This document shows, in pieces, positions 1-64,000 of a stretch of 64,000 nt of DNA. This DNA comes from Terriglobia bacterium (GTDB lineage Bacteria > Acidobacteriota > Terriglobia > 20CM-2-55-15): NCBI GenBank assembly GCA_965198225.1, contig CBDAOY010000005.1, forward strand, positions 96,001 through 160,000. The letters run 5' to 3'. The stretch's first letter is position 1. The number at the start of each line of letters is the position of its first letter. Under the pieces are notes generated by a model. That model worked only from the letters and a program-made list of their open reading frames with translations, was not told the origin of the DNA and did no database searches. A program made the position numbers and the translations under genes.

Positions 1-1398
1 GCCTCCGGACGCCAACATCGCGTTCATGAGAAACCGCGCTATCCGACCATTTCCGTCGGGGTAGGGATGGATGTAACCGAGCAACCAATGGCCGAGCACC
101 GCGGAGACTCCCGGCTCGGTCTCCTTGTCCAGAAGATCGAACAGAGCCGCCATGGCGTCACCCACCGCTTCCCAGCGCGGTGGGACATGTCGCGAGCGTT
201 GTACGTAGACAGGATGGATGCGGTAGCCGGCCAGAGCCGACGGTTCCAGCAGACCGGCCGCTACGCTGGGCTGAAACAGGTGGCGGTACCAATCTTGATG
301 CACGCCACGGACCAGGGCAGCGGGATCTCGACCACCGATGATCTCGGAGATTGCGTTCCTGACCAGTTGGAACGCATCCCAGTACCCGCGGGCCGCCAGC
401 GCGTCGCGGTTCTTACGGTCCGCAGCGTCCGCCTCCGGGTTCCAGTCGCCCGACCGGACTCTCTCGATCAACTCTGCCGATACCTGGTAGCCTTCGATAG
501 ACAAGGAGTGGTAGGCGTCACTCTCATACAGCTCATCGATGACTCGCACGTAGGCCGTCCTGTCCTCAGGAAGACCGGGCGGTGGGGGAAACACCTCAAC
601 GACGACGTTTCGCCTTGCGTACCAAAGCGCCTCGATTCGCCCAACGATCGGAGTGCGGGGCTGGCTCAGGATCCCGAACGTCTGGTTGCCCGCGAAAGGA
701 TCGGTCTCGCGCACATCGTAGCCGGCGCCTTTCATGGTTGTGAGGATCTCGTCGGCGATCCCGGGACGGCCAATGCGACGGAACGAACCGGCCAACCGAC
801 CCGCAACGACCGTGTGCCCCCCATCGAGAAGCCGGCCGAGAACGTCCGAGGCGTGAGAAACGGTCGAAAGCGCGATCTGGGCTTCGGCAGGGTGGCGAGT
901 GAAGAAGGACTCCGGCACCCGAATCAACGCGGCCTCGGGAGGACAGAGCCGAAGCCCATCCCTCACGACCACGTCGCGGACCGACATCGCTTCGGCCTTC
1001 TTCACGTCAAAAAGGGACGTACCGAACGGCAGGTGAATCGCGTTGTTGGTTCCCCTGGGGCTGTGGATGATCGCCTGGGCCGGAACAACGGTGTTCTCCG
1101 CGGCGTGAAGCAGCGACTGCTCGGGTGACAGGCGCCAATCCTGATCGAAGCGGTAGTTACAGTACGCTGAACAGAACTCCCAGAACGACGCGTACCAGGG
1201 AGTGCTGTCACCTTCGCTCACGTCCGGGCCGGAAGACATGACCCACCCTTTGATGACCTCCCGTAGAAAGCCGTTCTGGAGCAGCCGCTCGCGGTGGACG
1301 CGGGTCAACTCTTTGGACCGGAAAACGCGCCGTCCATCCGCCTGGAGTTTCTGCAGCGCGCTCAAGGAGGCTGCGAGTTTTTCCTTCGGTGTCGCCAT
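1..1398 (-). CDS. Fic family protein (3' end runs off window)
   Basis: Not in the ORF track. Translation from ATG 1398 gives MATPKEKLAASLSALQKLQADGRRVF...; the Fic motif HPYPDGNGRIAR is in the same frame near nt 34-69. Confidence 0.85.
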   Translation of the reverse strand, partial: MATPKEKLAASLSALQKLQADGRRVFRSKELTRVHRERLLQNGFLREVIKGWVMSSGPDVSEGDSTPWYASFWEFCSAYCNYRFDQDWRLSPEQSLLHAAENTVVPAQAIIHSPRGTNNAIHLPFGTSLFDVKKAEAMSVRDVVVRDGLRLCPPEAALIRVPESFFTRHPAEAQIALSTVSHASDVLGRLLDGGHTVVAGRLAGSFRRIGRPGIADEILTTMKGAGYDVRETDPFAGNQTFGILSQPRTPIVGRIEALWYARRNVVVEVFPPPPGLPEDRTAYVRVIDELYESDAYHSLSIEGYQVSAELIERVRSGDWNPEADAADRKNRDALAARGYWDAFQLVRNAISEIIGGRDPAALVRGVHQDWYRHLFQPSVAAGLLEPSALAGYRIHPVYVQRSRHVPPRWEAVGDAMAALFDLLDKETEPGVSAVLGHWLLGYIHPYPDGNGRIARFLMNAMLASGG

Positions 1399-1444
1399 GT
1401 CACTTTCGCCGCTTGGTACCGCTCCACCCTAGCCCGGGCAATCA

Positions 1445-1529
1445 CAAGTGAATTCTGAAGCAGATATGCAAGTATATTATGCTGTATCTGTGTAAGTATA
1501 TTCTGTTCTTCAATCGCAAGTGTATTATG
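1445..1529. promoter_or_regulatory. Four 13-bp direct repeats with exact 24-bp period upstream of the Fic gene
   Basis: caagtgaattctg 1445, caagtatattatg 1469, taagtatattctg 1493, caagtgtattatg 1517. Confidence 0.6.
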
Positions 1530-1576
1530 TTTGGAGGAACATAGCCTTTCACCATCACCGGAATACACTTCTATCC

Positions 1577-1782
1577 ATGGCAGATCAGCCGATCACCGTC
1601 ACGTTGAGCACCGAACAGATTGCCAGGCTTAAGGAGTTGGCGACCCGCTACGGTGTCCCGATTGAGGAGCTCGCGCGTGCCGGGATTGAGGATTTTTGCT
1701 TGCCCGTCCTGACGACGCATTCGACAAAGCAGCTGAGAAGGTGCTGCAGAAGAATGCGGAGCTGTATCGCCGTTTTTCTTGA
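1577..1782 (+). pseudogene. Ribbon-helix-helix antitoxin-like protein, 1-nt frameshift
   Basis: MADQPITVTLSTEQIARLKELA...EDF, then after a shift in the T-run at ~1695 LLARPDDAFDKAAEKVLQKNAELYRRFS*; this C-terminus is typical of Doc-associated antitoxins. Confidence 0.65.
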
Positions 1783-1817
1783 ATCCCGGTAGACTGGCTT
1801 CAAGGCCGGAGGTTCTT

Positions 1818-2114
1818 TTGAAGAACGGGCGTGACGATATCCTGAAGCTCTTGGAAGACAACCGAGACGCTATCAGTGCGTTCGGCGTTAAGAGCCTCGC
1901 TTTGTTCGGCTCCGCTGCCCGCGGGGATGCCGAGACCCACGATCTGGACTTCCTGGTTGAGTTTGAGAGCAAGACCTTCGACGCCTACATGGACCTGAAG
2001 ACCTTTCTGGAGCGTCTCTTTGACAGGCCTGTCGACCTGGTCCTGCGTGATGGGATCAAACCGCGCCTGCGGTCCAAGATCCTCAGTGAAGCCGTAGATG
2101 TCCCGGGACTTTAG
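1818..2114 (+). CDS. mntA: Minimal nucleotidyltransferase (MNT) antitoxin
   Basis: LFGSAARG...DLDFLVEF...VDLV motif; GGAGG before TTG 1818; overlaps a HEPN gene. Confidence 0.85.
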   Translation: MKNGRDDILKLLEDNRDAISAFGVKSLALFGSAARGDAETHDLDFLVEFESKTFDAYMDLKTFLERLFDRPVDLVLRDGIKPRLRSKILSEAVDVPGL

Positions 2115-2432
2115 GGTTTTCCTCGAGGACATCCTCGATGCGGTTCAGAGGATCCGCGAATACACTTCTGGAATTTCTTCGAGTCAATTCTCAGCCGACA
2201 GTAAGACGTTTGATGCCGTTATCCGAAACCTGGAGATAATCGGGGAAGCAACCAAGAATGTGCGCAGGCTGTCCGAGACAAGAATCCACGAGTCGAATGG
2301 ACGAAGATGGCCGGACTTAGAGACATTCTGATCCACGCGTACTTTGGTGTCGACTCGGAGATCGTCTGGGACATAGTCGAGAACAAACTGCCGACGCTGG
2401 AGGTCGAGGTTCGCCGCATCCTCTCAGAATAA
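2098..2432 (+). pseudogene. hepT: HEPN/DUF86 (HepT) toxin, frameshift at ~2262
   Basis: FDAVIRNLEIIGEATKN, then in the shifted frame WTKMAGLRDILIHAYFGVDSEIVW (RX4HXY motif). Confidence 0.8.
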
Positions 2433-2653
2433 GCCCCTCTCCTGTGTCGGCGGTCTATGCACTGTGCCATCAGTTTCCTTAGTTGCGCGCACAATTTATA
2501 CGCTATTAAGGCACTTTTTCGCGCAATCAAAAAATCTACGCGCAAGTATGGGTCTTACGCGCAACCTGGAGTTCAAACGACTGGCAGGCATGGCCCGCCC
2601 CATTTGGTATCGGATGTGATCAGACATGCACTACTATGGACATCGGAACACCA

Positions 2654-2842
2654 ATGAAAACGCCAAAAGACGAAGTCCGGGAACTTCTGGACACACTAGC
2701 CGATGATGCTTCGCTGGAAGACATCCAATACCACGTATACGTTCGTCAGAAGATCGAGAAAGGCCTCGAAGCCGCCGATGCAGGACAGGTGATCTCTCAA
2801 GAAGAGGTCGAGAAGCGGATGGCTCGATGGCTCGAGAAGTAG
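2654..2842 (+). CDS. Small antitoxin-like protein with no toxin downstream
   Basis: KDEVRELLDTLADDASLEDIQYHVYVRQKIEKGLEAADAGQVISQEEV resembles ParE-associated antitoxins. Confidence 0.65.
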   Translation: MKTPKDEVRELLDTLADDASLEDIQYHVYVRQKIEKGLEAADAGQVISQEEVEKRMARWLEK

Positions 2843-2854
2843 TCTTCTGCTAGC

Positions 2855-3151
2855 ATGAACTCTATGTCGACAAGTGAAGACGGCATTCAGGTTTCTTTCA
2901 CCACCCATATCTTCAAAGAGGGCGACGCCTACGTCGCCCACGTGCCCGAGTTGGACGTGTCCAGTTGTGGCGCCAGCCCTGACGAGGCACGCAGGAACAT
3001 CCAAGACGCGGTTCGAGGCTTTCTCGAAACCTGTGAAGAGAAAGGTGATCTGAACGAAATCCTGGAGGAAACCGGATATCACTTCGAAGCCGGCGTGTGG
3101 CGCGCTCCCGAGTTTGTCTCACTCGATCACGAAACGCTCACGCTCCATTAA
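2855..3151 (+). CDS. hicB: HicB family antitoxin
   Basis: YVAHVPELDVSSCGASPDEARRNIQDAV. Confidence 0.75.
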   Translation: MNSMSTSEDGIQVSFTTHIFKEGDAYVAHVPELDVSSCGASPDEARRNIQDAVRGFLETCEEKGDLNEILEETGYHFEAGVWRAPEFVSLDHETLTLH

Positions 3152-3230
3152 TGCCTCCCATTCGTCCGGTCCATTACCGGAAGCTTGTTGCAGTCTTCGA
3201 AGCTGAAGGATTCGCTTTCGATCGTCGATT
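3151..3230 (+). pseudogene. Truncated HicA toxin N-terminus
   Basis: MPPIRPVHYRKLVAVFEAEGFAFDR coupled (TAATG) to hicB; homology ends before the GSH motif. Confidence 0.55.
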
Positions 3231-3286
3231 CCGAGTTAGCTGGACACTGGCAGACCGGGGCGAGGTGAGGCAGAATAGAGGGAACC

Positions 3287-3481
3287 ATGAAGTACAAAGT
3301 CGTACTCAAACAGTCTGAAGAGGGCTTTAGCGTGAGCTGCCCCGGTTTAGCGGGGTGCTGGTCTCAAGGTACGACGGAAGAGGAAGCGCTCGAGAACATT
3401 ACAGCGATCCATGAATACCTGGACGCTGTAAACGAGCTCTCCAAGGGAGAAGAAACCCGAGAAGTCGAAGTCACGATCTAG
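3287..3481 (+). CDS. hicB: HicB family antitoxin
   Basis: MKYKVVLKQSEEGFSVSCPGLAGCWSQGTTEEEALENI; followed only by a VPRLPG stub resembling a HicA start. Confidence 0.8.
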   Translation: MKYKVVLKQSEEGFSVSCPGLAGCWSQGTTEEEALENITAIHEYLDAVNELSKGEETREVEVTI

Positions 3482-3610
3482 CTGTGCCAAGGCTTCCCGG
3501 ATGTGAAACGAGCCCTTGTACGCAATTCGTGGCATCGAGACCCGATGGCAGGCGTCGGTCTTGACTCACCCATCGACAGTCGATCACCATCGACAAGCCC
3601 CGAATCAACC

Positions 3611-3931
3611 CTATTCGCCAACCCTATAAACCTCGCCCGGCTTGACCTCGGGTATCATGTCGAGAACCTCCGATACTAACGGCAGGAGTGCCTCGAGCTT
3701 GTTACGGTGAGCGATGAGCACGATTACTGCGATATCAAAACGCGAAAGGCTCTGTTGGTAGCTTAAGCGCCGATCCGTGGTGACCAGGACGTCGAACTCG
3801 ACAGACGCGGCGGCGAGGAGATCGCCGTTCGTGTAGGATGCCCAACCCATTTCGGGAGAGGTCCGGACGTGGTGGTCGGGGAGTTGATGAAGAAAGCGCC
3901 GCGGGACGCATTCATCCAGCAGAATCCGCAT
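3611..3931 (-). CDS. DUF5615 PIN-like toxin
   Basis: MRILLDECVP...NGDLL...FDVLVTTDR. Confidence 0.8.
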   Translation of the reverse strand: MRILLDECVPRRFLHQLPDHHVRTSPEMGWASYTNGDLLAAASVEFDVLVTTDRRLSYQQSLSRFDIAVIVLIAHRNKLEALLPLVSEVLDMIPEVKPGEVYRVGE

Positions 3932-4139
3932 GCGAGAACACCGATTCCTTCGCCAACTCCAGAACCGCGATTGCGTGCTCGCGGCTCACCGTCGGAAAGT
4001 CCTCCAGGAAGTGATCAAGGGTATCCCCTTCTTCCAGGTAGTCGAGCAGGGTCTGCACGGGCACTCGTGTCCCGGCAAACACAACGGCTCCACTGAGGAC
4101 TTCATCCGAGCGAGTGACGAGTGGTTCAGGCACGGGCAT
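3912..4139 (-). CDS. DUF433 antitoxin
   Basis: VLSGAVVFAGTRVPVQTLLDYLEEGDTLDHFLEDFPTVS; start taken at ATG 4139. Confidence 0.85.
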   Translation of the reverse strand: MPVPEPLVTRSDEVLSGAVVFAGTRVPVQTLLDYLEEGDTLDHFLEDFPTVSREHAIAVLELAKESVFSHADSAG

Positions 4140-4337
4140 TTGGTCTATAAGGATACTCCAACAAGCGATTTTGCGGAATGTATCGGGGGCGTTCAGCTGG
4201 CGCCCGTGGACTGAAGGCTCACCAACCGGTTCTTCGATCCCCTGGGACGAAAACGTATAACCTCGAAAATCGAATTTCTGGTTGGCGTAAATTCCCTCGC
4301 CGATCGTCATCCTTGCGGTAGACAATCTTCGTTCCAA

Positions 4338-5255
4338 TCAATCTGCCGATCTTCCGGCCGCAATTGCAGTGGCGATGTCCTCGGCTGAGCCTTTAGACAC
4401 GACTCGGTACTCGACAAGTTTCCGGGCCTTCACCCGGCCCCTGACCAGCGTGTCGCAGAAGACCAGGTCCGCCGCCGTGAGGTCCTTGTTCTCCCCTTCG
4501 CCGAGGCAATACGTCTCCAGGGAGTGGCGCTTGCCGATGTGTGGCGCCAGTACACCTCTTGCCGTCTCCAGGAAGTACGGACTGATCGAAACGACCGCAA
4601 CGAGCGCCGGCTTCTTCATGGCCCTCACCATGCTTACCAGTTCGTCGGCTCCGCACGCCTCGAGGGGAAGAATCGCCCGACCGGTCACCATCAGCGGGGC
4701 AAGTTCCGGCACGACTCCGGGCAGGCAGGTGACCAGTGCACCGATGGCCGACCCGCGGTTCGCGGAGAACTCTGCCAGAAGGCACGTTTCGACTGCAAAC
4801 GGCGCGGATTCCGTCAGCTCCGCCCTGAGCAACTTCCCCATTTCGACCGTCTTACTGACCACCAGGACATGGTCCGGGGGCTCGACGAGCAGGCGGTAGC
4901 GGACCCTGTCCTCCAGTTGCTTCAGGCTGTAACCCTTCTCGCGCGCCGACCGGATTGTCGCGTTGATCAAGTCGTCAAGACCCTCCTCGCGGGGGATAAG
5001 AGGTTCCTCGAGGGACCGGACCTCCAAACGTCTGCCCCGGTGTCGCTTGAGCCAATGTCTGTCCACAAGCTCGCCATAGGCCTGGCTGACCGTGTTCGCA
5101 TGAATGTCGTGACGCCGGGCCAACTCCCGCACGCTCGGTAGCTGGTCTCCCGAACGGAGCCGGCCGGTGGCGATGAGAAAAAGGATTTGATCGGTGATCT
5201 GTTGTCGTATCGAGACGTCGCTGTCCCGGTCGATCGAAATGTCGCCTGGTCGCAT
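4338..5255 (-). CDS. GntR (YtrA-like) transcriptional regulator with extended C-terminal domain
   Basis: IRQQITDQILFLIATGRLRSGDQLPSVRELARRHDIHANTVSQAY. Confidence 0.85.
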   Translation of the reverse strand: MRPGDISIDRDSDVSIRQQITDQILFLIATGRLRSGDQLPSVRELARRHDIHANTVSQAYGELVDRHWLKRHRGRRLEVRSLEEPLIPREEGLDDLINATIRSAREKGYSLKQLEDRVRYRLLVEPPDHVLVVSKTVEMGKLLRAELTESAPFAVETCLLAEFSANRGSAIGALVTCLPGVVPELAPLMVTGRAILPLEACGADELVSMVRAMKKPALVAVVSISPYFLETARGVLAPHIGKRHSLETYCLGEGENKDLTAADLVFCDTLVRGRVKARKLVEYRVVSKGSAEDIATAIAAGRSAD

Positions 5256-5380
5256 ACGGATCCTCAGGTAGGGGAACAACCCGATTCTACCCAGACTGCC
5301 GCTTGTGACACTCGAAAAACCGTCACGTCCGAACCCAGCGCCCGGCTCGCTGACGGCTAGGTTGGTGTCGAGGCGAACCA

Positions 5381-5986
5381 ATGACGATTCTCTTTCAGAC
5401 CATCGCAGCAGTCCTGCTTGTCATGTTCGTGGGTTATGGCATGGACATTCGCAGGAAACTCGGAGCGAGGAACTTCGTGCCGGCCGGCTGGCAGGTGCTG
5501 ATGAAAATCAGTTCCTTCTCACTCATCGGCGCCTTCGTCGGGATCACGCTGACGATTCACGAGGTGAATGCCACCGACTGGCTGGGCTTGGTCGCGATGG
5601 CCAGCGGAACCGCATGCGTCGCCGCTGCGAAGCGAGCCCTGGGACGGGCGCACACGTTCACCGGCGAGTACCTCGAAAAGCCGACGCTCGTGACCCGGGG
5701 CATCTATCGCTTCAGCCGGAACCCTCTTTATCTCGGTGTTTTTCAGTGCGAGATCGGCGCCGCCCTGGTCGTCGTGAGCCGGGCGTCTGTCGTTTGGCCC
5801 GGGACACAAGCGTACTGGCTCGCCGGACTCGCGGCGACACTGCTCTACGCAGTTGCGTTCAACCTGAGCATGGCATTTCGGGAAGCACAGTATCTCGGTC
5901 GGTATTTCGGCGAGGACTACCGCCGGTACTCGAAAGCGGTGCCCTTTCTCATCCCGTCGATTCGATCGCGGAAGGAGGCAGCATGA
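5381..5986 (+). CDS. ICMT/PEMT-family membrane methyltransferase
   Basis: Multiple TM segments; LVTRGIYRFSRNPLYLG and EAQYL..YFGEDYRRY..VP motifs. Confidence 0.8.
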   Translation: MTILFQTIAAVLLVMFVGYGMDIRRKLGARNFVPAGWQVLMKISSFSLIGAFVGITLTIHEVNATDWLGLVAMASGTACVAAAKRALGRAHTFTGEYLEKPTLVTRGIYRFSRNPLYLGVFQCEIGAALVVVSRASVVWPGTQAYWLAGLAATLLYAVAFNLSMAFREAQYLGRYFGEDYRRYSKAVPFLIPSIRSRKEAA

Positions 5987-8196
5987 GTGCCACTTTGACG
6001 ACGCTGGAACGGAGGTCTTTTCGCCTCCAAACCGAAGACGCCCCTGCTGCAGGCACCTGGTACGGCGAGGACCCGGCAACGACCCATCTTCTGAACGCCT
6101 ACACCATCCTGGTGCCAGACGGAGAGCGTTTCATCATTCGTACGTGCAGTCGCTACCTCGACCGGGTCTCCCCGGAGCTGAAAGACGAGTTGGAACGGCT
6201 GTTCTTTCAGGAAGGGTCCCATTCCCGCGAACATGGGCGTCTCGTCCGGAAAATGGAGGACGACGGCCTGGGAATGAACCTGTTCAACCGGCTTGTTCGA
6301 TGGCTGTTGTACGGACTCCTGGAGAGCCTGACGCCGCTCCGCCTGCGGTTGGCAACAGCCGCTGCGATCGAACACCACAACGCTACGATCGCCACGTTCT
6401 TTCTCAATCAGGCCCTGCTCAAAGACATCCGCAGAATCGAACTGCGGCGGCTCTTCCTCTGGCACTTTGCCGAGGAGATCGAGCACAAGGAAACCGTCTT
6501 CAAGCTTCTCGAGAGCGTTTCACGGTCATGGACCCTGAGAGCGCTCGGCCTCTTCGTCAGTTGCGTCACGTTCCTGGCCTATCTGGTTGTGGGAGCGCTA
6601 CTGCTCGGCCTGAAGACGGGCTCCGCGTTCACGGTCGGTTTCTGGAAGCCGGTCCTTCCGTCGCACAAAAGGCGCGGCTTGTTCGCGTTCCTGGGTGTGG
6701 AATCCTGGCGCTACCTCGACCCCCGTTTCCGTCCGTCGGTTAGCGAAGCCCAACCGCTGCTCTCGTCCGCCCTTACTGAGCTGGAACGCCTGGATATCGA
6801 TAGAACCCGGCGCACGGGTTCCACGGAGTCGCGCGATCTGCCAGAGGCATTCCGGAGAAAGATGAAGCGCACACTGGATCGATTCGGCAAGTTGAGGCGC
6901 ACAGCAGACTTTTTCTTCAGCCCTGTCGAAGGATATGAGGGAACACGGGTGCGGAGCCGGGGAGCGAGAAAACTCAACTTCTGCACGTACTCCTACCTTG
7001 GACTGCTGCATCACGAGCGTGTCGACGCCGCGGCCATGGGGGCCCTGGAACGGTACGGCACCGGAACGCACGGAGTTCGGCTTCTGGGAGGGAACCTGCA
7101 AATTCATGAGCAACTGGAGTCGAAGCTCGCGAACTTTCTCGGTAGAGAGGCCGCAATCACATTCAGCTCTGGATTCACCACCAACCTGGCCGTGATCGGC
7201 ACTCTCGTCGGAAAGGGCGACTATGTGCTTTCCGACGTACACAATCACGCCAGCATCGTGGACGGCTGCAGGTCGAGCCGATCCGAGACGGTAACGTTCC
7301 GGCACAATGACGTCGGGGACCTCGACCGCAAGCTCGGGAGTCTGCCGAGGGCTGCACGGAAGCTGATCGTCGTCGACGCGGTCTTCAGCATGGACGGTGA
7401 CATCGCGCCACTGGCCGAGCTGCTTGAAATCCGGGACCGGCACGCGAACACGATTCTCATGGTGGACGAGGCTCACAGCCTGGGTGTGCTGGGCCGCGGG
7501 GGAAGAGGGATCGAGGAGCACTTCGATTGCAAGGGGCAGGTCGATGTCCTGATGGGGACCCTCAGCAAGGCGATCCCGTGTCAGGGCGGCTATGTCGTGG
7601 GCTCCAGGGAGCTCGTCACTTTCTTCCGCTACAACGCCCGTGGATTCATCTTCAGCGCGGCATTATCTCCGGTCACGGCGGCGGCGGCGCTGGCCGCGCT
7701 GGAGGTCCTCGAAGACGAAGGCGAAGAGCGCTGCGGTCGACTGATGACGAACGCGCGCTACTTCACCCGCCGACTGGTGGAGGCAGGCTTCGACATCGGG
7801 AACACCCAGACCGCGATCGTCCCGATCCTGCTCGGAGGCGAGTCCCTGGCGTTTGAAATGGCCCGGCTCTCGAATGAGGAGGCCCTGTACGTTCTGCCCG
7901 TGACCTACCCGGCCGTTCCGCACGGGGAGGCACGTCTGCGGACGAGCGTCACGAGCGAACACTGCCAGGAAGATCTGGACCGCGCAGTGCGGACGTTGTC
8001 TCGACGTTTGCCGAGAGGATCCAATTTTATTGGACGAAGAAAGAATGTGGACGCACCCGGGGGCTATCGCAACGGCTGGCTGAGTTGCGGAACCCGTCGA
8101 GTGCGGGTCGGAGCCGGGTCTTGCCGTGTGCCAAGCGGAGCGCGGGTAGCTGCCCGAGAGGCTATCAATGAAGGCATGGCTAAACGAACGGCTTAG
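5983..8196 (+). CDS. Fusion of 'metal-dependent hydrolase' (ferritin-like) domain with PLP-dependent alpha-oxoamine synthase (AONS/SPT/KBL family)
   Basis: GGAGG RBS and ATGA overlap at 5983. N-half: PDGERFII, QEGSHSREH, AIEH, WHFAEEIEHK. C-half: NFCTYSYLGL, NHASIVDG, DAVFSMDGD, DEAHSLG, GTLSKA. Confidence 0.8.
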   Translation: MSATLTTLERRSFRLQTEDAPAAGTWYGEDPATTHLLNAYTILVPDGERFIIRTCSRYLDRVSPELKDELERLFFQEGSHSREHGRLVRKMEDDGLGMNLFNRLVRWLLYGLLESLTPLRLRLATAAAIEHHNATIATFFLNQALLKDIRRIELRRLFLWHFAEEIEHKETVFKLLESVSRSWTLRALGLFVSCVTFLAYLVVGALLLGLKTGSAFTVGFWKPVLPSHKRRGLFAFLGVESWRYLDPRFRPSVSEAQPLLSSALTELERLDIDRTRRTGSTESRDLPEAFRRKMKRTLDRFGKLRRTADFFFSPVEGYEGTRVRSRGARKLNFCTYSYLGLLHHERVDAAAMGALERYGTGTHGVRLLGGNLQIHEQLESKLANFLGREAAITFSSGFTTNLAVIGTLVGKGDYVLSDVHNHASIVDGCRSSRSETVTFRHNDVGDLDRKLGSLPRAARKLIVVDAVFSMDGDIAPLAELLEIRDRHANTILMVDEAHSLGVLGRGGRGIEEHFDCKGQVDVLMGTLSKAIPCQGGYVVGSRELVTFFRYNARGFIFSAALSPVTAAAALAALEVLEDEGEERCGRLMTNARYFTRRLVEAGFDIGNTQTAIVPILLGGESLAFEMARLSNEEALYVLPVTYPAVPHGEARLRTSVTSEHCQEDLDRAVRTLSRRLPRGSNFIGRRKNVDAPGGYRNGWLSCGTRRVRVGAGSCRVPSGARVAAREAINEGMAKRTA

Positions 8197-8624
8197 CGCT
8201 ACCACGTCTGGATCAGGATCGCGTCCATGTCATCCTCTAGCCTGGTATCGTCGGCGGACGCGGGCCGGTAAGGGCATTACTGCCGGAAGGTCATCGAAAA
8301 GATACTTAGAATGAAGCTGGCAAGAATCATGGCGACGTTTGCCAGGATTGGTGTGCTGGCCCTCGTCGGAGTGTGGTTCACCGTCACGCAACCTGTCGCC
8401 GGCTCCTCAACCATCGGTGAAATTCCCGCTGTCAACGCTGAACGTCTACAGACATGGAAATGATCGGCTATTTTAGCGATGACGAAGGTAGCCAAGGGTA
8501 TCCGTTGGGCCTGCTGCGTCTTTTCTATATGGGTGAAAAACCGAGCGTGTCGGGGGTGTTCAGCTGGCACCAGTGGCCTGAAGGGTCGGGATCGCTGTCC
8601 GGCGCGAGACCGACCCAACCAACG

Positions 8625-9620
8625 TCACTCCTGCGCCGGAACCGACTTCACGCTCAGCAGATACGACAGATCCAGATTCTGTAAACAACGGTGGATCGCC
8701 TTCGGGTGCAGTCCCAGAAGCCGAGCGGCTTCCTTGTAATCCCCGTTGCTGCGGGAAAAGGCCGCTTCGAAGAGCCGGCGTTTGGTTTCGTAGATCGCGT
8801 CGTGATACTTCAGCGGTTCCGCCCTGGTGGTTTCCGGGATGTCGTCGGGCAGATCTTCCGCAAGAATGTGGTCGGCCGAGCCGAGGACGACGGCGTATTC
8901 GATCGCGTTCCGAAGCTCCCGCACGTTGCCCGGCCAGTCATAGTTGCCGAGGATCGCCTGAGCTTCGGGAGAAATGCCGCGGACAACGCGTCCCGCTTCC
9001 CTCGCGCACTTGAACACAAAGTGCCGGGCCAGAGCTGGAATGTCGTCACGCCGCTCGGCGAGGGTCGGTGTCCGCACGGAAAGAACCTTCAGGCGGTAGT
9101 AGAGATCCTGCCGGAACCGGCCGGCCGCGACCGCGGATTCGAGGTTGCGGTTCGTCGCTGCGATCAAGCGGATGTCGACCGGGATCGGGCTTCCGCCGCC
9201 GATCCTGTCGATTTCACGCTCCTCGAGCGCACGCAGCAGCTTGGCCTGGATGGCCGATCCCAGCTCTCCGACCTCGTCCAGGAACAACGTGCCGCCGCTG
9301 GCCAGCTCGAACTTTCCCTTCTGACGGGCGACGGCTCCGGTGAACGCGCCCTTTTCGTGACCGAAGAGCTCGCTTTCCAGGAGAGCTTCCGACAGCGCGG
9401 CGCAGTTGACGGCAACGAAAGGGCCGCCGGGGCGCTGGCTGTTCCGGTGCAGCGCGCGGGCGACGCGCTCTTTTCCGGTGCCGCTTGCGCCCTGGATCAG
9501 GACCGTGGCGGGAGTCGGCGCCGCCTTGCGGATGAACCGGAGCAGCTCGAGCATCGGGGCGCTTTCGCCCACAAGACCGTTGCGAGCGTCGAGTTCGGGA
9601 TTCGTTCGGGCCGTCATCAT
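8625..9620 (-). CDS. Sigma-54-dependent activator (AAA+ and HTH, no sensory domain)
   Basis: [39 protein letters not shown]. Confidence 0.9.
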
Positions 9621-9673
9621 CTATATACGCGCTTTACGCGATCTGGCCGCGTCGGTCTTCATACCGCCCCTCC

Positions 9674-9856
9674 TCAACCGAGGAGCGGCTCTCTTTTTCG
9701 GATGAACCAGAGGAGGGACAGGGTCACGAGCGCGGTGAAGTGGATCGCCGCCTTTAGACCGTCCACGGTCACGGGACGACCGGAAAGTCCGATCCAGAGC
9801 GAGGCTCCTAACGGCAGCGCCAACGCCGTGAAGAACAGGGTCTTGGCTACGCCATC
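9674..9856 (-). pseudogene. C-terminal remnant of a small membrane protein, cut by IS21
   Basis: Two hydrophobic segments; the upstream part is replaced by istA sequence. Confidence 0.35.
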
Positions 9857-10775
9857 CGGCACTCCCCGCCTCATCGTGCTGGATAACCTGCGCGAAGGCG
9901 TGATCGTCCCGGACCATTACGACCCCACCCTGAATCCGTTGTTTCGAGATGTCCTGACCCATTACGGCGTGGTGGCCATGCCCTGCCGGGTGCGCGATCC
10001 AGACCGCAAAGGCAAAGTCGAATCCGGTGTCGGGCACGCCCAGAAGACCCCATTGAAGGGACAGCGCTTCGAGAGCCTCGACCAGGCCCAGGGGTATCTG
10101 GATCGCTGGGAAGTCCGATGGGCCGACACCCGCATCCACGGCACGACCAAGCGGCAGGTGGCGGCCATGTTCGCCGAAGAGAAACCATCTCTTAAGCCGC
10201 TGCCGATCGAACCGTTTCGCTATTACCAATTCGGTGAACGTGTCGTCCATCTCGACGGTTGCGTCGAAGTCGAAGCCGCCTATTACAGTGTACCGCCGGG
10301 CTGGATCGGACGGGGTGTCAAGGTCCAGTGGGACACGCTTCACGTCCGGATCCTGGACCCAAACACCTATCCACTCCTCCGCGAGCATGTCCGCCAGAAG
10401 CGGGGTGGATACCGTGTCCGTGCTGAAGACAACCCGAAGAAAACCCCGTTAACGACGGTGCAACTGCTGGCCCGAGCCCGCCGCGCTGGCACCCACATCG
10501 GCACACTCTGTGACGCCATTCACCGCCGACAAGGGGAAGCTGCGGTCCGCCGCATCCTGGGTGTGCTCTCCCTGGCCAAGAAGTACGGTGTCTCCGCCGT
10601 GGAGGATGCTTCGGCTGCGGCACTGGAACTCCACGTCTACGAGTATCGTTTCGTCCGCCGCTATCTGGAGCGGCGACCTCCACTCGCCCTGCGTCAGGTC
10701 GATCCTCTCATTCGCGAACTGACTCAGTATCGCGATCTCATCAACCTCAAAATCCAGGAGCAGGAACACTCATGA
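9857..10775 (+). pseudogene. istA: IS21 transposase, 5'-truncated
   Basis: Begins mid-core at GTPRLIVLDNL; PDRKGKVESGV and RIHGTT motifs; no HTH or first Asp. Confidence 0.85.
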
Positions 10776-11527
10776 ATCTGATCGAACTCCAGCGGGCTCT
10801 CCGACAACTCCGGCTCGGCGGCATTGCCGAGGTGTTGGAAACACGCCTCCACCAGGCCCAGACCGAAGCCATGGCGCCGATCGACTTGGTCTCTCGTCTG
10901 GTCTCGGATGAACTGGACCGTCGCAGCATCCGGTTGTTGGAACGGCGTCGGAAACAGGCCCGGTTCCGCGATCCCCAGAAGACGCTCGACTCCTTCGACT
11001 TTACTTTCAACAAGAAGATGAATCGTAGTCTGGTCTTCGACCTGGCGACGGGCGCCTTCATCTCCAGGCACGACGATGCCTTGTTTCTCGGTCCTCCTGG
11101 CACCGGCAAGAGTCATCTGGCTCAGGCCATCGGCTTGGCTGCCATTGAGCAGGGCTATCGGGTCGTCTACCGTGAAACTCATGCGCTTCTCGACGACATC
11201 GCCGAAGCCACCATTGACGGTACCCGAAAGGAGTGCATGGAAGCTTTGGCGACGGTCCCGCTGCTGATCATCGACGATCTGGGGATGCGGAAGCTTCCTC
11301 CCACTTCAGCAGAGGAACTCCTCGAGATCGTGATGCGACGCTATGAACGGACCAGTACGTTACTGACATCGAATCGACCCGTCCAAGACTGGGGAAAACT
11401 ACTGGGTGATAGCGCCGCCGTCACAGCCATGCTGGACCGGCTGCTCCATCACGGCCACATCCTCAAATGCGGCCCTCGGAGTTGGAGGACTAAAACGGGC
11501 TTGCCGAGTCCAGTCCCAAAGAGGTAG
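10772..11527 (+). CDS. istB: IS21 helper ATPase
   Basis: GPPGTGKSHLAQAIG, LLIIDDLG, LTSNR, AMLDRLLHH. Confidence 0.95.
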   Translation: MNLIELQRALRQLRLGGIAEVLETRLHQAQTEAMAPIDLVSRLVSDELDRRSIRLLERRRKQARFRDPQKTLDSFDFTFNKKMNRSLVFDLATGAFISRHDDALFLGPPGTGKSHLAQAIGLAAIEQGYRVVYRETHALLDDIAEATIDGTRKECMEALATVPLLIIDDLGMRKLPPTSAEELLEIVMRRYERTSTLLTSNRPVQDWGKLLGDSAAVTAMLDRLLHHGHILKCGPRSWRTKTGLPSPVPKR

Positions 11528-11606
11528 AACAACACCGTCCCGGGCCATCCCCGTTGGCCGGTTCTGAAGTGACCATCGTTGGCCGGTTTTGAAGTGACCA
11601 CTGGGG

Positions 11607-11710
11607 TTGCCGCTGCTGTTTGCACCCGTAAACACCGTCAATGGAGCGAACTCAAGCTCCGTCTCTTTCTGAATTGACTTGAAGTTGAACACTTTCCATT
11701 TGATGATCAT
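11607..11710 (-). pseudogene. N-terminus of an ABC/AAA ATPase interrupted by IS21 at Walker A
   Basis: MIIKWKVFNFKSIQKETELEFAPLTVFTGANSSG(K); ATGA-coupled to the methylase stop. Confidence 0.75.
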
Positions 11711-14552
11711 TGGTCGCTCCCCGCCCTGGTTACCGCTTGGTCGTACCACATGAGGAGCTTGGGATCTTCCCGGAGAATCTTCTCTGGGATGCGCTGAGCC
11801 ACGGCGATGATCGTGCGGTAGTCGCGATCCTGCCAGCATCGTTTGAAGCCCGCGCGGACCGCCTCCAGGCGGATGACCTTCATCTTCTTGCCCTCGGGAA
11901 TCGGTGCTGAGTTCGGCTCCAGCCCCGGGATGAAAACTTCCTGTGATTCCGGCTTCGCGCGTTTGTATTCGGCGGGCAAATACTCCGAGAACTCGCGCAT
12001 GAGGGCCAGCTCGCGCAGCTTTTCCAGGTCACTGGCCTTGTTCGGATCGGGCACGTACCAGCGGTCCTTGCCCTTGGCCTTGAGCGACGGATCGTCCTTG
12101 GCTAGGTTGCGGAGTTCCTTGAAGTTCGAGGAGAGGTAGCTGTGAATCTGGCTGGGCACCTCCCCCTTGCCGTCGTAGCGCAGGAAATTCTGCTCGAGCA
12201 GTTCATCAAGCTCAAGCATTATTTCGTTCTTTTGCCAGCCACCAAGTGTCTGCATGAATTGGGGCTTCAGGTCACCTGGCGTTTGCGGTTTCTTCGTGAG
12301 TTGTTGTTTGAGCCACTGGATAGCCGACGCCTCGTCGGAGACGAAGAGGGACAGTTGAAGAATTTCTCTTACAGTAATCCGTTTCTTGTCGTACTCGGCA
12401 GCCTGCTCGGGCAGGAAATACATACCGTCACGTGCCGGAAAGCGTTGTTCCAGGCCCGCGTAAAACTCAGCGGCGGACAAGGGGACTGTCACACCGCGCT
12501 GGACATGAAAAGCAACCATTCGGTCGAAAAGCAAAAAGTTCTGACGTTCGGCAATGACCTCTGCTTGATTGTTCTTCACCACAAATAGGGGGAGTTGTTT
12601 CAGGTGGGTCCTAACGAAATCCCAAACTCCATCTTCAACCCCGGCTGTTAGCTTGAACCGATCTTCAAGTCCGCCATTGGGCTTGTATGCAGAGATCACC
12701 AGATCTTGATCAACTGCCCCAGCCCTGTTGACGGCATTGAATGAGCGCTGTTGTTTGTCAAGAACACGAACATCTGCCACAACCAAACCGGATGCTTCGA
12801 TAGATTGCTGGATGGCACTCCAGACTGCATTCTGGCTGTTGTGGAACTCAATGGTTATCCAGTGCCCCGGCTTGAGCACCCGGTCATATCCCTTAAATGC
12901 TGAAGCCATCATGTGGGAATAGAATGGAAGATCCTTTTTGTGAACGTAATTGAGAACGCAATCATCTTCCGTGAGGCTTCTGACTCGTACCCACGCTTCA
13001 ACAAAGGAATTCAATTCTGAGTATTGAAGGGATTCTCCAAATGGTGGATCTGTGAAGATATAGTCAATTGAATTGCTGGGGATGTTTTTCAGATCGGCAA
13101 TGCTCTGCGTTGAGATAACCGTTGTTCTGCTCACGGCGCTTGTTAGCTTGCAGATCTTTCGGATTTTCCGCCGCAGGACATCGAATACGTTCCGCTCCAA
13201 GTGAAGAGACGGTGTAAACAGTGTCCCTGACACTCCTCCCCCACCGCCGAAATACCCCTGCTTCCTGGATACGTAGTTATTGATTGCGCTTAGGCAGAAG
13301 CGAAAGAGTGATGTATGCCGCAATGATGACAGCTCAAGTTGCCACAATTCACCCAAGGCAAACAAAGCCCTTGGGGTATACATGTGACAAATATGGGAGA
13401 TGCCAGTGCCATTTATAAGTTTGTTGGTTTGACGCCCGGCGAAGAACTTGTCCGTAGGAACCGACGGCCACTGACGATTGTCGAATCGCTTGTCAAGAGC
13501 CCTCCTGTCTGCCTCCGAAATCTTGAGCTTTGCGCGCTTTGAACCAGACTTAATGGTCTGCTCTAACAGCACGAATTCCGGGACACGAACAACTTCTTTA
13601 AGAACAGGATCATATCTTGTGACAAATGCTCGCTCGAGTTTAGCGGCACCTGTTGTTCGTGAAGCGCTTTTCCCGACGATTGAACCACAATCAGGACATG
13701 GAAACGATTTCTGCATTTTTCCATTCTTCAGTGCTGCTTCCCAGAAAACGAGTTCGTTGCTACAGTTTGGACAAAGGAAAACGTCAGACCAGATGGCACT
13801 CAACACTGCACCGGAGCTACTTTCATATAGCCACGACAGAGATCTCTCAATTTCATCAACGACTCGAAGAGCCTCTCTTTCGAAGTCTTCGAGGCCAAAC
13901 AAGTCAACATAGTTTCGAGCAATGAAAGTAGCAATTGGGGACAGATCCGACAGAATCGAATGGCGTTCGCCAACCATAGAAATAGCACTATTCCGCTCAT
14001 CCAGAACTGTTCCATCATCCTTCACCCGGTAACCGAGAGCCTCGATTTCTTTTGCATCTCCACACAATTGAGCAGCTACACCTGTCATTCCCGTCCCGCA
14101 GAAACCATCAAGGACCAGTCACCTGGTTGGGTATAGTGGAGGATGTACCGCATCAGGGCCTTATGCGGGACTTTGGTATGGTATGAGTGCGCGTTGTAAA
14201 TCGGGTCGTTTTTACCTTCGCTGACATCTGCCGCAAAAGTCTCGCGGCTGTAAGACCTACCTGAATCATACGGTCTGCCATAATGCTTGATAAAATCCTC
14301 AATGAACGGATTCGGGCAGGCGGTGTATAACGGCGGATCAGACAAATCCAGAATGTCCTCGTCCCTGCCGATCGGGAACCCCTCGATCTTGCGGAACTCC
14401 GGGTCCTTGAGCTTTTCGCGTAGCGTTCCCAAGAAATACTCCCGGCGCTCCTCGTCGTTCTCGAAAGTCATGCCGAGGCATTCCACTGGTCCCTGCGGCT
14501 TGGCGTCAGACTCCAGGTCGAAAAGATGTTGTTCGTGGTAGTCTTTTACCAT
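11707..14552 (-). pseudogene. pglXI: BREX type 3 DNA methyltransferase, 1-nt frameshift at ~14118
   Basis: Two ORFs rejoin as AHSYHTKVPH...PGDLVLDGFCGTGMTGVAA (motif I); FTDPPF (motif IV); follows brxC. Confidence 0.8.
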
Positions 14553-14561
14553 CGGCCGTTC

Positions 14562-17500
14562 CTATTCCAAAACAATGCGCACCTTGCCAGGCTCCTTGCC
14601 CTTGGTGAGTTCGTCCAGATATTCCTCGAACCGCTTCTTCATCTCGACGGCTGTTACCGGTGAGCCACCGGAGAGCAGCGCCGCTCGTATGTCTTCGATC
14701 TTGACCGGCACCTTCTGGAGTCCGGAAAGTACCTCGCTCAGAGCATGGATGAAGTCCTGGTCGATCTCGTCCGGCAGGGCTCGCTTCTTGATAAAGCCGT
14801 TCACTAGCTTCTTGGGCTCGGGCTTGAGCAGGTCCAGGTTGCCCTTGATGGTTGGGTCCTCCAGGTTGGCCAGAAGTGTCAGGGCCCAGTTGGCCGCCAG
14901 CTTATCCAGTTCGTCGTCCAAACCATCCAGGACCGTTCCCGCAGGAGCGGTGGGCGGTTCTGCGCTGGGCTTGTAACTACAGTTCGCGCAGACGGGTGAG
15001 GCGTCCATCTCTTGTTCTGTGAGTGCGAAGCAACTCTTCAGGGCGGCAAGGCGGTTTTGGAAGTCGGTCAGATGCTGACGCGGCATCAACTCGATGGTGG
15101 AGAGCTTCTGCAGCACTTTGAGCCGTTCGTCGCCCATGAGACCGGTCTTGCGCTTGTCTTCGTTCACGCCCAGCCGAGCCTTGGTGTGCAGCCCGAGGTA
15201 GGTCTGTACATAGGTTTTTTTGAGCTGGTTCAGTCTGTGTTGGGTCTGCTGACGGAAGGTGCCAGCGTCGCGCTTGTCCGGGTCGCTGATTTGAACGAGG
15301 ACCTCATCGCGAACGATCTTCATGTTGCCTACCCACTGGTGTTCCGCGGGCAGCACCGCTTCAGCGGTGGAAAGGAAGGACGCGGTGGAACCGAGATCGG
15401 CCACCAGTTCCTCAAGTGATTTGATCTCGGCCAAAGAATTGAACCCTGCCCGATGGGACGTCACCTCCTGGGCGTCATAGCGGAAGTTCTTGAGTTTCCC
15501 TGGCGTGGTATAGGCTTGGAGCGATTCCAAGAAATTCTTGGTGTCGTCGAGCCGCGTCCGGAGTTTCTGCGCCTCTTCCTCGGCCAGCAAGTTCCGGCCC
15601 CAGAAGAGAAGACCGCTCTGCAGGTTCTGTTGCAGCAGCACCAGCTTCTCCACTGATTCGGAAATGGCCTTCTGCAACTGCTGAACCGGTTCCTCCTTGC
15701 CCTGGGTGACCAGTTGGGCCATACCCGGCGTGAGACCGAGCAGTTCGAACAGAGCTTTGAGTGCCGGAAGGTTCCAGTCCTTGGGCTGTTCGATGTGCTT
15801 GAACTGCGTGAGTTGATCTACTCCGGTCCCGGCCAACTGCGGCAGGTCGGCGGCGTCGAACTTCTTGCCCGGGATGGCGAGAACCAGATCGCCGGAGTAG
15901 ACCAGCACAGCCAGGAGGACCGCGACCCATTCCGGTTCCAACCGCTGCCGGTCCTTGTCCATGTATTCCACGCCTTTGTCATCCTGGATCAGCTCGGAAC
16001 GATTAACTACCTGGCCGTGGCCCTTCTTTTTGAGCAGGCCGAGGATGTGTTTGGCGTATTTTGATTTGCTTGGATCAAGGCGTCCGCCATCGAGCAGCTC
16101 CAGGCCATCAAGCACTGCCGTCGCCTGCTTGGTACGGTTCTGACCCGCGACGGCCCGCAAGGCATCCTGCGCGGCCTGGTCCCGGTTGATTCCTGTGATG
16201 AGGACCGAGAAGAAGGGATGCTCGGGCGCCTGATCCTGAAAATGCGCTCCCAAGCAGACGCCAGAAATCGTGTTCACGAGGTCGCGGAAATTGATGCGCT
16301 CATGGGAACCGATGCCGGAAAGTTCCCGGATTGACTTTCCCTTGGCCCATTCGGTGAGCGACTTGCTGCGTCCCTGATAGGTGACATCGAAAGCATCTGT
16401 CATGTTTTTTTGCAGCCACTGCACCAGGTCCCGCAGAAAATGGGATGACTTGGACTCGTATGTAGACTTGGCGTGCCCCGATGAAGTGGAAGCCAGGTCT
16501 AGCGCTGCGGCGTAATTCCTAAGCGCAGTGCGGAATTCGTCGTCCATCTTGGTGAGCCGCAGCAACAGTTCGTCGGAGTTCTTCTCCTTGGGGAAGTGCG
16601 GGGCATCGAAAGGCTGGATGAAATACAGGTAAAAGTCCCGTGGCGGTACGGCAGTGGATCTTTCATTGGGGGCGCCGAAGAAAAGATATCCCTGGCGTGC
16701 GGCTTTGCGCTCCAGCCACTCCAGCTCATGCTGCCAAATCTTGTAGCCAGTGACATAGGTCTGGTCCGTACACTCCATGACCCGTTTCAGGGCCTCGTAG
16801 TAGTAACGGTCGAGTTGAGGGGAATCGAGGCTTTCAGCGCGCTTGTCGATCAGCGCGTCGAAGTCGTCGGTCTTCTTCAGGTCCAGATAAAATTGCCGGT
16901 TGTCCGGATTCGAGGAAATGAATTGCCCGCTGACCGTCTTGAGGATTTCACGCAGGACAGTCTCCACCTGGGAAAGCAGGTCGTCGGCTGGATTCCCGCC
17001 CAGGTCCTCGATACCGGGTTGATACAGGCAGAGCCCGTCCCGAAGCTCTTCGGCTGTCGCTCCCAGGGTGGCGTGAATGTCCCCGGTGGTGAGCCGGTGC
17101 ACCGACAGAGCACAGATGAGCCGCAGCGCCATTGGCTTGTAAGCAGGGCGTGTGAAGGCCTGTTGGATGCGGGATTCCAGCACCTGGCTGCAGTCGATTA
17201 CCGCCTTAATATCGGGCACGGCTCGGAAGGACGGATTCTCCCGAAGATTGGTCCAATAGGTGTCGTATGCTATGAGGCCGGGCCGGTCATCCGGCATGTC
17301 CTGATTGAGCATCTTCTTCATGGCCAGGGACAGGGTCTTAAGCACTTCGCGCTTCTCCACGGCGATGACCCTCTCGAAGGTGTCGATGTAGTCGGGATGC
17401 ACCGGGAAAAGGTGGACAAACTCGTCCATGCGCTCGTTCATGTGGCCGTAGAATTTGCCGAAGGGCACAAGGTATTCGCGTATCTTGACCTGCTGCTCGC

Positions 17501-18290
17501 CGGTCTTCTTGAGCAATCGCTCGGCCACGACGAACTTAACGTCCTCGTGGGCGATGCGAATTTGCTCGAAGCGATCCTTGACCCGGCGGATGCTGTCGGC
17601 TACGAAGGAAAATCTGGGACTGTCGAAGATGGCCTCCTGGACACCGGCCATGAAGCGGAAGCGTAGGTCCTTGCAAACCTCGCCGATTTCACGGAGAAAG
17701 TTCAGGTCGAGGATGAGTTCCTGATCCTTGCGTGAGCGCAAGTAATCGAGCAGCTCGTCAACCACGAGGAGCAGGCCGTGGTCGGGGAACTCCTGATGAA
17801 ACGTGGCCATCATTTCTTCAAAGGATCTCTTGTTGTTGGATACCTGATCGGTGGAGGGAAAGCTGTAGCTCACGCTTATCGCGCCCAAATGCTCTTCCAG
17901 CTCCGCTACCAAAATGTCGCGAAGGGACATAGTGGTGGCCCCTATTTCAGTACGGACGACCTTGAACCGACCGCTGATTTGTCCGACAGCATTCTTCACA
18001 GTGGCGTTGCTTAGACTTGCGGCAAGGTCGGGATTCTCCGCAAGCCCGGAAATCACCGACATGAGGTGGGATTTACCGGTACCGTAATTTCCGACTACCA
18101 GAAGCCCTTTGTTGTCGGTGGGCTGCTCGAACTGCAATTGGGGAATAACCAGATCCACCAACTTGTCCGCCATCTCCTCGGAAATGACGTAGGTCTCGAC
18201 AAGCCGTCGGGCCGCAGTCGCCTCGTCGGCATCCCGCAGTTGGACCACAGACTCGATGGGTTCAAACTGAATCAGGTCACCGTATTTCAT
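14562..18290 (-). CDS. brxC: BREX type 3 ATPase (DUF6079)
   Basis: [18 protein letters not shown]; [11 protein letters not shown]; [11 protein letters not shown]; 1242 aa. Confidence 0.85.
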
Positions 18291-18324
18291 TGCGTCCGCT
18301 CCCTCGCAATGGAAACTGTTGTCT

Positions 18325-18801
18325 TCATGTCGTTACGTCTGGGGTTGCTGTCAGAAAATCACGTGCTGGATATCGCCTGTACTCTGGATGAGCCGGTATA
18401 GCATAGATCAAGGAGTCTTCAACAATAGTGCCATTCCATGCGGCAACCACGGTCTTGTTGCGCGAAAGTCCCTGGAGCAGCCGTAGCGGGTCCTGTTTCA
18501 AACCGACATCGAACAAGATTTCGATGTTGTCGAGTAATACGATCTCGCATTCGCTCTTGCTTACGAGATCCCGAAGAACACGCGGCAGCTGCAAGGCCCG
18601 CTGGCGCTCGGTCAAGTCCAGCATTCGGCACGATAGCTCGAGATTGACATTCACCAGCGGCGCACCTGTGCGGTCCCGGACATCCTGAAGCGCAGCGGTC
18701 TTACCTTCCCCTGCCGGTGCGATGACCAACATCAGCCGGTTATAAAGCTCGGCGGCCAGCTTGACCTTTCGCATGATCTGATCAGCCAGGGGCTCCGCCA
18801 T
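18325..18801 (-). CDS. brxF: BREX-3 P-loop protein
   Basis: [38 protein letters not shown]. Confidence 0.85.
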
Positions 18802-18998
18802 CACTGTTCTCCTTTATCCTTGGCCTCGTCAGCTCCGCCTGACTTCACCCATTCGTCCACCGCTTCCTTGCGGAATTTCCACAGGCGGCCCATCCGGTGT
18901 GCCGCATCTGCTTTTCGGTGATCCACTTGTAAACGCCGTCACGCTTGATGCTGCGATAAGCAGCATTTTCTTCTACGGCGACGCCATCGACCATTCAC
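18801..18998 (-). pseudogene. Excisionase-like HTH protein, frameshifted
   Basis: Reconstructs to ...AAY..IKRDGVYKWITEKQMPAHRMGRLWKFRKEAVDEWVKSGGA; stop overlaps brxF start (TGATG). Confidence 0.7.
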
Positions 18999-19585
18999 AA
19001 GTTAACAGCAGTCGCCTCGGTTCCCGTCTTGAAACCAGCCATGCTGTTTATTGGCGGACTAGTTCGTACAGGACGTGCTTGACGGGCATTCGTCCGGACA
19101 AACCAGAAAACTGGCTTACATTATATGAAAGTCGATCGAAGAGCCATCGAGGGGTCTCAGTGGGTCCCATTATTGCGTATTCCGGGGCGGCCTTGATCAC
19201 TGATTCCGGGATTGTGATCAGCGATTCCGATTGCCGAGGAGATGGCAGAAGCTCATGGCTCTTGCGGCATTTTTCTCCTACGAAATTACCTGCCGGCTCG
19301 GCAAGCGTGGCATCGGGGAGTGTATCAGGCAACCGATGCGAAGTTGGCGTCAGCTTGCCATCAAGGCCCTCCCCGAAGAATTGCCACTCACGAAGAACGG
19401 CTGGAATTGTGTGACAGATCTCGACGCGAGGTTCAAATAGGTCGCGAGAAACTCTGACTCAACGCTTGTGGAAATCGACACGACAGTCCTAAAAAAAGTG
19501 GTAGCTTACTGCTTCCTCTCGACATAATTGCGGCCTGAGAATAGAGCGTATACCACGAGTGGGTCCCGTGAGGTGAGCCACAGAA

Positions 19586-22570
19586 GTGGAGGTACAAGAC
19601 CGCGTGAGCTTGACGCATCCGATCCACAGACGATACATGGCAGAAGATCTGGTTCGTCTGCGCCGCTCGGACGATAAGCGACGCTACATCGCCTCACAGC
19701 GCGCCGGGCGCGTTGACCCGAACCCGCATCAGATTGAAGCAGTCATCTTCGCGTTGTCCCGCCTTCCCGACGGAGGGTGCATTCTGGCGGACGAGGTTGG
19801 CCTTGGAAAGACCATCGAGGCTGGCCTGCTGATTGCACAAATCCTTGCGGAGGGGGCGCGCCGTGTCCTGCTTGTGACACCGAAACCGCTGCTTGGTCAG
19901 TGGCAACAAGAGCTCTATTCTTTGTTCAACATCGACACGCGAGAGGGCGGCACAGCTCCTGGTGCCCTTGAGGGCAAGGGTGTGTTTCTCGTCGGTCGCG
20001 AGTTTGCAGGAAGCGAGCGAGGAGAACTCAGTCTAAAAAACGCGCAACGCTTCGATCTCTGCGTCGTGGACGAAGCCCACGAGGTTTTCGCTGGGATCTA
20101 TAAGCGGTTCGATCGCTGGGGCCAGTACGTTCACGATTCGCCACATGCTGTCATGGCGGGACGCTTCCGCGCCTTTCTCGTCGGTAGTGGGACGCCGGTC
20201 CTGCTTCTAACGGCCACCCCCATCCAGAACTCGCTCGTTGAACTCTGGGGTCTCGTTCAGTACGTGGATTCGACCGGCACCCTTCTCGGTGACCTCGGGA
20301 CTTTTCGCGACATCTTTTGCGACGGGGATGATCGATTGTTAGCCCCGGGCCAAGAGCACGAGCTGCGTCAGCGTATGAGTAGCGTTGTCCAGCGCACACT
20401 GCGCCGTCAAGCCCAAGACTTTATGGAACGTCCCTTTGTTGGCCGATATGCGCAGCTTTTCGAATATTCAATGAGCCCCGAGGAGAAGCAGCTCTACGAT
20501 GATGTGACCAGTTATCTCCTTGAACCTGGTATTTGCGCTTTTCGAGGCAACCAGCGGCGGTTGCTCCTCATCGGTTTCCACCGCCGTATGGCTTCATCGA
20601 AACGAGCGCTCTCGGCAAGCCTTGAAAAAGTCGCCGATCGTCTCGGTCGCATGCTTAGTGACGGTGGCGTGCCGAACAACACCGATGATGTGGTCGTCTT
20701 TCAAGAAGATCTTGAGGATGACGAGCTCGACTTCACGGACTCCGATGAAGGGGCAGCGCCGAACCAAGAGAGTGTTCGCTCCGAGTTAGAGCGCGTAGAG
20801 TCCTTCATTGCCCGTGCGAAAGCGCTCTCGACGGACAGCAAAGCGCGCGCTCTCATCCAAGCGGTCGATCTTGTCCTCCGGCGAGCGGAAGAGGGAAAAG
20901 GGAGTGGCAAGGTCGTGATCTTCACCGAGTCACTCACCACACAGGACTACCTGAGAGACCTTTTGATTGAGAGCACCTTGCTGAACGGCGAGGAGATAAC
21001 ACTCTTTCGTGGGACAAATAACTCGCCGCGCGCGGTCCAAGCGCTGGCCCGTTGGGAAGAAGAAGTCGGCGGGAAAATACCGGCTTACAATAAACCCAGC
21101 CGTGACGTTGCCATTCGGCTAGCACTCGTTCATGAGTTCGCGACACGCTCTCGTGCATTCATATCGACCGAGGCTGGCGCAAAGGGATTGAACCTTCAAT
21201 TCTGCTCGACCCTCATCAACTATGATCTTCCCTGGAACCCGCAGCGGATCGAGCAGCGCATCGGACGCTGCCATCGGTACGGCCAGGAGCAGGACGTGAC
21301 GGTTATCAACTTTCTCGCAAAGGACAACGAGGCACAACGCCTGACGTTCGAGATCCTGAGCCAGAAGCTCGATCTTTTCGGTACCGTCCTGGGCGCGAGT
21401 GACGAGGTACTTCACCGCCCTCACACGGATACACCTGAGATGTTGGTGAGTGCTCTTGGTTCGGACTTTGAGACGCGCCTCCGCCGCATCTATGAGCGTG
21501 CGAGGACGTTCGACGATATTGAAGCCGAGCTCCGACAACTCCGCGACAGCCTTGAGAACCGGCGCAAGGTGTTCGAGGAAGCCTATCGCCGTTCGGCCCA
21601 CCTCATACAGAGTCACTTGGATGAATCGGTGCAACAGGTCTTCCGCCGAATTCAAGAGGAACTGCCGAAGGAACTCGCGGAGTTCGATCGAGATCTGGAG
21701 CAAGTGCTACTGAGCTATCTTGACTCGATTGGTATTGCCTACAGGCGTGATCCTGGCGATGGTTATACGGATCTCCGAATCGCTGCTTCTGGTGAGCTTC
21801 CAGACGGTCTTCAGGAAGGCGTGACCGTCACCATCGGGTACAGGGAGAAGCCTAAGGACGCCGACCCAATCCACCTCGGTCACCCACTGATCAAGGCAGC
21901 GCTTAAGGAAGCACAGGAGGCGACCGAGAAGCTCTTTCACATAAGGGTTCGGACGCCAGAGGATGATGAAGAACTGCGAAGATTTCGAGGACACGCCGGT
22001 CGTCTTGTTCTTGCGAAGGTTTGCTACGACGGATTTGAACCCACCGAAAGGATGCTTCCGACGTTGGTGTTACGCGGTGCGCTCGAACCACTAGCACTTG
22101 GAATGGCAGCGCGCCTTCTCGAGTGTCCTATAGATGACCTCCCACCATTGACCGATTCGTGCAGTGTACCGGACGAAGTGATGGAGGACGCTTTCGATCA
22201 GCTCATCTTCGCAACCACCGACGACGTAACTCGAAAAGAGGAGCAGCGATTCGAAGGCGCGTTGACTCAACTCGAACGCTTCGTGGAAGACCGTTTGCTG
22301 TTGCTCCACCGCCAACGAGAAGCGGTCGCTAGCAAGCTTTCCTCCGCCCAGTTAGGGCTCGCGCAGGCTGTCGGATCTGAGCAGCGCACTAAGGTTGAGA
22401 GGCAGATTCATAAGCTCGGCGCTAGGTCGGAAGAACTCGAATCCAAGATTGGTTTGCTCGAAACCCGGGACGATGAAATCTACCAGCAGTTCCGTGAGCA
22501 AACACACAAGCGCCGCTACGCGTCACCACGAGTAGAGCGCTTGCTCGAGGCGGAACTGAGCATCGAATGA
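19586..22570 (+). CDS. SNF2-family helicase/translocase
   Basis: PHQ, LADEVGLGKT, DEAH, LLTATP, GLNLQ, YDLPWNPQRIEQRIGRCHRYGQ; C-terminal coiled coil. Confidence 0.9.
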   Translation: MEVQDRVSLTHPIHRRYMAEDLVRLRRSDDKRRYIASQRAGRVDPNPHQIEAVIFALSRLPDGGCILADEVGLGKTIEAGLLIAQILAEGARRVLLVTPKPLLGQWQQELYSLFNIDTREGGTAPGALEGKGVFLVGREFAGSERGELSLKNAQRFDLCVVDEAHEVFAGIYKRFDRWGQYVHDSPHAVMAGRFRAFLVGSGTPVLLLTATPIQNSLVELWGLVQYVDSTGTLLGDLGTFRDIFCDGDDRLLAPGQEHELRQRMSSVVQRTLRRQAQDFMERPFVGRYAQLFEYSMSPEEKQLYDDVTSYLLEPGICAFRGNQRRLLLIGFHRRMASSKRALSASLEKVADRLGRMLSDGGVPNNTDDVVVFQEDLEDDELDFTDSDEGAAPNQESVRSELERVESFIARAKALSTDSKARALIQAVDLVLRRAEEGKGSGKVVIFTESLTTQDYLRDLLIESTLLNGEEITLFRGTNNSPRAVQALARWEEEVGGKIPAYNKPSRDVAIRLALVHEFATRSRAFISTEAGAKGLNLQFCSTLINYDLPWNPQRIEQRIGRCHRYGQEQDVTVINFLAKDNEAQRLTFEILSQKLDLFGTVLGASDEVLHRPHTDTPEMLVSALGSDFETRLRRIYERARTFDDIEAELRQLRDSLENRRKVFEEAYRRSAHLIQSHLDESVQQVFRRIQEELPKELAEFDRDLEQVLLSYLDSIGIAYRRDPGDGYTDLRIAASGELPDGLQEGVTVTIGYREKPKDADPIHLGHPLIKAALKEAQEATEKLFHIRVRTPEDDEELRRFRGHAGRLVLAKVCYDGFEPTERMLPTLVLRGALEPLALGMAARLLECPIDDLPPLTDSCSVPDEVMEDAFDQLIFATTDDVTRKEEQRFEGALTQLERFVEDRLLLLHRQREAVASKLSSAQLGLAQAVGSEQRTKVERQIHKLGARSEELESKIGLLETRDDEIYQQFREQTHKRRYASPRVERLLEAELSIE

Positions 22571-23721
22571 CCAGGCCGGAGGACAACGACGACGTGGCCC
22601 TGAAGCTCGTACACACTGCAGATTGGCACCTCGGTCGCCGCTTTCCGAGTTTCGACGAGGCCGACCAAATCAAACTAAGCCGTGCACGACTCGACGTCAT
22701 CGACCGGATCCTCGGTGTCGCCGAGCGAACAATCGCCGATGCTGTCCTGTGTGCAGGCGATCTCTTCGACGAACCCGACCCGGGTCCCGAATGGTGGGAG
22801 CCCCTTGTTCAGAAACTGGCCAAACAGAACCCCTTGCGCCCTATCTTTCTGCTTCCCGGCAATCATGATCCGCTTGTTGCTGCGTCGGTCTACCATCGCG
22901 ACCATCCCTTCCGCCGTGCTCTCCCGAATTGGGTACACGTAGTGGACGACGACAATTTCGAGTACGAGCTCTCGCCGGATGCCGTACTATACGCCGCGCC
23001 CTGCCGCTCCCAGGCCGGTCAGAAAGATCTCGCTCTGTCCCTTCCCTCGCGCGAGGATGGTGACGGGCGGATCCGGATCGGCCTTGTCCACGGCAGCACC
23101 TTCGACATTGAAGGCTGCCAGATGAACTTCCCCATCGCGAGGGATGCAGCAGTCCGACGCAGTCTGGACTATCTCGCGATTGGGGATACTCACAGCTTTC
23201 GTGAGGTGCCGCCCGCAGTAAAGCCGCCGACAGTCTATCCTAGCGCTCCGGAGCCCACATCCTTTGGCGAACAGGACGCTGGGTATGTTGCTAGCGTGTT
23301 CATTACGCGGCGGCGCATCGCGATAGTGAAACAGGAGCGGGTGGCGTATTGGACTTGGAAGCAATCCACGTGTCGGAGTCTTTCCCAGCTACGTGGCCTT
23401 CGTGACGGGACCGATCTAAGCCGCAGCGTCCTCCGACTCAGAATCGAAATGAGTCTCTCTGCCGACGAATATGAGGAAGTGGAAGGAATCCTGCGCAAGC
23501 TGAAGGGGACTGACGCCTCGCATGGCCGAGTAGGGGTGCTTCAGCTCGACCGAAGCAAGATGGAACTTGATACCGATAACATCGAGAATGTCTTTGAGGA
23601 TGTTCCGGATGTCCTGCGCGTGGCGGTTAGACGGCTCAAGCAAATGGAAAAGGGCGCCCAAGGCGAGATCGCGAAGCAGGCGCTCATGCACATTTACCGG
23701 ACCATCCAGGATGCAGGGTAG
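22567..23721 (+). CDS. Mre11/SbcD-like metallophosphoesterase nuclease
   Basis: HTADWHLG, AGDLFD, PGNHD, VHGS, IGDTHS; ATGA overlap with SNF2. Confidence 0.9.
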   Translation: MTRPEDNDDVALKLVHTADWHLGRRFPSFDEADQIKLSRARLDVIDRILGVAERTIADAVLCAGDLFDEPDPGPEWWEPLVQKLAKQNPLRPIFLLPGNHDPLVAASVYHRDHPFRRALPNWVHVVDDDNFEYELSPDAVLYAAPCRSQAGQKDLALSLPSREDGDGRIRIGLVHGSTFDIEGCQMNFPIARDAAVRRSLDYLAIGDTHSFREVPPAVKPPTVYPSAPEPTSFGEQDAGYVASVFITRRRIAIVKQERVAYWTWKQSTCRSLSQLRGLRDGTDLSRSVLRLRIEMSLSADEYEEVEGILRKLKGTDASHGRVGVLQLDRSKMELDTDNIENVFEDVPDVLRVAVRRLKQMEKGAQGEIAKQALMHIYRTIQDAG

Positions 23722-23723
23722 TT

Positions 23724-26700
23724 ATGAGGCTCGTCAAAGTCACCATCCGGGCGTTCCAATGTATTGAGCAGGCTGAAATCGTGTTCGGTCCCGGTCTGAA
23801 CGTGCTCTACGGACCGAACGATCTTGGGAAGTCTAGCCTGGCGTCGGCGGTACGCGCCGTCCTGCTACTGCCACATGGATCGAGCGCCTATGAGAGTCTT
23901 CTATCCTGGCACTCGGGTGTTTCTCCCTGTGTCACGCTAACCTTCTCCACCGACCAGCAGCGGTTCTGGCGTGTCCGCAAGTGCTTTGGCTCAGGCCGCT
24001 CCGGCTCGTCAGCACTTGAGTTCTCGAAAGATGGCAACTCGTTTTCAGTGGACTCGACTGGCAGGCAGGTAGACGAAAAGCTTCGTGAGTTGCTCCGCTG
24101 GGGCATCCGGAAGCCCGGAGGGCTCGGCGGAAGTAGGGGCTTCCCAGACAGTTTCCTGGTGAACGTTCTATTGGCTGAGCAAGCGGACGTGCCCAGTATT
24201 CTCGGGCGAGACATCGCGCAAGATCCGGACGAGTCTGGTCGCGAGTTCCTAAACGAGGCCCTCCAAGCTTTGGCACAGGATCCGTTGTTTAAGCGCGTCC
24301 TTGACGAGGCGCAAGGCCATGTCATCCGCGCGTTTACATCGACAGGCAAGAAGAGCAGGCGTCAAGGCTCGCCATTCCAGAAAGGTGCCGAGGAGATTCG
24401 CGCGCTGGGCAGACAGCAGGATTTGCTGCAGGCGAAGCTCAACGCGACCGTTAGTGCGGAGCAACACCTACGTACTCTTGGTGCTGAGTTGGACACTCTG
24501 ATTGAAGATCTCGCCGGCGCCAAAGACAAGCTCGCCCAGGTCCAGGAATCCCACAGGCGCTGGCTGGCTCGCGCTAACGTGGAAGCGGAACTGGGTGCTG
24601 CTCGACCAGTGGTCGAAGAAATTAGGAAGGAGCTCGCCGAGGTACAGAAGCTCAGCAAACACATCGAAACCCTGGAGGTAGAACTCAAACATGGCGAGGT
24701 CGCTCTTAGCGAAAGTGTTGACCGGGAGAAGCAGGCAAGCGTCGCACGGGATGAAACAAAGGATCGCTTCCGAGCGGCAACCAGCGAGAAAGAGGCCCAG
24801 GCCCGCGAGCTCAAGAGGCACCAGCTCGAGAACGAACGACACAAGAAAAGGGACGAACGTGCCGGGATCCAGGCGGATGTGAAGGCCGCCGAGCAAGCCC
24901 AGCAGTTGGGTAAAGATGCGCGGGAAGCTCGCGAGAAGCTCAATAGCCTCCAAGAAGAACTCGCACACGCCGAAGAGAATGTTACATCACTTGCCGAGGT
25001 TTCAAAGGCCGCGATGGCCCAGGTCGACCAGCTTAGGCACGTCGAAGCATACGGCCGTCTCGTAGATGCGAGAAGAATCCTTGCCGAGGCTGAAACCGCA
25101 GAAGCATCAGCCAAAGCAGATCGAGCCGCTGCCGCCGAGCAACGAGCTGAGGCGGAAGCATTCGAAAAACAGGCAGCCGGTCTGGAGATACCCGACCACC
25201 AGGTTGTCGAGACGCTGCGTTCGCTGCGACAGCAGCTCGAGGTGGCGGAAGCACGCCTGGGTGGGGGGCTCACGGTCCATGTTCGACGCCAAGAGGACAT
25301 TGCACTGAAGGCGTCCGTTGACGGTGAACTACCTAATGAGTCTCAAGGTCGAGATCCATTCGATTTGGAGGGGCAGCGCTCCATCGATCTCCACGTGGAG
25401 AATCTCCTCGACATAACGATCACAGCTGGGGCGGCGGCGGCGCGAAAGCAGACGGAGGACCTTCGCCGACAATGGTCAGAGGAAGGTGAGCCGAGCTTGG
25501 AGCGTGCTGGTGTTGCCGACGTGGCAGCTCTGGAGGAAGCCTGGAGGAGGAAGGACGATCTGGTCCGCCGTGCTGCCGCCCGAAGAGCGGAAGCTCAGAG
25601 GCTCGAACAGAGGGCGAAGGAACTCCACGAACGGGTCCAAGGGATCGACTTAAAGAAACTACACGTCACGGAACGCGAACAGGCTCTACTAGGTCAGGAC
25701 GAAAATCAGCTCGCCTCTCTCTTTGAGGACTTTGGCGAATCATGGGAGGTAGAGTTGGAGCAGCAGCGCTCATCAGCCGAAAGAGAAAGAAAAGATTGCG
25801 CCGCTGAGCTTGAGAACGGAAGTTCCCGATGTACGGAGCTACGAACACGCCTCTTGGAACGCGAGGAGAACTACCAGCGCTCCAAGACGCAAGCAGACGC
25901 GGCCACCGGAGCTTTCTCGGACGAAGTACACAATGTGTTGGAGAGTGGACGCGGTCAGCTGGGTGAGATTGACCGTGTCATCTCCGGTCTCGCGGCACAG
26001 ATCGACAGTCTTTCGAAAGTAGCCGAGAGCCAGCAGGACGATGCGCGCCAGGCGCTGCACGCTGCGGAGTCCAAGCTAAAGGACGCGGCCAATAACCGCG
26101 AGAGTGTAGAAGCTATGCGCCGCCAGAAAGCTGAGCAACTCGCGAAGGCCACAGGAACGCTTGAGGGTTTGCAGAAGCAGATCGAGAAGCTCGATCTTGC
26201 AGCCGCAGAGAAAAAGGTCGTGGATATCGAAGGTAGGCTCGCGCAGATGCCAATGCCCGAGAGTCCAGCTACAGAGGCAGATGTTGATGAGACTCAGAAT
26301 GTAGTTGAGTTTGCAACACGTGCCGTCGAAGAGAAGCAGAGAGAGATCCATATGGCACAAGGCGGGCTCGAACAGGTTGGCGGAGGCGTCATCCGGGAAC
26401 AGAAGGAGGAGATCGATCGTGCTCTTGAAGTCGCTGTCGAACGCGAGCACGAAGTGGAAGTTGAGTACGAAGCATGGCAGTTGTTGGCCGAGACCCTTCG
26501 CGACGTCGAAAACAGCGATGGTGCGCACCTCGGCGAGGCACTTTCTGGACTACTAACGCAGCGGTTCAAGGAACTCACAACGGGCCGCTACGGAAAGCTT
26601 GCGATAGGTCCTAATCTTGAGACTGAGGGACTCGATGCTGCGGGCAAGATCCGCCACTTCGATGCTCTTTCGGTTGGGACCAAAGATCAGTTGGCGACCC

Positions 26701-26966
26701 TCTTCAGACTCTGTATAGCAGAACAGATCCAGAGCACAGTCATTCTTGATGATCACCTTAGCCAGAGCGACCCCAACAAGATCGAGTGGTTTCGAGCCCT
26801 GCTGCGCCGAACTGGTCAGAGTATCCAGGTCATTCTTCTAACGTGCCGCTCAGGCGACTACCTTCTTGACGAAGAGATCCCCGACAAGGACGAAATCGTC
26901 CGTGACAGAGCCGGCGGTCTCCTCCGGGCGGTCGATCTCGCCCGGGCTATCCGTCGTTACCCTTAG
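23724..26966 (+). CDS. Rad50/SbcC-like (YhaN-type) SMC ATPase
   Basis: Walker A GPNDLGKS, ~750-aa coiled coil, signature LSVGT, Walker B ILDD. Confidence 0.9.
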   Translation: MRLVKVTIRAFQCIEQAEIVFGPGLNVLYGPNDLGKSSLASAVRAVLLLPHGSSAYESLLSWHSGVSPCVTLTFSTDQQRFWRVRKCFGSGRSGSSALEFSKDGNSFSVDSTGRQVDEKLRELLRWGIRKPGGLGGSRGFPDSFLVNVLLAEQADVPSILGRDIAQDPDESGREFLNEALQALAQDPLFKRVLDEAQGHVIRAFTSTGKKSRRQGSPFQKGAEEIRALGRQQDLLQAKLNATVSAEQHLRTLGAELDTLIEDLAGAKDKLAQVQESHRRWLARANVEAELGAARPVVEEIRKELAEVQKLSKHIETLEVELKHGEVALSESVDREKQASVARDETKDRFRAATSEKEAQARELKRHQLENERHKKRDERAGIQADVKAAEQAQQLGKDAREAREKLNSLQEELAHAEENVTSLAEVSKAAMAQVDQLRHVEAYGRLVDARRILAEAETAEASAKADRAAAAEQRAEAEAFEKQAAGLEIPDHQVVETLRSLRQQLEVAEARLGGGLTVHVRRQEDIALKASVDGELPNESQGRDPFDLEGQRSIDLHVENLLDITITAGAAAARKQTEDLRRQWSEEGEPSLERAGVADVAALEEAWRRKDDLVRRAAARRAEAQRLEQRAKELHERVQGIDLKKLHVTEREQALLGQDENQLASLFEDFGESWEVELEQQRSSAERERKDCAAELENGSSRCTELRTRLLEREENYQRSKTQADAATGAFSDEVHNVLESGRGQLGEIDRVISGLAAQIDSLSKVAESQQDDARQALHAAESKLKDAANNRESVEAMRRQKAEQLAKATGTLEGLQKQIEKLDLAAAEKKVVDIEGRLAQMPMPESPATEADVDETQNVVEFATRAVEEKQREIHMAQGGLEQVGGGVIREQKEEIDRALEVAVEREHEVEVEYEAWQLLAETLRDVENSDGAHLGEALSGLLTQRFKELTTGRYGKLAIGPNLETEGLDAAGKIRHFDALSVGTKDQLATLFRLCIAEQIQSTVILDDHLSQSDPNKIEWFRALLRRTGQSIQVILLTCRSGDYLLDEEIPDKDEIVRDRAGGLLRAVDLARAIRRYP

Positions 26967-27185
26967 GTTCATTGAGCCAAAGAACGTAGAAGCAAGGGTA
27001 ATAGCCGCTCCCGGGAGGGCTATAGATCGAGAACGGCCCCTGTTATTCGCGCGAACTGAAAGACAACCCGTGCGCGGGCGGCATGGAGCCCAGGGTTGGG
27101 CGAGCTAGATGGGGAAACGGTATTGTGCGGCGAAGACTACCGCCGAGTGGTGCCCTTGTGTTCCCCTTCCAAGGTTCTCTAAGTC

Positions 27186-27230
27186 AATCAGCCCTGAAGG
27201 AATCGAACCTTCGACCTACTGATCAAGAGC
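27186..27230 (-). repeat. tRNA 3'-half fragment (probably Lys-CTT), att-like scar 1
   Basis: Minus strand ctcttgatcagtaggtcgaagGTTCGATTCcttcagggctga covers anticodon loop, T-arm and acceptor 3' strand. Confidence 0.7.
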
Positions 27231-27302
27231 CTTTCGCCAGAGCGGCATTTCCCGTAACCTTCCCCCCCTCCCCCAGTATTACTTCCATATGGAGGGATCC
27301 CC

Positions 27303-28018
27303 ATGCAACCACTCACCCAGGACCTCAAATACGCCACCCTCACCCGAACCCCGGCCTTCACGCTTTCGGTCATCCTCGTCCTCGCCCTCGGCATCGGCGC
27401 CACCACGGCCATCTTCTCCCTGGTCGACGCGACGTTGCTGCGCCCCTTGCCCTATGCCGAGGCCGACCGGTTGATGATGATCTGGGAGGAGGCGTCCGCG
27501 ATCGGGTTTCTGCGGAACACGCCGGCGCCGGCGAACTATTTCGACCGGAAGGCCGACTTCCGGGCGTTTGAGGACATGGCGGCCACCAACAACGAGCCCC
27601 GGAACCTGACGGGGGACGGGGAGCCGCTGGCCCTGGACGGGATCCGCGCGACGGCCAACCTCAGTGGCCGGCGACGGGGGTATCGCGGGTAGCGTTCCGC
27701 CTCAACCCGAAGGGCCGATGGGGATTGCCGTCGAGTCCTTGTCGCCGGTCGGTCCTGATGAACGCTGGCTCCCGCCCCACTGCCCGATCTTGCCGGGCAA
27801 TCCCCATCGGCGATGCTCGCGATACTCCCGTTGCCGGTCACTTACCGCGGTGCTCGGGATCGAACCTCTGCTGGGCCGTTTCTTTACCGACGACGAAGAT
27901 CAGCCCAGCGGGCCGCGGGTCGCCGTCATCAGTCATGGGCTGCGGCAGCGGCGGTTCGGTGGGGATCCGGCCGTCATCGGGCGCGATATCCGTCTGGGAT
28001 GATGCGCCCCACACCGTC
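27303..28018 (+). pseudogene. ADOP/MacB-like permease, 5' part only
   Basis: Near-identical to the start of 35708-38134; interrupted at 27664 and truncated at ~28018. Confidence 0.85.
27664..27841. mobile_element. 178-bp MITE-like hairpin element
   Basis: Absent from the intact paralog; ~30-bp imperfect terminal IRs, internal perfect 16-bp IR, flanked by TCA/TTA. Confidence 0.75.
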
Positions 28019-28547
28019 AATCGAGAGGGGTTTCTCTTTCTACACCCTGGTCTTGACAGCCTTCTTCGAGGACGACTGGCAAACGATGGCGAACATGCTT
28101 CCCGATTCGCTGCTCCTCCAATGATCGCTGCGGGTACCTCCCGCGTATCCGGTTGGCGACACGTCCTAGGGAAAAGCCTCCCCGGGACACTCAACGGGTC
28201 ATCAGTCTTTGGACCGTCGTCTTGCTGCTATCTCGATGAGTAGCGAGGGGTTCCCGGGCCCGATTCTTGCACCATCTAATTGCCGGACAAAGAACCACAT
28301 AATGCCGAACACGGCGACATGTTCGCGAAGGTCGCGGACACATCCTCCAAAAGCCCGGTTGATCGCCCCAGGGATAGAACGCGCGTCCCACAGCGTGACT
28401 TCAGCGAAGCAACTGTGCGCCCGGCACCGAAGACGAAAGTGCGGGGGCGATCACCTCACGAGGGGCGATCCGGTCGATAGGGGACCCTGATTCGGTCTTC
28501 GGTCGGGTTATTGACTGGTGGAATTTCGTGTTCATTTATCGGGTGGC

Positions 28548-29862
28548 AGTAGTGTCCGACACGTTTCAGAATAGATTCAATTGGTTAGCGTTAGAGTGTC
28601 GATTTGAGATGAGCCCGGATTCGGTAAGCAGCTGAAAAAGAGGCACATTCTCAAATGGTGTGACACTCAAGATCTGTAACATTGAGTGCAACGACAAAGG
28701 CAAATTCAGTTCTTTACGCACGATAGCCACCAGCACGTAAACGCTCACGGCGACCCAGACCTGAGTTTTGACGGCGTTCTCGGAAGTGCCGAAGAAACGC
28801 TTGATGCGCAGGTGCTGTTTGATCCATTTGAAGAACAGCTCCACCTGCCAGCGCAGGCGATACAACTCGCAGATGGTCCGGGCTGGGAGCGTCATGTGAT
28901 TGGTCAAGAAAACCAGTCGCCGACCCTCGGGATCGCGATAACGAATGCGACGCAACCGTTCGGGGTAGCCGCGGCGGGAGCGAAATACGGTCAGTTCGAT
29001 AGTCTGATCGCAGATGAGGCCCGTGTGTCGGTCGACGGGTTGGGAGTAGATGCGCTTGAACGCGAAGTCGGATCGAGCACGGGTGACGAAGAAGCTCCCG
29101 GCTTGATTGAAGGTGTAGAGGCGATCGAAGTCGAGATAGCGCGGTCCATCACGTAGAAAGCACCGGCTTCGGCGATGAGCAGGTCGAGAACGTTGACGTC
29201 GTGCAGCCTGCCTTCGGAGATGTGGATGAAGCTGGGGATACCGCCACGCAGGTCGAGCAGCGTATGAAGCTTCACCGCGGCTTCGGTCTTTCGAAAGTGC
29301 GCCCAAGGGAACAGCGACAAGCACAGACTGATCATCGTGGAGTCGAGCGCGTAGACGGTTTCGTCCAGGTCGATCCCGAGCGGCTCGTGGGCATACAAGC
29401 GGCGTGCGATGCGGATCAGCGCCTGAGCGAACTCTCCGTAGATGCGCCAGTCGCGAGACTCGTTGGCATCGGCCAATGCACTGCGGCTGACCTTCCCGTG
29501 CAACCCCAGGTGGTAGAGCTTGGCGGGTTGGGCTCGCAAGCAGGCTTGAATGTCGCGCAGGCTCTCCCGATAGGTCAGCTGAGCGAAGGCCATGCATAGG
29601 AACTGGTCCAGGCAACTGAATGTGCGGACGTTGAAATTGCCGCGGTACTTGGTCACCAGACGACGGAACGTATACCACGGCGCGAACTCCATGACTTGTG
29701 CGAAGACCAGCTTGCCAGCGTGCATCGGTGCCTCCCAGAAACCTCTGGAAAGGCTGCCGCGAAGGCCGCACAGAAATCAAATCGTTAACACCTTGACAAG
29801 CGCGCTACATCGCGTCAGTTCTAACTTTAGGACCGGGAGGTCCTAAATCTGTCGGACACTAC
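28548..29862 (-). mobile_element. IS4-family element (DUF4372 + DDE transposase at 28566-29725, frameshift ~29140)
   Basis: IRs gtagtgtccgaca/tgtcggacactac; target duplication atcgggtggc at 28538 and 29863; YRLRWQVELFFKWIKQ. Confidence 0.9.
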
Positions 29863-29926
29863 ATCGGGTGGCTTCGTACAATGCGCGCAACTTGTTTCGC
29901 GTACATTCAATGATTAGGAGAACCCC

Positions 29927-30682
29927 ATGAAACGGTTTCTTATTGTGTCTAGCCTTGCACTGGTACTTCTTTTCTCTTTCGGGTGTGCACCTGGCGAAGA
30001 GGATGCTCCTCCCATGCCGGAGGTGATGCTTGATGCGGTTGAGGCCGATCCTGATCACTATCCCGCCGAGTTCGAAAACGATGTCATTCAGGTGATCCGT
30101 ATCGGATACGGCCCGGGCGAGCAGTCGGTCATGCATTCGCATCCGGCCAATTGTACGGTCGCGTTGACCGACACGATGTTCACGATGACGCCCCAATCAG
30201 GGGAGCCCACAACAAATGAGGGCACGGCGGGAAACGTCGGCTGTGACGACGCCGTGGTTCACCTTCCCGAAAACGTCGGGGGCGCGGACGCGGAGATCGT
30301 GATGATTGCGCTCAAAGGTCGCGAGACGTTCGATTCGGACTCGGCCGGGCCGGCAGTGACCGGTTTTTCGGATATGCCGGACGCCGTGACGGCCGACCCG
30401 GAACATTACACGGTGGAGTTTGAGAACGACCTTCTCCGCGTGCTCCGTATCCGGTACGGTGCTGGTGAGGCCTCCGTCATGCATGCGCATCCGGCCGGAT
30501 GTGCAGTGTCTCTCACAGAACAGAGCGTACAGTTCACCCTCCCTGACGGAACGGTAGAGGAACCGGTCGATCAGCCAGGAGGCGTGACGTGCAATAACGC
30601 CTCGGTGCACCTGCCGGAGAATACGGGGGACACGCCATTTGAACTTATCTTTGTGGAACTGAAAAACCGCGAGACGTTTTAA
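29927..30682 (+). CDS. Probable lipoprotein with two tandem cupin domains
   Basis: Signal peptide ending FSFG-C; duplicated DAV.ADP.HY..EFEND...MH.HP...VHLPEN.G unit. Confidence 0.75.
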   Translation: MKRFLIVSSLALVLLFSFGCAPGEEDAPPMPEVMLDAVEADPDHYPAEFENDVIQVIRIGYGPGEQSVMHSHPANCTVALTDTMFTMTPQSGEPTTNEGTAGNVGCDDAVVHLPENVGGADAEIVMIALKGRETFDSDSAGPAVTGFSDMPDAVTADPEHYTVEFENDLLRVLRIRYGAGEASVMHAHPAGCAVSLTEQSVQFTLPDGTVEEPVDQPGGVTCNNASVHLPENTGDTPFELIFVELKNRETF

Positions 30683-30770
30683 GAGCACTACTACAGAAAT
30701 CACTACAGCCTGCCCAAAAGCGCCGTTCGTGCTCTTGCGTTCCTGCCAGCTGAACGGAGTCGAAAAGCTT

Positions 30771-30813
30771 TCAATGAGCCCGGAAGGAATCGAACCTTCA
30801 ACCTATTTAGATT
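30771..30813 (-). repeat. tRNA 3' fragment, att-like scar 2
   Basis: tcaatgagcccggaaggaatcgaaccttcaaccta is a close direct repeat of 27184-27218. Confidence 0.65.
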
Positions 30814-30943
30814 GTCGTTGGGACAAAGGTGGCTGGTTGACCGAGAAGCGTGGAAACACCTGGTTCGGGACGTCAACCAGATCGTCCGGACAATGCCGCT
30901 CTGGAAGCTGCAGATGTTGGGACAAAGTGCTCGGAGTGGGCGG

Positions 30944-31261
30944 TCAGCTCACAGTTGCGATCGGCCGGATCTTCTCATAATCCTTCCGATGAGCCTGGAG
31001 CGTGTCCCATGCGTCCACGGCTTCCTGCATGCGAATCCAGGTCGACGGGTCCATGTTGAAAAGCCTGCCCAACCGGTACGCCATATCAATGGTGACGCTG
31101 CGCTTTTCAGTGACGATCTCGTTGATCGTCTGACGCGACACCCCGATCAACCCTGCCAGACGGCCCTGGGTCATGTCGAGATGCGGCAAGATCTCTTCTC
31201 GAAGCAACTCGCCCGGATGCGTCGGCCGCCGCTTGCGATTGTTCAGAACATCGGACTTCAT
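30944..31261 (-). CDS. higA: HigA antitoxin (XRE HTH)
   Basis: PTHPGELLREEIL...TQGRLA..IGVSRQTINEI. Confidence 0.9.
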   Translation of the reverse strand: MKSDVLNNRKRRPTHPGELLREEILPHLDMTQGRLAGLIGVSRQTINEIVTEKRSVTIDMAYRLGRLFNMDPSTWIRMQEAVDAWDTLQAHRKDYEKIRPIATVS

Positions 31262-31262
31262 T

Positions 31263-31544
31263 TCAGTGGTAGTCCTCCAAATCGAGGCCGAATACATCGC
31301 CGTTTTCGATCCGAAAGGTCATCCGGTAATTTCCAGTGACCGTGATCGCCCACTCGCCTGCGCGCTTGCCTTTGAGCGGGTGCAGGTTCCAGCCAGGAAC
31401 ATTCACGCCATCGACGTTTTGCGCGGCGTCCAACACGTCGAGCCGCCTTTCGATCCGTTTTCGCATGTTTGCCGGTATGGATTTCGATGCGCCTGCCTCA
31501 AATAACTCTTTCAGTCCTTTATGACGGAAAGTCCTGATCACCAC
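31263..31544 (-). CDS. higB: HigB/RelE toxin
   Basis: IRTFRHKGLKELF...LHPLKG...WAITVTGNYRMTFR...LEDYH. Confidence 0.9.
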   Translation of the reverse strand: MVIRTFRHKGLKELFEAGASKSIPANMRKRIERRLDVLDAAQNVDGVNVPGWNLHPLKGKRAGEWAITVTGNYRMTFRIENGDVFGLDLEDYH

Positions 31545-31548
31545 CCAC

Positions 31549-31577
31549 AGTGTAAGGTGTCAGTTGACACCTGTCAA
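31549..31577 (-). promoter_or_regulatory. Sigma-70 promoter of higBA with operator palindrome
   Basis: TTGACA-17 bp-TACACT on minus strand; palindrome aggtgtca-gt-tgacacct spans the spacer; start codon 5-8 nt downstream (likely leaderless). Confidence 0.8.
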
Positions 31578-31836
31578 ACAGGCTGCCGGCTCTTGCCGGT
31601 TGCGTGTAGATCCTGCCGATGACCAGCGTCGGCGATATCCTCTTTACCAAGTTTCAGACCAGTTTCTACGCCGATCCGAGCGATGCGGTCTTCAAGGCGT
31701 TGGGAGTGGGGTAGGCGCTGTTAGGGGGCGAGCCTGGGTCTTGACTCCTTGAGAAAGTTACTTTGCCGGGAATTCTAATTGTCGTTGGGACAAAGGTGTC
31801 TGGTTGAAGGTCCTTATTATTGCGTCAATTGACCGG

Positions 31837-32016
31837 CTACGCCGGCCGCGGCCGCAGCAGTTGAATCAGCCTCCGAATGATTTGCTCGAGCACTGGCGGA
31901 CGGAGTCTGCCAATTTCCACAATCATGACATCGTTGCTGGCGGTGAACAGTTTGCCCGGTCTGGCGTAGCTGGTTCTTTCAAGTAAGCCAGAGGAAAGAT
32001 CTTGTTCGTCCAACCG
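31837..32016 (-). pseudogene. PemK/MazF C-terminal fragment
   Basis: LDEQDLSSGLLERTSYARPGKLFTA...IGRL resembles the C-half of the 38.2-38.5 kb toxin. Confidence 0.55.
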
Positions 32017-32050
32017 AACAGAGTGGGGATCGCCGTAAGGGTTGCGTAGG

Positions 32051-32176
32051 GAAGCGACGGATTCGGCGACGTTTGTGGGTGTGCCCGTGGTGTTGGTGGC
32101 GGTTGCGCTGGTGGCGAGTTTTCCGGCGCGGCGGGCGACGCGGGTGGACCCGATTGTTGCGTTGAGGTATGAATGA
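32051..32176 (+). repeat. ADOP 3'-end fragment
   Basis: [41 protein letters not shown]. Confidence 0.8.
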
Positions 32177-32199
32177 GTTTTGCTGGCCTCAGGCCGCCG

Positions 32200-32366
32200 G
32201 GCCATCTCCGACTGGCCACCCGGGAAGGATCAGGACCGCCGGATGGCATTTGAGAACGCGGGCCAAGACCTTCGCGCGTCCGACCCCAAGCCTGATCCTA
32301 TCGTTCTCGATCGCGGAGATGGTGGACTGAGGAATACCAGTTAGCCCTGCGAGCTGGTTCTGGCTT
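32200..32366 (-). pseudogene. XRE HTH antitoxin fragment
   Basis: SQNQLAGLTGIPQSTISAIENDRIRLGVGRAKVLARVLKCHPAVL; no start. Confidence 0.55.
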
Positions 32367-32380
32367 GATCGGTCAGCCCT

Positions 32381-33553
32381 TTAGCGACCAGGAGTTTCCG
32401 GTTCATCTTGTTCGTCAATCGCAAGTCGATCAAAAAGATCTAGATAAGGCTGATACCGGAAGCGCCGATTCCGCTGGCCCCCTGTTGTTTCACGCAGGAT
32501 CCCTAGGGCTTCCATCTGACCGATGATTCGGTTTGCCGTGACATAAGAGCATTCAAGCCGGGTCGCTGCTACGGGCACATAAATGATCGGCTGCATGAAG
32601 AGCAAGTCTAGCAGCCGAAGACCCATTGGTGACCGCCGTTCCATGGTCTCAGCGACTATCGCGCGATGGTTGTCCCTCAGTTTGAGAATGGCCTGAGCTG
32701 TTTCTGTCGCCGATTGGCTGACCTCGAACACTCCCTTCAAGAAAAACTTCAACCATCCCTCCCAGTTCCCGTCCAGGCGAATTGCCATGAGGCGATCGTA
32801 GTATTCGGCGCGATGTGCCCTCAGATAGAGACTCAGATACAGCAGGGGCCTCCTCAGAATCTCTTTCTGGCACAGGAGAAAGGTAATGAGCAAACGGCCG
32901 ACTCGCCCGTTACCGTCCAGGAACGGATGTATCGTTTCAAACTGTGCGTGAGCAATTCCGCAATGTACGAGGTCCGGAAGATCGGCGTCCGTATGCAAGA
33001 ACTTCTCGAAGTTGTCGAGCGCTGTGTGCATTTCTGGGACTGGAGGCGGAACGTAGGTGGCATTTGCGGGAGTGGATCCGGCCGCGCCAATCCAGTTTTG
33101 GCTAGTTCTGAACTCTCCCGGAGTCCGATTGGCGCCCCGGACGTTGTGTAGAAGGTGGGCGTGTATCTCACGTATCAGCCGGAGCGAAAGAGGTAGTTCC
33201 TCCAAGCGCTCAAGGCCGTAGTTCAGAGCTTCGACATAATTTACGACTTCCTCGACGTCTTTGACCCGTTCCTTGCCGGCCTTCACTTCGAATTGGAGAA
33301 CGTCCTCTAGTGTGCTTTCAGTACCTTCGATTTGTGAACTTAGGACCGCTTCGTGCCGTACGTACATGGCAACGAATAAATCTGGATTCGGCAAGACCGT
33401 AGCCATCCCATCCAGACGGCCGAGGGCGCGATCCGCCCTTGACAGAAGTTGTACGAGCGCATCGTCCATATTGACCGGTGGATGGAATGGAAGGGAGGTC
33501 GGGATGAATGCGGCAAAGTTCGCAGGTTGTTTTATAAATTCCCCAGAACGCAT
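32381..33553 (-). CDS. Fic family protein (Fic_N, Fic, C-terminal HTH)
   Basis: EAVLSSQIEG; HPFLDGNGRVGR. Confidence 0.92.
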   Translation of the reverse strand: MRSGEFIKQPANFAAFIPTSLPFHPPVNMDDALVQLLSRADRALGRLDGMATVLPNPDLFVAMYVRHEAVLSSQIEGTESTLEDVLQFEVKAGKERVKDVEEVVNYVEALNYGLERLEELPLSLRLIREIHAHLLHNVRGANRTPGEFRTSQNWIGAAGSTPANATYVPPPVPEMHTALDNFEKFLHTDADLPDLVHCGIAHAQFETIHPFLDGNGRVGRLLITFLLCQKEILRRPLLYLSLYLRAHRAEYYDRLMAIRLDGNWEGWLKFFLKGVFEVSQSATETAQAILKLRDNHRAIVAETMERRSPMGLRLLDLLFMQPIIYVPVAATRLECSYVTANRIIGQMEALGILRETTGGQRNRRFRYQPYLDLFDRLAIDEQDEPETPGR

Positions 33554-33879
33554 AATTACTGGTCTTTTGAATTCGGCTTATTTTGCGGTTTGAGAATAAA
33601 GGGCCAAAATAGGAATTTTTATTTCACAAAACAACTATAACGTAAAATAACGGCGGGCGTTACTGATTAAATGACCCTCCCTTTGCCTCCAAGCTTCCCG
33701 CTGTCGTACGGAAGCGCTCATGTCCTTGCGGGGTGGTATTCGGTATCGTGCCGGCCCTGTCTGTCGAGACCGTTCGACCGAGGTGTTCGTCGAGTGTCGC
33801 AAACCCCCAGACCGCTTATTGAAGGGTTTTTGGTGAGTTTCGAACGGCACGGGCCGGGAGTGGTGAAAGGGCTCTGCCC

Positions 33880-35037
33880 TTACCTCTCGAGCGGAAAGTC
33901 CCGGCTTGGGTCAAGAGAGCGCACAAACTCTCCGGCGGGAAGGATCCAGACCCGGCCTCTGCGCTCGCGTCGTGTTCCCCGGTAAAGCAGAACGAGGTCG
34001 GCTTGCGGGTAGTCGGCCCCGAACGCTTCGAGCCCGCGAAGGTCCGCGGGGCGGATTCGGGACGCGTTCTTCACTTCGACAGCCCAGAACGCAGTGCTAC
34101 CGTAGACGACGAAATCCACCTCGACGCCAGACCGGGTCCGCCAGAAAAACAATTTCGCGTCGGCTTGCCGGTAGGCGAGCCACGCGCGCAGATGCTGTGC
34201 GACCAACCCTTCCAGCGCCGCCCCCTCGATCTCTTCGGGTCGATCGAGCGGCCCTTTCGGCCGGAGGGAACGAAAGACGCCGCTGTCGAAAAGAAAAAAC
34301 TTTGGATGCCGAATCGTTTCGCGCTTCGCGCGGCGTGCGAAGACCGGCACGCGAAACGACAGGAGCAGATCCTCCAGTACTTCCACGTAGGCCGCGACCG
34401 TCTTGCGTTCAACCTCGCACTCGCGAGCCACATTCGCGACGTTCAGGACCGCCGCGTGCGAGAAGCTGACCGCTTCAAGAAAACGCGCAAAGCCGCCAAC
34501 GTTCCGAGCCCATCCCTCCAGCCGGACCTCCTCGTCGATATACAGAGAGGCATACGCACGCAGCACATCGGCCGGGCTCTCTGCTGCAACGACAAGGGGC
34601 AGCAGTCCGGAGGTCAGGGCAGCGTCGAAGTCGAAGTGTTCGAATTCCGCCGCCATAAACGGATGGAGTGTGCGGACGAGGGCCCGCCCGGCCAGGAGGT
34701 TCACGCCGCCCCTCCTGAGCTTTCGGGCGCTGGAACCGGTGAGAACGAAGCGGCGCTTATCCGGAGACTCGATCAGGGCGTGCACGACGTTGAGCAACTC
34801 GGGCACCCGCTGGACTTCATCGATGACAACGGTGGAGTCTTGGGGCGCCCCTCGGATCCACTCGCGCAGACGCTCCGGCCTGGCCATCAACTCACGCGCC
34901 ACGTCTGGCTCCAGAAGATCAATTACGAGCGCTTCCGGCAGGATGTGGTGCAGCCAGGTCGATTTGCCTGTGCCACGGGGGCCCAGCAGGAAGAAGCTTT
35001 GTGAGGGCGGCTCAAAAAACCGACGCTGTAATTCCAT
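33880..35037 (-). CDS. AAA_14 ATPase with DUF4143 (PD-D/ExK-like C-terminus)
   Basis: GPRGTGKS, IDEVQR, LTGSS, FWRTRSGVEVDFV...EVK. Confidence 0.88.
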   Translation of the reverse strand: MELQRRFFEPPSQSFFLLGPRGTGKSTWLHHILPEALVIDLLEPDVARELMARPERLREWIRGAPQDSTVVIDEVQRVPELLNVVHALIESPDKRRFVLTGSSARKLRRGGVNLLAGRALVRTLHPFMAAEFEHFDFDAALTSGLLPLVVAAESPADVLRAYASLYIDEEVRLEGWARNVGGFARFLEAVSFSHAAVLNVANVARECEVERKTVAAYVEVLEDLLLSFRVPVFARRAKRETIRHPKFFLFDSGVFRSLRPKGPLDRPEEIEGAALEGLVAQHLRAWLAYRQADAKLFFWRTRSGVEVDFVVYGSTAFWAVEVKNASRIRPADLRGLEAFGADYPQADLVLLYRGTRRERRGRVWILPAGEFVRSLDPSRDFPLER

Positions 35038-35084
35038 TTTGAGTCTCAAAAAGGAAGTAATATATCCGGAATTATAGCACGACC

Positions 35085-35321
35085 TGCTGGGGAGTGTGCC
35101 GGGGATGCCGCTGGTGGGGACTGGATGTGTCGTCGGGATTGGTTTGGCCTATTGCGCTTGGTGGCGTCATGTCGTCGATGTTGTTTGGAGTGGAAAGCGA
35201 CGGATCCGGCGACCTTTGTGAGTGTGCCGGTGGTGTTGGTGGCGGTTGCGTTGGTTGCGAGTCTGACTCCGGTAAGGAGAGCGACGCAGTGAATCCGATT
35301 GTTGCGTTGAGGTATGAGTGA
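35085..35321 (+). repeat. Degenerate ADOP 3'-end fragment
   Basis: Matches 37900-38134 with indels; ends NPIVALRYE*. Confidence 0.8.
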
Positions 35322-35707
35322 GAGGGCGCTCTGATAGCGCCCTTGTGCGGTCATAGCGTCAAGCGCCGGCAGTTCCTTTACGGTCGACGCCAGGACATCC
35401 TTTACACCACGTCGGCTGGATCGACAGGACGGATCAAGAATGGTGCTGCGTCCTGAGAGCAGTTCAATCTCCCGTCCCCGTCTCCGGCCCTGATCGATCA
35501 GTCCGCGCGGTTCCTGAAACAGCTCGGGCACACGGTGGATCTCGTCGAGAATCGTCCTGGTAAATCAAAACACATAGTTTCAAATTACAAGAAAACGCAT
35601 GCCACTGACCGCTGTGGTCCAACCCAAAGGTCGAGCCGCCCGGCTGATCCGCATTCGCCCGTAACCGCTCTCTCCTCTCCGAGTAATAACCCCATTGGAG
35701 GTACCCC

Positions 35708-38134
35708 ATGAGCCCACTCGCCCGAGACCTCAAATACGCCACCCGCACGCTCACCCGAACCCCGGCTTTCACCCTCTCGGTCATCCTCGTCCTCGCCCTC
35801 GGCATCGGCGCCACCACGGCCATCTTCTCCCTGGTCGACGCGACGCTGCTGCGGCCGCTGCCCTATGCCAAGGCCGACGAGTTGATGATGATCTGGGAGG
35901 ACGGATCTGCCTTCGGGTTTCCGCGCAACACACCGGCGCCGGCGAACTATTTTGACTGGAAGGCCGACTCCCGGGCGTTTGAGGACATGGCGGCCACCCT
36001 CAGCGTCGCGCGGAATCTCACCGGAGATGGAGAGCCGCTCAGCCTGGAAGCGATCCGCGCGACGGCCAACCTGGCCGCGGTGCTCGGGATCGAACCGCTG
36101 CTCGGTCGCTTCTTCACCGATGACGAGGATCAGCCCGGCGGCGCGCCGGTTGCCGTCATCAGCCACCGTCTATGGCAGCAGCGCTACGGTGGCGACCCCG
36201 AGTTCGTCGGGCGCGAGATCCGTCTGGACGATGCGCCCCGGACCGTCGTCGGCGTGATGGGGCCGCGGATGTCCTATCCCCGGAGCGACGTCGACGTCTG
36301 GGTCCCGATGGCGTTCACCGACAACGAGGCGTCGAGGCGCCAGTCCCATTACCTGAACGTCGTCGGACGACTCCATCCGGATGCGACCACGGAGGGTGCC
36401 GCGGCCGACATGGATCGCATCGCGGCCGCGCTCGAAGCCGAATACCCGGATAGCAACACTAACGTCGGGGCCGTCGTTGTGCCGCTCGAGGACCATTACA
36501 TGGGCGACGTCCGGTCCGGGTTCCTCCTGCTGCTCGCCGCCGTCGGCGCGGTGCTGCTCATCGCCTGCGCCAACATCGCCAACCTGCTGCTGGTCCGCTC
36601 CAGCGGCCGCAGCCGGGAGATCGCCGTGCGGGCTGCCCTGGGAGCGGGGCGCGCGAGGCTCGTGGGCCAGATGCTGACCGAAAGCCTGCTCCTCGCCCTG
36701 GCCGGGGGCGTCGTCGGTGTCGGTTTCGCGTGGTGGAGTTTCCAGTTCCTGGGAGCCCTGGTCCCGGAAAGCGTGACCGGGGCGATCGGACTGGAGATGG
36801 ATCTCCGCGTGTTGGTGGTCGGGCTGGCGGTTTCGCTCGCGACCGGGGTGGTGTTCGGGATTGTCCCGGCGCTGTCCGTATCGCAGGTCCGTTTGAATGA
36901 AACCCTGCAGTCGGCAGGCGGCCGTGCTGGCGTGGGATCGGCATCGCGGCGATTCCGGGACGTCCTGGTCGTGGGCGAAGTTGCCCTGACCGTTGCGCTG
37001 CTGGTAGGGGCGGGTCTGTTGATTCGGTCCTTTGCCTCGGTGCGTGGTGTGGAGCCGGGATACCGGCCCGAGGGCGTCCTTACGCTGCGGATGGACCTGT
37101 CAAGGGCCAAGTACGGCGGCCAGCCGGAACGCCTGCGCTCCTTCTACTACGACGTCCTTGAACGAGTGGAGCGCCTTCCGGGAGTGCAGTCCGCCGGTTT
37201 CGTGTCGTTTCTACCGCTGACGAACCGTGGCGGGTCGCGGGGTTTCCGGATCGAAGGCCGGCCGGCCCCGGGCCCGGGGAACCGGCCCGATGCCAACTAC
37301 CGGCTGGTGACGCCGGATTATTTCCGGACGATGGGAATCCCCATCCAACGGGGACGGGGGATCGAGGACACCGACCGCGCCGACGCCGCGCAGGTAGTCG
37401 TGATCAACGAAACCATGGCGCGCCAGTACTGGCCCGGCGAAGATCCGATCGGGCAGCGGATCGGCGGTTTCGGGGCCGCTTCCTGGTTCACGGTCGTGGG
37501 CATTGCCGGCGATGTCCGGGGAATGGGGCTCGAGGCGCCGGTGCGCGCCCAGTTATACCTGCCGATCGACCAGGATCTGAACTTCAGCTTCTTCAGTCCC
37601 CGGAATCTGGCGATCCGGGCATCGGGGGACCCGATGACGTTGGCCGGGGTGGTCCAGGAGGAGATCTGGCAGGTGGATCCGAACCAGCCGATCAAGGAGG
37701 TGCGTTTGCTGGGCGCGTTCATCGATGACGAGGTGTTCCAGCGGCGGACACAGACGCTGTTGCTGGGAGCGTTTGCGGTGCTGGCGTTGATCGTGGCGTC
37801 GGTGGGGATTTACGGGGTGTTGTCGTATGCGGTGTCGTACCTGACGCGGGAGATCGGGATACGGATGGCGTTGGGGGCGCAGCGGGGGAGCGTGCTGGGG
37901 ATGATCCTCGGGCAGGGGATGTTGCTGGTCGGGATCGGTTGTGTTGTGGGGATTGGGTTGGCGTATGCGCTGGGTGGGGTGATGTCGTCGATGTTGTTTG
38001 GGGTGGAAGCGACCGACCCGGCGACGTTTGTGAGTGTGCCGGTGGTTTTGGTGGCCGTTGCTTTGGTGGCGAGTTTGATTCCGGCGCGGCTGGCGACGCG
38101 GGTGGATCCGATTGTTGCGTTGAGGTGGGAGTAG
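35708..38134 (+). CDS. ADOP family duplicated ABC permease (MacB/FtsX-like)
   Basis: [39 protein letters not shown], second FtsX half, ends DPIVALRWE. Confidence 0.92.
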   Translation: MSPLARDLKYATRTLTRTPAFTLSVILVLALGIGATTAIFSLVDATLLRPLPYAKADELMMIWEDGSAFGFPRNTPAPANYFDWKADSRAFEDMAATLSVARNLTGDGEPLSLEAIRATANLAAVLGIEPLLGRFFTDDEDQPGGAPVAVISHRLWQQRYGGDPEFVGREIRLDDAPRTVVGVMGPRMSYPRSDVDVWVPMAFTDNEASRRQSHYLNVVGRLHPDATTEGAAADMDRIAAALEAEYPDSNTNVGAVVVPLEDHYMGDVRSGFLLLLAAVGAVLLIACANIANLLLVRSSGRSREIAVRAALGAGRARLVGQMLTESLLLALAGGVVGVGFAWWSFQFLGALVPESVTGAIGLEMDLRVLVVGLAVSLATGVVFGIVPALSVSQVRLNETLQSAGGRAGVGSASRRFRDVLVVGEVALTVALLVGAGLLIRSFASVRGVEPGYRPEGVLTLRMDLSRAKYGGQPERLRSFYYDVLERVERLPGVQSAGFVSFLPLTNRGGSRGFRIEGRPAPGPGNRPDANYRLVTPDYFRTMGIPIQRGRGIEDTDRADAAQVVVINETMARQYWPGEDPIGQRIGGFGAASWFTVVGIAGDVRGMGLEAPVRAQLYLPIDQDLNFSFFSPRNLAIRASGDPMTLAGVVQEEIWQVDPNQPIKEVRLLGAFIDDEVFQRRTQTLLLGAFAVLALIVASVGIYGVLSYAVSYLTREIGIRMALGAQRGSVLGMILGQGMLLVGIGCVVGIGLAYALGGVMSSMLFGVEATDPATFVSVPVVLVAVALVASLIPARLATRVDPIVALRWE

Positions 38135-38135
38135 G

Positions 38136-38158
38136 TTAGGTGCGTTCTATGAGCGCAC
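38136..38158 (+). repeat. REP palindrome (left-type copy)
   Basis: ttaggtgcgttctatgagcgcac; compare 43841 and 54109. Confidence 0.7.
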
Positions 38159-38176
38159 ACGCGAGATTCCCGGGAT

Positions 38177-38528
38177 TCAAGAATAGAACCGACGGAGTTC
38201 GTGCAAAACATTCCTGAACCTTTCGGTCGTTGAGGGTCGCGATTCGCTTCAAGATGAGAGCGGAATGGATCGTGAACAACTTCGCCAGTTTGATCTGAGA
38301 TTTTCTCGGTAGTTGCCCGCTCTGGAAATCCTGGGCGTCGATCAGAATCGCGTTGCGGTCATCGGCAATCTGCGACGTAATTGCTGCCAGGACAAGATCC
38401 TGGTTTGCAGCGCTAAACGCATCAGGCGAGATCACTAGGGCAGGTCTCTTCTTAGAAGAGCTGAGGTCGGTGAAAGGGAAAGTGACGAGGACGAGGTCAC
38501 CGCGTCTATAGGTTGTCGTAGACGGCAT
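38177..38528 (-). CDS. PemK/MazF toxin; probable 1-nt frameshift near the C-terminus
   Basis: RGDLVLVTFPFTDLSSSKKRPALVIS...AAITS; the shifted frame ends VLHELRRFYS* at 38177. Confidence 0.8.
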
Positions 38529-38706
38529 CGTCCTTGTTGTTCCAGAATTCGAAGCTCTTCTCAGCCGCTTTCAGCCAGCTCATGCTCTCTGTCAGGTCAC
38601 GCAGTTCCTCGTCCGAAAAGACGGTGTAAGTCTTTCCGGGGGCCGCGTCCTGGACCTTCTCAAGCGGCCGGAAGACACCGTTCGAGTACTCAACCTTGAC
38701 GCTCAT
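38506..38706 (-). CDS. DUF104/AF2212-like antitoxin
   Basis: VEYSNGVFRPLEKV; C-terminal SFEFWNNKDDAVYDNL; overlaps the toxin start. Confidence 0.7.
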   Translation of the reverse strand: MSVKVEYSNGVFRPLEKVQDAAPGKTYTVFSDEELRDLTESMSWLKAAEKSFEFWNNKDDAVYDNL

Positions 38707-38793
38707 AAACTCAAGCTCCTCGTACTCTTATAGCATTCCGTACTCAACCTTGACGCTCATAAACTCAAGCTCCTCGTACTCTTATAGCATTCC
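38686..38793. repeat. Perfect 54-bp tandem duplication
   Basis: gtactcaaccttgacgctcataaactcaagctcctcgtactcttatagcattcc x2. Confidence 0.95.
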
Positions 38794-39027
38794 GAGGAAC
38801 AAAAGACCATCAGTGGCGGCCATTGAGAGGTAACGACCAAGATTTCACTTAATGTGATTTCTGGCAGATCGCAGGGCTTCGTCGGAAGGGCGGGCCTTTA
38901 ACTTACCTTCCCGATATTCTTTGTATCGGCGTTCGGCTTCGTCGATCCATTCCGATTCCACTAACAGAGCCTTCTGTTTCAAGTCTTTGGCCGAGTCCGA
39001 CATGTGATCTCTCCTACGTAAAGCTGA

Positions 39028-39240
39028 TTACGCGAGTCTTAGCGGTCGGCCACAGGGCGGGGGTACGGCGCAGCCGTCCTCTTTGGCGGTGGCGCTCCAC
39101 AGGGCCATCGCGTCGTTGATATTCTTCAATGCCGTTTCCTGGCTGTTGCCGTGCGCTATGCAGCCTGGCAGCTCGGGCACTTCGGCAACGAAGAGTTTGT
39201 CCTCCTGGCTCCAGTAGATGACGATCTCGTATTTGAACAT
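39028..39240 (-). CDS. hicB: HicB antitoxin (no hicA)
   Basis: FVAEVPELPGCIAHGNSQETALKNINDAM. Confidence 0.85.
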   Translation of the reverse strand: MFKYEIVIYWSQEDKLFVAEVPELPGCIAHGNSQETALKNINDAMALWSATAKEDGCAVPPPCGRPLRLA

Positions 39241-39249
39241 CAGCGTTCG

Positions 39250-39525
39250 TCAGTGCAATTGAAGTCTCAAGCGCTTGCCGAGCGCCTCCGCGAGTTTTTC
39301 AAGCGTTGAGAGACGGATATCTTCTGCGTGGTTTTCCATCCGGGAGATGGCAGATTTCTTCGTTTTGAGCTTCCTGGCCAGTTCTTCCTGGGTGAGCCCG
39401 GCCTGCATGCGTGCCTGCTTGAGTATGATACCCAGCTTGAGCCTCTCGTATCCAAGCTCGAAGTCACGAGCGAAGTCGGGATCTCTTCGCTTTCGCTTCT
39501 TGATGTAACGCTGGGTATCACTCAT
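39250..39525 (-). CDS. XRE HTH antitoxin
   Basis: [28 protein letters not shown]. Confidence 0.85.
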
Positions 39526-39869
39526 TGCCTGCCCCTCCTGAGGTACTGACGCCGCCTTTTTTCCGCTAACGCGATCTCTTTAGTCGGCGTTTTTCGGGAT
39601 TTCTTGGGGAAACCGTGGCTGATTACCAGGAAAGAACCTTCAAGAAACCCCAGAAATCGTAACGCGACATCTCCGGCCGGAACTCGAATCTCCCAGATTT
39701 CATCGGTGCCTGGCAGCTTTTTCAGGTACCGGCGTGGAACGGCATCCAACTCTTCAATGAGCTGCATAATCCAAACTACTTTCTGAGCGTGCCGGGCTTC
39801 GAGTGAGTCGAGAAACTCCTCCGTCGGGCACCGTCCCGATTCGGTCCGGAAGAAGACGACGGTTCGCAT
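39522..39869 (-). CDS. RelE/Gp49 (DUF891) toxin
   Basis: [13 protein letters not shown]...IWEIRV...[15 protein letters not shown]. Confidence 0.85.
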
Positions 39870-40106
39870 GTTAGGTTAACAAATATGTGAACATCCAGCA
39901 ACGGCGAGCGGATCTAGGCTTGCACGTGGGCCGCCAACGCCCGGACATGCGTAGAGCGAGATGCGAAGTAGGTGTGAAATGACGAGGGACGGCGCGGCGG
40001 GGCGTGATGGTGTAACTGGTGTGATGGAGTTTCTACAAGGCTGTCAGGGAGCTATTGGGGAAGTTTTCGGAAGTAATCAGGTGGGCCTTCCGGCACCGGC
40101 GCTCCT

Positions 40107-40172
40107 GCCGAGTAGGCCCGGGGAATTTCACCCCGGGCCCCTCAGAGAACCGCAGGTAAGCGTCTCCGCTCA
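40107..40172 (-). ncRNA. Group II intron 3' remnant (partial domain V and domain VI)
   Basis: Minus strand tgagcggagacgcttacctgcggttctctgaggggcccggggtgaaattccccgggcctactcggc. Confidence 0.65.
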
Positions 40173-40184
40173 AATTCAGGGGAT

Positions 40185-40207
40185 GTGCGGTCATAGACCG
40201 CACCTAC
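40185..40207 (-). repeat. REP palindrome (right-type copy)
   Basis: Reverse complement is gtaggtgcggtctatgaccgcac. Confidence 0.75.
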
Positions 40208-40241
40208 ACCATAACGCTCCTGCCGCCACTTGCGAATGGCG

Positions 40242-42164
40242 CTACTTGGGAGGTGGCAGCGTTATGATCGCTCCCTCGAACGGCGGCACGCCGGCGCCCG
40301 CGCACCAGGCTCCGGTGCCCCGGAAGTGGGTGTCGATACACTTGAACTCGGCGCCGAGACCCAAAAGGAACTCCACGGTCTCTGGCATCGGCGAACGCTT
40401 GTGGAATCCGGCTCCGCCGCCGCGGGCCATGTCGACCGTCGTCTGGCCAAGCCTGCTGATTGCGTGCAAATCGGCGCCCTTCGACAGCAGATACTCGATG
40501 AGCTCGTGGTCGCCCCTGGCCGCCGCGTAGTGAAGCGGCGTGTAGCCCCAGGAGTTGGGCACGCTGACGTCGGCGCCATGCTCCTCGACCAGGTACTTCA
40601 CCGTATTGAAAAAGTTGTTCGGAATCTGCCGCATGTCGACGGCGACGAACCCCAGCCAACCACCGCCCGCCGCGGCGTGTATGGGATACATGTTGGCCGT
40701 GCCCTTGGGAAACGGCGGCAGCCCGGAATCATCCGAGCCTCGCCCGTCCTCCTGCCGTGAGCCCCTCATGCCGACCTCGTCCCACCGGGTCGGAGTGTTC
40801 GGGTCGGCACCATAGGCCGCCAGCAACTTCATCGCCTCGATGTCCAGCGCAAACGCGGCCCGCCAGAACGGGGTGGCACCGTTGACGTCGAGCCCGACGC
40901 GTCCGACGACGAATTCCCAGTACCACATGTGCCTCGTGGTCGCCACGTTCGGGTCGGCGCCCGCCTCCAGCAGCGCGCGCAGTACGTCCATGTAGCCGCT
41001 CTTCTGGTACTCGTGCGCCCGGGGCACCGGGTAACTGGTAAAGTTCGCCCACTGGGTCTGCAACACACCCAATAGCGGTGCGACCCTGTCGGTGTGTGTG
41101 GCGAGGTTCGGATCCGCGCCGCGCTCGATCAGCACCAGCGCCAGGTCGAAGTGACCGTTCTGCACGGCGCTGACGAGGGGACTGCTTCCGTCGCCGCCGC
41201 TGATCTGGTTGATGTCGGCTCCGGCGTCCAGGAGAACCTTCGCCGCTTCGGTGTGGCCTTCGCGGGCCGCGTGCAGCAACGCCGTCAACCCGCCCGTCTT
41301 CCCGACCAGGCTCTCAAACCACGGTCGTGCCAGGTACTCGACTTCGGTCGCCCTGTACATTCGGCGGTTCGCCACATCGTCGGGATGGAAGTCCACGAGC
41401 AACTCTTCGATCGCCTCATCCGAGCGCAGGAACTCGCGCTGGGCGGCGATGGCCGCCTGCGCCTCCGTGGCGGTCAAAGCCCGGTCCGCCCCCTCCGGCG
41501 AGCTCTCGAGGATCTCCTTCTGCGCCTCCTGGAGGCGTGCCTGCGCAGCCTGGTCGATGACCATTCTCTTCAGCACATCGACGACTTCGGTGCGGATCGC
41601 CGTATCCGCGCCGTGACCGAGAAGCTCGAGGACCGACGCCGTGCGGCCGTAGGACGCCGCGAACATCAACGGCGTCTGTCCCGCCGAAGCCTCCAGGCCG
41701 TTGACGGGTGCGCCGTGCTCCAGCAGCACCCGGACCGTGCTCTCGCCCTCGAACGCTTTCGCGGCCAGATGGAGTGGCGTCACACGGCTGCCTGACGTCA
41801 CCGCGCCCGGATCGGCGCCGGCCTCAATGAGTGCGTCAACGAGGGGGGCTTGAGCGGCGCCGCTGGCGAGGTGGATCGGCATGTAGCCGCCGATGCGCGT
41901 CGTCACCCCGACCTGGGCTCCCGCACCGATCAAGAGCCTGGCGATCTCGAGGTTCCCCGCATCGGCAGCCAGGTGCAGCGCGGTCAAACCGTCCCCCCGG
42001 GCCGCGTTCGGATCCGCTCCGTCGGCCAGGAGCGACTGGACCCCCGCCACGTCACCCCGCTTCGTCGCGTCGAGGAGCGGCAAGTCGGCCGCCGCAGCGG
42101 TCCCCGTCAGCAGGGCGATTGCCACGACCGCAACGGTCAGGCACGTCCCTCTTCCTGGATTCAT
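40242..42164 (-). CDS. Secreted ankyrin-repeat protein
   Basis: Signal peptide; many G.TPLH.AA..G...LL..GAD repeats. Confidence 0.9.
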   Translation of the reverse strand: MNPGRGTCLTVAVVAIALLTGTAAAADLPLLDATKRGDVAGVQSLLADGADPNAARGDGLTALHLAADAGNLEIARLLIGAGAQVGVTTRIGGYMPIHLASGAAQAPLVDALIEAGADPGAVTSGSRVTPLHLAAKAFEGESTVRVLLEHGAPVNGLEASAGQTPLMFAASYGRTASVLELLGHGADTAIRTEVVDVLKRMVIDQAAQARLQEAQKEILESSPEGADRALTATEAQAAIAAQREFLRSDEAIEELLVDFHPDDVANRRMYRATEVEYLARPWFESLVGKTGGLTALLHAAREGHTEAAKVLLDAGADINQISGGDGSSPLVSAVQNGHFDLALVLIERGADPNLATHTDRVAPLLGVLQTQWANFTSYPVPRAHEYQKSGYMDVLRALLEAGADPNVATTRHMWYWEFVVGRVGLDVNGATPFWRAAFALDIEAMKLLAAYGADPNTPTRWDEVGMRGSRQEDGRGSDDSGLPPFPKGTANMYPIHAAAGGGWLGFVAVDMRQIPNNFFNTVKYLVEEHGADVSVPNSWGYTPLHYAAARGDHELIEYLLSKGADLHAISRLGQTTVDMARGGGAGFHKRSPMPETVEFLLGLGAEFKCIDTHFRGTGAWCAGAGVPPFEGAIITLPPPK

Positions 42165-43576
42165 GCCGCCCCCCTCGAATCCACCGACTCCCCGGGGTAA
42201 GTCACCGGGAACTCGCCCGTGCTGTCGCCGAAGAACTCCATGTCGTCGTGTCCCATTCGATGCATCAGGGTCAGGAAGGCGTTCGCCATCGGCGTCCCCC
42301 TCTCGGCCTTCAGGTGAAGGTTGCCCTCCAGCGCTCCGTTCGCGTGCCCCATCATCAACAGCGGGCAGCGAATGTTGTTGTGGGGGTTCCCGTCCCCCAT
42401 CGCCGAGCCCCAGACGATGGCGGTCTTGTCCAGCAGCGAAGCGTCACCCTCCATGGTGTTCTTCAGCTTGTCCAGGAAGTAAGCGAACTGACCCAGGCGG
42501 TACCGGTTGATCATGAGGTAGGCCATGATGCCATCGGGCGTGTTTCCGTGGTGCGACGCCGAGTGCCATGGTTTGTTCGTTCCGCTCTCGGGGAAGGTCA
42601 TGCTCGAGCGGTCGGCTCCCGGCTTGAAGGTGATCACCCGCGTGAGGTCCGCCTGGAACGCCACCAGCTGGAGGTCGAACATCAACTGCATGTGATCCTC
42701 CCACCGGTCGGGAACGCCTGAGGGCGCCTCCGGCATCGCGCGCTCCTCGCCGCTGTTGTTCTGCGCCTCGACCAGCTGGATCCTCCGCTCCATCTCGCGG
42801 ATGTGGGTCGTGTACTGGTCCAGGGCCCGACGGTCGGTCGCACCCAGCTCCCTCTTCAGATCGGTCAGCTTCGTCCCGACCCAGTCGAGCAGGCTCCCGT
42901 TCGTCTGCCGCCGGGCCGCACGGTCCGCCGCCGAGTCACCGACGCCGAAGAGCTGCTCGAACACGGTCCTCGGATCGGCGACGGGCTGAAGCGGTTCGGT
43001 GGGACCCGCCCATGCGATCGTCGTCCCGTACGCGCAGTGGTAGCTGTATTCACAACCGCCGGGCCCCCCCAGCTCGGTAGTCAGCTCCAGCGAGGGCAGC
43101 ACCGTATCCTGTCCGAAGCGGTCCGCATGGTACTGATCCAGCGACTTCCCGAGGTAGACCGCGCCCGACTTGCGCAGCGGATGGGCCTGCGTCAGGAACA
43201 CCGCGGACGCGCGGTCGTGGCCGCCGCCGATCTCGTCGGGCGTCAGCGAACTCGCCATTCGGACGTCGGTATCGCTGACGACCGTCACGTAGTCCCGGAA
43301 CGCCTCGAGGGGCTTCAGATGGCTGTCATCTATGAATTCGAAGTCGCGGCCGACCTTCGCTGGTGCGAAGAAGTGCCGCTCGTCACCCCACTCGTTGCTG
43401 CCCGCGCACCCCATCGACTCCTCGACGCCGATCAGGCGCGTGAACTTCTCCGCCGCGGGGTCTTGCCAGGCTCGGGCGGCCGGTACCATCGACTCCATGA
43501 ACGGCAGCGCCACCATGACGCCGGCGCCGCGGAGAAAGGTCCGTCGGGGGATGTATTTTCCAGTGATGTAGGACAT
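42161..43576 (-). CDS. DUF1552 (HXXSHH) Tat-exported protein
   Basis: PRRTFLRGAG..LPFMESMVPA; WHSASHH; GS.MGDGNPHN. Confidence 0.85.
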   Translation of the reverse strand: MSYITGKYIPRRTFLRGAGVMVALPFMESMVPAARAWQDPAAEKFTRLIGVEESMGCAGSNEWGDERHFFAPAKVGRDFEFIDDSHLKPLEAFRDYVTVVSDTDVRMASSLTPDEIGGGHDRASAVFLTQAHPLRKSGAVYLGKSLDQYHADRFGQDTVLPSLELTTELGGPGGCEYSYHCAYGTTIAWAGPTEPLQPVADPRTVFEQLFGVGDSAADRAARRQTNGSLLDWVGTKLTDLKRELGATDRRALDQYTTHIREMERRIQLVEAQNNSGEERAMPEAPSGVPDRWEDHMQLMFDLQLVAFQADLTRVITFKPGADRSSMTFPESGTNKPWHSASHHGNTPDGIMAYLMINRYRLGQFAYFLDKLKNTMEGDASLLDKTAIVWGSAMGDGNPHNNIRCPLLMMGHANGALEGNLHLKAERGTPMANAFLTLMHRMGHDDMEFFGDSTGEFPVTYPGESVDSRGAA

Positions 43577-43757
43577 AGTTTGAGTCTCCTCAACCGTTGG
43601 GTGATGTGTTTAATTGCGGGCCGCTACGTCGTCCGCCCGGCCGGTAGACGGAGCTTTGAAACTTCTGTGTTTTTATCACTATACGGCGGGTCGGGCAAGC
43701 AGAATCCACCCCCGTTTTCGCTACCCGGAGCGGTATGCCGGGTTGGGCGAACTCGAT

Positions 43758-43844
43758 GGTGCCCCGGTCCTGGTGGCGAGTTTGCCGGCACGGCGGGCGA
43801 CAAGGGTCGATCCGATTGTTGCGTTGAGGTGGGAAAAGGTGTAG
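43758..43844 (+). repeat. ADOP 3'-end fragment
   Basis: [23 protein letters not shown], followed by a REP as at 38134. Confidence 0.75.
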
Positions 43845-43909
43845 GTGCGCTCTATGAGCGCACACATGAACGCGGAACCAGAAGTTGTTCGGTCATAGAC
43901 CGAACCTAC
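43841..43909. repeat. REPIN (inverted REP doublet)
   Basis: gtaggtgcgctctatgagcgcac ... gttcggtcatagaccgaacctac. Confidence 0.8.
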
Positions 43910-43948
43910 CCGGAACCTCGCAGCTGGTTGGGCCGACTCAAAACAAGG

Positions 43949-44269
43949 TCAAGTCGCCGCACGGGAGAGCCAGTATCCCGGCGATTGTCGATCATGCGCG
44001 AATGCAAGAACGCGGATCACGTCGTCGGTCAGTTCGAGATAAACGACATGGAAGGGGAACCGTCTCACTGGCACCCGACGAACCGGCAAGTCAAGCGGCA
44101 GGTCTGAGACCGGTGTTCCCGCGGCGGGAAAGCGGTCGATGAACTCGAAGGCGTCATCGACGGCTTCGAGAAACTCACCGCCAAGGCCGGCCCGTTTATT
44201 TTCGTACCAGAGGGCCGCTTCGCCGAGTTCAGCAGAGGCTTCGGGTTCCGTCCGAAGCCTACGTGTCAC
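43949..44269 (-). CDS. RelE/ParE toxin
   Basis: EA.AEL.EAALWYE....GLG.EFL...RRFPFHVVY...VLAFAH.RQ.PGYW. Confidence 0.85.
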   Translation of the reverse strand: MTRRLRTEPEASAELGEAALWYENKRAGLGGEFLEAVDDAFEFIDRFPAAGTPVSDLPLDLPVRRVPVRRFPFHVVYLELTDDVIRVLAFAHDRQSPGYWLSRAAT

Positions 44270-44507
44270 CAGTCAAACGCTGGACGATGCGATCGCGCGC
44301 CTCTTCCCATGGCTCGCCTACGGACTCACCGGCCAGAACGCGACGCGCTCGCCGCTCGATCTCTTTTGCCCAAGCAGCTTGCACAGCCGCAGGGTCCTCA
44401 GTAGTCGAGTCGTCGAGGCTCGCCAACAACTCGGCGGCGACATCGGCGCGTTCGTCAGGAAGAAGCGTTAGGGCCTCGCGAAGCAATGCTTGCGCGCGAT
44501 CGCTCAT
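44259..44507 (-). CDS. Addiction module antidote protein
   Basis: ALTL.PDERA.VA.ELLASLD...AW..EIERR...GEPWEE. Confidence 0.85.
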   Translation of the reverse strand: MSDRAQALLREALTLLPDERADVAAELLASLDDSTTEDPAAVQAAWAKEIERRARRVLAGESVGEPWEEARDRIVQRLTGDT

Positions 44508-44776
44508 GGAATCATTCTAAGCCAAGTAACGCAGCCTACCAAGGCAATGAAGCCGGCAGTCCGTAAACCCGACGGGCAATGCCGTCTCTCGTCACAGATC
44601 CCACCTTCTGGGTGGCAGTACTTGTCAACCGTCCTGATCTAACAGTCGTCAGAACTCCAGATTGATCCGATTGGTCGAGTGTAAGAACCGGATAGGCTTT
44701 CGGGTTGCGCCGAACTCTGTCGAAGGCGGACCTGACCTCGTCAAGAAAGCTGGACGCCAAGTCCCGGTTTGCCCAG

Positions 44777-44974
44777 CTAACAGCGGTGAGCCTCTTTTAA
44801 CCTACCTTGCCGATGTTCCTTGTATCGGCGTTCGGCTTTGTCGATCCATTCCGATTCCATGCCGCCGTCATCGATCGGATCCAGGCTGTCGATCAGATCT
44901 CGGGCCAGTTTCGCGCGATCGCGGGGTGGAAATTCCATGGCTTTTTCTTTCAAGTCTTTGGCGGATTCGGACAT
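44777..44974 (-). CDS. Addiction module antidote (downstream ParE only a fragment)
   Basis: AMEFPPRDRAKLARDLIDSLD...WID.AERR; FLDEVRSAFDRVRRNPKAYP fragment at ~44690-44760. Confidence 0.7.
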   Translation of the reverse strand: MSESAKDLKEKAMEFPPRDRAKLARDLIDSLDPIDDGGMESEWIDKAERRYKEHRQGRLKEAHRC

Positions 44975-44984
44975 CTGATCTCTC

Positions 44985-45209
44985 CTAGGCTTCGGTCAGT
45001 TTCTTCCGCACTTCAGCCCAGGGCACGAGCTCTACGGTACCGGCGTCGATCTGCTTCAGGCGTTCTTGAATTTCAGTCTTCCAAGCCTCTTCGACGTTCT
45101 CATCAACCTCTTCGTCAAGGCTGTCGATGAGAGAGCTCGCAAGCGCGGCCCTCGCCTCCGATGGGAGTTTCATCGCCTTTTCAAGCAGATCTGAGACGTC
45201 CGGTTTCAT
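44985..45209 (-). CDS. Addiction module antidote (no toxin)
   Basis: AMKLPSEARAALASSLIDSLD...AW..EI..R...VPW.EVR. Confidence 0.8.
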   Translation of the reverse strand: MKPDVSDLLEKAMKLPSEARAALASSLIDSLDEEVDENVEEAWKTEIQERLKQIDAGTVELVPWAEVRKKLTEA

Positions 45210-45287
45210 GTCCTGATGGTATCACCTCATGGTGATCCTGCGTAGAACGCGGGACGATACAGTCCGAAGAAAGCTGTCTACGAGAGC

Positions 45288-45680
45288 CTTAGCGGTCGGC
45301 CGCCGGGCGGGGGGCAGTGTGGCCGTCCTCTTTGGCGGTGTCGATCCACAGGGCCATCGCGTCGTTGATGTTCCTCGATGCCGTTTCCTGGCTGTCGCCG
45401 TGGGCATCTCGGCCACGAAGAGTTCGTCCTCTTCGCTCCAGTAAATGACGATCTCGTATTTGAACATCAGCGTTCGCTTCCGAGGCCAAGATTGAGGCAA
45501 GTTCGCGATGTCCTTCTGTCCTGCCTTCGTAAAAACGTGTCCGTTCTAAACGTTGGACATCACTCATCGCCTGCTCCTCCCTCGGTGGTGACGCCGCCTT
45601 TCTTCCGGTAACATGATCTCTTTCTGCGGCGTTCTCCGGGATTTCTTGGAAAAGCCATGGCTGACTACCAGGCTGGGAAT
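45288..45680 (-). pseudogene. Decayed copies of hicB and relE
   Basis: Nucleotide similarity to 39040-39250 and 39510-39630 with internal deletions. Confidence 0.65.
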
Positions 45681-45808
45681 GTGGGCGCAGAGCTGCCCGA
45701 ACACGCAATAACTGATGACCCAATCAGGGAAACGGGGGCCGTGCCCCCCTAATAGCCCCTTTGGCCCCCCTTGCAGTCCCCATCTGTTTGTACGCTAGCG
45801 CGGAAGGT

Positions 45809-46243
45809 TTAGCCCGCCACGCTTTGCTTGAGGACGAAGTCTCGGTCCCCGGAGACCGCCTTCAGCAACTGATCGAGCTTTTCGATCGAGGGCAGGGACT
45901 CGCCACGTTCATAGCGGGCGTAAGCATTGCGTGATTTTACGCCCAGTCGCTCGGCGGCTTCGGCCAGGGAAAGCCCGCTTTGCTCCCTCTGCCGTTGCAG
46001 GAGCAGGCGGATCATATCCGGGAGATCGGGAGAACTGATTTCGAACTCTCCGTCGGTGCCCAGATGGACCGCTGCCGAAAACCCCGGACGGTCCACCATG
46101 GTCCGAAACCAGTCTTCGATCATCTCCAGGGCTTCTTTGCGCGTGCGTCCCTGTGTGAATGCTTCAAACACAGGTACTTCCGCCAACCAGAAGCCGCCGT
46201 CCCTGTAGACTCGCCCGTGAAATCTCATTTCCGTGTTCTCCAT
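45809..46243 (-). CDS. hicB: HicB-like antitoxin with C-terminal HTH
   Basis: WLAEVP....TQGRTRKEALEMI; REQSGLSLAEAA..LG..SRNAYARYE. Confidence 0.8.
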   Translation of the reverse strand: MENTEMRFHGRVYRDGGFWLAEVPVFEAFTQGRTRKEALEMIEDWFRTMVDRPGFSAAVHLGTDGEFEISSPDLPDMIRLLLQRQREQSGLSLAEAAERLGVKSRNAYARYERGESLPSIEKLDQLLKAVSGDRDFVLKQSVAG

Positions 46244-46404
46244 GCTCTTCTAAGAATCGCTTCCGCCAGCTTGTCGTTGATCTCCGCGTGTCGCGGGATG
46301 GGTTCGGTTCGATCACCGTCGGTCCAAACGTCGTGTTTGCCGCCGTGACGCAAGAGTTTCCAACCGAGTTTCCTGAGCTCACTTTCCAGAGTGCAGCGCT
46401 TCAC
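46225..46404 (-). CDS. hicA: HicA toxin
   Basis: LRKLGWKLLRHGGKHDVW...PIPRHAEI..LA..IL; GTG start 46404. Confidence 0.85.
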   Translation of the reverse strand: MKRCTLESELRKLGWKLLRHGGKHDVWTDGDRTEPIPRHAEINDKLAEAILRRAWRTRK

Positions 46405-46588
46405 ACAAGTGTACACGTATTGGTGTACGAATGGCAAGCACACCCTGTGGCCGTGGGCTTAGCGGCGACCCTCTACGAACACGCTCGTGCTTTCACAAGC
46501 ACGATGGGTTCCTTCGAGTTGGTCGAGTCACATGGTGGGAGCGCACCTTGGCCAGGTCTCAGCCCGCGGATCCCAGCCTCAGCTGACT

Positions 46589-47008
46589 CTAATCTCTCTT
46601 GTCTGAATCTCTCCTGCGGATTCTCTCCCATAGCCCCCGTGGATTCACGATCAGGACCGGTGGGGTGGCGAGTTCCAACATCTCACGGTCGCCGGTCACG
46701 AAGATGTCCACCCTGGCTTCGATTGCGGCAGCCAGAATCCGTCGGTCTGCCCGATCGCGCAGACCCACCGCGACTCCCTTGGCAGGGCTTCCGCCGACTT
46801 CGCATTCAGATCGTAGGAACTGAACGACGGCATCAACATCCTCAACAGGGAGGCGAATCTTGGACTTGAGGGCCCGGCGGACCTCGGCCAGGACAATCCC
46901 GGCCGTGACCAGTTCATGGTCGGCAAGAGCCAGCCTGAACACGTCGGCACACAGTCCGCGAGTGGCAAACGCGCTGACGATCACATTTGTATCGAGAAAG
47001 ATCCTCAA
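46589..47008 (-). CDS. PIN-domain toxin
   Basis: IFLDTNVIVSA...E...RDRADRRILAAA...FVTGD. Confidence 0.85.
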   Translation of the reverse strand: MRIFLDTNVIVSAFATRGLCADVFRLALADHELVTAGIVLAEVRRALKSKIRLPVEDVDAVVQFLRSECEVGGSPAKGVAVGLRDRADRRILAAAIEARVDIFVTGDREMLELATPPVLIVNPRGLWERIRRRDSDKRD

Positions 47009-47232
47009 GAAACGTCGCGGGCGATGTCCTCGTCGGTGAGGTAACCGCGGGCTTCAGCGAAGGGCAGGGTCCGGCGGCGCAGGGTTTCAAAACGCTGGAG
47101 GCGGAGCTGACGCCGGAGCGCGTCGCGGACAATCTCGCTTCTGGAGCGGCCGGTACTGTCGGCGAGCTCCGACAAGAGGGTTTCAAGCTCTTCGTCCAGG
47201 CGGATGGTCATGACACGATTCATGTCATACAT
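47005..47232 (-). CDS. CopG/RHH antitoxin
   Basis: MTIRLDEEL..LL.ELA..TGRSRSEIVRDALRR. Confidence 0.85.
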   Translation of the reverse strand: MYDMNRVMTIRLDEELETLLSELADSTGRSRSEIVRDALRRQLRLQRFETLRRRTLPFAEARGYLTDEDIARDVS

Positions 47233-47292
47233 CGTAATACAGATCTTGGTGGTCCTGCAATTCTACTGAGCGGAGGCGCATCGTGCGTTCGC

Positions 47293-50200
47293 TTACGAGG
47301 CGGAACTCGAGGCAGCCTCCGTCGGGGGGGTCTCGGCGTACCCACAAATCCAGGCGTAGCGTGTGTCGCGGAAGAGATCGGGGTGGGCCACCATGACGAG
47401 CTTCCTCCGCGCCCGGGTCAGCGCGACGTTGAAGCGTCGATCATCGAAGACGAATCCGGTGCCGCGGGAACGCACGAAGGAGATGACGATTACGTCGCGC
47501 TCGCCTCCCTGGAAGCGTTCAACGGTGTCGGCGACGACTCCGGTACCTTCGAGCAGCCGGCGCAGGAGCACGACCTGTGCCCGGAAGGGCGAGATCACGC
47601 CGATCGCTTCGGCCGGGACCCGTTCCCGCAACGCTTCGACCAGATCGCGGACCACATGCGCCTCGGCCGGATTCGACCGGCCGTCGGAATCCGACCCAAC
47701 GGGCAGGAAAACGATGGGAGCTCCCACGGGCGGTATCCGGTCCTCGGAGGCGACTCCCGAGGTGAGGCGCCCGGAGTAGTAGAGCCTGTTCGATACCCCC
47801 ATGATTTCGGGATGCATGCGGTACTGCGTGTCGAGCAGCGTCAGTATCCCGGGAGCGGCGGATTCGGCCTGTTCCTTCAGGCGTTCGAACATCGATCGTC
47901 CGAGATCCTGCAGGCGAACCACCGGCGGCAATTGCCGGTCGTCGCCGATCAGAACGAAACGGCGGGCGCGCATGATCAGGCCGAGCGTGAGTGGTTCGGT
48001 GAGCTGTCCGGCCTCGTCGACGATGGCCATATCGAACGTCCGGCCTCGAAGGTATGGATGGCTCGACGCTCGGTGAGCGGTCGACGCCACAACGGGAACG
48101 GAGTCGAGTTTCTGCCGTAGTTCCCTGGCGCTGCCGGTGGCCGAAGCCAGATCGTCGCTAAAATAGGTGGCGAACTCGGCACCGAGGCGGCTCGCGAGCT
48201 CCGGCGAATCCTTCGACCGTCCGATGCGCAGGAAGCGGGCCTGCGGATCGTGGTCCAGCATCGCCAGCAACATCTTGTCGACGGCCGTGTTCGTGAACGC
48301 TCCGAGCAGGACCGAGCCTCCGACATTCGCGACGATCTCGGGGACGACTTTCGTCTTCCCGGTTCCCGGCGGACCCCAGATCAAACGGAACACCCGACAT
48401 TCCACGGCTCGGCGAACCGCTTCGACCTGACTTGGGTTCAACTCGCTCCGCAGTTCGAGCGACTTGCCTGTCGTCGGATCCGGGTCACCGGTCCCCTCTC
48501 CAAGCGCCGGCGACAGATCCCCGAGGACGATTCGTTTGCGGGGATCGTCGGGGCTGACCAGGAAGTCGTACAGGGCCGTCTGACTGGCCTCGCTGGTGCG
48601 GTCGGAGGGAAAGCGATCGATCGTCCAGGACGGGCCTTCGAAGGCGGCTTTGGAAACGTTTTTCAGGGGAATCGAGATGCGGGCCTCCCGGCCCCCGATC
48701 GATCGCAGGTAACCATGGAAGATGGGACTGCTCGAGATTCGACCCGAATGGATCAGGACACGGTCACCCACCGCCAGGTCCGAATCGTTCTCCTCGAACT
48801 CGAACACGAACTGTCCGGATTCCGAACCGGAACAACGGGCATTGCAGATCGTCTTGAAGTTGCGCACGCGGAAGCCGCGCCGGCTGTCATCGAGCAGATC
48901 CGCCAGATCCTTGTCCGCCGTCCATTTCTCCGCCTGCACGAGCGTAGAGAACCGCCGAAAATACTCCAAATCAGGGCCGGGCGCGGCGTCTGGACGGTCA
49001 CCGAACACTTCGGTCGACTCCATGCATCGACGGCGAGTCCACGACGGGCAGGCGCCGCACACCCCGGGGTCGAAGTCGGCGTAGCGCATCGGAACGTGCG
49101 GGCGGGGCCGGCCCAGCGCGTAGGAAAGAGCCGCGAGCCTGTTTCGCGCTTCAAGAACGCGTGCAAAATCAGCGCCTGTTCGCAGGGGCGTACTGGTTCC
49201 ATCGTTGGAAGACAGCAGGCGGGTCGTCACCTCGAGCGGCTCGTCACCCATGTGCTCCCGACGACGCAGCCAGTCCGACAGCAGCAGACGGTAGATGAAC
49301 AACTGCGCATGATCTTCTTCGCGCAGGCGCTTCCCAGTCTTCAGCTCGACCACGTCGAGACGATTCCCTGTCGTGAAGACGGCATCGATCCGGCCCTGGA
49401 CGCCGAGTGTCGCCGAGTACCGTCGCAACTCGACTTGCGGGTCCTCTCTCATATGCGGATTCAGATCCACGAATTCCTTCAGAGCTGCGGCATGTCGCAA
49501 GGCTTCGGCCCGGAACGCATCCTCGTCGAAGTCGGAGTCCGTAATGGCGGCCATCTGAACGAGGTATCCCGGCAGCACGGCTTCGTAGGAAGCGGCGATG
49601 TCGTCTTCGCCTTCCAGCATCCGGTCGAACATGGCGTGCACAATCATCCCCTTGAGCGTATGCACCGTCACGTCACCCCGACCGCGCCGCGTCTGATCGA
49701 CGAGCGGCTTGGGGCAGTTCAATGCCCGGGCCACCGAAGTCGCGTTCACCTGCCGGAGGGGTTCGAGAACGAAAAACGTTTCAGGGCAGTCTTCAAAACT
49801 GCCCTCCGAAACCGGGACGAGGTTGTAGGCCGCGATGGATGCGTGTACCCAGAAGTAGGGAATGATGAAACACGCGCTCGGGTTCACCCCAGACCGAGCC
49901 CGCACCTCGATTTCACGTTCGCGCAGCGGACCCGTCGTCACCTCGGCCTCGAATCCGGCCTCCCAGTGGCCGTCCCCGGTTTCAACAGGCTGCCGGATGC
50001 GGAGAATCTTCGCCTCCGGGATGACCACACGATCCCCGCCCCTCACCCCGCCGCGGGCGCGGGCCTCCAGCGTGGGTGGATTGCGATCGAGGACTCCGTA
50101 CAAGGCGGTTATAACGTCGTCGATGGAGGTGTAGTCGTCCTCGAGGGCGCGCCAGATCACCTGGGCCAGGTAGCGGGACACGCCATGATCCGGACCGATC

Positions 50201-50343
50201 AAAGACCGCGGATCCTCGCGGAAGGTCTCAGTCGAAACCGATCCGGCCGAGAGCGCCCGCAACATCGTCTCGCCGGCGGATCGCACGCCCAGTCCGGGCG
50301 ACGAGCTGAGCGTTTCGATAAGGCTGGCGACCGGTTGAGTCAT
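47293..50343 (-). CDS. Dna2-like Cas4/RecB-type nuclease fused to SF1 (Upf1-like) helicase
   Basis: CP, KGMIVH, GRIDA..VVELKTG, H.AQL..Y, C..C.....C; GPPGTGKT, DEAGQ, IGDDRQLPP, QYRMH, ERFQG.E, NVALTRA. Confidence 0.85.
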   Translation of the reverse strand: MTQPVASLIETLSSSPGLGVRSAGETMLRALSAGSVSTETFREDPRSLIGPDHGVSRYLAQVIWRALEDDYTSIDDVITALYGVLDRNPPTLEARARGGVRGGDRVVIPEAKILRIRQPVETGDGHWEAGFEAEVTTGPLREREIEVRARSGVNPSACFIIPYFWVHASIAAYNLVPVSEGSFEDCPETFFVLEPLRQVNATSVARALNCPKPLVDQTRRGRGDVTVHTLKGMIVHAMFDRMLEGEDDIAASYEAVLPGYLVQMAAITDSDFDEDAFRAEALRHAAALKEFVDLNPHMREDPQVELRRYSATLGVQGRIDAVFTTGNRLDVVELKTGKRLREEDHAQLFIYRLLLSDWLRRREHMGDEPLEVTTRLLSSNDGTSTPLRTGADFARVLEARNRLAALSYALGRPRPHVPMRYADFDPGVCGACPSWTRRRCMESTEVFGDRPDAAPGPDLEYFRRFSTLVQAEKWTADKDLADLLDDSRRGFRVRNFKTICNARCSGSESGQFVFEFEENDSDLAVGDRVLIHSGRISSSPIFHGYLRSIGGREARISIPLKNVSKAAFEGPSWTIDRFPSDRTSEASQTALYDFLVSPDDPRKRIVLGDLSPALGEGTGDPDPTTGKSLELRSELNPSQVEAVRRAVECRVFRLIWGPPGTGKTKVVPEIVANVGGSVLLGAFTNTAVDKMLLAMLDHDPQARFLRIGRSKDSPELASRLGAEFATYFSDDLASATGSARELRQKLDSVPVVASTAHRASSHPYLRGRTFDMAIVDEAGQLTEPLTLGLIMRARRFVLIGDDRQLPPVVRLQDLGRSMFERLKEQAESAAPGILTLLDTQYRMHPEIMGVSNRLYYSGRLTSGVASEDRIPPVGAPIVFLPVGSDSDGRSNPAEAHVVRDLVEALRERVPAEAIGVISPFRAQVVLLRRLLEGTGVVADTVERFQGGERDVIVISFVRSRGTGFVFDDRRFNVALTRARRKLVMVAHPDLFRDTRYAWICGYAETPPTEAASSSAS

Positions 50344-50403
50344 GGCTGGAAATGAGGGCGGAACAGAGTGTGGCATTGACCACAGTCAAGACGGGTCCAG
50401 ACC

Positions 50404-50475
50404 GTCCAAAGTCCGAGGTCCGAGGTCAGGACAACTTGGACTATGACTTTGGACCTTGGACTTCGGGCCTTGGAC
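50404..50475. repeat. Inverted heptamer arrays (GTCCRAG / CTYGGAC) forming a hairpin
   Basis: gtccaaa gtccgag gtccgag gtc ... tttggac cttggac ttcgggc cttggac. Confidence 0.7.
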
Positions 50476-50491
50476 AGAAGGTCAACGACCG

Positions 50492-51145
50492 TCAGCGACC
50501 TTCTGACTCTTCCACACACGTCTTGGCCAACTCCTTGTCAGTCAACCAGAATTGACCGCTGATGAGACGGCCGCCGCCGACCGGCTGGTAGAGACCCTCT
50601 CGAGGCCCCATGTCCCACACCACCACGGGAGAGGCGCCCATACCCAGTTGCCACTCGCCCTCGTCGGTATAGGTGACGCCGGTCAGCGGATATTTCCAGG
50701 CCGGGGTGTGCGATCCAAACGGCACGGCCGGGCCCATAGCGTAGATGGAGCCGAGCAACTGGGCCGTGTTACCGAAGGCGCGGCTGTCGTCAAAGAGCAC
50801 CTGTACCGATGCGATCCGGTCATCGCAGAAGATGAGGTTGACCTGCTCGACTATGAAGTCCTGTTCGAACAGCATGCTGACCAGGCCGAGACCATAGTTG
50901 GAATCCGCAAGCGACAGCGTGTTGCTGCCCGACACCTCAGTCGGCAGCTTCGTCCGCGCGCGGAGTTGGGCGGCTTGCGCCGGTGCCAGCCGCTCGGTGT
51001 TCCGGATCAGAACCTGGTTCCATGGGTCGATGAGCTCGAGTGCCTGGTCGAAATCGCTGCCGAGCAGGTTCCGAAGAATTCCCATGTCGTCGATCTGGGG
51101 AGCGGCCAGAAGCGCGCCGATCAAGATCGTGCCCAGCAACTTCAT
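50492..51145 (-). CDS. Hypothetical exported protein
   Basis: Signal-like N-terminus; ATGA-coupled to the nucleotidase. Confidence 0.6.
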   Translation of the reverse strand: MKLLGTILIGALLAAPQIDDMGILRNLLGSDFDQALELIDPWNQVLIRNTERLAPAQAAQLRARTKLPTEVSGSNTLSLADSNYGLGLVSMLFEQDFIVEQVNLIFCDDRIASVQVLFDDSRAFGNTAQLLGSIYAMGPAVPFGSHTPAWKYPLTGVTYTDEGEWQLGMGASPVVVWDMGPREGLYQPVGGGRLISGQFWLTDKELAKTCVEESEGR

Positions 51146-52623
51146 TGTGCCACCTGGACCCTTCCGTCCAGCAGGCGCGGTATCGTCTCGAGGTCGCCGA
51201 CGTAGGCCGCGAACGCATCGCGCATCAAGACCCCGGTATCGCGAACATCGACCCCGTCGCCGAACTCGTCGATTCCATCGCCGCCGGCAACGAGGAAATC
51301 GTTTGTAGTGACCGAATACATTTCGTGATCCTCGATCGCGCCACCGTCGGACAACTCGAGGGACAACAACCGCTGTCCCGGGGGCCGGTCCAGGTCCACT
51401 CGAACTCGAATGCCGCTGACGGCCATCAGCCCGCGGCTGAGGATCCGTCTGAGGACCTGGCCGGGAAGATTCATCGTGACCAGGGTGTTGTCGAACGGCA
51501 ACAGCTCAAAAACGTGGGCGCGCGTCATCATGCCCTGGCGGATGTCGGCCCGAATACCGCCGAGATTGGTCACTGCGATCTGAGTCTTCCCTTCCGTTCT
51601 GAACGCGTCTGCCACGAGGTTGGCGACCGGGGACTCGGTGACCCTCGACCTCTTCATTTCCGTCGGCGAATGAGCCACGACCGACGTCATGTGGGACTCA
51701 ACCGCGACTTCATAGGGCCTCAGGATGTCGCGCACTTCGGCATCGACGGGGGCATCCCTGGTCGGAATGAGACGCGCCGTCATGCCCACGACCTCGGTGT
51801 CCTCGAAATCGATGTCGATCCGTCCCACGAAACGGCCGTAGTCGCCCGCCTGTACGATCATCGTCTCTCCTACCCGGATCGGTTCCCTCAGTTCCCGGTG
51901 GGAGTGCCCGCCGATGATCAGGTCGACTTCCGGAAACGCATTGGCGACGCGAAGCTCCTCGTCGGGCCGAATGTGGGCGAGGACGATCACGAAGTCGGTT
52001 TGCGCCGCGAGGCGGGGCAGCGAGTTCTCGATCGCCCGGACGACATCCATCACGTGGACCCGTTCCATGTTCTTCGGATGGGATGATGTCTTCAGTTCCT
52101 CGGTGGTCAGCCCGATCACTCCAAACCGGATGCCTTCGACGTTGAAGATCGCCCTCTGCTGGAGATCTTCGAGCGGCACTTGCACGTTAGCGGACAGAAA
52201 CCGGAAATCCGCGTCGATCATCCTCTCCCGGAGGATGTCGATGCCCTTGTCGAATTCGTGGTTGCCAAGAGCGACCGCGTCGTAGCCGATCGCGTTCATA
52301 ACATCGATGACCGCCCGGCCTTCGGACAGGTCCGCGACGGGTGTTCCTGTGAAAATGTCCCCGGCGTCGAACAGCAGTTGCGGTTCGATCTGCTTGACGA
52401 TGGCCGCGATGCGGGCGCTGCCACCCGTTTCGCCGTCGGCCAGGAGATGCCCATGAGTGTCGTTGGTGTGCAGGATAACGACATGAACGTCTTCCGCGGT
52501 GCCGAGCAACAAGCCCACCGACAGAAGCGGACCGAGCACCAGGAAGGCAAGACCTGGAAGGGTGGATGCTTTTTCCGCAAGTCGGCGGAACGAGGCAAAA
52601 ATCGAGTTGTTCGCGGTACTCAT
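51142..52623 (-). CDS. Bifunctional metallophosphatase/5'-nucleotidase
   Basis: HTNDTHG, DAGD, LGNHEFD, IGGHSH, N.GGIR, LPF.N, GGDG. Confidence 0.92.
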   Translation of the reverse strand: MSTANNSIFASFRRLAEKASTLPGLAFLVLGPLLSVGLLLGTAEDVHVVILHTNDTHGHLLADGETGGSARIAAIVKQIEPQLLFDAGDIFTGTPVADLSEGRAVIDVMNAIGYDAVALGNHEFDKGIDILRERMIDADFRFLSANVQVPLEDLQQRAIFNVEGIRFGVIGLTTEELKTSSHPKNMERVHVMDVVRAIENSLPRLAAQTDFVIVLAHIRPDEELRVANAFPEVDLIIGGHSHRELREPIRVGETMIVQAGDYGRFVGRIDIDFEDTEVVGMTARLIPTRDAPVDAEVRDILRPYEVAVESHMTSVVAHSPTEMKRSRVTESPVANLVADAFRTEGKTQIAVTNLGGIRADIRQGMMTRAHVFELLPFDNTLVTMNLPGQVLRRILSRGLMAVSGIRVRVDLDRPPGQRLLSLELSDGGAIEDHEMYSVTTNDFLVAGGDGIDEFGDGVDVRDTGVLMRDAFAAYVGDLETIPRLLDGRVQVAQ

Positions 52624-52832
52624 CGCCGGGAACCAGATGGGGAAATGCTACCATGGGGACGAGATGGAGAAAGTCGTGAAGGAGTTCTCGGATGCGGCCG
52701 TCTCCGGTTTGGTAGGAAGCTCCCGGAGGCGTATAATCCAAGCAGTTAGTGGACGCGACAGAAAGACGCCACGTTTCCCTCTCGTTACCGTCTACTACTC
52801 CGACGTCATCGAAAGCATCCGGAGGTGTCCCG

Positions 52833-53432
52833 ATGAAGACAAAGATTACGCTCGCGATCCTCGCGCTAACCGTAGTTGTCGTCTTGTCCCCGACCGCCGA
52901 AGCGCAACGCGCCGGTTTCGTCGTCGGCCTGGGGCCGGGAGCCGTCCACCAATCGATTTCGCCCCACCTGGTCGGACCTGTCGTTCAACCGTTCGTCTCT
53001 GCGCCTCCCTTCGGAGGAGTGATACCGCCCAGGCATCATGTGCCGCGAGGTCAGGTCATCCAGCAAGGCCAGATCATCTTCATCGGGCCGCCCACTGTGA
53101 AGTACGGGCCGGGGGTTAACCGCTCGGTCGGGCCAATCGTGGCGCCCTACGTCAGCGTGGTTACCCCGCGCGGATCCGGCGTCTTCCCGCGACGCCGACG
53201 CGGGCGCTTCGGCGGGACCCGGATCGTTCAACCCGGAGTGCCGAGCGTGGTCGTCAATCGTCCCGGAAGGGGCATCCGCAACGCGGGAACCGTCACGGGC
53301 CTGCCACGCGCGGACGTGCTCCGGCGTTTCGGACGTCCGAACGTCACGGTCTACAACGCCCAGGGCGAGACGCTGATTTTCGGTCACACTACTATCATCA
53401 TCCAGAATGGCGTCGTGGCCTTCGTGCAGTAA
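52833..53432 (+). CDS. Hypothetical exported Pro/Gly/Val-rich protein
   Basis: GGAGG RBS, signal peptide ending AEA; C-terminal G..RADV...FG.P (BamE/SmpA-like). Confidence 0.55.
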   Translation: MKTKITLAILALTVVVVLSPTAEAQRAGFVVGLGPGAVHQSISPHLVGPVVQPFVSAPPFGGVIPPRHHVPRGQVIQQGQIIFIGPPTVKYGPGVNRSVGPIVAPYVSVVTPRGSGVFPRRRRGRFGGTRIVQPGVPSVVVNRPGRGIRNAGTVTGLPRADVLRRFGRPNVTVYNAQGETLIFGHTTIIIQNGVVAFVQ

Positions 53433-54090
53433 GATCAGCGGGTGTCGGCTCTGTCCGCGCCTGGTCGAATACCGCGAGGAACTGGCGCGCACCAGGGTTC
53501 GACGTTTCGCGCATTGGAGCTACTGGGGTCGACCCGTCCCGAGCTTCGGTGATCGCCGCGCCCGCCTCCTGATTGTCGGCCTGGCGCCCGCTGCCCACGG
53601 CGCCAACCGGACTGGCCGGATGTTCACCGGGGACCGGTCCGGAGACTGGCTCTACGGCGCCCTCCACCGATTCGGATTTGCAAACCAGCCGACTTCGACC
53701 GATCGCAAGGACGGGCTGAAACTGTCCGATTGTTTCATCACTGCTGCCGCACACTGCGCCCCGCCGGCAAACAAACCCACGCCCGAGGAGTTGGCCAACT
53801 GCCGGCCATATTTCCTGGACGAATTGACACGACTGAAGAAGAGACTACGTGTCGTCGTTCCGTTGGGTCAGATCGGATTCCAGACATACCTGCGCGCCCG
53901 AACGGCACTGGGTTGGGAAAACCCGAGGCCGCTTCCGAAGTTCGGACATGCCCGGGAGGTCCGCCTGCCGGACGGCGTGACGATCGTCTGCTCCTACCAC
54001 CCGAGCCAGCAGAATACGTTCACGGGAAAACTGACCCAACCGATGTTCGACGAGGTTTTTAGGAAGGCGAGAGAAATAATCGAGGCATGA
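53407..54090 (+). CDS. Family 5 uracil-DNA glycosylase (UdgB-like)
   Basis: CRLCPRL, GLAPAAHGANRTGRMFTGDRSG, CAPP.NKP, YHPSQQN; start codon uncertain. Confidence 0.9.
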   Translation: MASWPSCSKISGCRLCPRLVEYREELARTRVRRFAHWSYWGRPVPSFGDRRARLLIVGLAPAAHGANRTGRMFTGDRSGDWLYGALHRFGFANQPTSTDRKDGLKLSDCFITAAAHCAPPANKPTPEELANCRPYFLDELTRLKKRLRVVVPLGQIGFQTYLRARTALGWENPRPLPKFGHAREVRLPDGVTIVCSYHPSQQNTFTGKLTQPMFDEVFRKAREIIEA

Positions 54091-54108
54091 GCGAGCGAAA
54101 CTTTATGT

Positions 54109-54174
54109 GTAGGTGCGCTCTATGAGCGCACAGGGTTTCGGCTCGAAGAATGTGAGGTCATAGACCGCCCCTAC
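54109..54174. repeat. REPIN (inverted REP doublet) between convergent genes
   Basis: gtaggtgcgctctatgagcgcac ... gtgaggtcatagaccgcccctac. Confidence 0.8.
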
Positions 54175-54201
54175 ACGCGGACGCGGGATTTCGGAGAAGG
54201 G

Positions 54202-54348
54202 TTACACCTGCCAGCGGACGTTGCACACGGAACAGGTCCACCACCCGTCGTGCCAATGACCCAGCGCGGAAACGGTATGCTGGTTGCCGCAGCGGACGCA
54301 TTTGGGTTTGCTCATCGGTTTCTTCCTGGAGGGTTTGGCTTCGGCCAT
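54202..54348 (-). CDS. 48-aa zinc-ribbon microprotein (below ORF-track cutoff)
   Basis: MAEAKPSRKKPMSKPKCVRCGNQHTVSALGHWHDGWWTCSVCNVRWQV*; AAGGAG upstream of ATG. Confidence 0.7.
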   Translation of the reverse strand: MAEAKPSRKKPMSKPKCVRCGNQHTVSALGHWHDGWWTCSVCNVRWQV

Positions 54349-54456
54349 TGGGACGTGCTCCTTTGCGTAACTTCTATTGGATCAATACTATACTACCTCC
54401 GCCTGTTCCAATGCAAATAGACGCGTGATGAGTGCTGAAGTCAAGCGCGTCCTCGG

Positions 54457-54834
54457 CTACGGCTCTTCTTCCAGCATCTTGCGAAACCGCCCCGACCGCA
54501 TGATCCGGACCCCGATCCCTCGGAGGGTCTCAGCCAGCAATCGGTCTGAAGTCACGGCGACAATCTCGCTGCGATCAATCACCTCCTCGGCCAGTTCGAC
54601 GATTCGGTGATCCGCGTCCGAGCCAGGACGCGCAAAGAAGACGGTGACACCATCGCTGAGATCGCCATCTTTCACATCCGGCAGCGGTCGACCGTCAAAT
54701 ACCACGATCGCCTCTTCCCCGTCCGCAACAACCCATTCCGAAGTCTCGCGCAACAGCCTCCGCTGGGCGCCGGGTTTATCGCGGTGCCACCCCACCCGCT
54801 GCCCCATCACGTTGTTGCCGTCAATCAGATACAT
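54457..54834 (-). CDS. NYN (YacP-like) ribonuclease domain protein
   Basis: YLIDGNNVM, VVFDG, DAD..I, VTSDR. Confidence 0.8.
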   Translation of the reverse strand: MYLIDGNNVMGQRVGWHRDKPGAQRRLLRETSEWVVADGEEAIVVFDGRPLPDVKDGDLSDGVTVFFARPGSDADHRIVELAEEVIDRSEIVAVTSDRLLAETLRGIGVRIMRSGRFRKMLEEEP

Positions 54835-55032
54835 CCGTCATCGGGGAGGTTTCGAATCGTCAAGGTCGCCATGGCGCATTCCCTGAAGGGCAGTCAGAAT
54901 GCTAGCGCATTGCCGCATCGGCCACAAATCCGAACTTTCCATCGCACATCCAGCAGGTCGGCCGGATTCGTATAGTCTTGTAACACTCCAGCTTCTGCAA
55001 CAAACTGCTTCTAAGGTCCAGGTGAAAGCGCT

Positions 55033-57456
55033 TTGAGGGCATGGAACCGAGTGTGGGTCGTTTCAAAAACACTGGCTCTTGCGGTCTGCCTTTTCGGAGC
55101 CTCGGCTGCGAGCGCCCAGGACTGGGAGTGGCGCGACATCACACCGACCTCCGGTGAGACGCCCGAAGCGCGACGCTACGGCAGTGCCGTCTATGATCCG
55201 GTCGGCGGGCAGGTCGTCATTTTCGGAGGCCGCGGAAGCAGCGGGTTTCTGAACGACGTCTGGGCGTTCGACGTCGATACGGAGGATTGGCGTCGTCTGG
55301 TCACCTCGGGCGCTTCTCCCGAAGCGCGTTTCGGCCACAATGCGGTTTACGATCCCGTCGGACACCAGATGGTGGTCTGGGCCGGCCAGGGGAGCCTCTT
55401 CTTCAACGATACATGGCGGCTCGATCTGGCCAGCCTGGAGTGGAGCGACGTCTCGCCTGTGGCCCGGCCGGCGGCCCGGTACGGCTCGGCCGCCATCTAC
55501 GATCCGGTCGATGACAGCCTGGTACAGTTCGCCGGCTTCACCCAGGAGGCCGCGCGATTCCAGGACACGCAGGCGTTTCGGATTGCATCGACAAGCTGGC
55601 TGGACATCACGCCGTCGAGCATCAAGCCACAGATCCGCTGCCTGCACACGGCCGCGCGGGATCAGACCGGCAGATTGATCGTCTACGGAGGCCAGCGCTT
55701 CGGCGCGCTCGGTGACCTGTGGGCGTTCGATATCCGTTCGCGATCGTGGACCGAACTGACACCGGCGGAATCGCCGCCGGGCCGCTACTTCTCCACAAGC
55801 TTCGTCGACAGCGAGGGCTCGTTCATCATTTTTGGCGGCACGACCTCCCAGGGAAACAGCAACGCCACGTGGGCCTACAGTTTCGACACCGGGCAGTGGC
55901 GGCAGCTCGACATCGACTCCGCACCCTCGGCTCGCAACGGCATGGTGGGTGCCTACGTCGAGTCCCAGGACCGGTTCATCATGTTCGGCGGAAGCGGCGG
56001 GGCCCTGTTGAACGATGTCTGGGAGCTGCGCCAGGCGGCGTCCGCGGACCAGTCCGTGACCATCCCCGGCCGGGGAGCAGTCTCTCTGACGAGCGCCGTG
56101 GACGGCGGGTCGACGGTGATCGGCCACACCCGCATCGCCGCCGGTTCAGGCGAGACGCTGCCGGCGGGCGCGGCCATCCTGGGCTTCCGCCAGAACGGCA
56201 TCCTCGTCACCGAAGCGGGCGTTCCGCCCTCTCCACTGAGCCGCGACGCACGCATCTACGTCACGCTCGAGGGGCCGGTCACGACGGGCCTCGCGATCGC
56301 CAACCCGAACGCGGAGCCGGTAAGCGTGTCGTTCTTCTTCACCGACGCCGACGGCGTGGACTCGGCCACCCGCGCGTTCGACATCGCCGCCAACAGCCAG
56401 ATGGCGGGATTCCTGAGCGAATCTCCGTTTGACGCGACGTCACCGTTCCGAGGTACGGTGACGCTCAATTCATCGCTGCCGGTATCGACAATCGCGCTTC
56501 GCGGACTGGCGAACGAACGCTCGGAGTTCCTGTTCACGACTCTTCCTGTGATGGGGTTGTCAGCGACGAGTTCCGAGACCGCCATCGTTCCTCATTTCGT
56601 AGACGGGGGCGGCTGGTCCACCCGGATCGTCCTTGTCAATCCGACCGATCTGGTCATCAGCGGGACGATGGAGTTCATCGATCCGGGGAGCGAAACGACG
56701 GGCGGGCTGCCTATCGAACTGGAGCTGGATGGTCAGACGGGCCAGAGTTTCTCCTACACCCTGAGTCCGCGAAGCGCCCGCCGGTTCCAGACCACGGGCG
56801 GGCTGCCAACGGCCCGCGTCGGCTCTGTCCGCATCGTCCCCACTGCAGGCGAAACCACTCCGTCCGCGCTCGCGATTTTTTCGTTCAGCGCCGGAGGTAT
56901 CACCTCGACCGAAGCCTCGATTTCGGCAACGACAGCCGGTTCCGCGTTCCGGGTTTACGCCGAGGTTGCAGGGGAGTCAGGCCAGATCGGATCGATCCAG
57001 TCCGGCGTCGCCATCGCCAATCCCTCTGCGTCCGGGGTTGCCGTCGCTTTCGAGTTGTTCGACCTGGCGGGCGCGTCTACTGGACTCACGGGAAACCTCT
57101 CTATTCCCGCGCAAGGGCAGATGGCGCTCTTCCTGGACCAGATTCCCGGCTTCGAGACTCTGACAAGCCCTTATCAGGGAGTCCTGCGAATATCGAGCAC
57201 AACGACGGGGATCCATGTGGCCGGAATTCGCAGCCGCTACAACGAGCGGGGAGACTTTCTGATCACGACGACACCGCCAGTCAACGAGTCGGAGGCGGCC
57301 GTGGATTCAGAACTGATCTTCCCCCACGTCGTCGACGGCGGCGGCTATACGACGCAGCTGATCCTGTGGAACAGAGTCGGGGCGGACTCCCCGTCCGCCG
57401 GCGTACTCCGTTTTTTCATGCAGGGCGGTCAGCAGAGCGCTTCGCCATTGCAGTAG
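55033..57456 (+). CDS. Secreted Kelch beta-propeller with duplicated acidobacterial-type beta domains
   Basis: Signal peptide; six P..R..H/S..YD...FGG...NDVW repeats; two G.AIANP / H.VDGGG..T repeats. Confidence 0.8.
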   Translation: MRAWNRVWVVSKTLALAVCLFGASAASAQDWEWRDITPTSGETPEARRYGSAVYDPVGGQVVIFGGRGSSGFLNDVWAFDVDTEDWRRLVTSGASPEARFGHNAVYDPVGHQMVVWAGQGSLFFNDTWRLDLASLEWSDVSPVARPAARYGSAAIYDPVDDSLVQFAGFTQEAARFQDTQAFRIASTSWLDITPSSIKPQIRCLHTAARDQTGRLIVYGGQRFGALGDLWAFDIRSRSWTELTPAESPPGRYFSTSFVDSEGSFIIFGGTTSQGNSNATWAYSFDTGQWRQLDIDSAPSARNGMVGAYVESQDRFIMFGGSGGALLNDVWELRQAASADQSVTIPGRGAVSLTSAVDGGSTVIGHTRIAAGSGETLPAGAAILGFRQNGILVTEAGVPPSPLSRDARIYVTLEGPVTTGLAIANPNAEPVSVSFFFTDADGVDSATRAFDIAANSQMAGFLSESPFDATSPFRGTVTLNSSLPVSTIALRGLANERSEFLFTTLPVMGLSATSSETAIVPHFVDGGGWSTRIVLVNPTDLVISGTMEFIDPGSETTGGLPIELELDGQTGQSFSYTLSPRSARRFQTTGGLPTARVGSVRIVPTAGETTPSALAIFSFSAGGITSTEASISATTAGSAFRVYAEVAGESGQIGSIQSGVAIANPSASGVAVAFELFDLAGASTGLTGNLSIPAQGQMALFLDQIPGFETLTSPYQGVLRISSTTTGIHVAGIRSRYNERGDFLITTTPPVNESEAAVDSELIFPHVVDGGGYTTQLILWNRVGADSPSAGVLRFFMQGGQQSASPLQ

Positions 57457-57591
57457 AAGCCCGGCTGGCCGGGTTCGCCAAAGTTACCCGAGTATGGTGG
57501 TGGGATTCTCGACCTCGACTGTCTCAGTTTCACCCATCGACGGCAGAACCCAAAGTGGTAGGATTCCGTAAGTAGTTTGTTTCGAGCCGCA

Positions 57592-57677
57592 GCCGGAGTG
57601 GCGGAATTGGCAGACGCACCAGACTCAAAATCTGGCGGGGATTACTCCCCGTGGGGGTTCAAGTCCCCCCTCCGGCA
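57592..57677 (+). tRNA. tRNA-Leu(CAA)
   Basis: Acceptor gccggag/ctccggc, anticodon arm ccaga-ctCAAaa-tctgg, long variable arm, GGTTCAAGTCC; CCA not encoded. Confidence 0.95.
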
Positions 57678-57829
57678 TTGGTTTTATGGAAGTTACACTG
57701 AATCGCCTCGCTTCAGTGGTTGCCGAGGGAGTCGTGCCCTGGACTCCTGTGTATCCGGGTCGATCGGAACGTCGAATTAGTGAATCGTAGCTCCATTACG
57801 GGACACCTGCACCCGACCCCGCGAGATCA

Positions 57830-57869
57830 AGCCCCTCGGAACGGATCGCGCGCTCGTTCCGAGGGGGCT
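57830..57869. terminator. Strong hairpin downstream of the 1069-aa gene
   Basis: agcccctcggaacg...cgttccgagggggct. Confidence 0.5.
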
Positions 57870-57881
57870 ACAACATGAGTG

Positions 57882-60800
57882 TCAGGCTGTCCCGGTACCG
57901 ATGATCCGTTGGGCTATGGGTACGTCTGCGGGGATCGTACCCTTTTCCACAAAGTCCTTCGGCGGAAAGTCGGGCGAATCTTCGAGCACGCGAACGTCGA
58001 GGATAGCAGTGGGCTCTGCGCCGGCGATGTCGTCACCGCCGAGGGCGCGCGAAGCCTCCAGGAAGACCATCAGGCTGAGGTTTCGCAGGTTCTGGTTTGG
58101 ACAGTAGACCGCTGTGAGCTTTTCGTTGAATGTGGATGTAAGCTCGAGGCCAAACTTCGACAGGGATTCCAGAGCCTCTTCGGGATCCCGACCTCCCTGT
58201 TCGACAAAGTTCGCCATCTCAACGCCCGCCCCCACGGCATTACGGATCACACGGTTCTCCAAACGCAGCAAGAGTTGGCGGAGGTGAGGGAGATTGGGTC
58301 CTCCGTAAGACAGCGCCTCGCGGCGCAGGTCGTCCAATTGATCAGCCTCATAGAAACCGGCGAACTTGGCCAGCTTCCCGGCATTGGACAGCATTTCGTG
58401 GGTTTGCTGCATGGCGAACCGCATCCGGGCCTCGGTCGCGGGGTGGTGGGCCAGCGTCGCCAGAATGTCGTGCCCGGCCCTCGTGTCGTCGTAGCTCCAG
58501 TAGACGTCGGTGTCGCGGTTCATTTCGAGAACGCCGGAGGATGTCACGCGGGCGGCCGTTGAAAAGGGCAGGCTGGAGTACAGCAGGACAACCGGGGCCG
58601 GTCCGCTAATCTCCGTATAATTCTTGGCGCTCTGGAAATAGCAGAAAGGGATCAGTTGTCTGAGCGCTTTCTGAATGTTCCGCGACATCTGCATGTATAC
58701 CTTGTCGTTCTTGTTCTTGGGAGCCTTGAGCCAGTTAGCGAGCACCTTGCCGGGCAGCCCCACTTCGAGCGAGAACAGCGTATCGCCGATTTCGGCCGTC
58801 CCGTTGTCTTTGAGTTCGTCGGTGAACTTGTCGAGCGAGGACACCCAGAAATCCAGTGAAGCCTTCTCCGGCGAATACGGCGCGAATTCGTTACGGAAGT
58901 AGCTGGGCACGATCGGCTGCAATTGACGCCTGAGTTGCGCTGTTCCCATGTTGTTGAATGCCTGTCGGAAGACATAGCTGGTGGTGGCGGCGGGCGCCCG
59001 GTCCTCTTCGCTTCCGAAGTAGCGCACGTTCACCCCTGGGAACGTCGACAGGTCCATCGTCGCGGCAAACGCCGTCTTCCAGCGTCCTTTGCGGGTGACT
59101 TCGTCCGAGTCGTCGAGGTCGTAGACGAACACCCGCCCCCTTTGCTCCTGGATCTCCATCTTCGCGAAAGACTTGTTGAGCTTGTCGGTCGTTGAGGTGA
59201 AATACGGCATGCTGAGCTGCAGGTGGCTCTGACGCTCAATCTGATGTGTGAAGACGGCTTCCTGGATTGTCACGGCGGGGTCCGTGAGCAGGTTCCTGAA
59301 ATTGCCGTCGATAGCTTCGGAAAGCAGGTCGGCCATCCTGCCGTTAGTGCCGAGGTCCAGGGTGGCGTCAATCAGCGCGGTCCTGGTGGTGGACTTCTGG
59401 TAGCTGTATGCGATCGAAAAACCGTAGGTCCGGTTGAGCGCCTTCACTCCCTCCTCGTAGAGCTTGTCCGCTTTCTTGAGGATCTCGTCGATGGCGCTCC
59501 GGATCTCCTCGAGCTTCAGCTTGTCGATCGGTCCCTTGAGGAACTCCGCGAGCTTGTTCTTGAGCCTGGTGTCCATCGCGTCGTAGTCGGTCTTCCGGAT
59601 GACGTCGATGCTGAATTTGTCGTTTACATATTTGACCAGCTCATCGATTACCTCACCGTCCAGAATCTTCTTGGCAGTCTTGGAAGCGTCGCGAACAGCT
59701 TCGAACTCCTTGGTGTTCACAAGGATGTCAACCAGGCTCTTCGAGGCGATCGTGGAAAGCCACCGGCCGGTCGGCGTGTCGAAGTAGTCGACCCGTCCAA
59801 TAGCGTCGCGGATCGTGTCCGACACCTTCTGTTTGTCGTCGCCGGCCAGGGCGTCAAGGGCACTACGGAACTCTTTCGCGGCTTTAGGACTGGTCCCGGA
59901 AAGCGTGGACCAGAGTAGTGACGAAGCGCGGTTCCCCAGGTTGTCCCACTCGTCCAGGAAGCCTTTGACCCGCTCGTGAGCTTCGGTGTAGATCTTTTCC
60001 ACGTCGATGCCCGCCTCGTCCTTCAGCTTCTTCTCGGCGAAGTCGACCAGGAATTCGCTGGCCAGGCTCTCCAGCGAGCGATCAGGATCGACCCACTTCC
60101 GAACGAGCTTCAGGTCTTCGACAATCTGCGGTCCGCTCACGCCGAATATGCCCGAGATGAAGTCGTCCATTTGTGCCGGCAGGAGCTTGCCGGTGTCACC
60201 GGTGACGTTCACCCCCGCATTGAGCGCGAAGTTCCAACCCTTCTTCCGCAGCTTGTAGAGTCGCATTCGGATCCTGTTCTGGTCTGGGTCGAATGACTCC
60301 CGCCCGACAACCAGAGCAAACTTGCCGGAGGCGTTGAAGCCAAGAGCGACCGAGGCGGCCGACTGGATGCGAAGGCCGACCTCGCCGGAAAGTCCCTTGA
60401 GTCCAACATTACGAATCCAGTTGTATTGATAACCGAACTGGGCGCCCAACTTGACGCCCACGCTCGCGTTGACCTCGGTCATGATCCACGTTCCGGGGTC
60501 CAGGCCCTTGGCCGGAACCTGCCTGGGGACCCGCCAACTGGCCAGGGTGTCGGCGACAGCGGTAGCCGCTTTAGGGTCTTCCTTGAAAGCCCGCACGACC
60601 GCAAAGAAAGCGTCCTTCTTGCCCTCCACCCCAAACGTGGCGGTGGCGCCCGGGGCCAGCGCGATCGACCCGGAAGCCTTGCCGCTCAGCTTGTATCCCC
60701 AATTGAGGGCCAGGTAGCGGGCTGCGCCGATAGCGTCCAGGTTCAGGCCGTCGATCGCCGGATTGCGAAGCGCGAGGTCGTTCATGACCTCCTGCTGAGA

Positions 60801-61091
60801 GGAGTAGACGCCCAGACCGGTGAACGCCTGAGCTCCAAACCCGAAAGAGATCGATCCCCTGTCACCATTCGAGAACTCCAGGTCGTGCTCTCCGGATACG
60901 CCGGCGCTGATCTTTCCCAACACGATGGGGCCCGCAGGGAACGGCTCGTTGTTCAGCAGGGCGAGCGCCACATTCTTGTCCTTCGTGGCGTCGATTTCGA
61001 CATTCACGTCGACGTCACCGTCCAGGAAGTCCTTGGTCTTGGTGAAGACAAATCTTGTATCCGAAATGCGAGCTAGTGCAGGGGTTGCCAT
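57882..61091 (-). CDS. Large hypothetical protein (1069 aa)
   Basis: Long intact ORF with AGGAGAGAAAGG-like RBS; beta-rich N-terminus, helical middle; no family recognised. Confidence 0.8.
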   Translation of the reverse strand: MATPALARISDTRFVFTKTKDFLDGDVDVNVEIDATKDKNVALALLNNEPFPAGPIVLGKISAGVSGEHDLEFSNGDRGSISFGFGAQAFTGLGVYSSQQEVMNDLALRNPAIDGLNLDAIGAARYLALNWGYKLSGKASGSIALAPGATATFGVEGKKDAFFAVVRAFKEDPKAATAVADTLASWRVPRQVPAKGLDPGTWIMTEVNASVGVKLGAQFGYQYNWIRNVGLKGLSGEVGLRIQSAASVALGFNASGKFALVVGRESFDPDQNRIRMRLYKLRKKGWNFALNAGVNVTGDTGKLLPAQMDDFISGIFGVSGPQIVEDLKLVRKWVDPDRSLESLASEFLVDFAEKKLKDEAGIDVEKIYTEAHERVKGFLDEWDNLGNRASSLLWSTLSGTSPKAAKEFRSALDALAGDDKQKVSDTIRDAIGRVDYFDTPTGRWLSTIASKSLVDILVNTKEFEAVRDASKTAKKILDGEVIDELVKYVNDKFSIDVIRKTDYDAMDTRLKNKLAEFLKGPIDKLKLEEIRSAIDEILKKADKLYEEGVKALNRTYGFSIAYSYQKSTTRTALIDATLDLGTNGRMADLLSEAIDGNFRNLLTDPAVTIQEAVFTHQIERQSHLQLSMPYFTSTTDKLNKSFAKMEIQEQRGRVFVYDLDDSDEVTRKGRWKTAFAATMDLSTFPGVNVRYFGSEEDRAPAATTSYVFRQAFNNMGTAQLRRQLQPIVPSYFRNEFAPYSPEKASLDFWVSSLDKFTDELKDNGTAEIGDTLFSLEVGLPGKVLANWLKAPKNKNDKVYMQMSRNIQKALRQLIPFCYFQSAKNYTEISGPAPVVLLYSSLPFSTAARVTSSGVLEMNRDTDVYWSYDDTRAGHDILATLAHHPATEARMRFAMQQTHEMLSNAGKLAKFAGFYEADQLDDLRREALSYGGPNLPHLRQLLLRLENRVIRNAVGAGVEMANFVEQGGRDPEEALESLSKFGLELTSTFNEKLTAVYCPNQNLRNLSLMVFLEASRALGGDDIAGAEPTAILDVRVLEDSPDFPPKDFVEKGTIPADVPIAQRIIGTGTA

Positions 61092-61534
61092 TGCCTTTCT
61101 CCTACCAGATCCTTTTCGAGAACTGGAAGTCGGTCGTTAGAGAGATCGAATACATGCCGGAGCAGGTTAGAGTCGACCGGAGCCGGGTTCTCGGCGAACG
61201 CGGGCTCCGGTGTTGACAGAAATGACGCTGCTTTTCTTTTGCCGCAAGCGTTCGTGCTCAGCTTTCCGGCCGCACGCACCTTTCAGAGTGCTCCCCACGG
61301 CGAATCGTTCCTTTGGCTCATCATGGAGTCATCCGTCCCCACCCTCGACGCCGACATCCGTCCTGTGTCAAAGACGACGCCCACCTCGAGAGGGAGAACG
61401 CATTAGCCGAGGCGGGCCTCTAGCGGAATGGAGGTTTTGTCCCTTCACCGAAAAAGACGTAAGCGATCGGTGAAACCGTGCAAACAAAAGACGAAGCCAG
61501 GGTGACCGCCTAGCGGCTTAGTCCGAAGACACGA

Positions 61535-61845
61535 TCAAGGAGAAGCATTGAAAACAGGGCGCCGCCGAGCACCTGACGTGATCCGACGCTGACGTCCTTG
61601 TTTGCCAGGAAGGTGAAGTCGCCGATCGTAAACCGTCGGGCGGCTGTCTGGCCGACGAAGTCGACCGACCTGGGGTTTCCGGTATCGTGGATCCGTACGG
61701 AATACGCGAAAGCCTTGAGGTGGGAATTCAGTCAGGGTCGCCGGGTCGAATGCCCAACGCAAGTGCACGCCCGTGTCCATACGTGCGTCGCCCGCGCTCC
61801 CTACCGCGGCGGCGCCGAACAGATCGGTTTGCGTATTCGCCACAG
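61535..61845 (-). pseudogene. Probable N-terminal remnant of an uncharacterised large protein
   Basis: GVHLRWAFDP...FPPQGF.VFR after a GAGGGG RBS; loses protein-like character downstream. Confidence 0.3.
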
Positions 61846-62028
61846 GGCACCCCCTCTCTGTCGACTCAAAGGCAGGGCATCGTATCACCGATAGTAAATG
61901 GAACTTTGCCTTCTGGAGGCACGAAACAGCGATGGGCATAGGGCGTTCGATGATCTGCACGCGCCGCGTTAATCAAGGTTCGCGAACCGGCTGGCGTATT
62001 CAGGAGCGGATAGCGACAACTTGCTTGC

Positions 62029-62652
62029 TCAGGTTCGCCGGGCTTCGTCCACTTTGGTCCGCAATCGTTTTCCCCCTGCTCGATCCATTTCGGGCAAACC
62101 ACGGGGTGGACCAAAATAGCGATGACTCTGTTCTAGATACTTACGATACTCTTCACCAAAATAGCCTTCCAGCTGCCTTTCCTCCTCCAGGAAATACAAC
62201 TCAAGTCTCATCCAGAATATTGCTGTGAGAAGGAGGGCGAATCCGGATTTGCCCGCCGTCGATATGCCCAACAAAAACAATAACCATCCGACATTCTGAG
62301 GATTCCGACTCCAACGATATATTCCATTCGTCACCAACCCATCGTGAAGCCTTCCATTCATGCGCTGCAATGACCCGAAAGCGGCGATGCCCGATACAAA
62401 CAGGAGAACACCAATTCCACTCAACAAACACCCGATGGTGAAAGCGATTCCGTTGTTGACCGGCAACGGCCACAATCCCCATGTCGCCGCGACCGCGGTG
62501 AGCCCCAGATGCCCTCCGTACACGAGCCAAACGACGCTGGCAGTACTCACCGACAACCCCCTTGCTTGCCCATGCTCTTTGAGAACCCGCTTTCCGCCCC
62601 AATAAGCGAGTACTCCAACAAACGCTGATCCGACCGATAACCAGATAACCAT
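62029..62652 (-). CDS. ICMT/PEMT-family membrane methyltransferase
   Basis: LVTNGIYRWSRNPQNVG; EERQL..YFGEEYRKY. Confidence 0.8.
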   Translation of the reverse strand: MVIWLSVGSAFVGVLAYWGGKRVLKEHGQARGLSVSTASVVWLVYGGHLGLTAVAATWGLWPLPVNNGIAFTIGCLLSGIGVLLFVSGIAAFGSLQRMNGRLHDGLVTNGIYRWSRNPQNVGWLLFLLGISTAGKSGFALLLTAIFWMRLELYFLEEERQLEGYFGEEYRKYLEQSHRYFGPPRGLPEMDRAGGKRLRTKVDEARRT

Positions 62653-62866
62653 GCTGACCTCAGGCGCCTCTAACGAACAGGTTTCTGTCCGCGGTGCGGG
62701 AACGCAAAGTCCCCGGAGCAAGTACGGATTGGCATTGAGGGTGAAGCCTTGCTCGAATGAGCCGGGTGGTTAGGACGCCAACCCCTCCTATGCGGCCATC
62801 GCGACAACTCGCCACTACCCCCAGACTGAGGTCACGGCGGCCGTCGGGAACTCGGACGCTGTCGGG

Positions 62867-63490
62867 CTAACCGTGTCGCAGCGCCTCGGTGGGATCGACC
62901 CGGAGAGCCCCACGGGCCGGTCCGAGTACCGCGAGCATGCCGACTACAATCATGAGCGCCGCAGCGGCGGGGAGGACACCGGGATGTTCCAGCCACCCAT
63001 CTCTTCGACCGGCAAATAATAGCCGACTATGAGCGCCACTACAACGCCGCCGCACGCCCCGACCGCGACCTGGCCCAGCTCCCGTCCGAGGATGCCCGCC
63101 AGCAGGCGTCGTGGTTGCGCCCCCAGGGCCGACCGAATCCCGATCTCCTGCCGACGCTGGTTGACGGTGAAAGACATGAACGCGTAGGTGCCGGCTGCCG
63201 AGAGGAGGAGAACAGCCAGCGTCACTGTCACGAGTGCGAAAGCCCCCAGATATTTACCCAACGCCTGCTGGCGGTAGATTTCATCCAGCGTGCGGAGATC
63301 GTCCGCGCGCAGGGTCGGGTCCAGCGCCGTGGTGATCTCCCGGAGCCCGCCGGCCACGCCGGTCGCGTTGGCCGTGCGCAGTGTGATGTTCAGCGGGTGG
63401 ATCTGTCCGGGCACCGCGGGATGATACATCGTGCGTACGGCTTTGTTCGAGTCGAGGTCCGCCACGAGTCCCCTGGTTGACGATGAGGGC
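62867..63490 (-). pseudogene. ADOP/FtsX permease 3' fragment, frameshifted
   Basis: LSAAG.YA.MSF.V.QRRQEIGIRSALGA; ends GPAR.ALRVDPTEALR. Confidence 0.8.
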
Positions 63491-63589
63491 GTTCTCGCCG
63501 ACCTGAATGAGAGAGACGTGGAAGAGGGTCGGCATCCGAGTACAACACTCATCGCAACGACAACCTGGGAGAAAGGTGGGCGCCCGGGC

Positions 63590-63946
63590 CTACAACCGCA
63601 TTGGTATCGGCTTGAGCTCTCTCCGAAAAGGATCGAGGATCAACCCGAATCCTTCCATCGTTGTCGCTCCAAGCAACGGGGAGTCCCCCTCTTCTCCAAA
63701 GATGACGAGCGAATCTCCGCGCTGTCCCCGGTATACGAACACAGCGGTTCCAACATCCCGGGCAACGAGCTCTCCGTTGGCAAGAACGAACTCGCGACGG
63801 GAATGGGGTTCAATTCCAAGATCCTGGAGAACCTCGCGTGAGACGAGGGTGTACATGGCGCCCGAATCAACGAGGAACTCGACGGAAACGCGACGGTCAG
63901 GATTCACCGGGTTCGCAACGAAGGCTTTGACTGTGGTGAGACCCAT
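63590..63946 (-). CDS. Clan AA (retropepsin-like) aspartyl protease
   Basis: FLVDSGA; LLGATTMEGFGL.LDP; GGAGG RBS. Confidence 0.85.
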   Translation of the reverse strand: MGLTTVKAFVANPVNPDRRVSVEFLVDSGAMYTLVSREVLQDLGIEPHSRREFVLANGELVARDVGTAVFVYRGQRGDSLVIFGEEGDSPLLGATTMEGFGLILDPFRRELKPIPMRL

Positions 63947-64000
63947 CGTACCTCCAAATGGGTTGCGGAAGGGCGTACTCAGAATAGCATAACGGCGTCA

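Follow-up and report, generated by a model that had tools for sequence, protein, structure and literature searches.

A mobile SNF2-nuclease-SMC cassette beside a dead BREX remnant: a candidate system against foreign DNA

Why should three closely packed genes for a SNF2-family motor, an Mre11-type nuclease and an SMC-like ATPase stand intact beside the wreckage of a BREX locus? We asked this of a 64,000-nucleotide stretch of a Terriglobia genome (hereafter the window). There is, in our judgement, an even chance that the trio is one machine and a new one, an SMC/nuclease/translocase system directed against foreign DNA. Below we consider what the genes encode, how they are distributed, and which other roles might account for them.

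An intact trio in a decayed neighbourhood

An earlier note on this DNA had described three tightly coupled genes free of frameshifts, and the junctions read as it claimed: the SNF2 and nuclease genes overlap by four nucleotides (gaATGAcc), the nuclease and ATPase genes are separated by two (TAGttATG), and none of the three translations contains an internal stop. Overlaps of 4 nt are seen again at orthologous loci. Pfam assigns SNF2-rel_dom and Helicase_C to the first protein, Metallophos to the second (E 6e-13) and SMC_N/AAA_15/AAA_23 to the N-terminus of the third. The sequence GAGGTG lies a few bases 5' of the GTG start of the SNF2 gene; a simple scan of 18700-27400 returned no sigma-70-like promoter site, and inspection by eye of the region upstream of the SNF2 gene turned up nothing resembling an SOS box.

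Table 1. Features of the trio and its surroundings, in coordinates of the window
Feature	Position	Strand	Details
IS21-type element	8691..11527	+	IstA 8691-10775, IstB 10772-11527; at the truncated BREX end
BREX type 3 remnant	11707..18804	-	BrxF 18325-18804; BrxC/DUF6079 14562-18290
PglXI, split	14085-14552 and 11707-14088	-	155 + 793 aa
Divergent intergenic region, brxF to SNF2 gene	18805..19585	.	short repeats and a 171-aa ORF inside
SNF2-family ATPase/translocase, RapA/DrmD-like	19586..22570	+	994 aa, GTG start
Mre11/SbcD-type metallophosphoesterase nuclease	22567..23721	+	384 aa; start overlaps SNF2 stop (ATGA)
SMC/Rad50-like ABC ATPase, YhaN/SbcE type	23724..26966	+	1080 aa
tRNA-Lys(CTT) 3' fragment	27190..27229	-	blastn against the genome's own tRNAs

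The surroundings are, as had been supposed, decayed. The BREX type 3 locus from which the trio diverges is a dead remnant: BrxF and BrxC are intact in the window, PglXI is split and followed by the IS21 element, BrxH is missing from the remnant, and neither PglZ nor BrxA was found anywhere in the genome. Between the two gene sets, the short repeats at about 19170-19405 have many copies in congeners, and the ORF at 18899-19414 has no family match and no counterpart at other trio loci. On the other side, the trio is followed by a tRNA fragment, a transposase, Fic and an AAA_14 ATPase. The fragment lies 223 bp downstream, where an att scar had been proposed at about 220 bp, and is a real piece of tRNA-Lys(CTT), corresponding to positions 32-71 of the genome's own gene (38/40 bases, E 3.5e-14); a second copy of 35 nt lies near 30771-30805, and ARAGORN and Rfam called neither. 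Given its orientation, it is more probably the border of an element on its right than of the trio.

Three proteins and their relatives

The motor carries the motifs GLGKT (72-76), DEAH (162-165) and QRxGRxHR (557-564), all invariant in 17 orthologues, within a core of about residues 44-600. Beyond the core, an AlphaFold2 model (pLDDT 77.8, pTM 0.77) predicts a C-terminal module made of a long helix (642-715), an alpha/beta domain (719-860 plus a strand at 982-993) and a helical hairpin (863-959). In Foldseek searches, which also return ZorD among the matches, the best full-length match is E. coli RapA (8t0l_F, TMq 0.51, E 1.8e-23), regions outside the SNF2 core included; RapA is also the top PDB sequence match, at 17% identity. 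It differs in that the trio protein, whose core starts at about residue 44, has no evident N-terminal Tudor-type domains. RapA partners RNA polymerase and is not known to be encoded alongside a nuclease.

Among profiles, the top matches are the DISARM DrmD models, which cover core and C-terminal region, but both scores stay below their cut-offs (DrmD_b NF038318, 430.7 bits against 950; DrmD NF038317, 231.7 against 610). Unlike class 1 DISARM, the locus has no DrmA, DrmB (DUF1998), DrmC or methylase adjoining the SNF2 gene, whose partners are instead the nuclease and the SMC-like ATPase. The model PDLC02500 gives 206 bits on the trio protein (P0001), as against 423 + 861 bits for the BrxH of a BREX-3 locus in another carrier (G102), and the HmaA model gives 146 bits, well under the DrmD match; the cassette contains no methylase, where Hma joins HmaA to the methylase HmaB and the ATPase HmaC. 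There is precedent for DrmD-like SNF2 helicases as additions to defence modules: the DrmD-like IetH is essential in IetHAS (PMC13069673).

The nuclease retains all five phosphoesterase motifs (I-V, Mre11-type), and its metal-site residues (D19/H21, G64-D65, G98-N99-H100-D101, H175, G206-D207/H209) are invariant. Matches to T. maritima Mre11 and SbcD (E about 1e-12) fall in its N-terminal phosphoesterase domain; the protein scores 58.4 bits on NCBIfam TIGR00619 sbcd, below the cut-off of 77.65, and no PADLOC model matches it. The trio further shares with SbcCD and Mre11-Rad50 an ABC-ATPase head with long coiled coils and the order nuclease then ATPase.

The ATPase itself is less orthodox. It has a Walker A (GPNDLGKS), a signature (LSVGTKDQ) and a Walker B (ILDD), the last reading LDD (D1009-D1010) rather than D-E in 10/10 orthologues; in SbcC/Rad50, Walker B is hhhhD-E with a catalytic Glu. 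No CxxC zinc hook occurs in the 10-sequence alignment. At the apex lies instead a small beta-domain, at about residues 516-567, modelled as helices with a 5-strand beta domain (pLDDT 86.9), for which Foldseek found no PDB match at E <= 0.001 (best 0.21) and a wide structural search with VIA returned only generic helical hairpins (Z <= 10.2), with JetC and the SMC hinge inside that noise. This is therefore not a canonical SbcC/Rad50 but a hook-less protein of the YhaN/SbcE type. The note's 'Rad50/SbcC' label is imprecise, because the hook is absent and the Walker B is Asp-Asp. Its statement that all catalytic motifs are present likewise stands for motor and nuclease, and needs amending for the ATPase on the same two counts.

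[quoted passage not shown] YhaN-type motifs (LSxGTxxQ, an hhDD Walker B, TC in the H-loop position) are common to the trio ATPase and to a YhaO/YhaN-like pair that the genome carries about 40 kb away, so that the trio is not its sole SbcCD-like pair; nowhere in the genome is there a match to TIGR00618 SbcC. The differences are that nuclease identity to SbcE/SbcF reaches only about 27-30%, that Pfam AAA_27 scores 19.3 bits on the trio ATPase (P0003) against a cut-off of 22 and 69.7 bits on the genome's other pair, and that SbcE/SbcF is a two-gene pair without SNF2, whereas the trio always includes one, predicted to bind the nuclease. In Lamassu (LmuB) and Wadjet (JetC), too, a DNA sensor of SMC/Rad50-like type works together with a nuclease as effector. 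However, LmuB matches only inside the coiled coil (41.7 bits) and JetC only as a coiled-coil match of 14.4 bits, the partners LmuA/LmuC and JetA/JetB/JetD are absent, and the trio has as effector what looks from its motifs like an active Mre11-type nuclease, together with a third component, the SNF2 motor.

How might the motor be tied to the nuclease? In the predicted complex its C-terminal module docks on the nuclease with an ipSAE of 0.75, compared with 0.00 for the best of 3 controls, and the interface takes in the invariant SNF2 residues H974, R977 and P981. Runs agreed in at least 80% of contacts, with a partner pLDDT of 73. The ipSAE mark was reached by 58/80 solved complexes and 2/110 mismatched pairs, counts that hold only roughly because our own alignments were used. 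The motor is thus predicted to be bound to the nuclease through its C-terminal alpha/beta-plus-hairpin module.

A discrete, mobile family and its company

The trio is a discrete family. A SNF2 gene lies upstream and an SMC gene downstream at 16/16 close nuclease loci, and nuclease and SMC genes are present in the same order at 6/6 assessable close SNF2 loci, which makes the gene order a conserved one; the 17 related loci and the window have no flanking gene cluster in common that could count as a fourth member. The family is large enough to study: the matches include more than 120 clusters (>= 58% identity), and full-length representatives at 50% identity number about 30. Two apparent nuclease-SMC fusions were rejected: in L007 the SMC frame is over-extended and the nuclease stops at its own TGA, and P0127 (1,338 aa) is a frameshifted gene call, its parts joined by Arg/Pro-rich, out-of-frame-looking sequence.

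The family is also a horizontally mobile, self-contained cassette, and the patchy distribution that the note had put up for testing is borne out on several counts. The trio occurs in 7/401 genomes of a phylum sample (the window's own genome counted), in 1/33 other genomes of the order and in 0/3 congeners, and DNA comparison with the three congeners revealed neither syntenic DNA nor a match to the trio. By composition the trio is foreign: its GC content is 0.578, where the genome as a whole has 0.604 (3.9th percentile), and of 200 random windows just 0.5% reach its tetranucleotide distance. A FastTree phylogeny mixes phyla, with cross-phylum sister pairs at support 1.00, 1.00 and 0.94, and the proteins are 50-62% identical across phyla. 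A pattern of gain or loss is seen in one genus (g148), where the trio forms a 7.8-kb cassette whose flanks lie about 120 bp apart in a non-carrier, while another non-carrier holds a different 1.2-kb cargo at the same site. The cassette flanks are ordinary chromosomal genes, with no integrase, and three genomes keep it in stable synteny. As to the alternative cargo (G382), its first ORF has a weak nucleotidyltransferase match (E 0.003) and its second, with no PDB sequence match, may be HEPN-like by eye. No close copy was found among PLSDB plasmids (listed matches <= 28.8% identical, all 67 records < 60%) or IMG/VR viral contigs (best 25% identical).

What company does the cassette keep? Defence-gene neighbours were recognised at no fewer than 5/21 loci with usable flanks, the flanks of L192-L196 lying outside the PADLOC scan. 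BREX-3 is present at two; in G102 it adjoins the trio in tandem, with a 72-bp gap to brxF and the order BrxF-BrxC-PglXI-BrxH-PglZ-BrxA. Another locus (L020) has a Hma/BREX-like SNF2 and a methyltransferase near the trio, and two more (L010 and L018) have PDC-S37/Hhe/Mokosh-like giants directly upstream. In the phylum sample, DUF6079 occurs in 12/401 genomes and the trio in 7/401, with both in 3 as against about 0.2 expected under independence. The other flanks contain Lon, dehydrogenases and transporters, with housekeeping genes at many, and at one (L009) Ku and an ORF of LigD size are 2-6 kb away. The note's idea of a link with defence genes is hence borne out only in part. A pooled PADLOC scan of 102 flank ORFs yields family tallies only, dominated by kinase-type models, and says little about enrichment.

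Defence, repair or service to mobile elements

No model in PADLOC v2 or NCBIfam, and no paper in the literature found, names the trio, which appears to be undescribed so far. The computation shows an operon, intact active sites, strictly co-conserved genes, mobility and a predicted SNF2-nuclease interface; from these we infer a role in defence. By analogy with Mre11-Rad50, nuclease and ATPase would form a complex in which the hook-less SMC/Rad50-like ATPase gates the nuclease. The target would be incoming foreign DNA, whether phage or plasmid ends or replication intermediates: the ATPase would recognise or clamp the DNA, the SNF2 motor would then pull it or strip end-bound proteins, and the nuclease would degrade it. 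A more detailed version, which we hold tentatively and at somewhat less than an even chance, is that of a self-contained mobile three-protein immune system, with a RapA/DrmD-like SNF2 docked on an Mre11-type nuclease under the control of an SbcE-like SMC ATPase that lacks a hook and cycles slowly. It would be a bacterial equivalent of MRN end resection assisted by a remodeller, directed at phage or plasmid DNA, and would lodge preferentially beside BREX type 3. Several observations point away from defence, namely defence neighbours at only 5/21 loci, the degree of cross-phylum conservation, the stable synteny in g148, a nuclease without a PADLOC match, and the lack of close plasmid or viral copies.

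Imagine, then, that the cassette were a mobile DNA-repair or recombination module, in which an SbcE/SbcF-like end-processing nuclease is assisted by a SNF2 motor that frees broken or blocked ends of proteins (RNA polymerase, Ku, adducts), helping the host after damage without attacking invaders. The kinship with the genome's YhaO/YhaN-like pair, the repair and competence roles of SbcE/SbcF (PMC2811018), the resemblance of the motor to a housekeeping enzyme, RapA, the Ku and LigD-sized neighbours, the many housekeeping flanks, the stable g148 synteny and the high sequence conservation would all be at home in such a scenario. Yet the trio is very rare and patchy, it comes and goes like a cassette at a site occupied by different cargo in a relative, it adjoins BREX-3 twice and other defence-type genes three further times, and the genome already has a YhaO/YhaN-type pair; Ku/LigD, moreover, is on the other strand and found at only 1/23 related loci searched. 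We regard this scenario as less likely than a role against foreign DNA, though as its most serious competitor.

A function for mobile elements themselves (processing transferred DNA, competing with rival plasmids or elements, or stabilising a carrier island) we consider improbable. It could draw on L010, where the trio lies between a helicase-nuclease giant and a relaxase/RecD-like gene with a coupling-protein-like gene, on two integrases among the 102 flank ORFs, and on the IS elements and tRNA-fragment scars around the window locus; but most loci have no mobility genes within 10 kb, the g148 cassette sits between ordinary chromosomal genes, and PLSDB plasmids lack close copies. Least probable of all is a module that assists or backs up BREX type 3 and works only with BREX, supplying for instance a nuclease activity that BREX lacks: the trio directly adjoins brxF in two genomes (divergently in the window, in tandem in G102) and co-occurs with BREX-3 above expectation in the phylum sample, but a BrxF/BrxC match is absent from 22/23 related loci searched (L191 being the only exception), BREX is eroded and the trio intact in both adjacent cases, the G102 BREX-3 has its own BrxH helicase, and the main text of a BREX-diversity survey (PMC12839542) contains none of the terms Mre11, SbcC, SbcD or phosphoesterase.

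What would a system against foreign DNA of this kind mean? If the defence reading is true, the trio would be a third architecture of SMC-based immunity, beside Wadjet and Lamassu, its effector being a putatively active Mre11-type nuclease, catalytically intact by its motifs, with a dedicated dsDNA motor in addition. If it serves repair, bacteria would for the first time offer an SNF2 remodeller coupled directly to an MR-type nuclease, an association so far known, to our knowledge, from eukaryotic end resection. The predicted SNF2-nuclease interface is specific and testable, and either way the trio sets the poorly understood YhaN/SbcE branch of SMC-like proteins, and DrmD-like helicases with it, in a context linked to function.

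A co-conserved three-gene unit

The SNF2, nuclease and ATPase genes that the earlier note had read as intact and tightly coupled prove to be just that: translation of the three ORFs meets 0 internal stops, the SNF2 and nuclease genes are joined by an ATGA overlap, the nuclease and ATPase genes are separated by a 2-nt gap (TAG-tt-ATG), and 4-nt overlaps at gene junctions recur in orthologous loci.

Coordinates of the trio and of other features discussed here (window positions unless a contig or locus is named; C5 is a contig of the window's genome, G000, and L005 a part of it)
Feature	Position	Strand	Remarks
SNF2-family gene	19586-22570	+	994 aa, GTG start; Pfam SNF2-rel_dom + Helicase_C
Mre11-type nuclease gene	22567-23721	+	384 aa; Pfam Metallophos
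SMC/Rad50-like ATPase gene	23724-26966	+	1080 aa; Pfam SMC_N/AAA_15/AAA_23 at N-terminus
Fic_N + Fic protein (390 aa) + AAA_14/DUF4143 ATPase (389 aa)	32381-35531	-	downstream of IS4-type transposase
YhaO/YhaN-type pair	G000 C5:75106-78656 (L005:5106-8656), outside window	-	Metallophos + AAA_27

The conservation of this gene order, which the earlier note had left to be established, holds from both directions. Among 1.84 billion representatives the nuclease has 113 relatives at E <= 1e-30; ~30 full-length relatives reach at least 41% identity (~270 bits or more), and the next full-length ones score ~140 bits at most. Among 8000 candidates, 2489 clusters fall at E <= 1e-5, the best 120 all being at least 58% identical. 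At every locus (16/16) with a nuclease at least 50% identical, drawn from a collection of species-representative genomes, SNF2 lies directly upstream and is followed, after the nuclease gene, immediately by an SMC-like gene, all three on one strand; the 64 remoter nuclease loci (~30% identity or N-terminal matches only) lack the arrangement, three Corynebacterium loci among them showing only a weak helicase-C match upstream. Starting from SNF2, close relatives (51-55% identity) occur in six genomes of a 400-genome phylum sample and are followed by the nuclease and SMC genes in all six, one more match, a contig-end fragment, having been left out of the assessment. None of 16 remoter SNF2s (30-40% identity; one comes from G185, an unpublished genome) has a nuclease within its 1.5-kb flanks. 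No flanking gene cluster is common to 17 related loci and the window, and there is therefore no fourth component. The three genes form a discrete unit and are conserved together.

Family assignment and predicted assembly

NCBIfam yields only sub-threshold matches for the trio: SNF2 scores 430.7 bits against DrmD_b (cut-off 950), the nuclease 58.4 bits against SbcD (TIGR00619; cut-off 77.65), and the Rad50/SMC matches of the ATPase are weak. The best PADLOC v2 match of SNF2 is DrmD (427 bits, partial), the ATPase matches generic heads and the LmuB coiled coil only, and the nuclease matches nothing in that collection. A full-text literature search returned no described system of SNF2 plus Mre11/SbcD-like plus SMC/Rad50-like proteins, keeping in mind that supplementary candidate lists, outside the search, might contain the trio, which apparently has no existing name, as the earlier note had supposed. 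A term search of the main text of PMC12839542 gave no Mre11, SbcC, SbcD, calcineurin or metallophosphoesterase, and the accessible part of PMC10853773 holds nothing relevant to the trio. SNF2 helicases of defence systems are listed in PMC11232893, and the DrmD-like SNF2 IetH is essential in IetHAS according to PMC13069673.

The SNF2 motifs GLGKT, DEAH and QRxGRxHR are invariant across 17 orthologues. Beyond its core, the AF2 model (pLDDT 77.8, pTM 0.77) has a long helix, an alpha/beta domain and a ~95-residue helical hairpin, all confidently modelled; over the full length, the structure that matches it best is that of E. coli RapA (8t0l_F, TMq 0.51), and ZorD is also among the matches. The nuclease carries five phosphoesterase motifs, all invariant, and its PDB sequence matches are to the N-terminal domains of Mre11/SbcD only. 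Invariant elements of the ATPase comprise Walker A, the Q-loop Gln and the signature LSVGTxxQ; Walker B reads LDD in 10/10 sequences, the H-loop position is TC(R/H), and CxxC is absent. Its apex (residues 455-675, model pLDDT 86.9) consists of a helical arm pair and a five-stranded beta domain, with no informative neighbour among PDB structures.

The genome's own YhaN-type protein has the same LSxGT..Q / hhDD / TC pattern as the trio ATPase, and SbcE (YhaN) is described in PMC2811018 as an SbcC-like protein 'with a unique central domain'. Because of this pattern and this domain, the nuclease/ATPase pair belongs to a remote branch of SbcE/SbcF type and is not canonical SbcCD. The earlier note had also raised the matter of a separate SbcCD-like pair in the genome: a YhaO/YhaN-type pair, perhaps the resident SbcEF-like repair pair of this genome, lies ~40 kb from the trio, beside a WYL/WCX/HTH regulator gene, and TIGR00618 SbcC finds no match in G000. 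Another SNF2-type gene of the genome (contig C9, 6013-7602), ~29-31% identical to the BrxH helicase of G102, a genome of another genus, is unrelated to the trio. That the trio is itself a mobile SbcEF-like repair module is the main rival reading, which we hold to be less likely than not.

When the nuclease was predicted in complex with SNF2 residues 640-994, ipSAE reached 0.73, 0.75 and 0.75, the best of three controls giving 0.00. The calibration of the mark (reached by 58/80 solved complexes and 2/110 mismatched pairs) holds only roughly here, since the prediction used orthologue alignments of our own making. At least 80% of contacts agree between runs, with a partner pLDDT of 73. The predicted interface sets SNF2 864-905 and 959-981 against nuclease helix 35-56 and residues 243-261 and takes in the invariant SNF2 residues H974, R977 and P981. 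We know of no solved SNF2-Mre11 complex, so that a memorised pass seems unlikely. Short of demonstration, the model supports binding of SNF2 to the nuclease.

Distribution and mobility

Distribution, which the earlier note had proposed to check, is patchy: the nuclease occurs in 1/33 other genomes of the order and 0/3 congeners, and the trio in 7/401 genomes of the phylum sample, the window's own included. The genome has a GC of 0.604 and the trio one of 0.578, which puts it in the 3.9th percentile of 7.4-kb windows; of 200 random windows, only 0.5% reach its tetranucleotide distance of 0.231. In a FastTree phylogeny of 17 SNF2 orthologues, the window's SNF2 falls among Myxococcota/'delta' sequences (support 0.94), not with its own phylum. 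Gammaproteobacterial and Vicinamibacterales sequences, both from chromosome records, are paired with support 1.00, as are Verrucomicrobiota and Bryobacteraceae sequences; most sequences in these cross-phylum pairs come from MAGs, so that mis-binning is a caveat for some of them.

Genus g148 permits a comparison of genomes with and without the cassette. Three carriers have syntenic flanks around it in common, and these flanks lie ~120 bp apart in the non-carrier G414 versus 7.8 kb in the carrier G365, homology breaking where the upstream gene ends and ~50 bp past the SMC stop. Another non-carrier, G382, has a different 1.2-kb insert at the exact trio site (L200:318-1273) with two overlapping small ORFs, one showing weak nucleotidyltransferase likeness (E 0.003); the other looks HEPN-like by eye only. 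Taken together, the two ORFs could encode a toxin-antitoxin pair of MNT-HEPN type and, if so, would suggest a cargo hotspot. No close copies of the trio turned up on PLSDB plasmids or IMG/VR contigs. The trio is accessory and mobile; that its role is to serve the element is a minor and improbable rival.

Genomic neighbourhood and the defence reading

Upstream of the trio and divergent from it lie BrxF, an intact BrxC (DUF6079, 1882 bits), PglXI split into 155 + 793 aa and then an IS21 element. By tblastn there is no PglZ or BrxA anywhere in the genome, and the window's BREX type 3 is therefore a dead remnant. Short repeats (~36-60 bp) between brxF and the SNF2 gene (19170-19405) have copies at dozens of places in two congeners, often as tandem pairs, and look like a REP/MITE-like family. 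Elsewhere in the window, a 963-aa ORF at 5305-8196 with Metal_hydrol (PF10118) and class I/II aminotransferase represents an unusual fusion or else an ORF that was called too long.

Downstream, the tRNA att scar of the earlier note survives as a real tRNA fragment but probably not as the trio's border. Positions 27190-27229 (minus strand) correspond to positions 32-71 of the genome's tRNA-Lys(CTT) at 38/40 bases (E 3.5e-14), and a second copy of 35 nt lies near 30771-30805; ARAGORN and Rfam detect neither. Because of the usual geometry of tRNA-targeted integration, we infer that the first fragment is the far end of an element to its right. The ORFs that follow it resemble MacB-type permease pieces by eye, Pfam finding no family; further downstream come a DDE transposase, then the Fic protein and the AAA_14/DUF4143 ATPase, both of which may be further island cargo.

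In G102 (loci L191/L197) the trio is followed after 72 bp by BrxF, BrxC, PglXI, BrxH, PglZ and BrxA, all in one orientation. The trio is intact in this genome, while several ORFs make up each of BrxC, PglXI and BrxH, which are split. PglXI there is interrupted by a 412-aa ORF without a PADLOC match. Fragmentary DUF6079 matches occur in G102, G139, G181, G223, G229 and G263, and many genomes of the phylum appear to have an eroded BREX type 3. DUF6079 is found in 12/401 genomes and together with the trio in 3, against ~0.2 expected under independence, a statistic weakened by genome relatedness; the two clusters adjoin in 2 of the 3. An auxiliary role for BREX-3 is a minor rival too, about as improbable as an element-serving one.

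Other defence-type genes also adjoin the trio. In L020 (Bryobacteraceae; 13151-19763) it is followed immediately, on the other strand, by a split HmaA/BrxH/DrmD-like SNF2 (602 + 327 aa) beside a 1101-aa HmaB/PglXI-like methyltransferase, a set resembling an Hma- or BREX-like system. L010 and L018 have a PDC-S37/Hhe/Mokosh-like protein (1536 or 1719 aa) directly upstream, L010 with relaxase-like and coupling-protein-like genes as well. The proximity to defence genes, whose enrichment the earlier note had proposed to test, is upheld in part: such neighbours occur at no fewer than 5 of the 21 loci whose flanks were usable (the PADLOC flank scan left out L192-L196), with BREX type 3 beside the trio twice, but elsewhere the flanks hold a mixture of genes (Lon, dehydrogenases, kinases, two integrases). 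L009 has Ku and a LigD-sized ORF near the trio on the other strand.

The unit is real, conserved and mobile. On genomic context and analogy we favour a nuclease machine against foreign DNA over a repair module, and give an even chance to the trio being such a machine.
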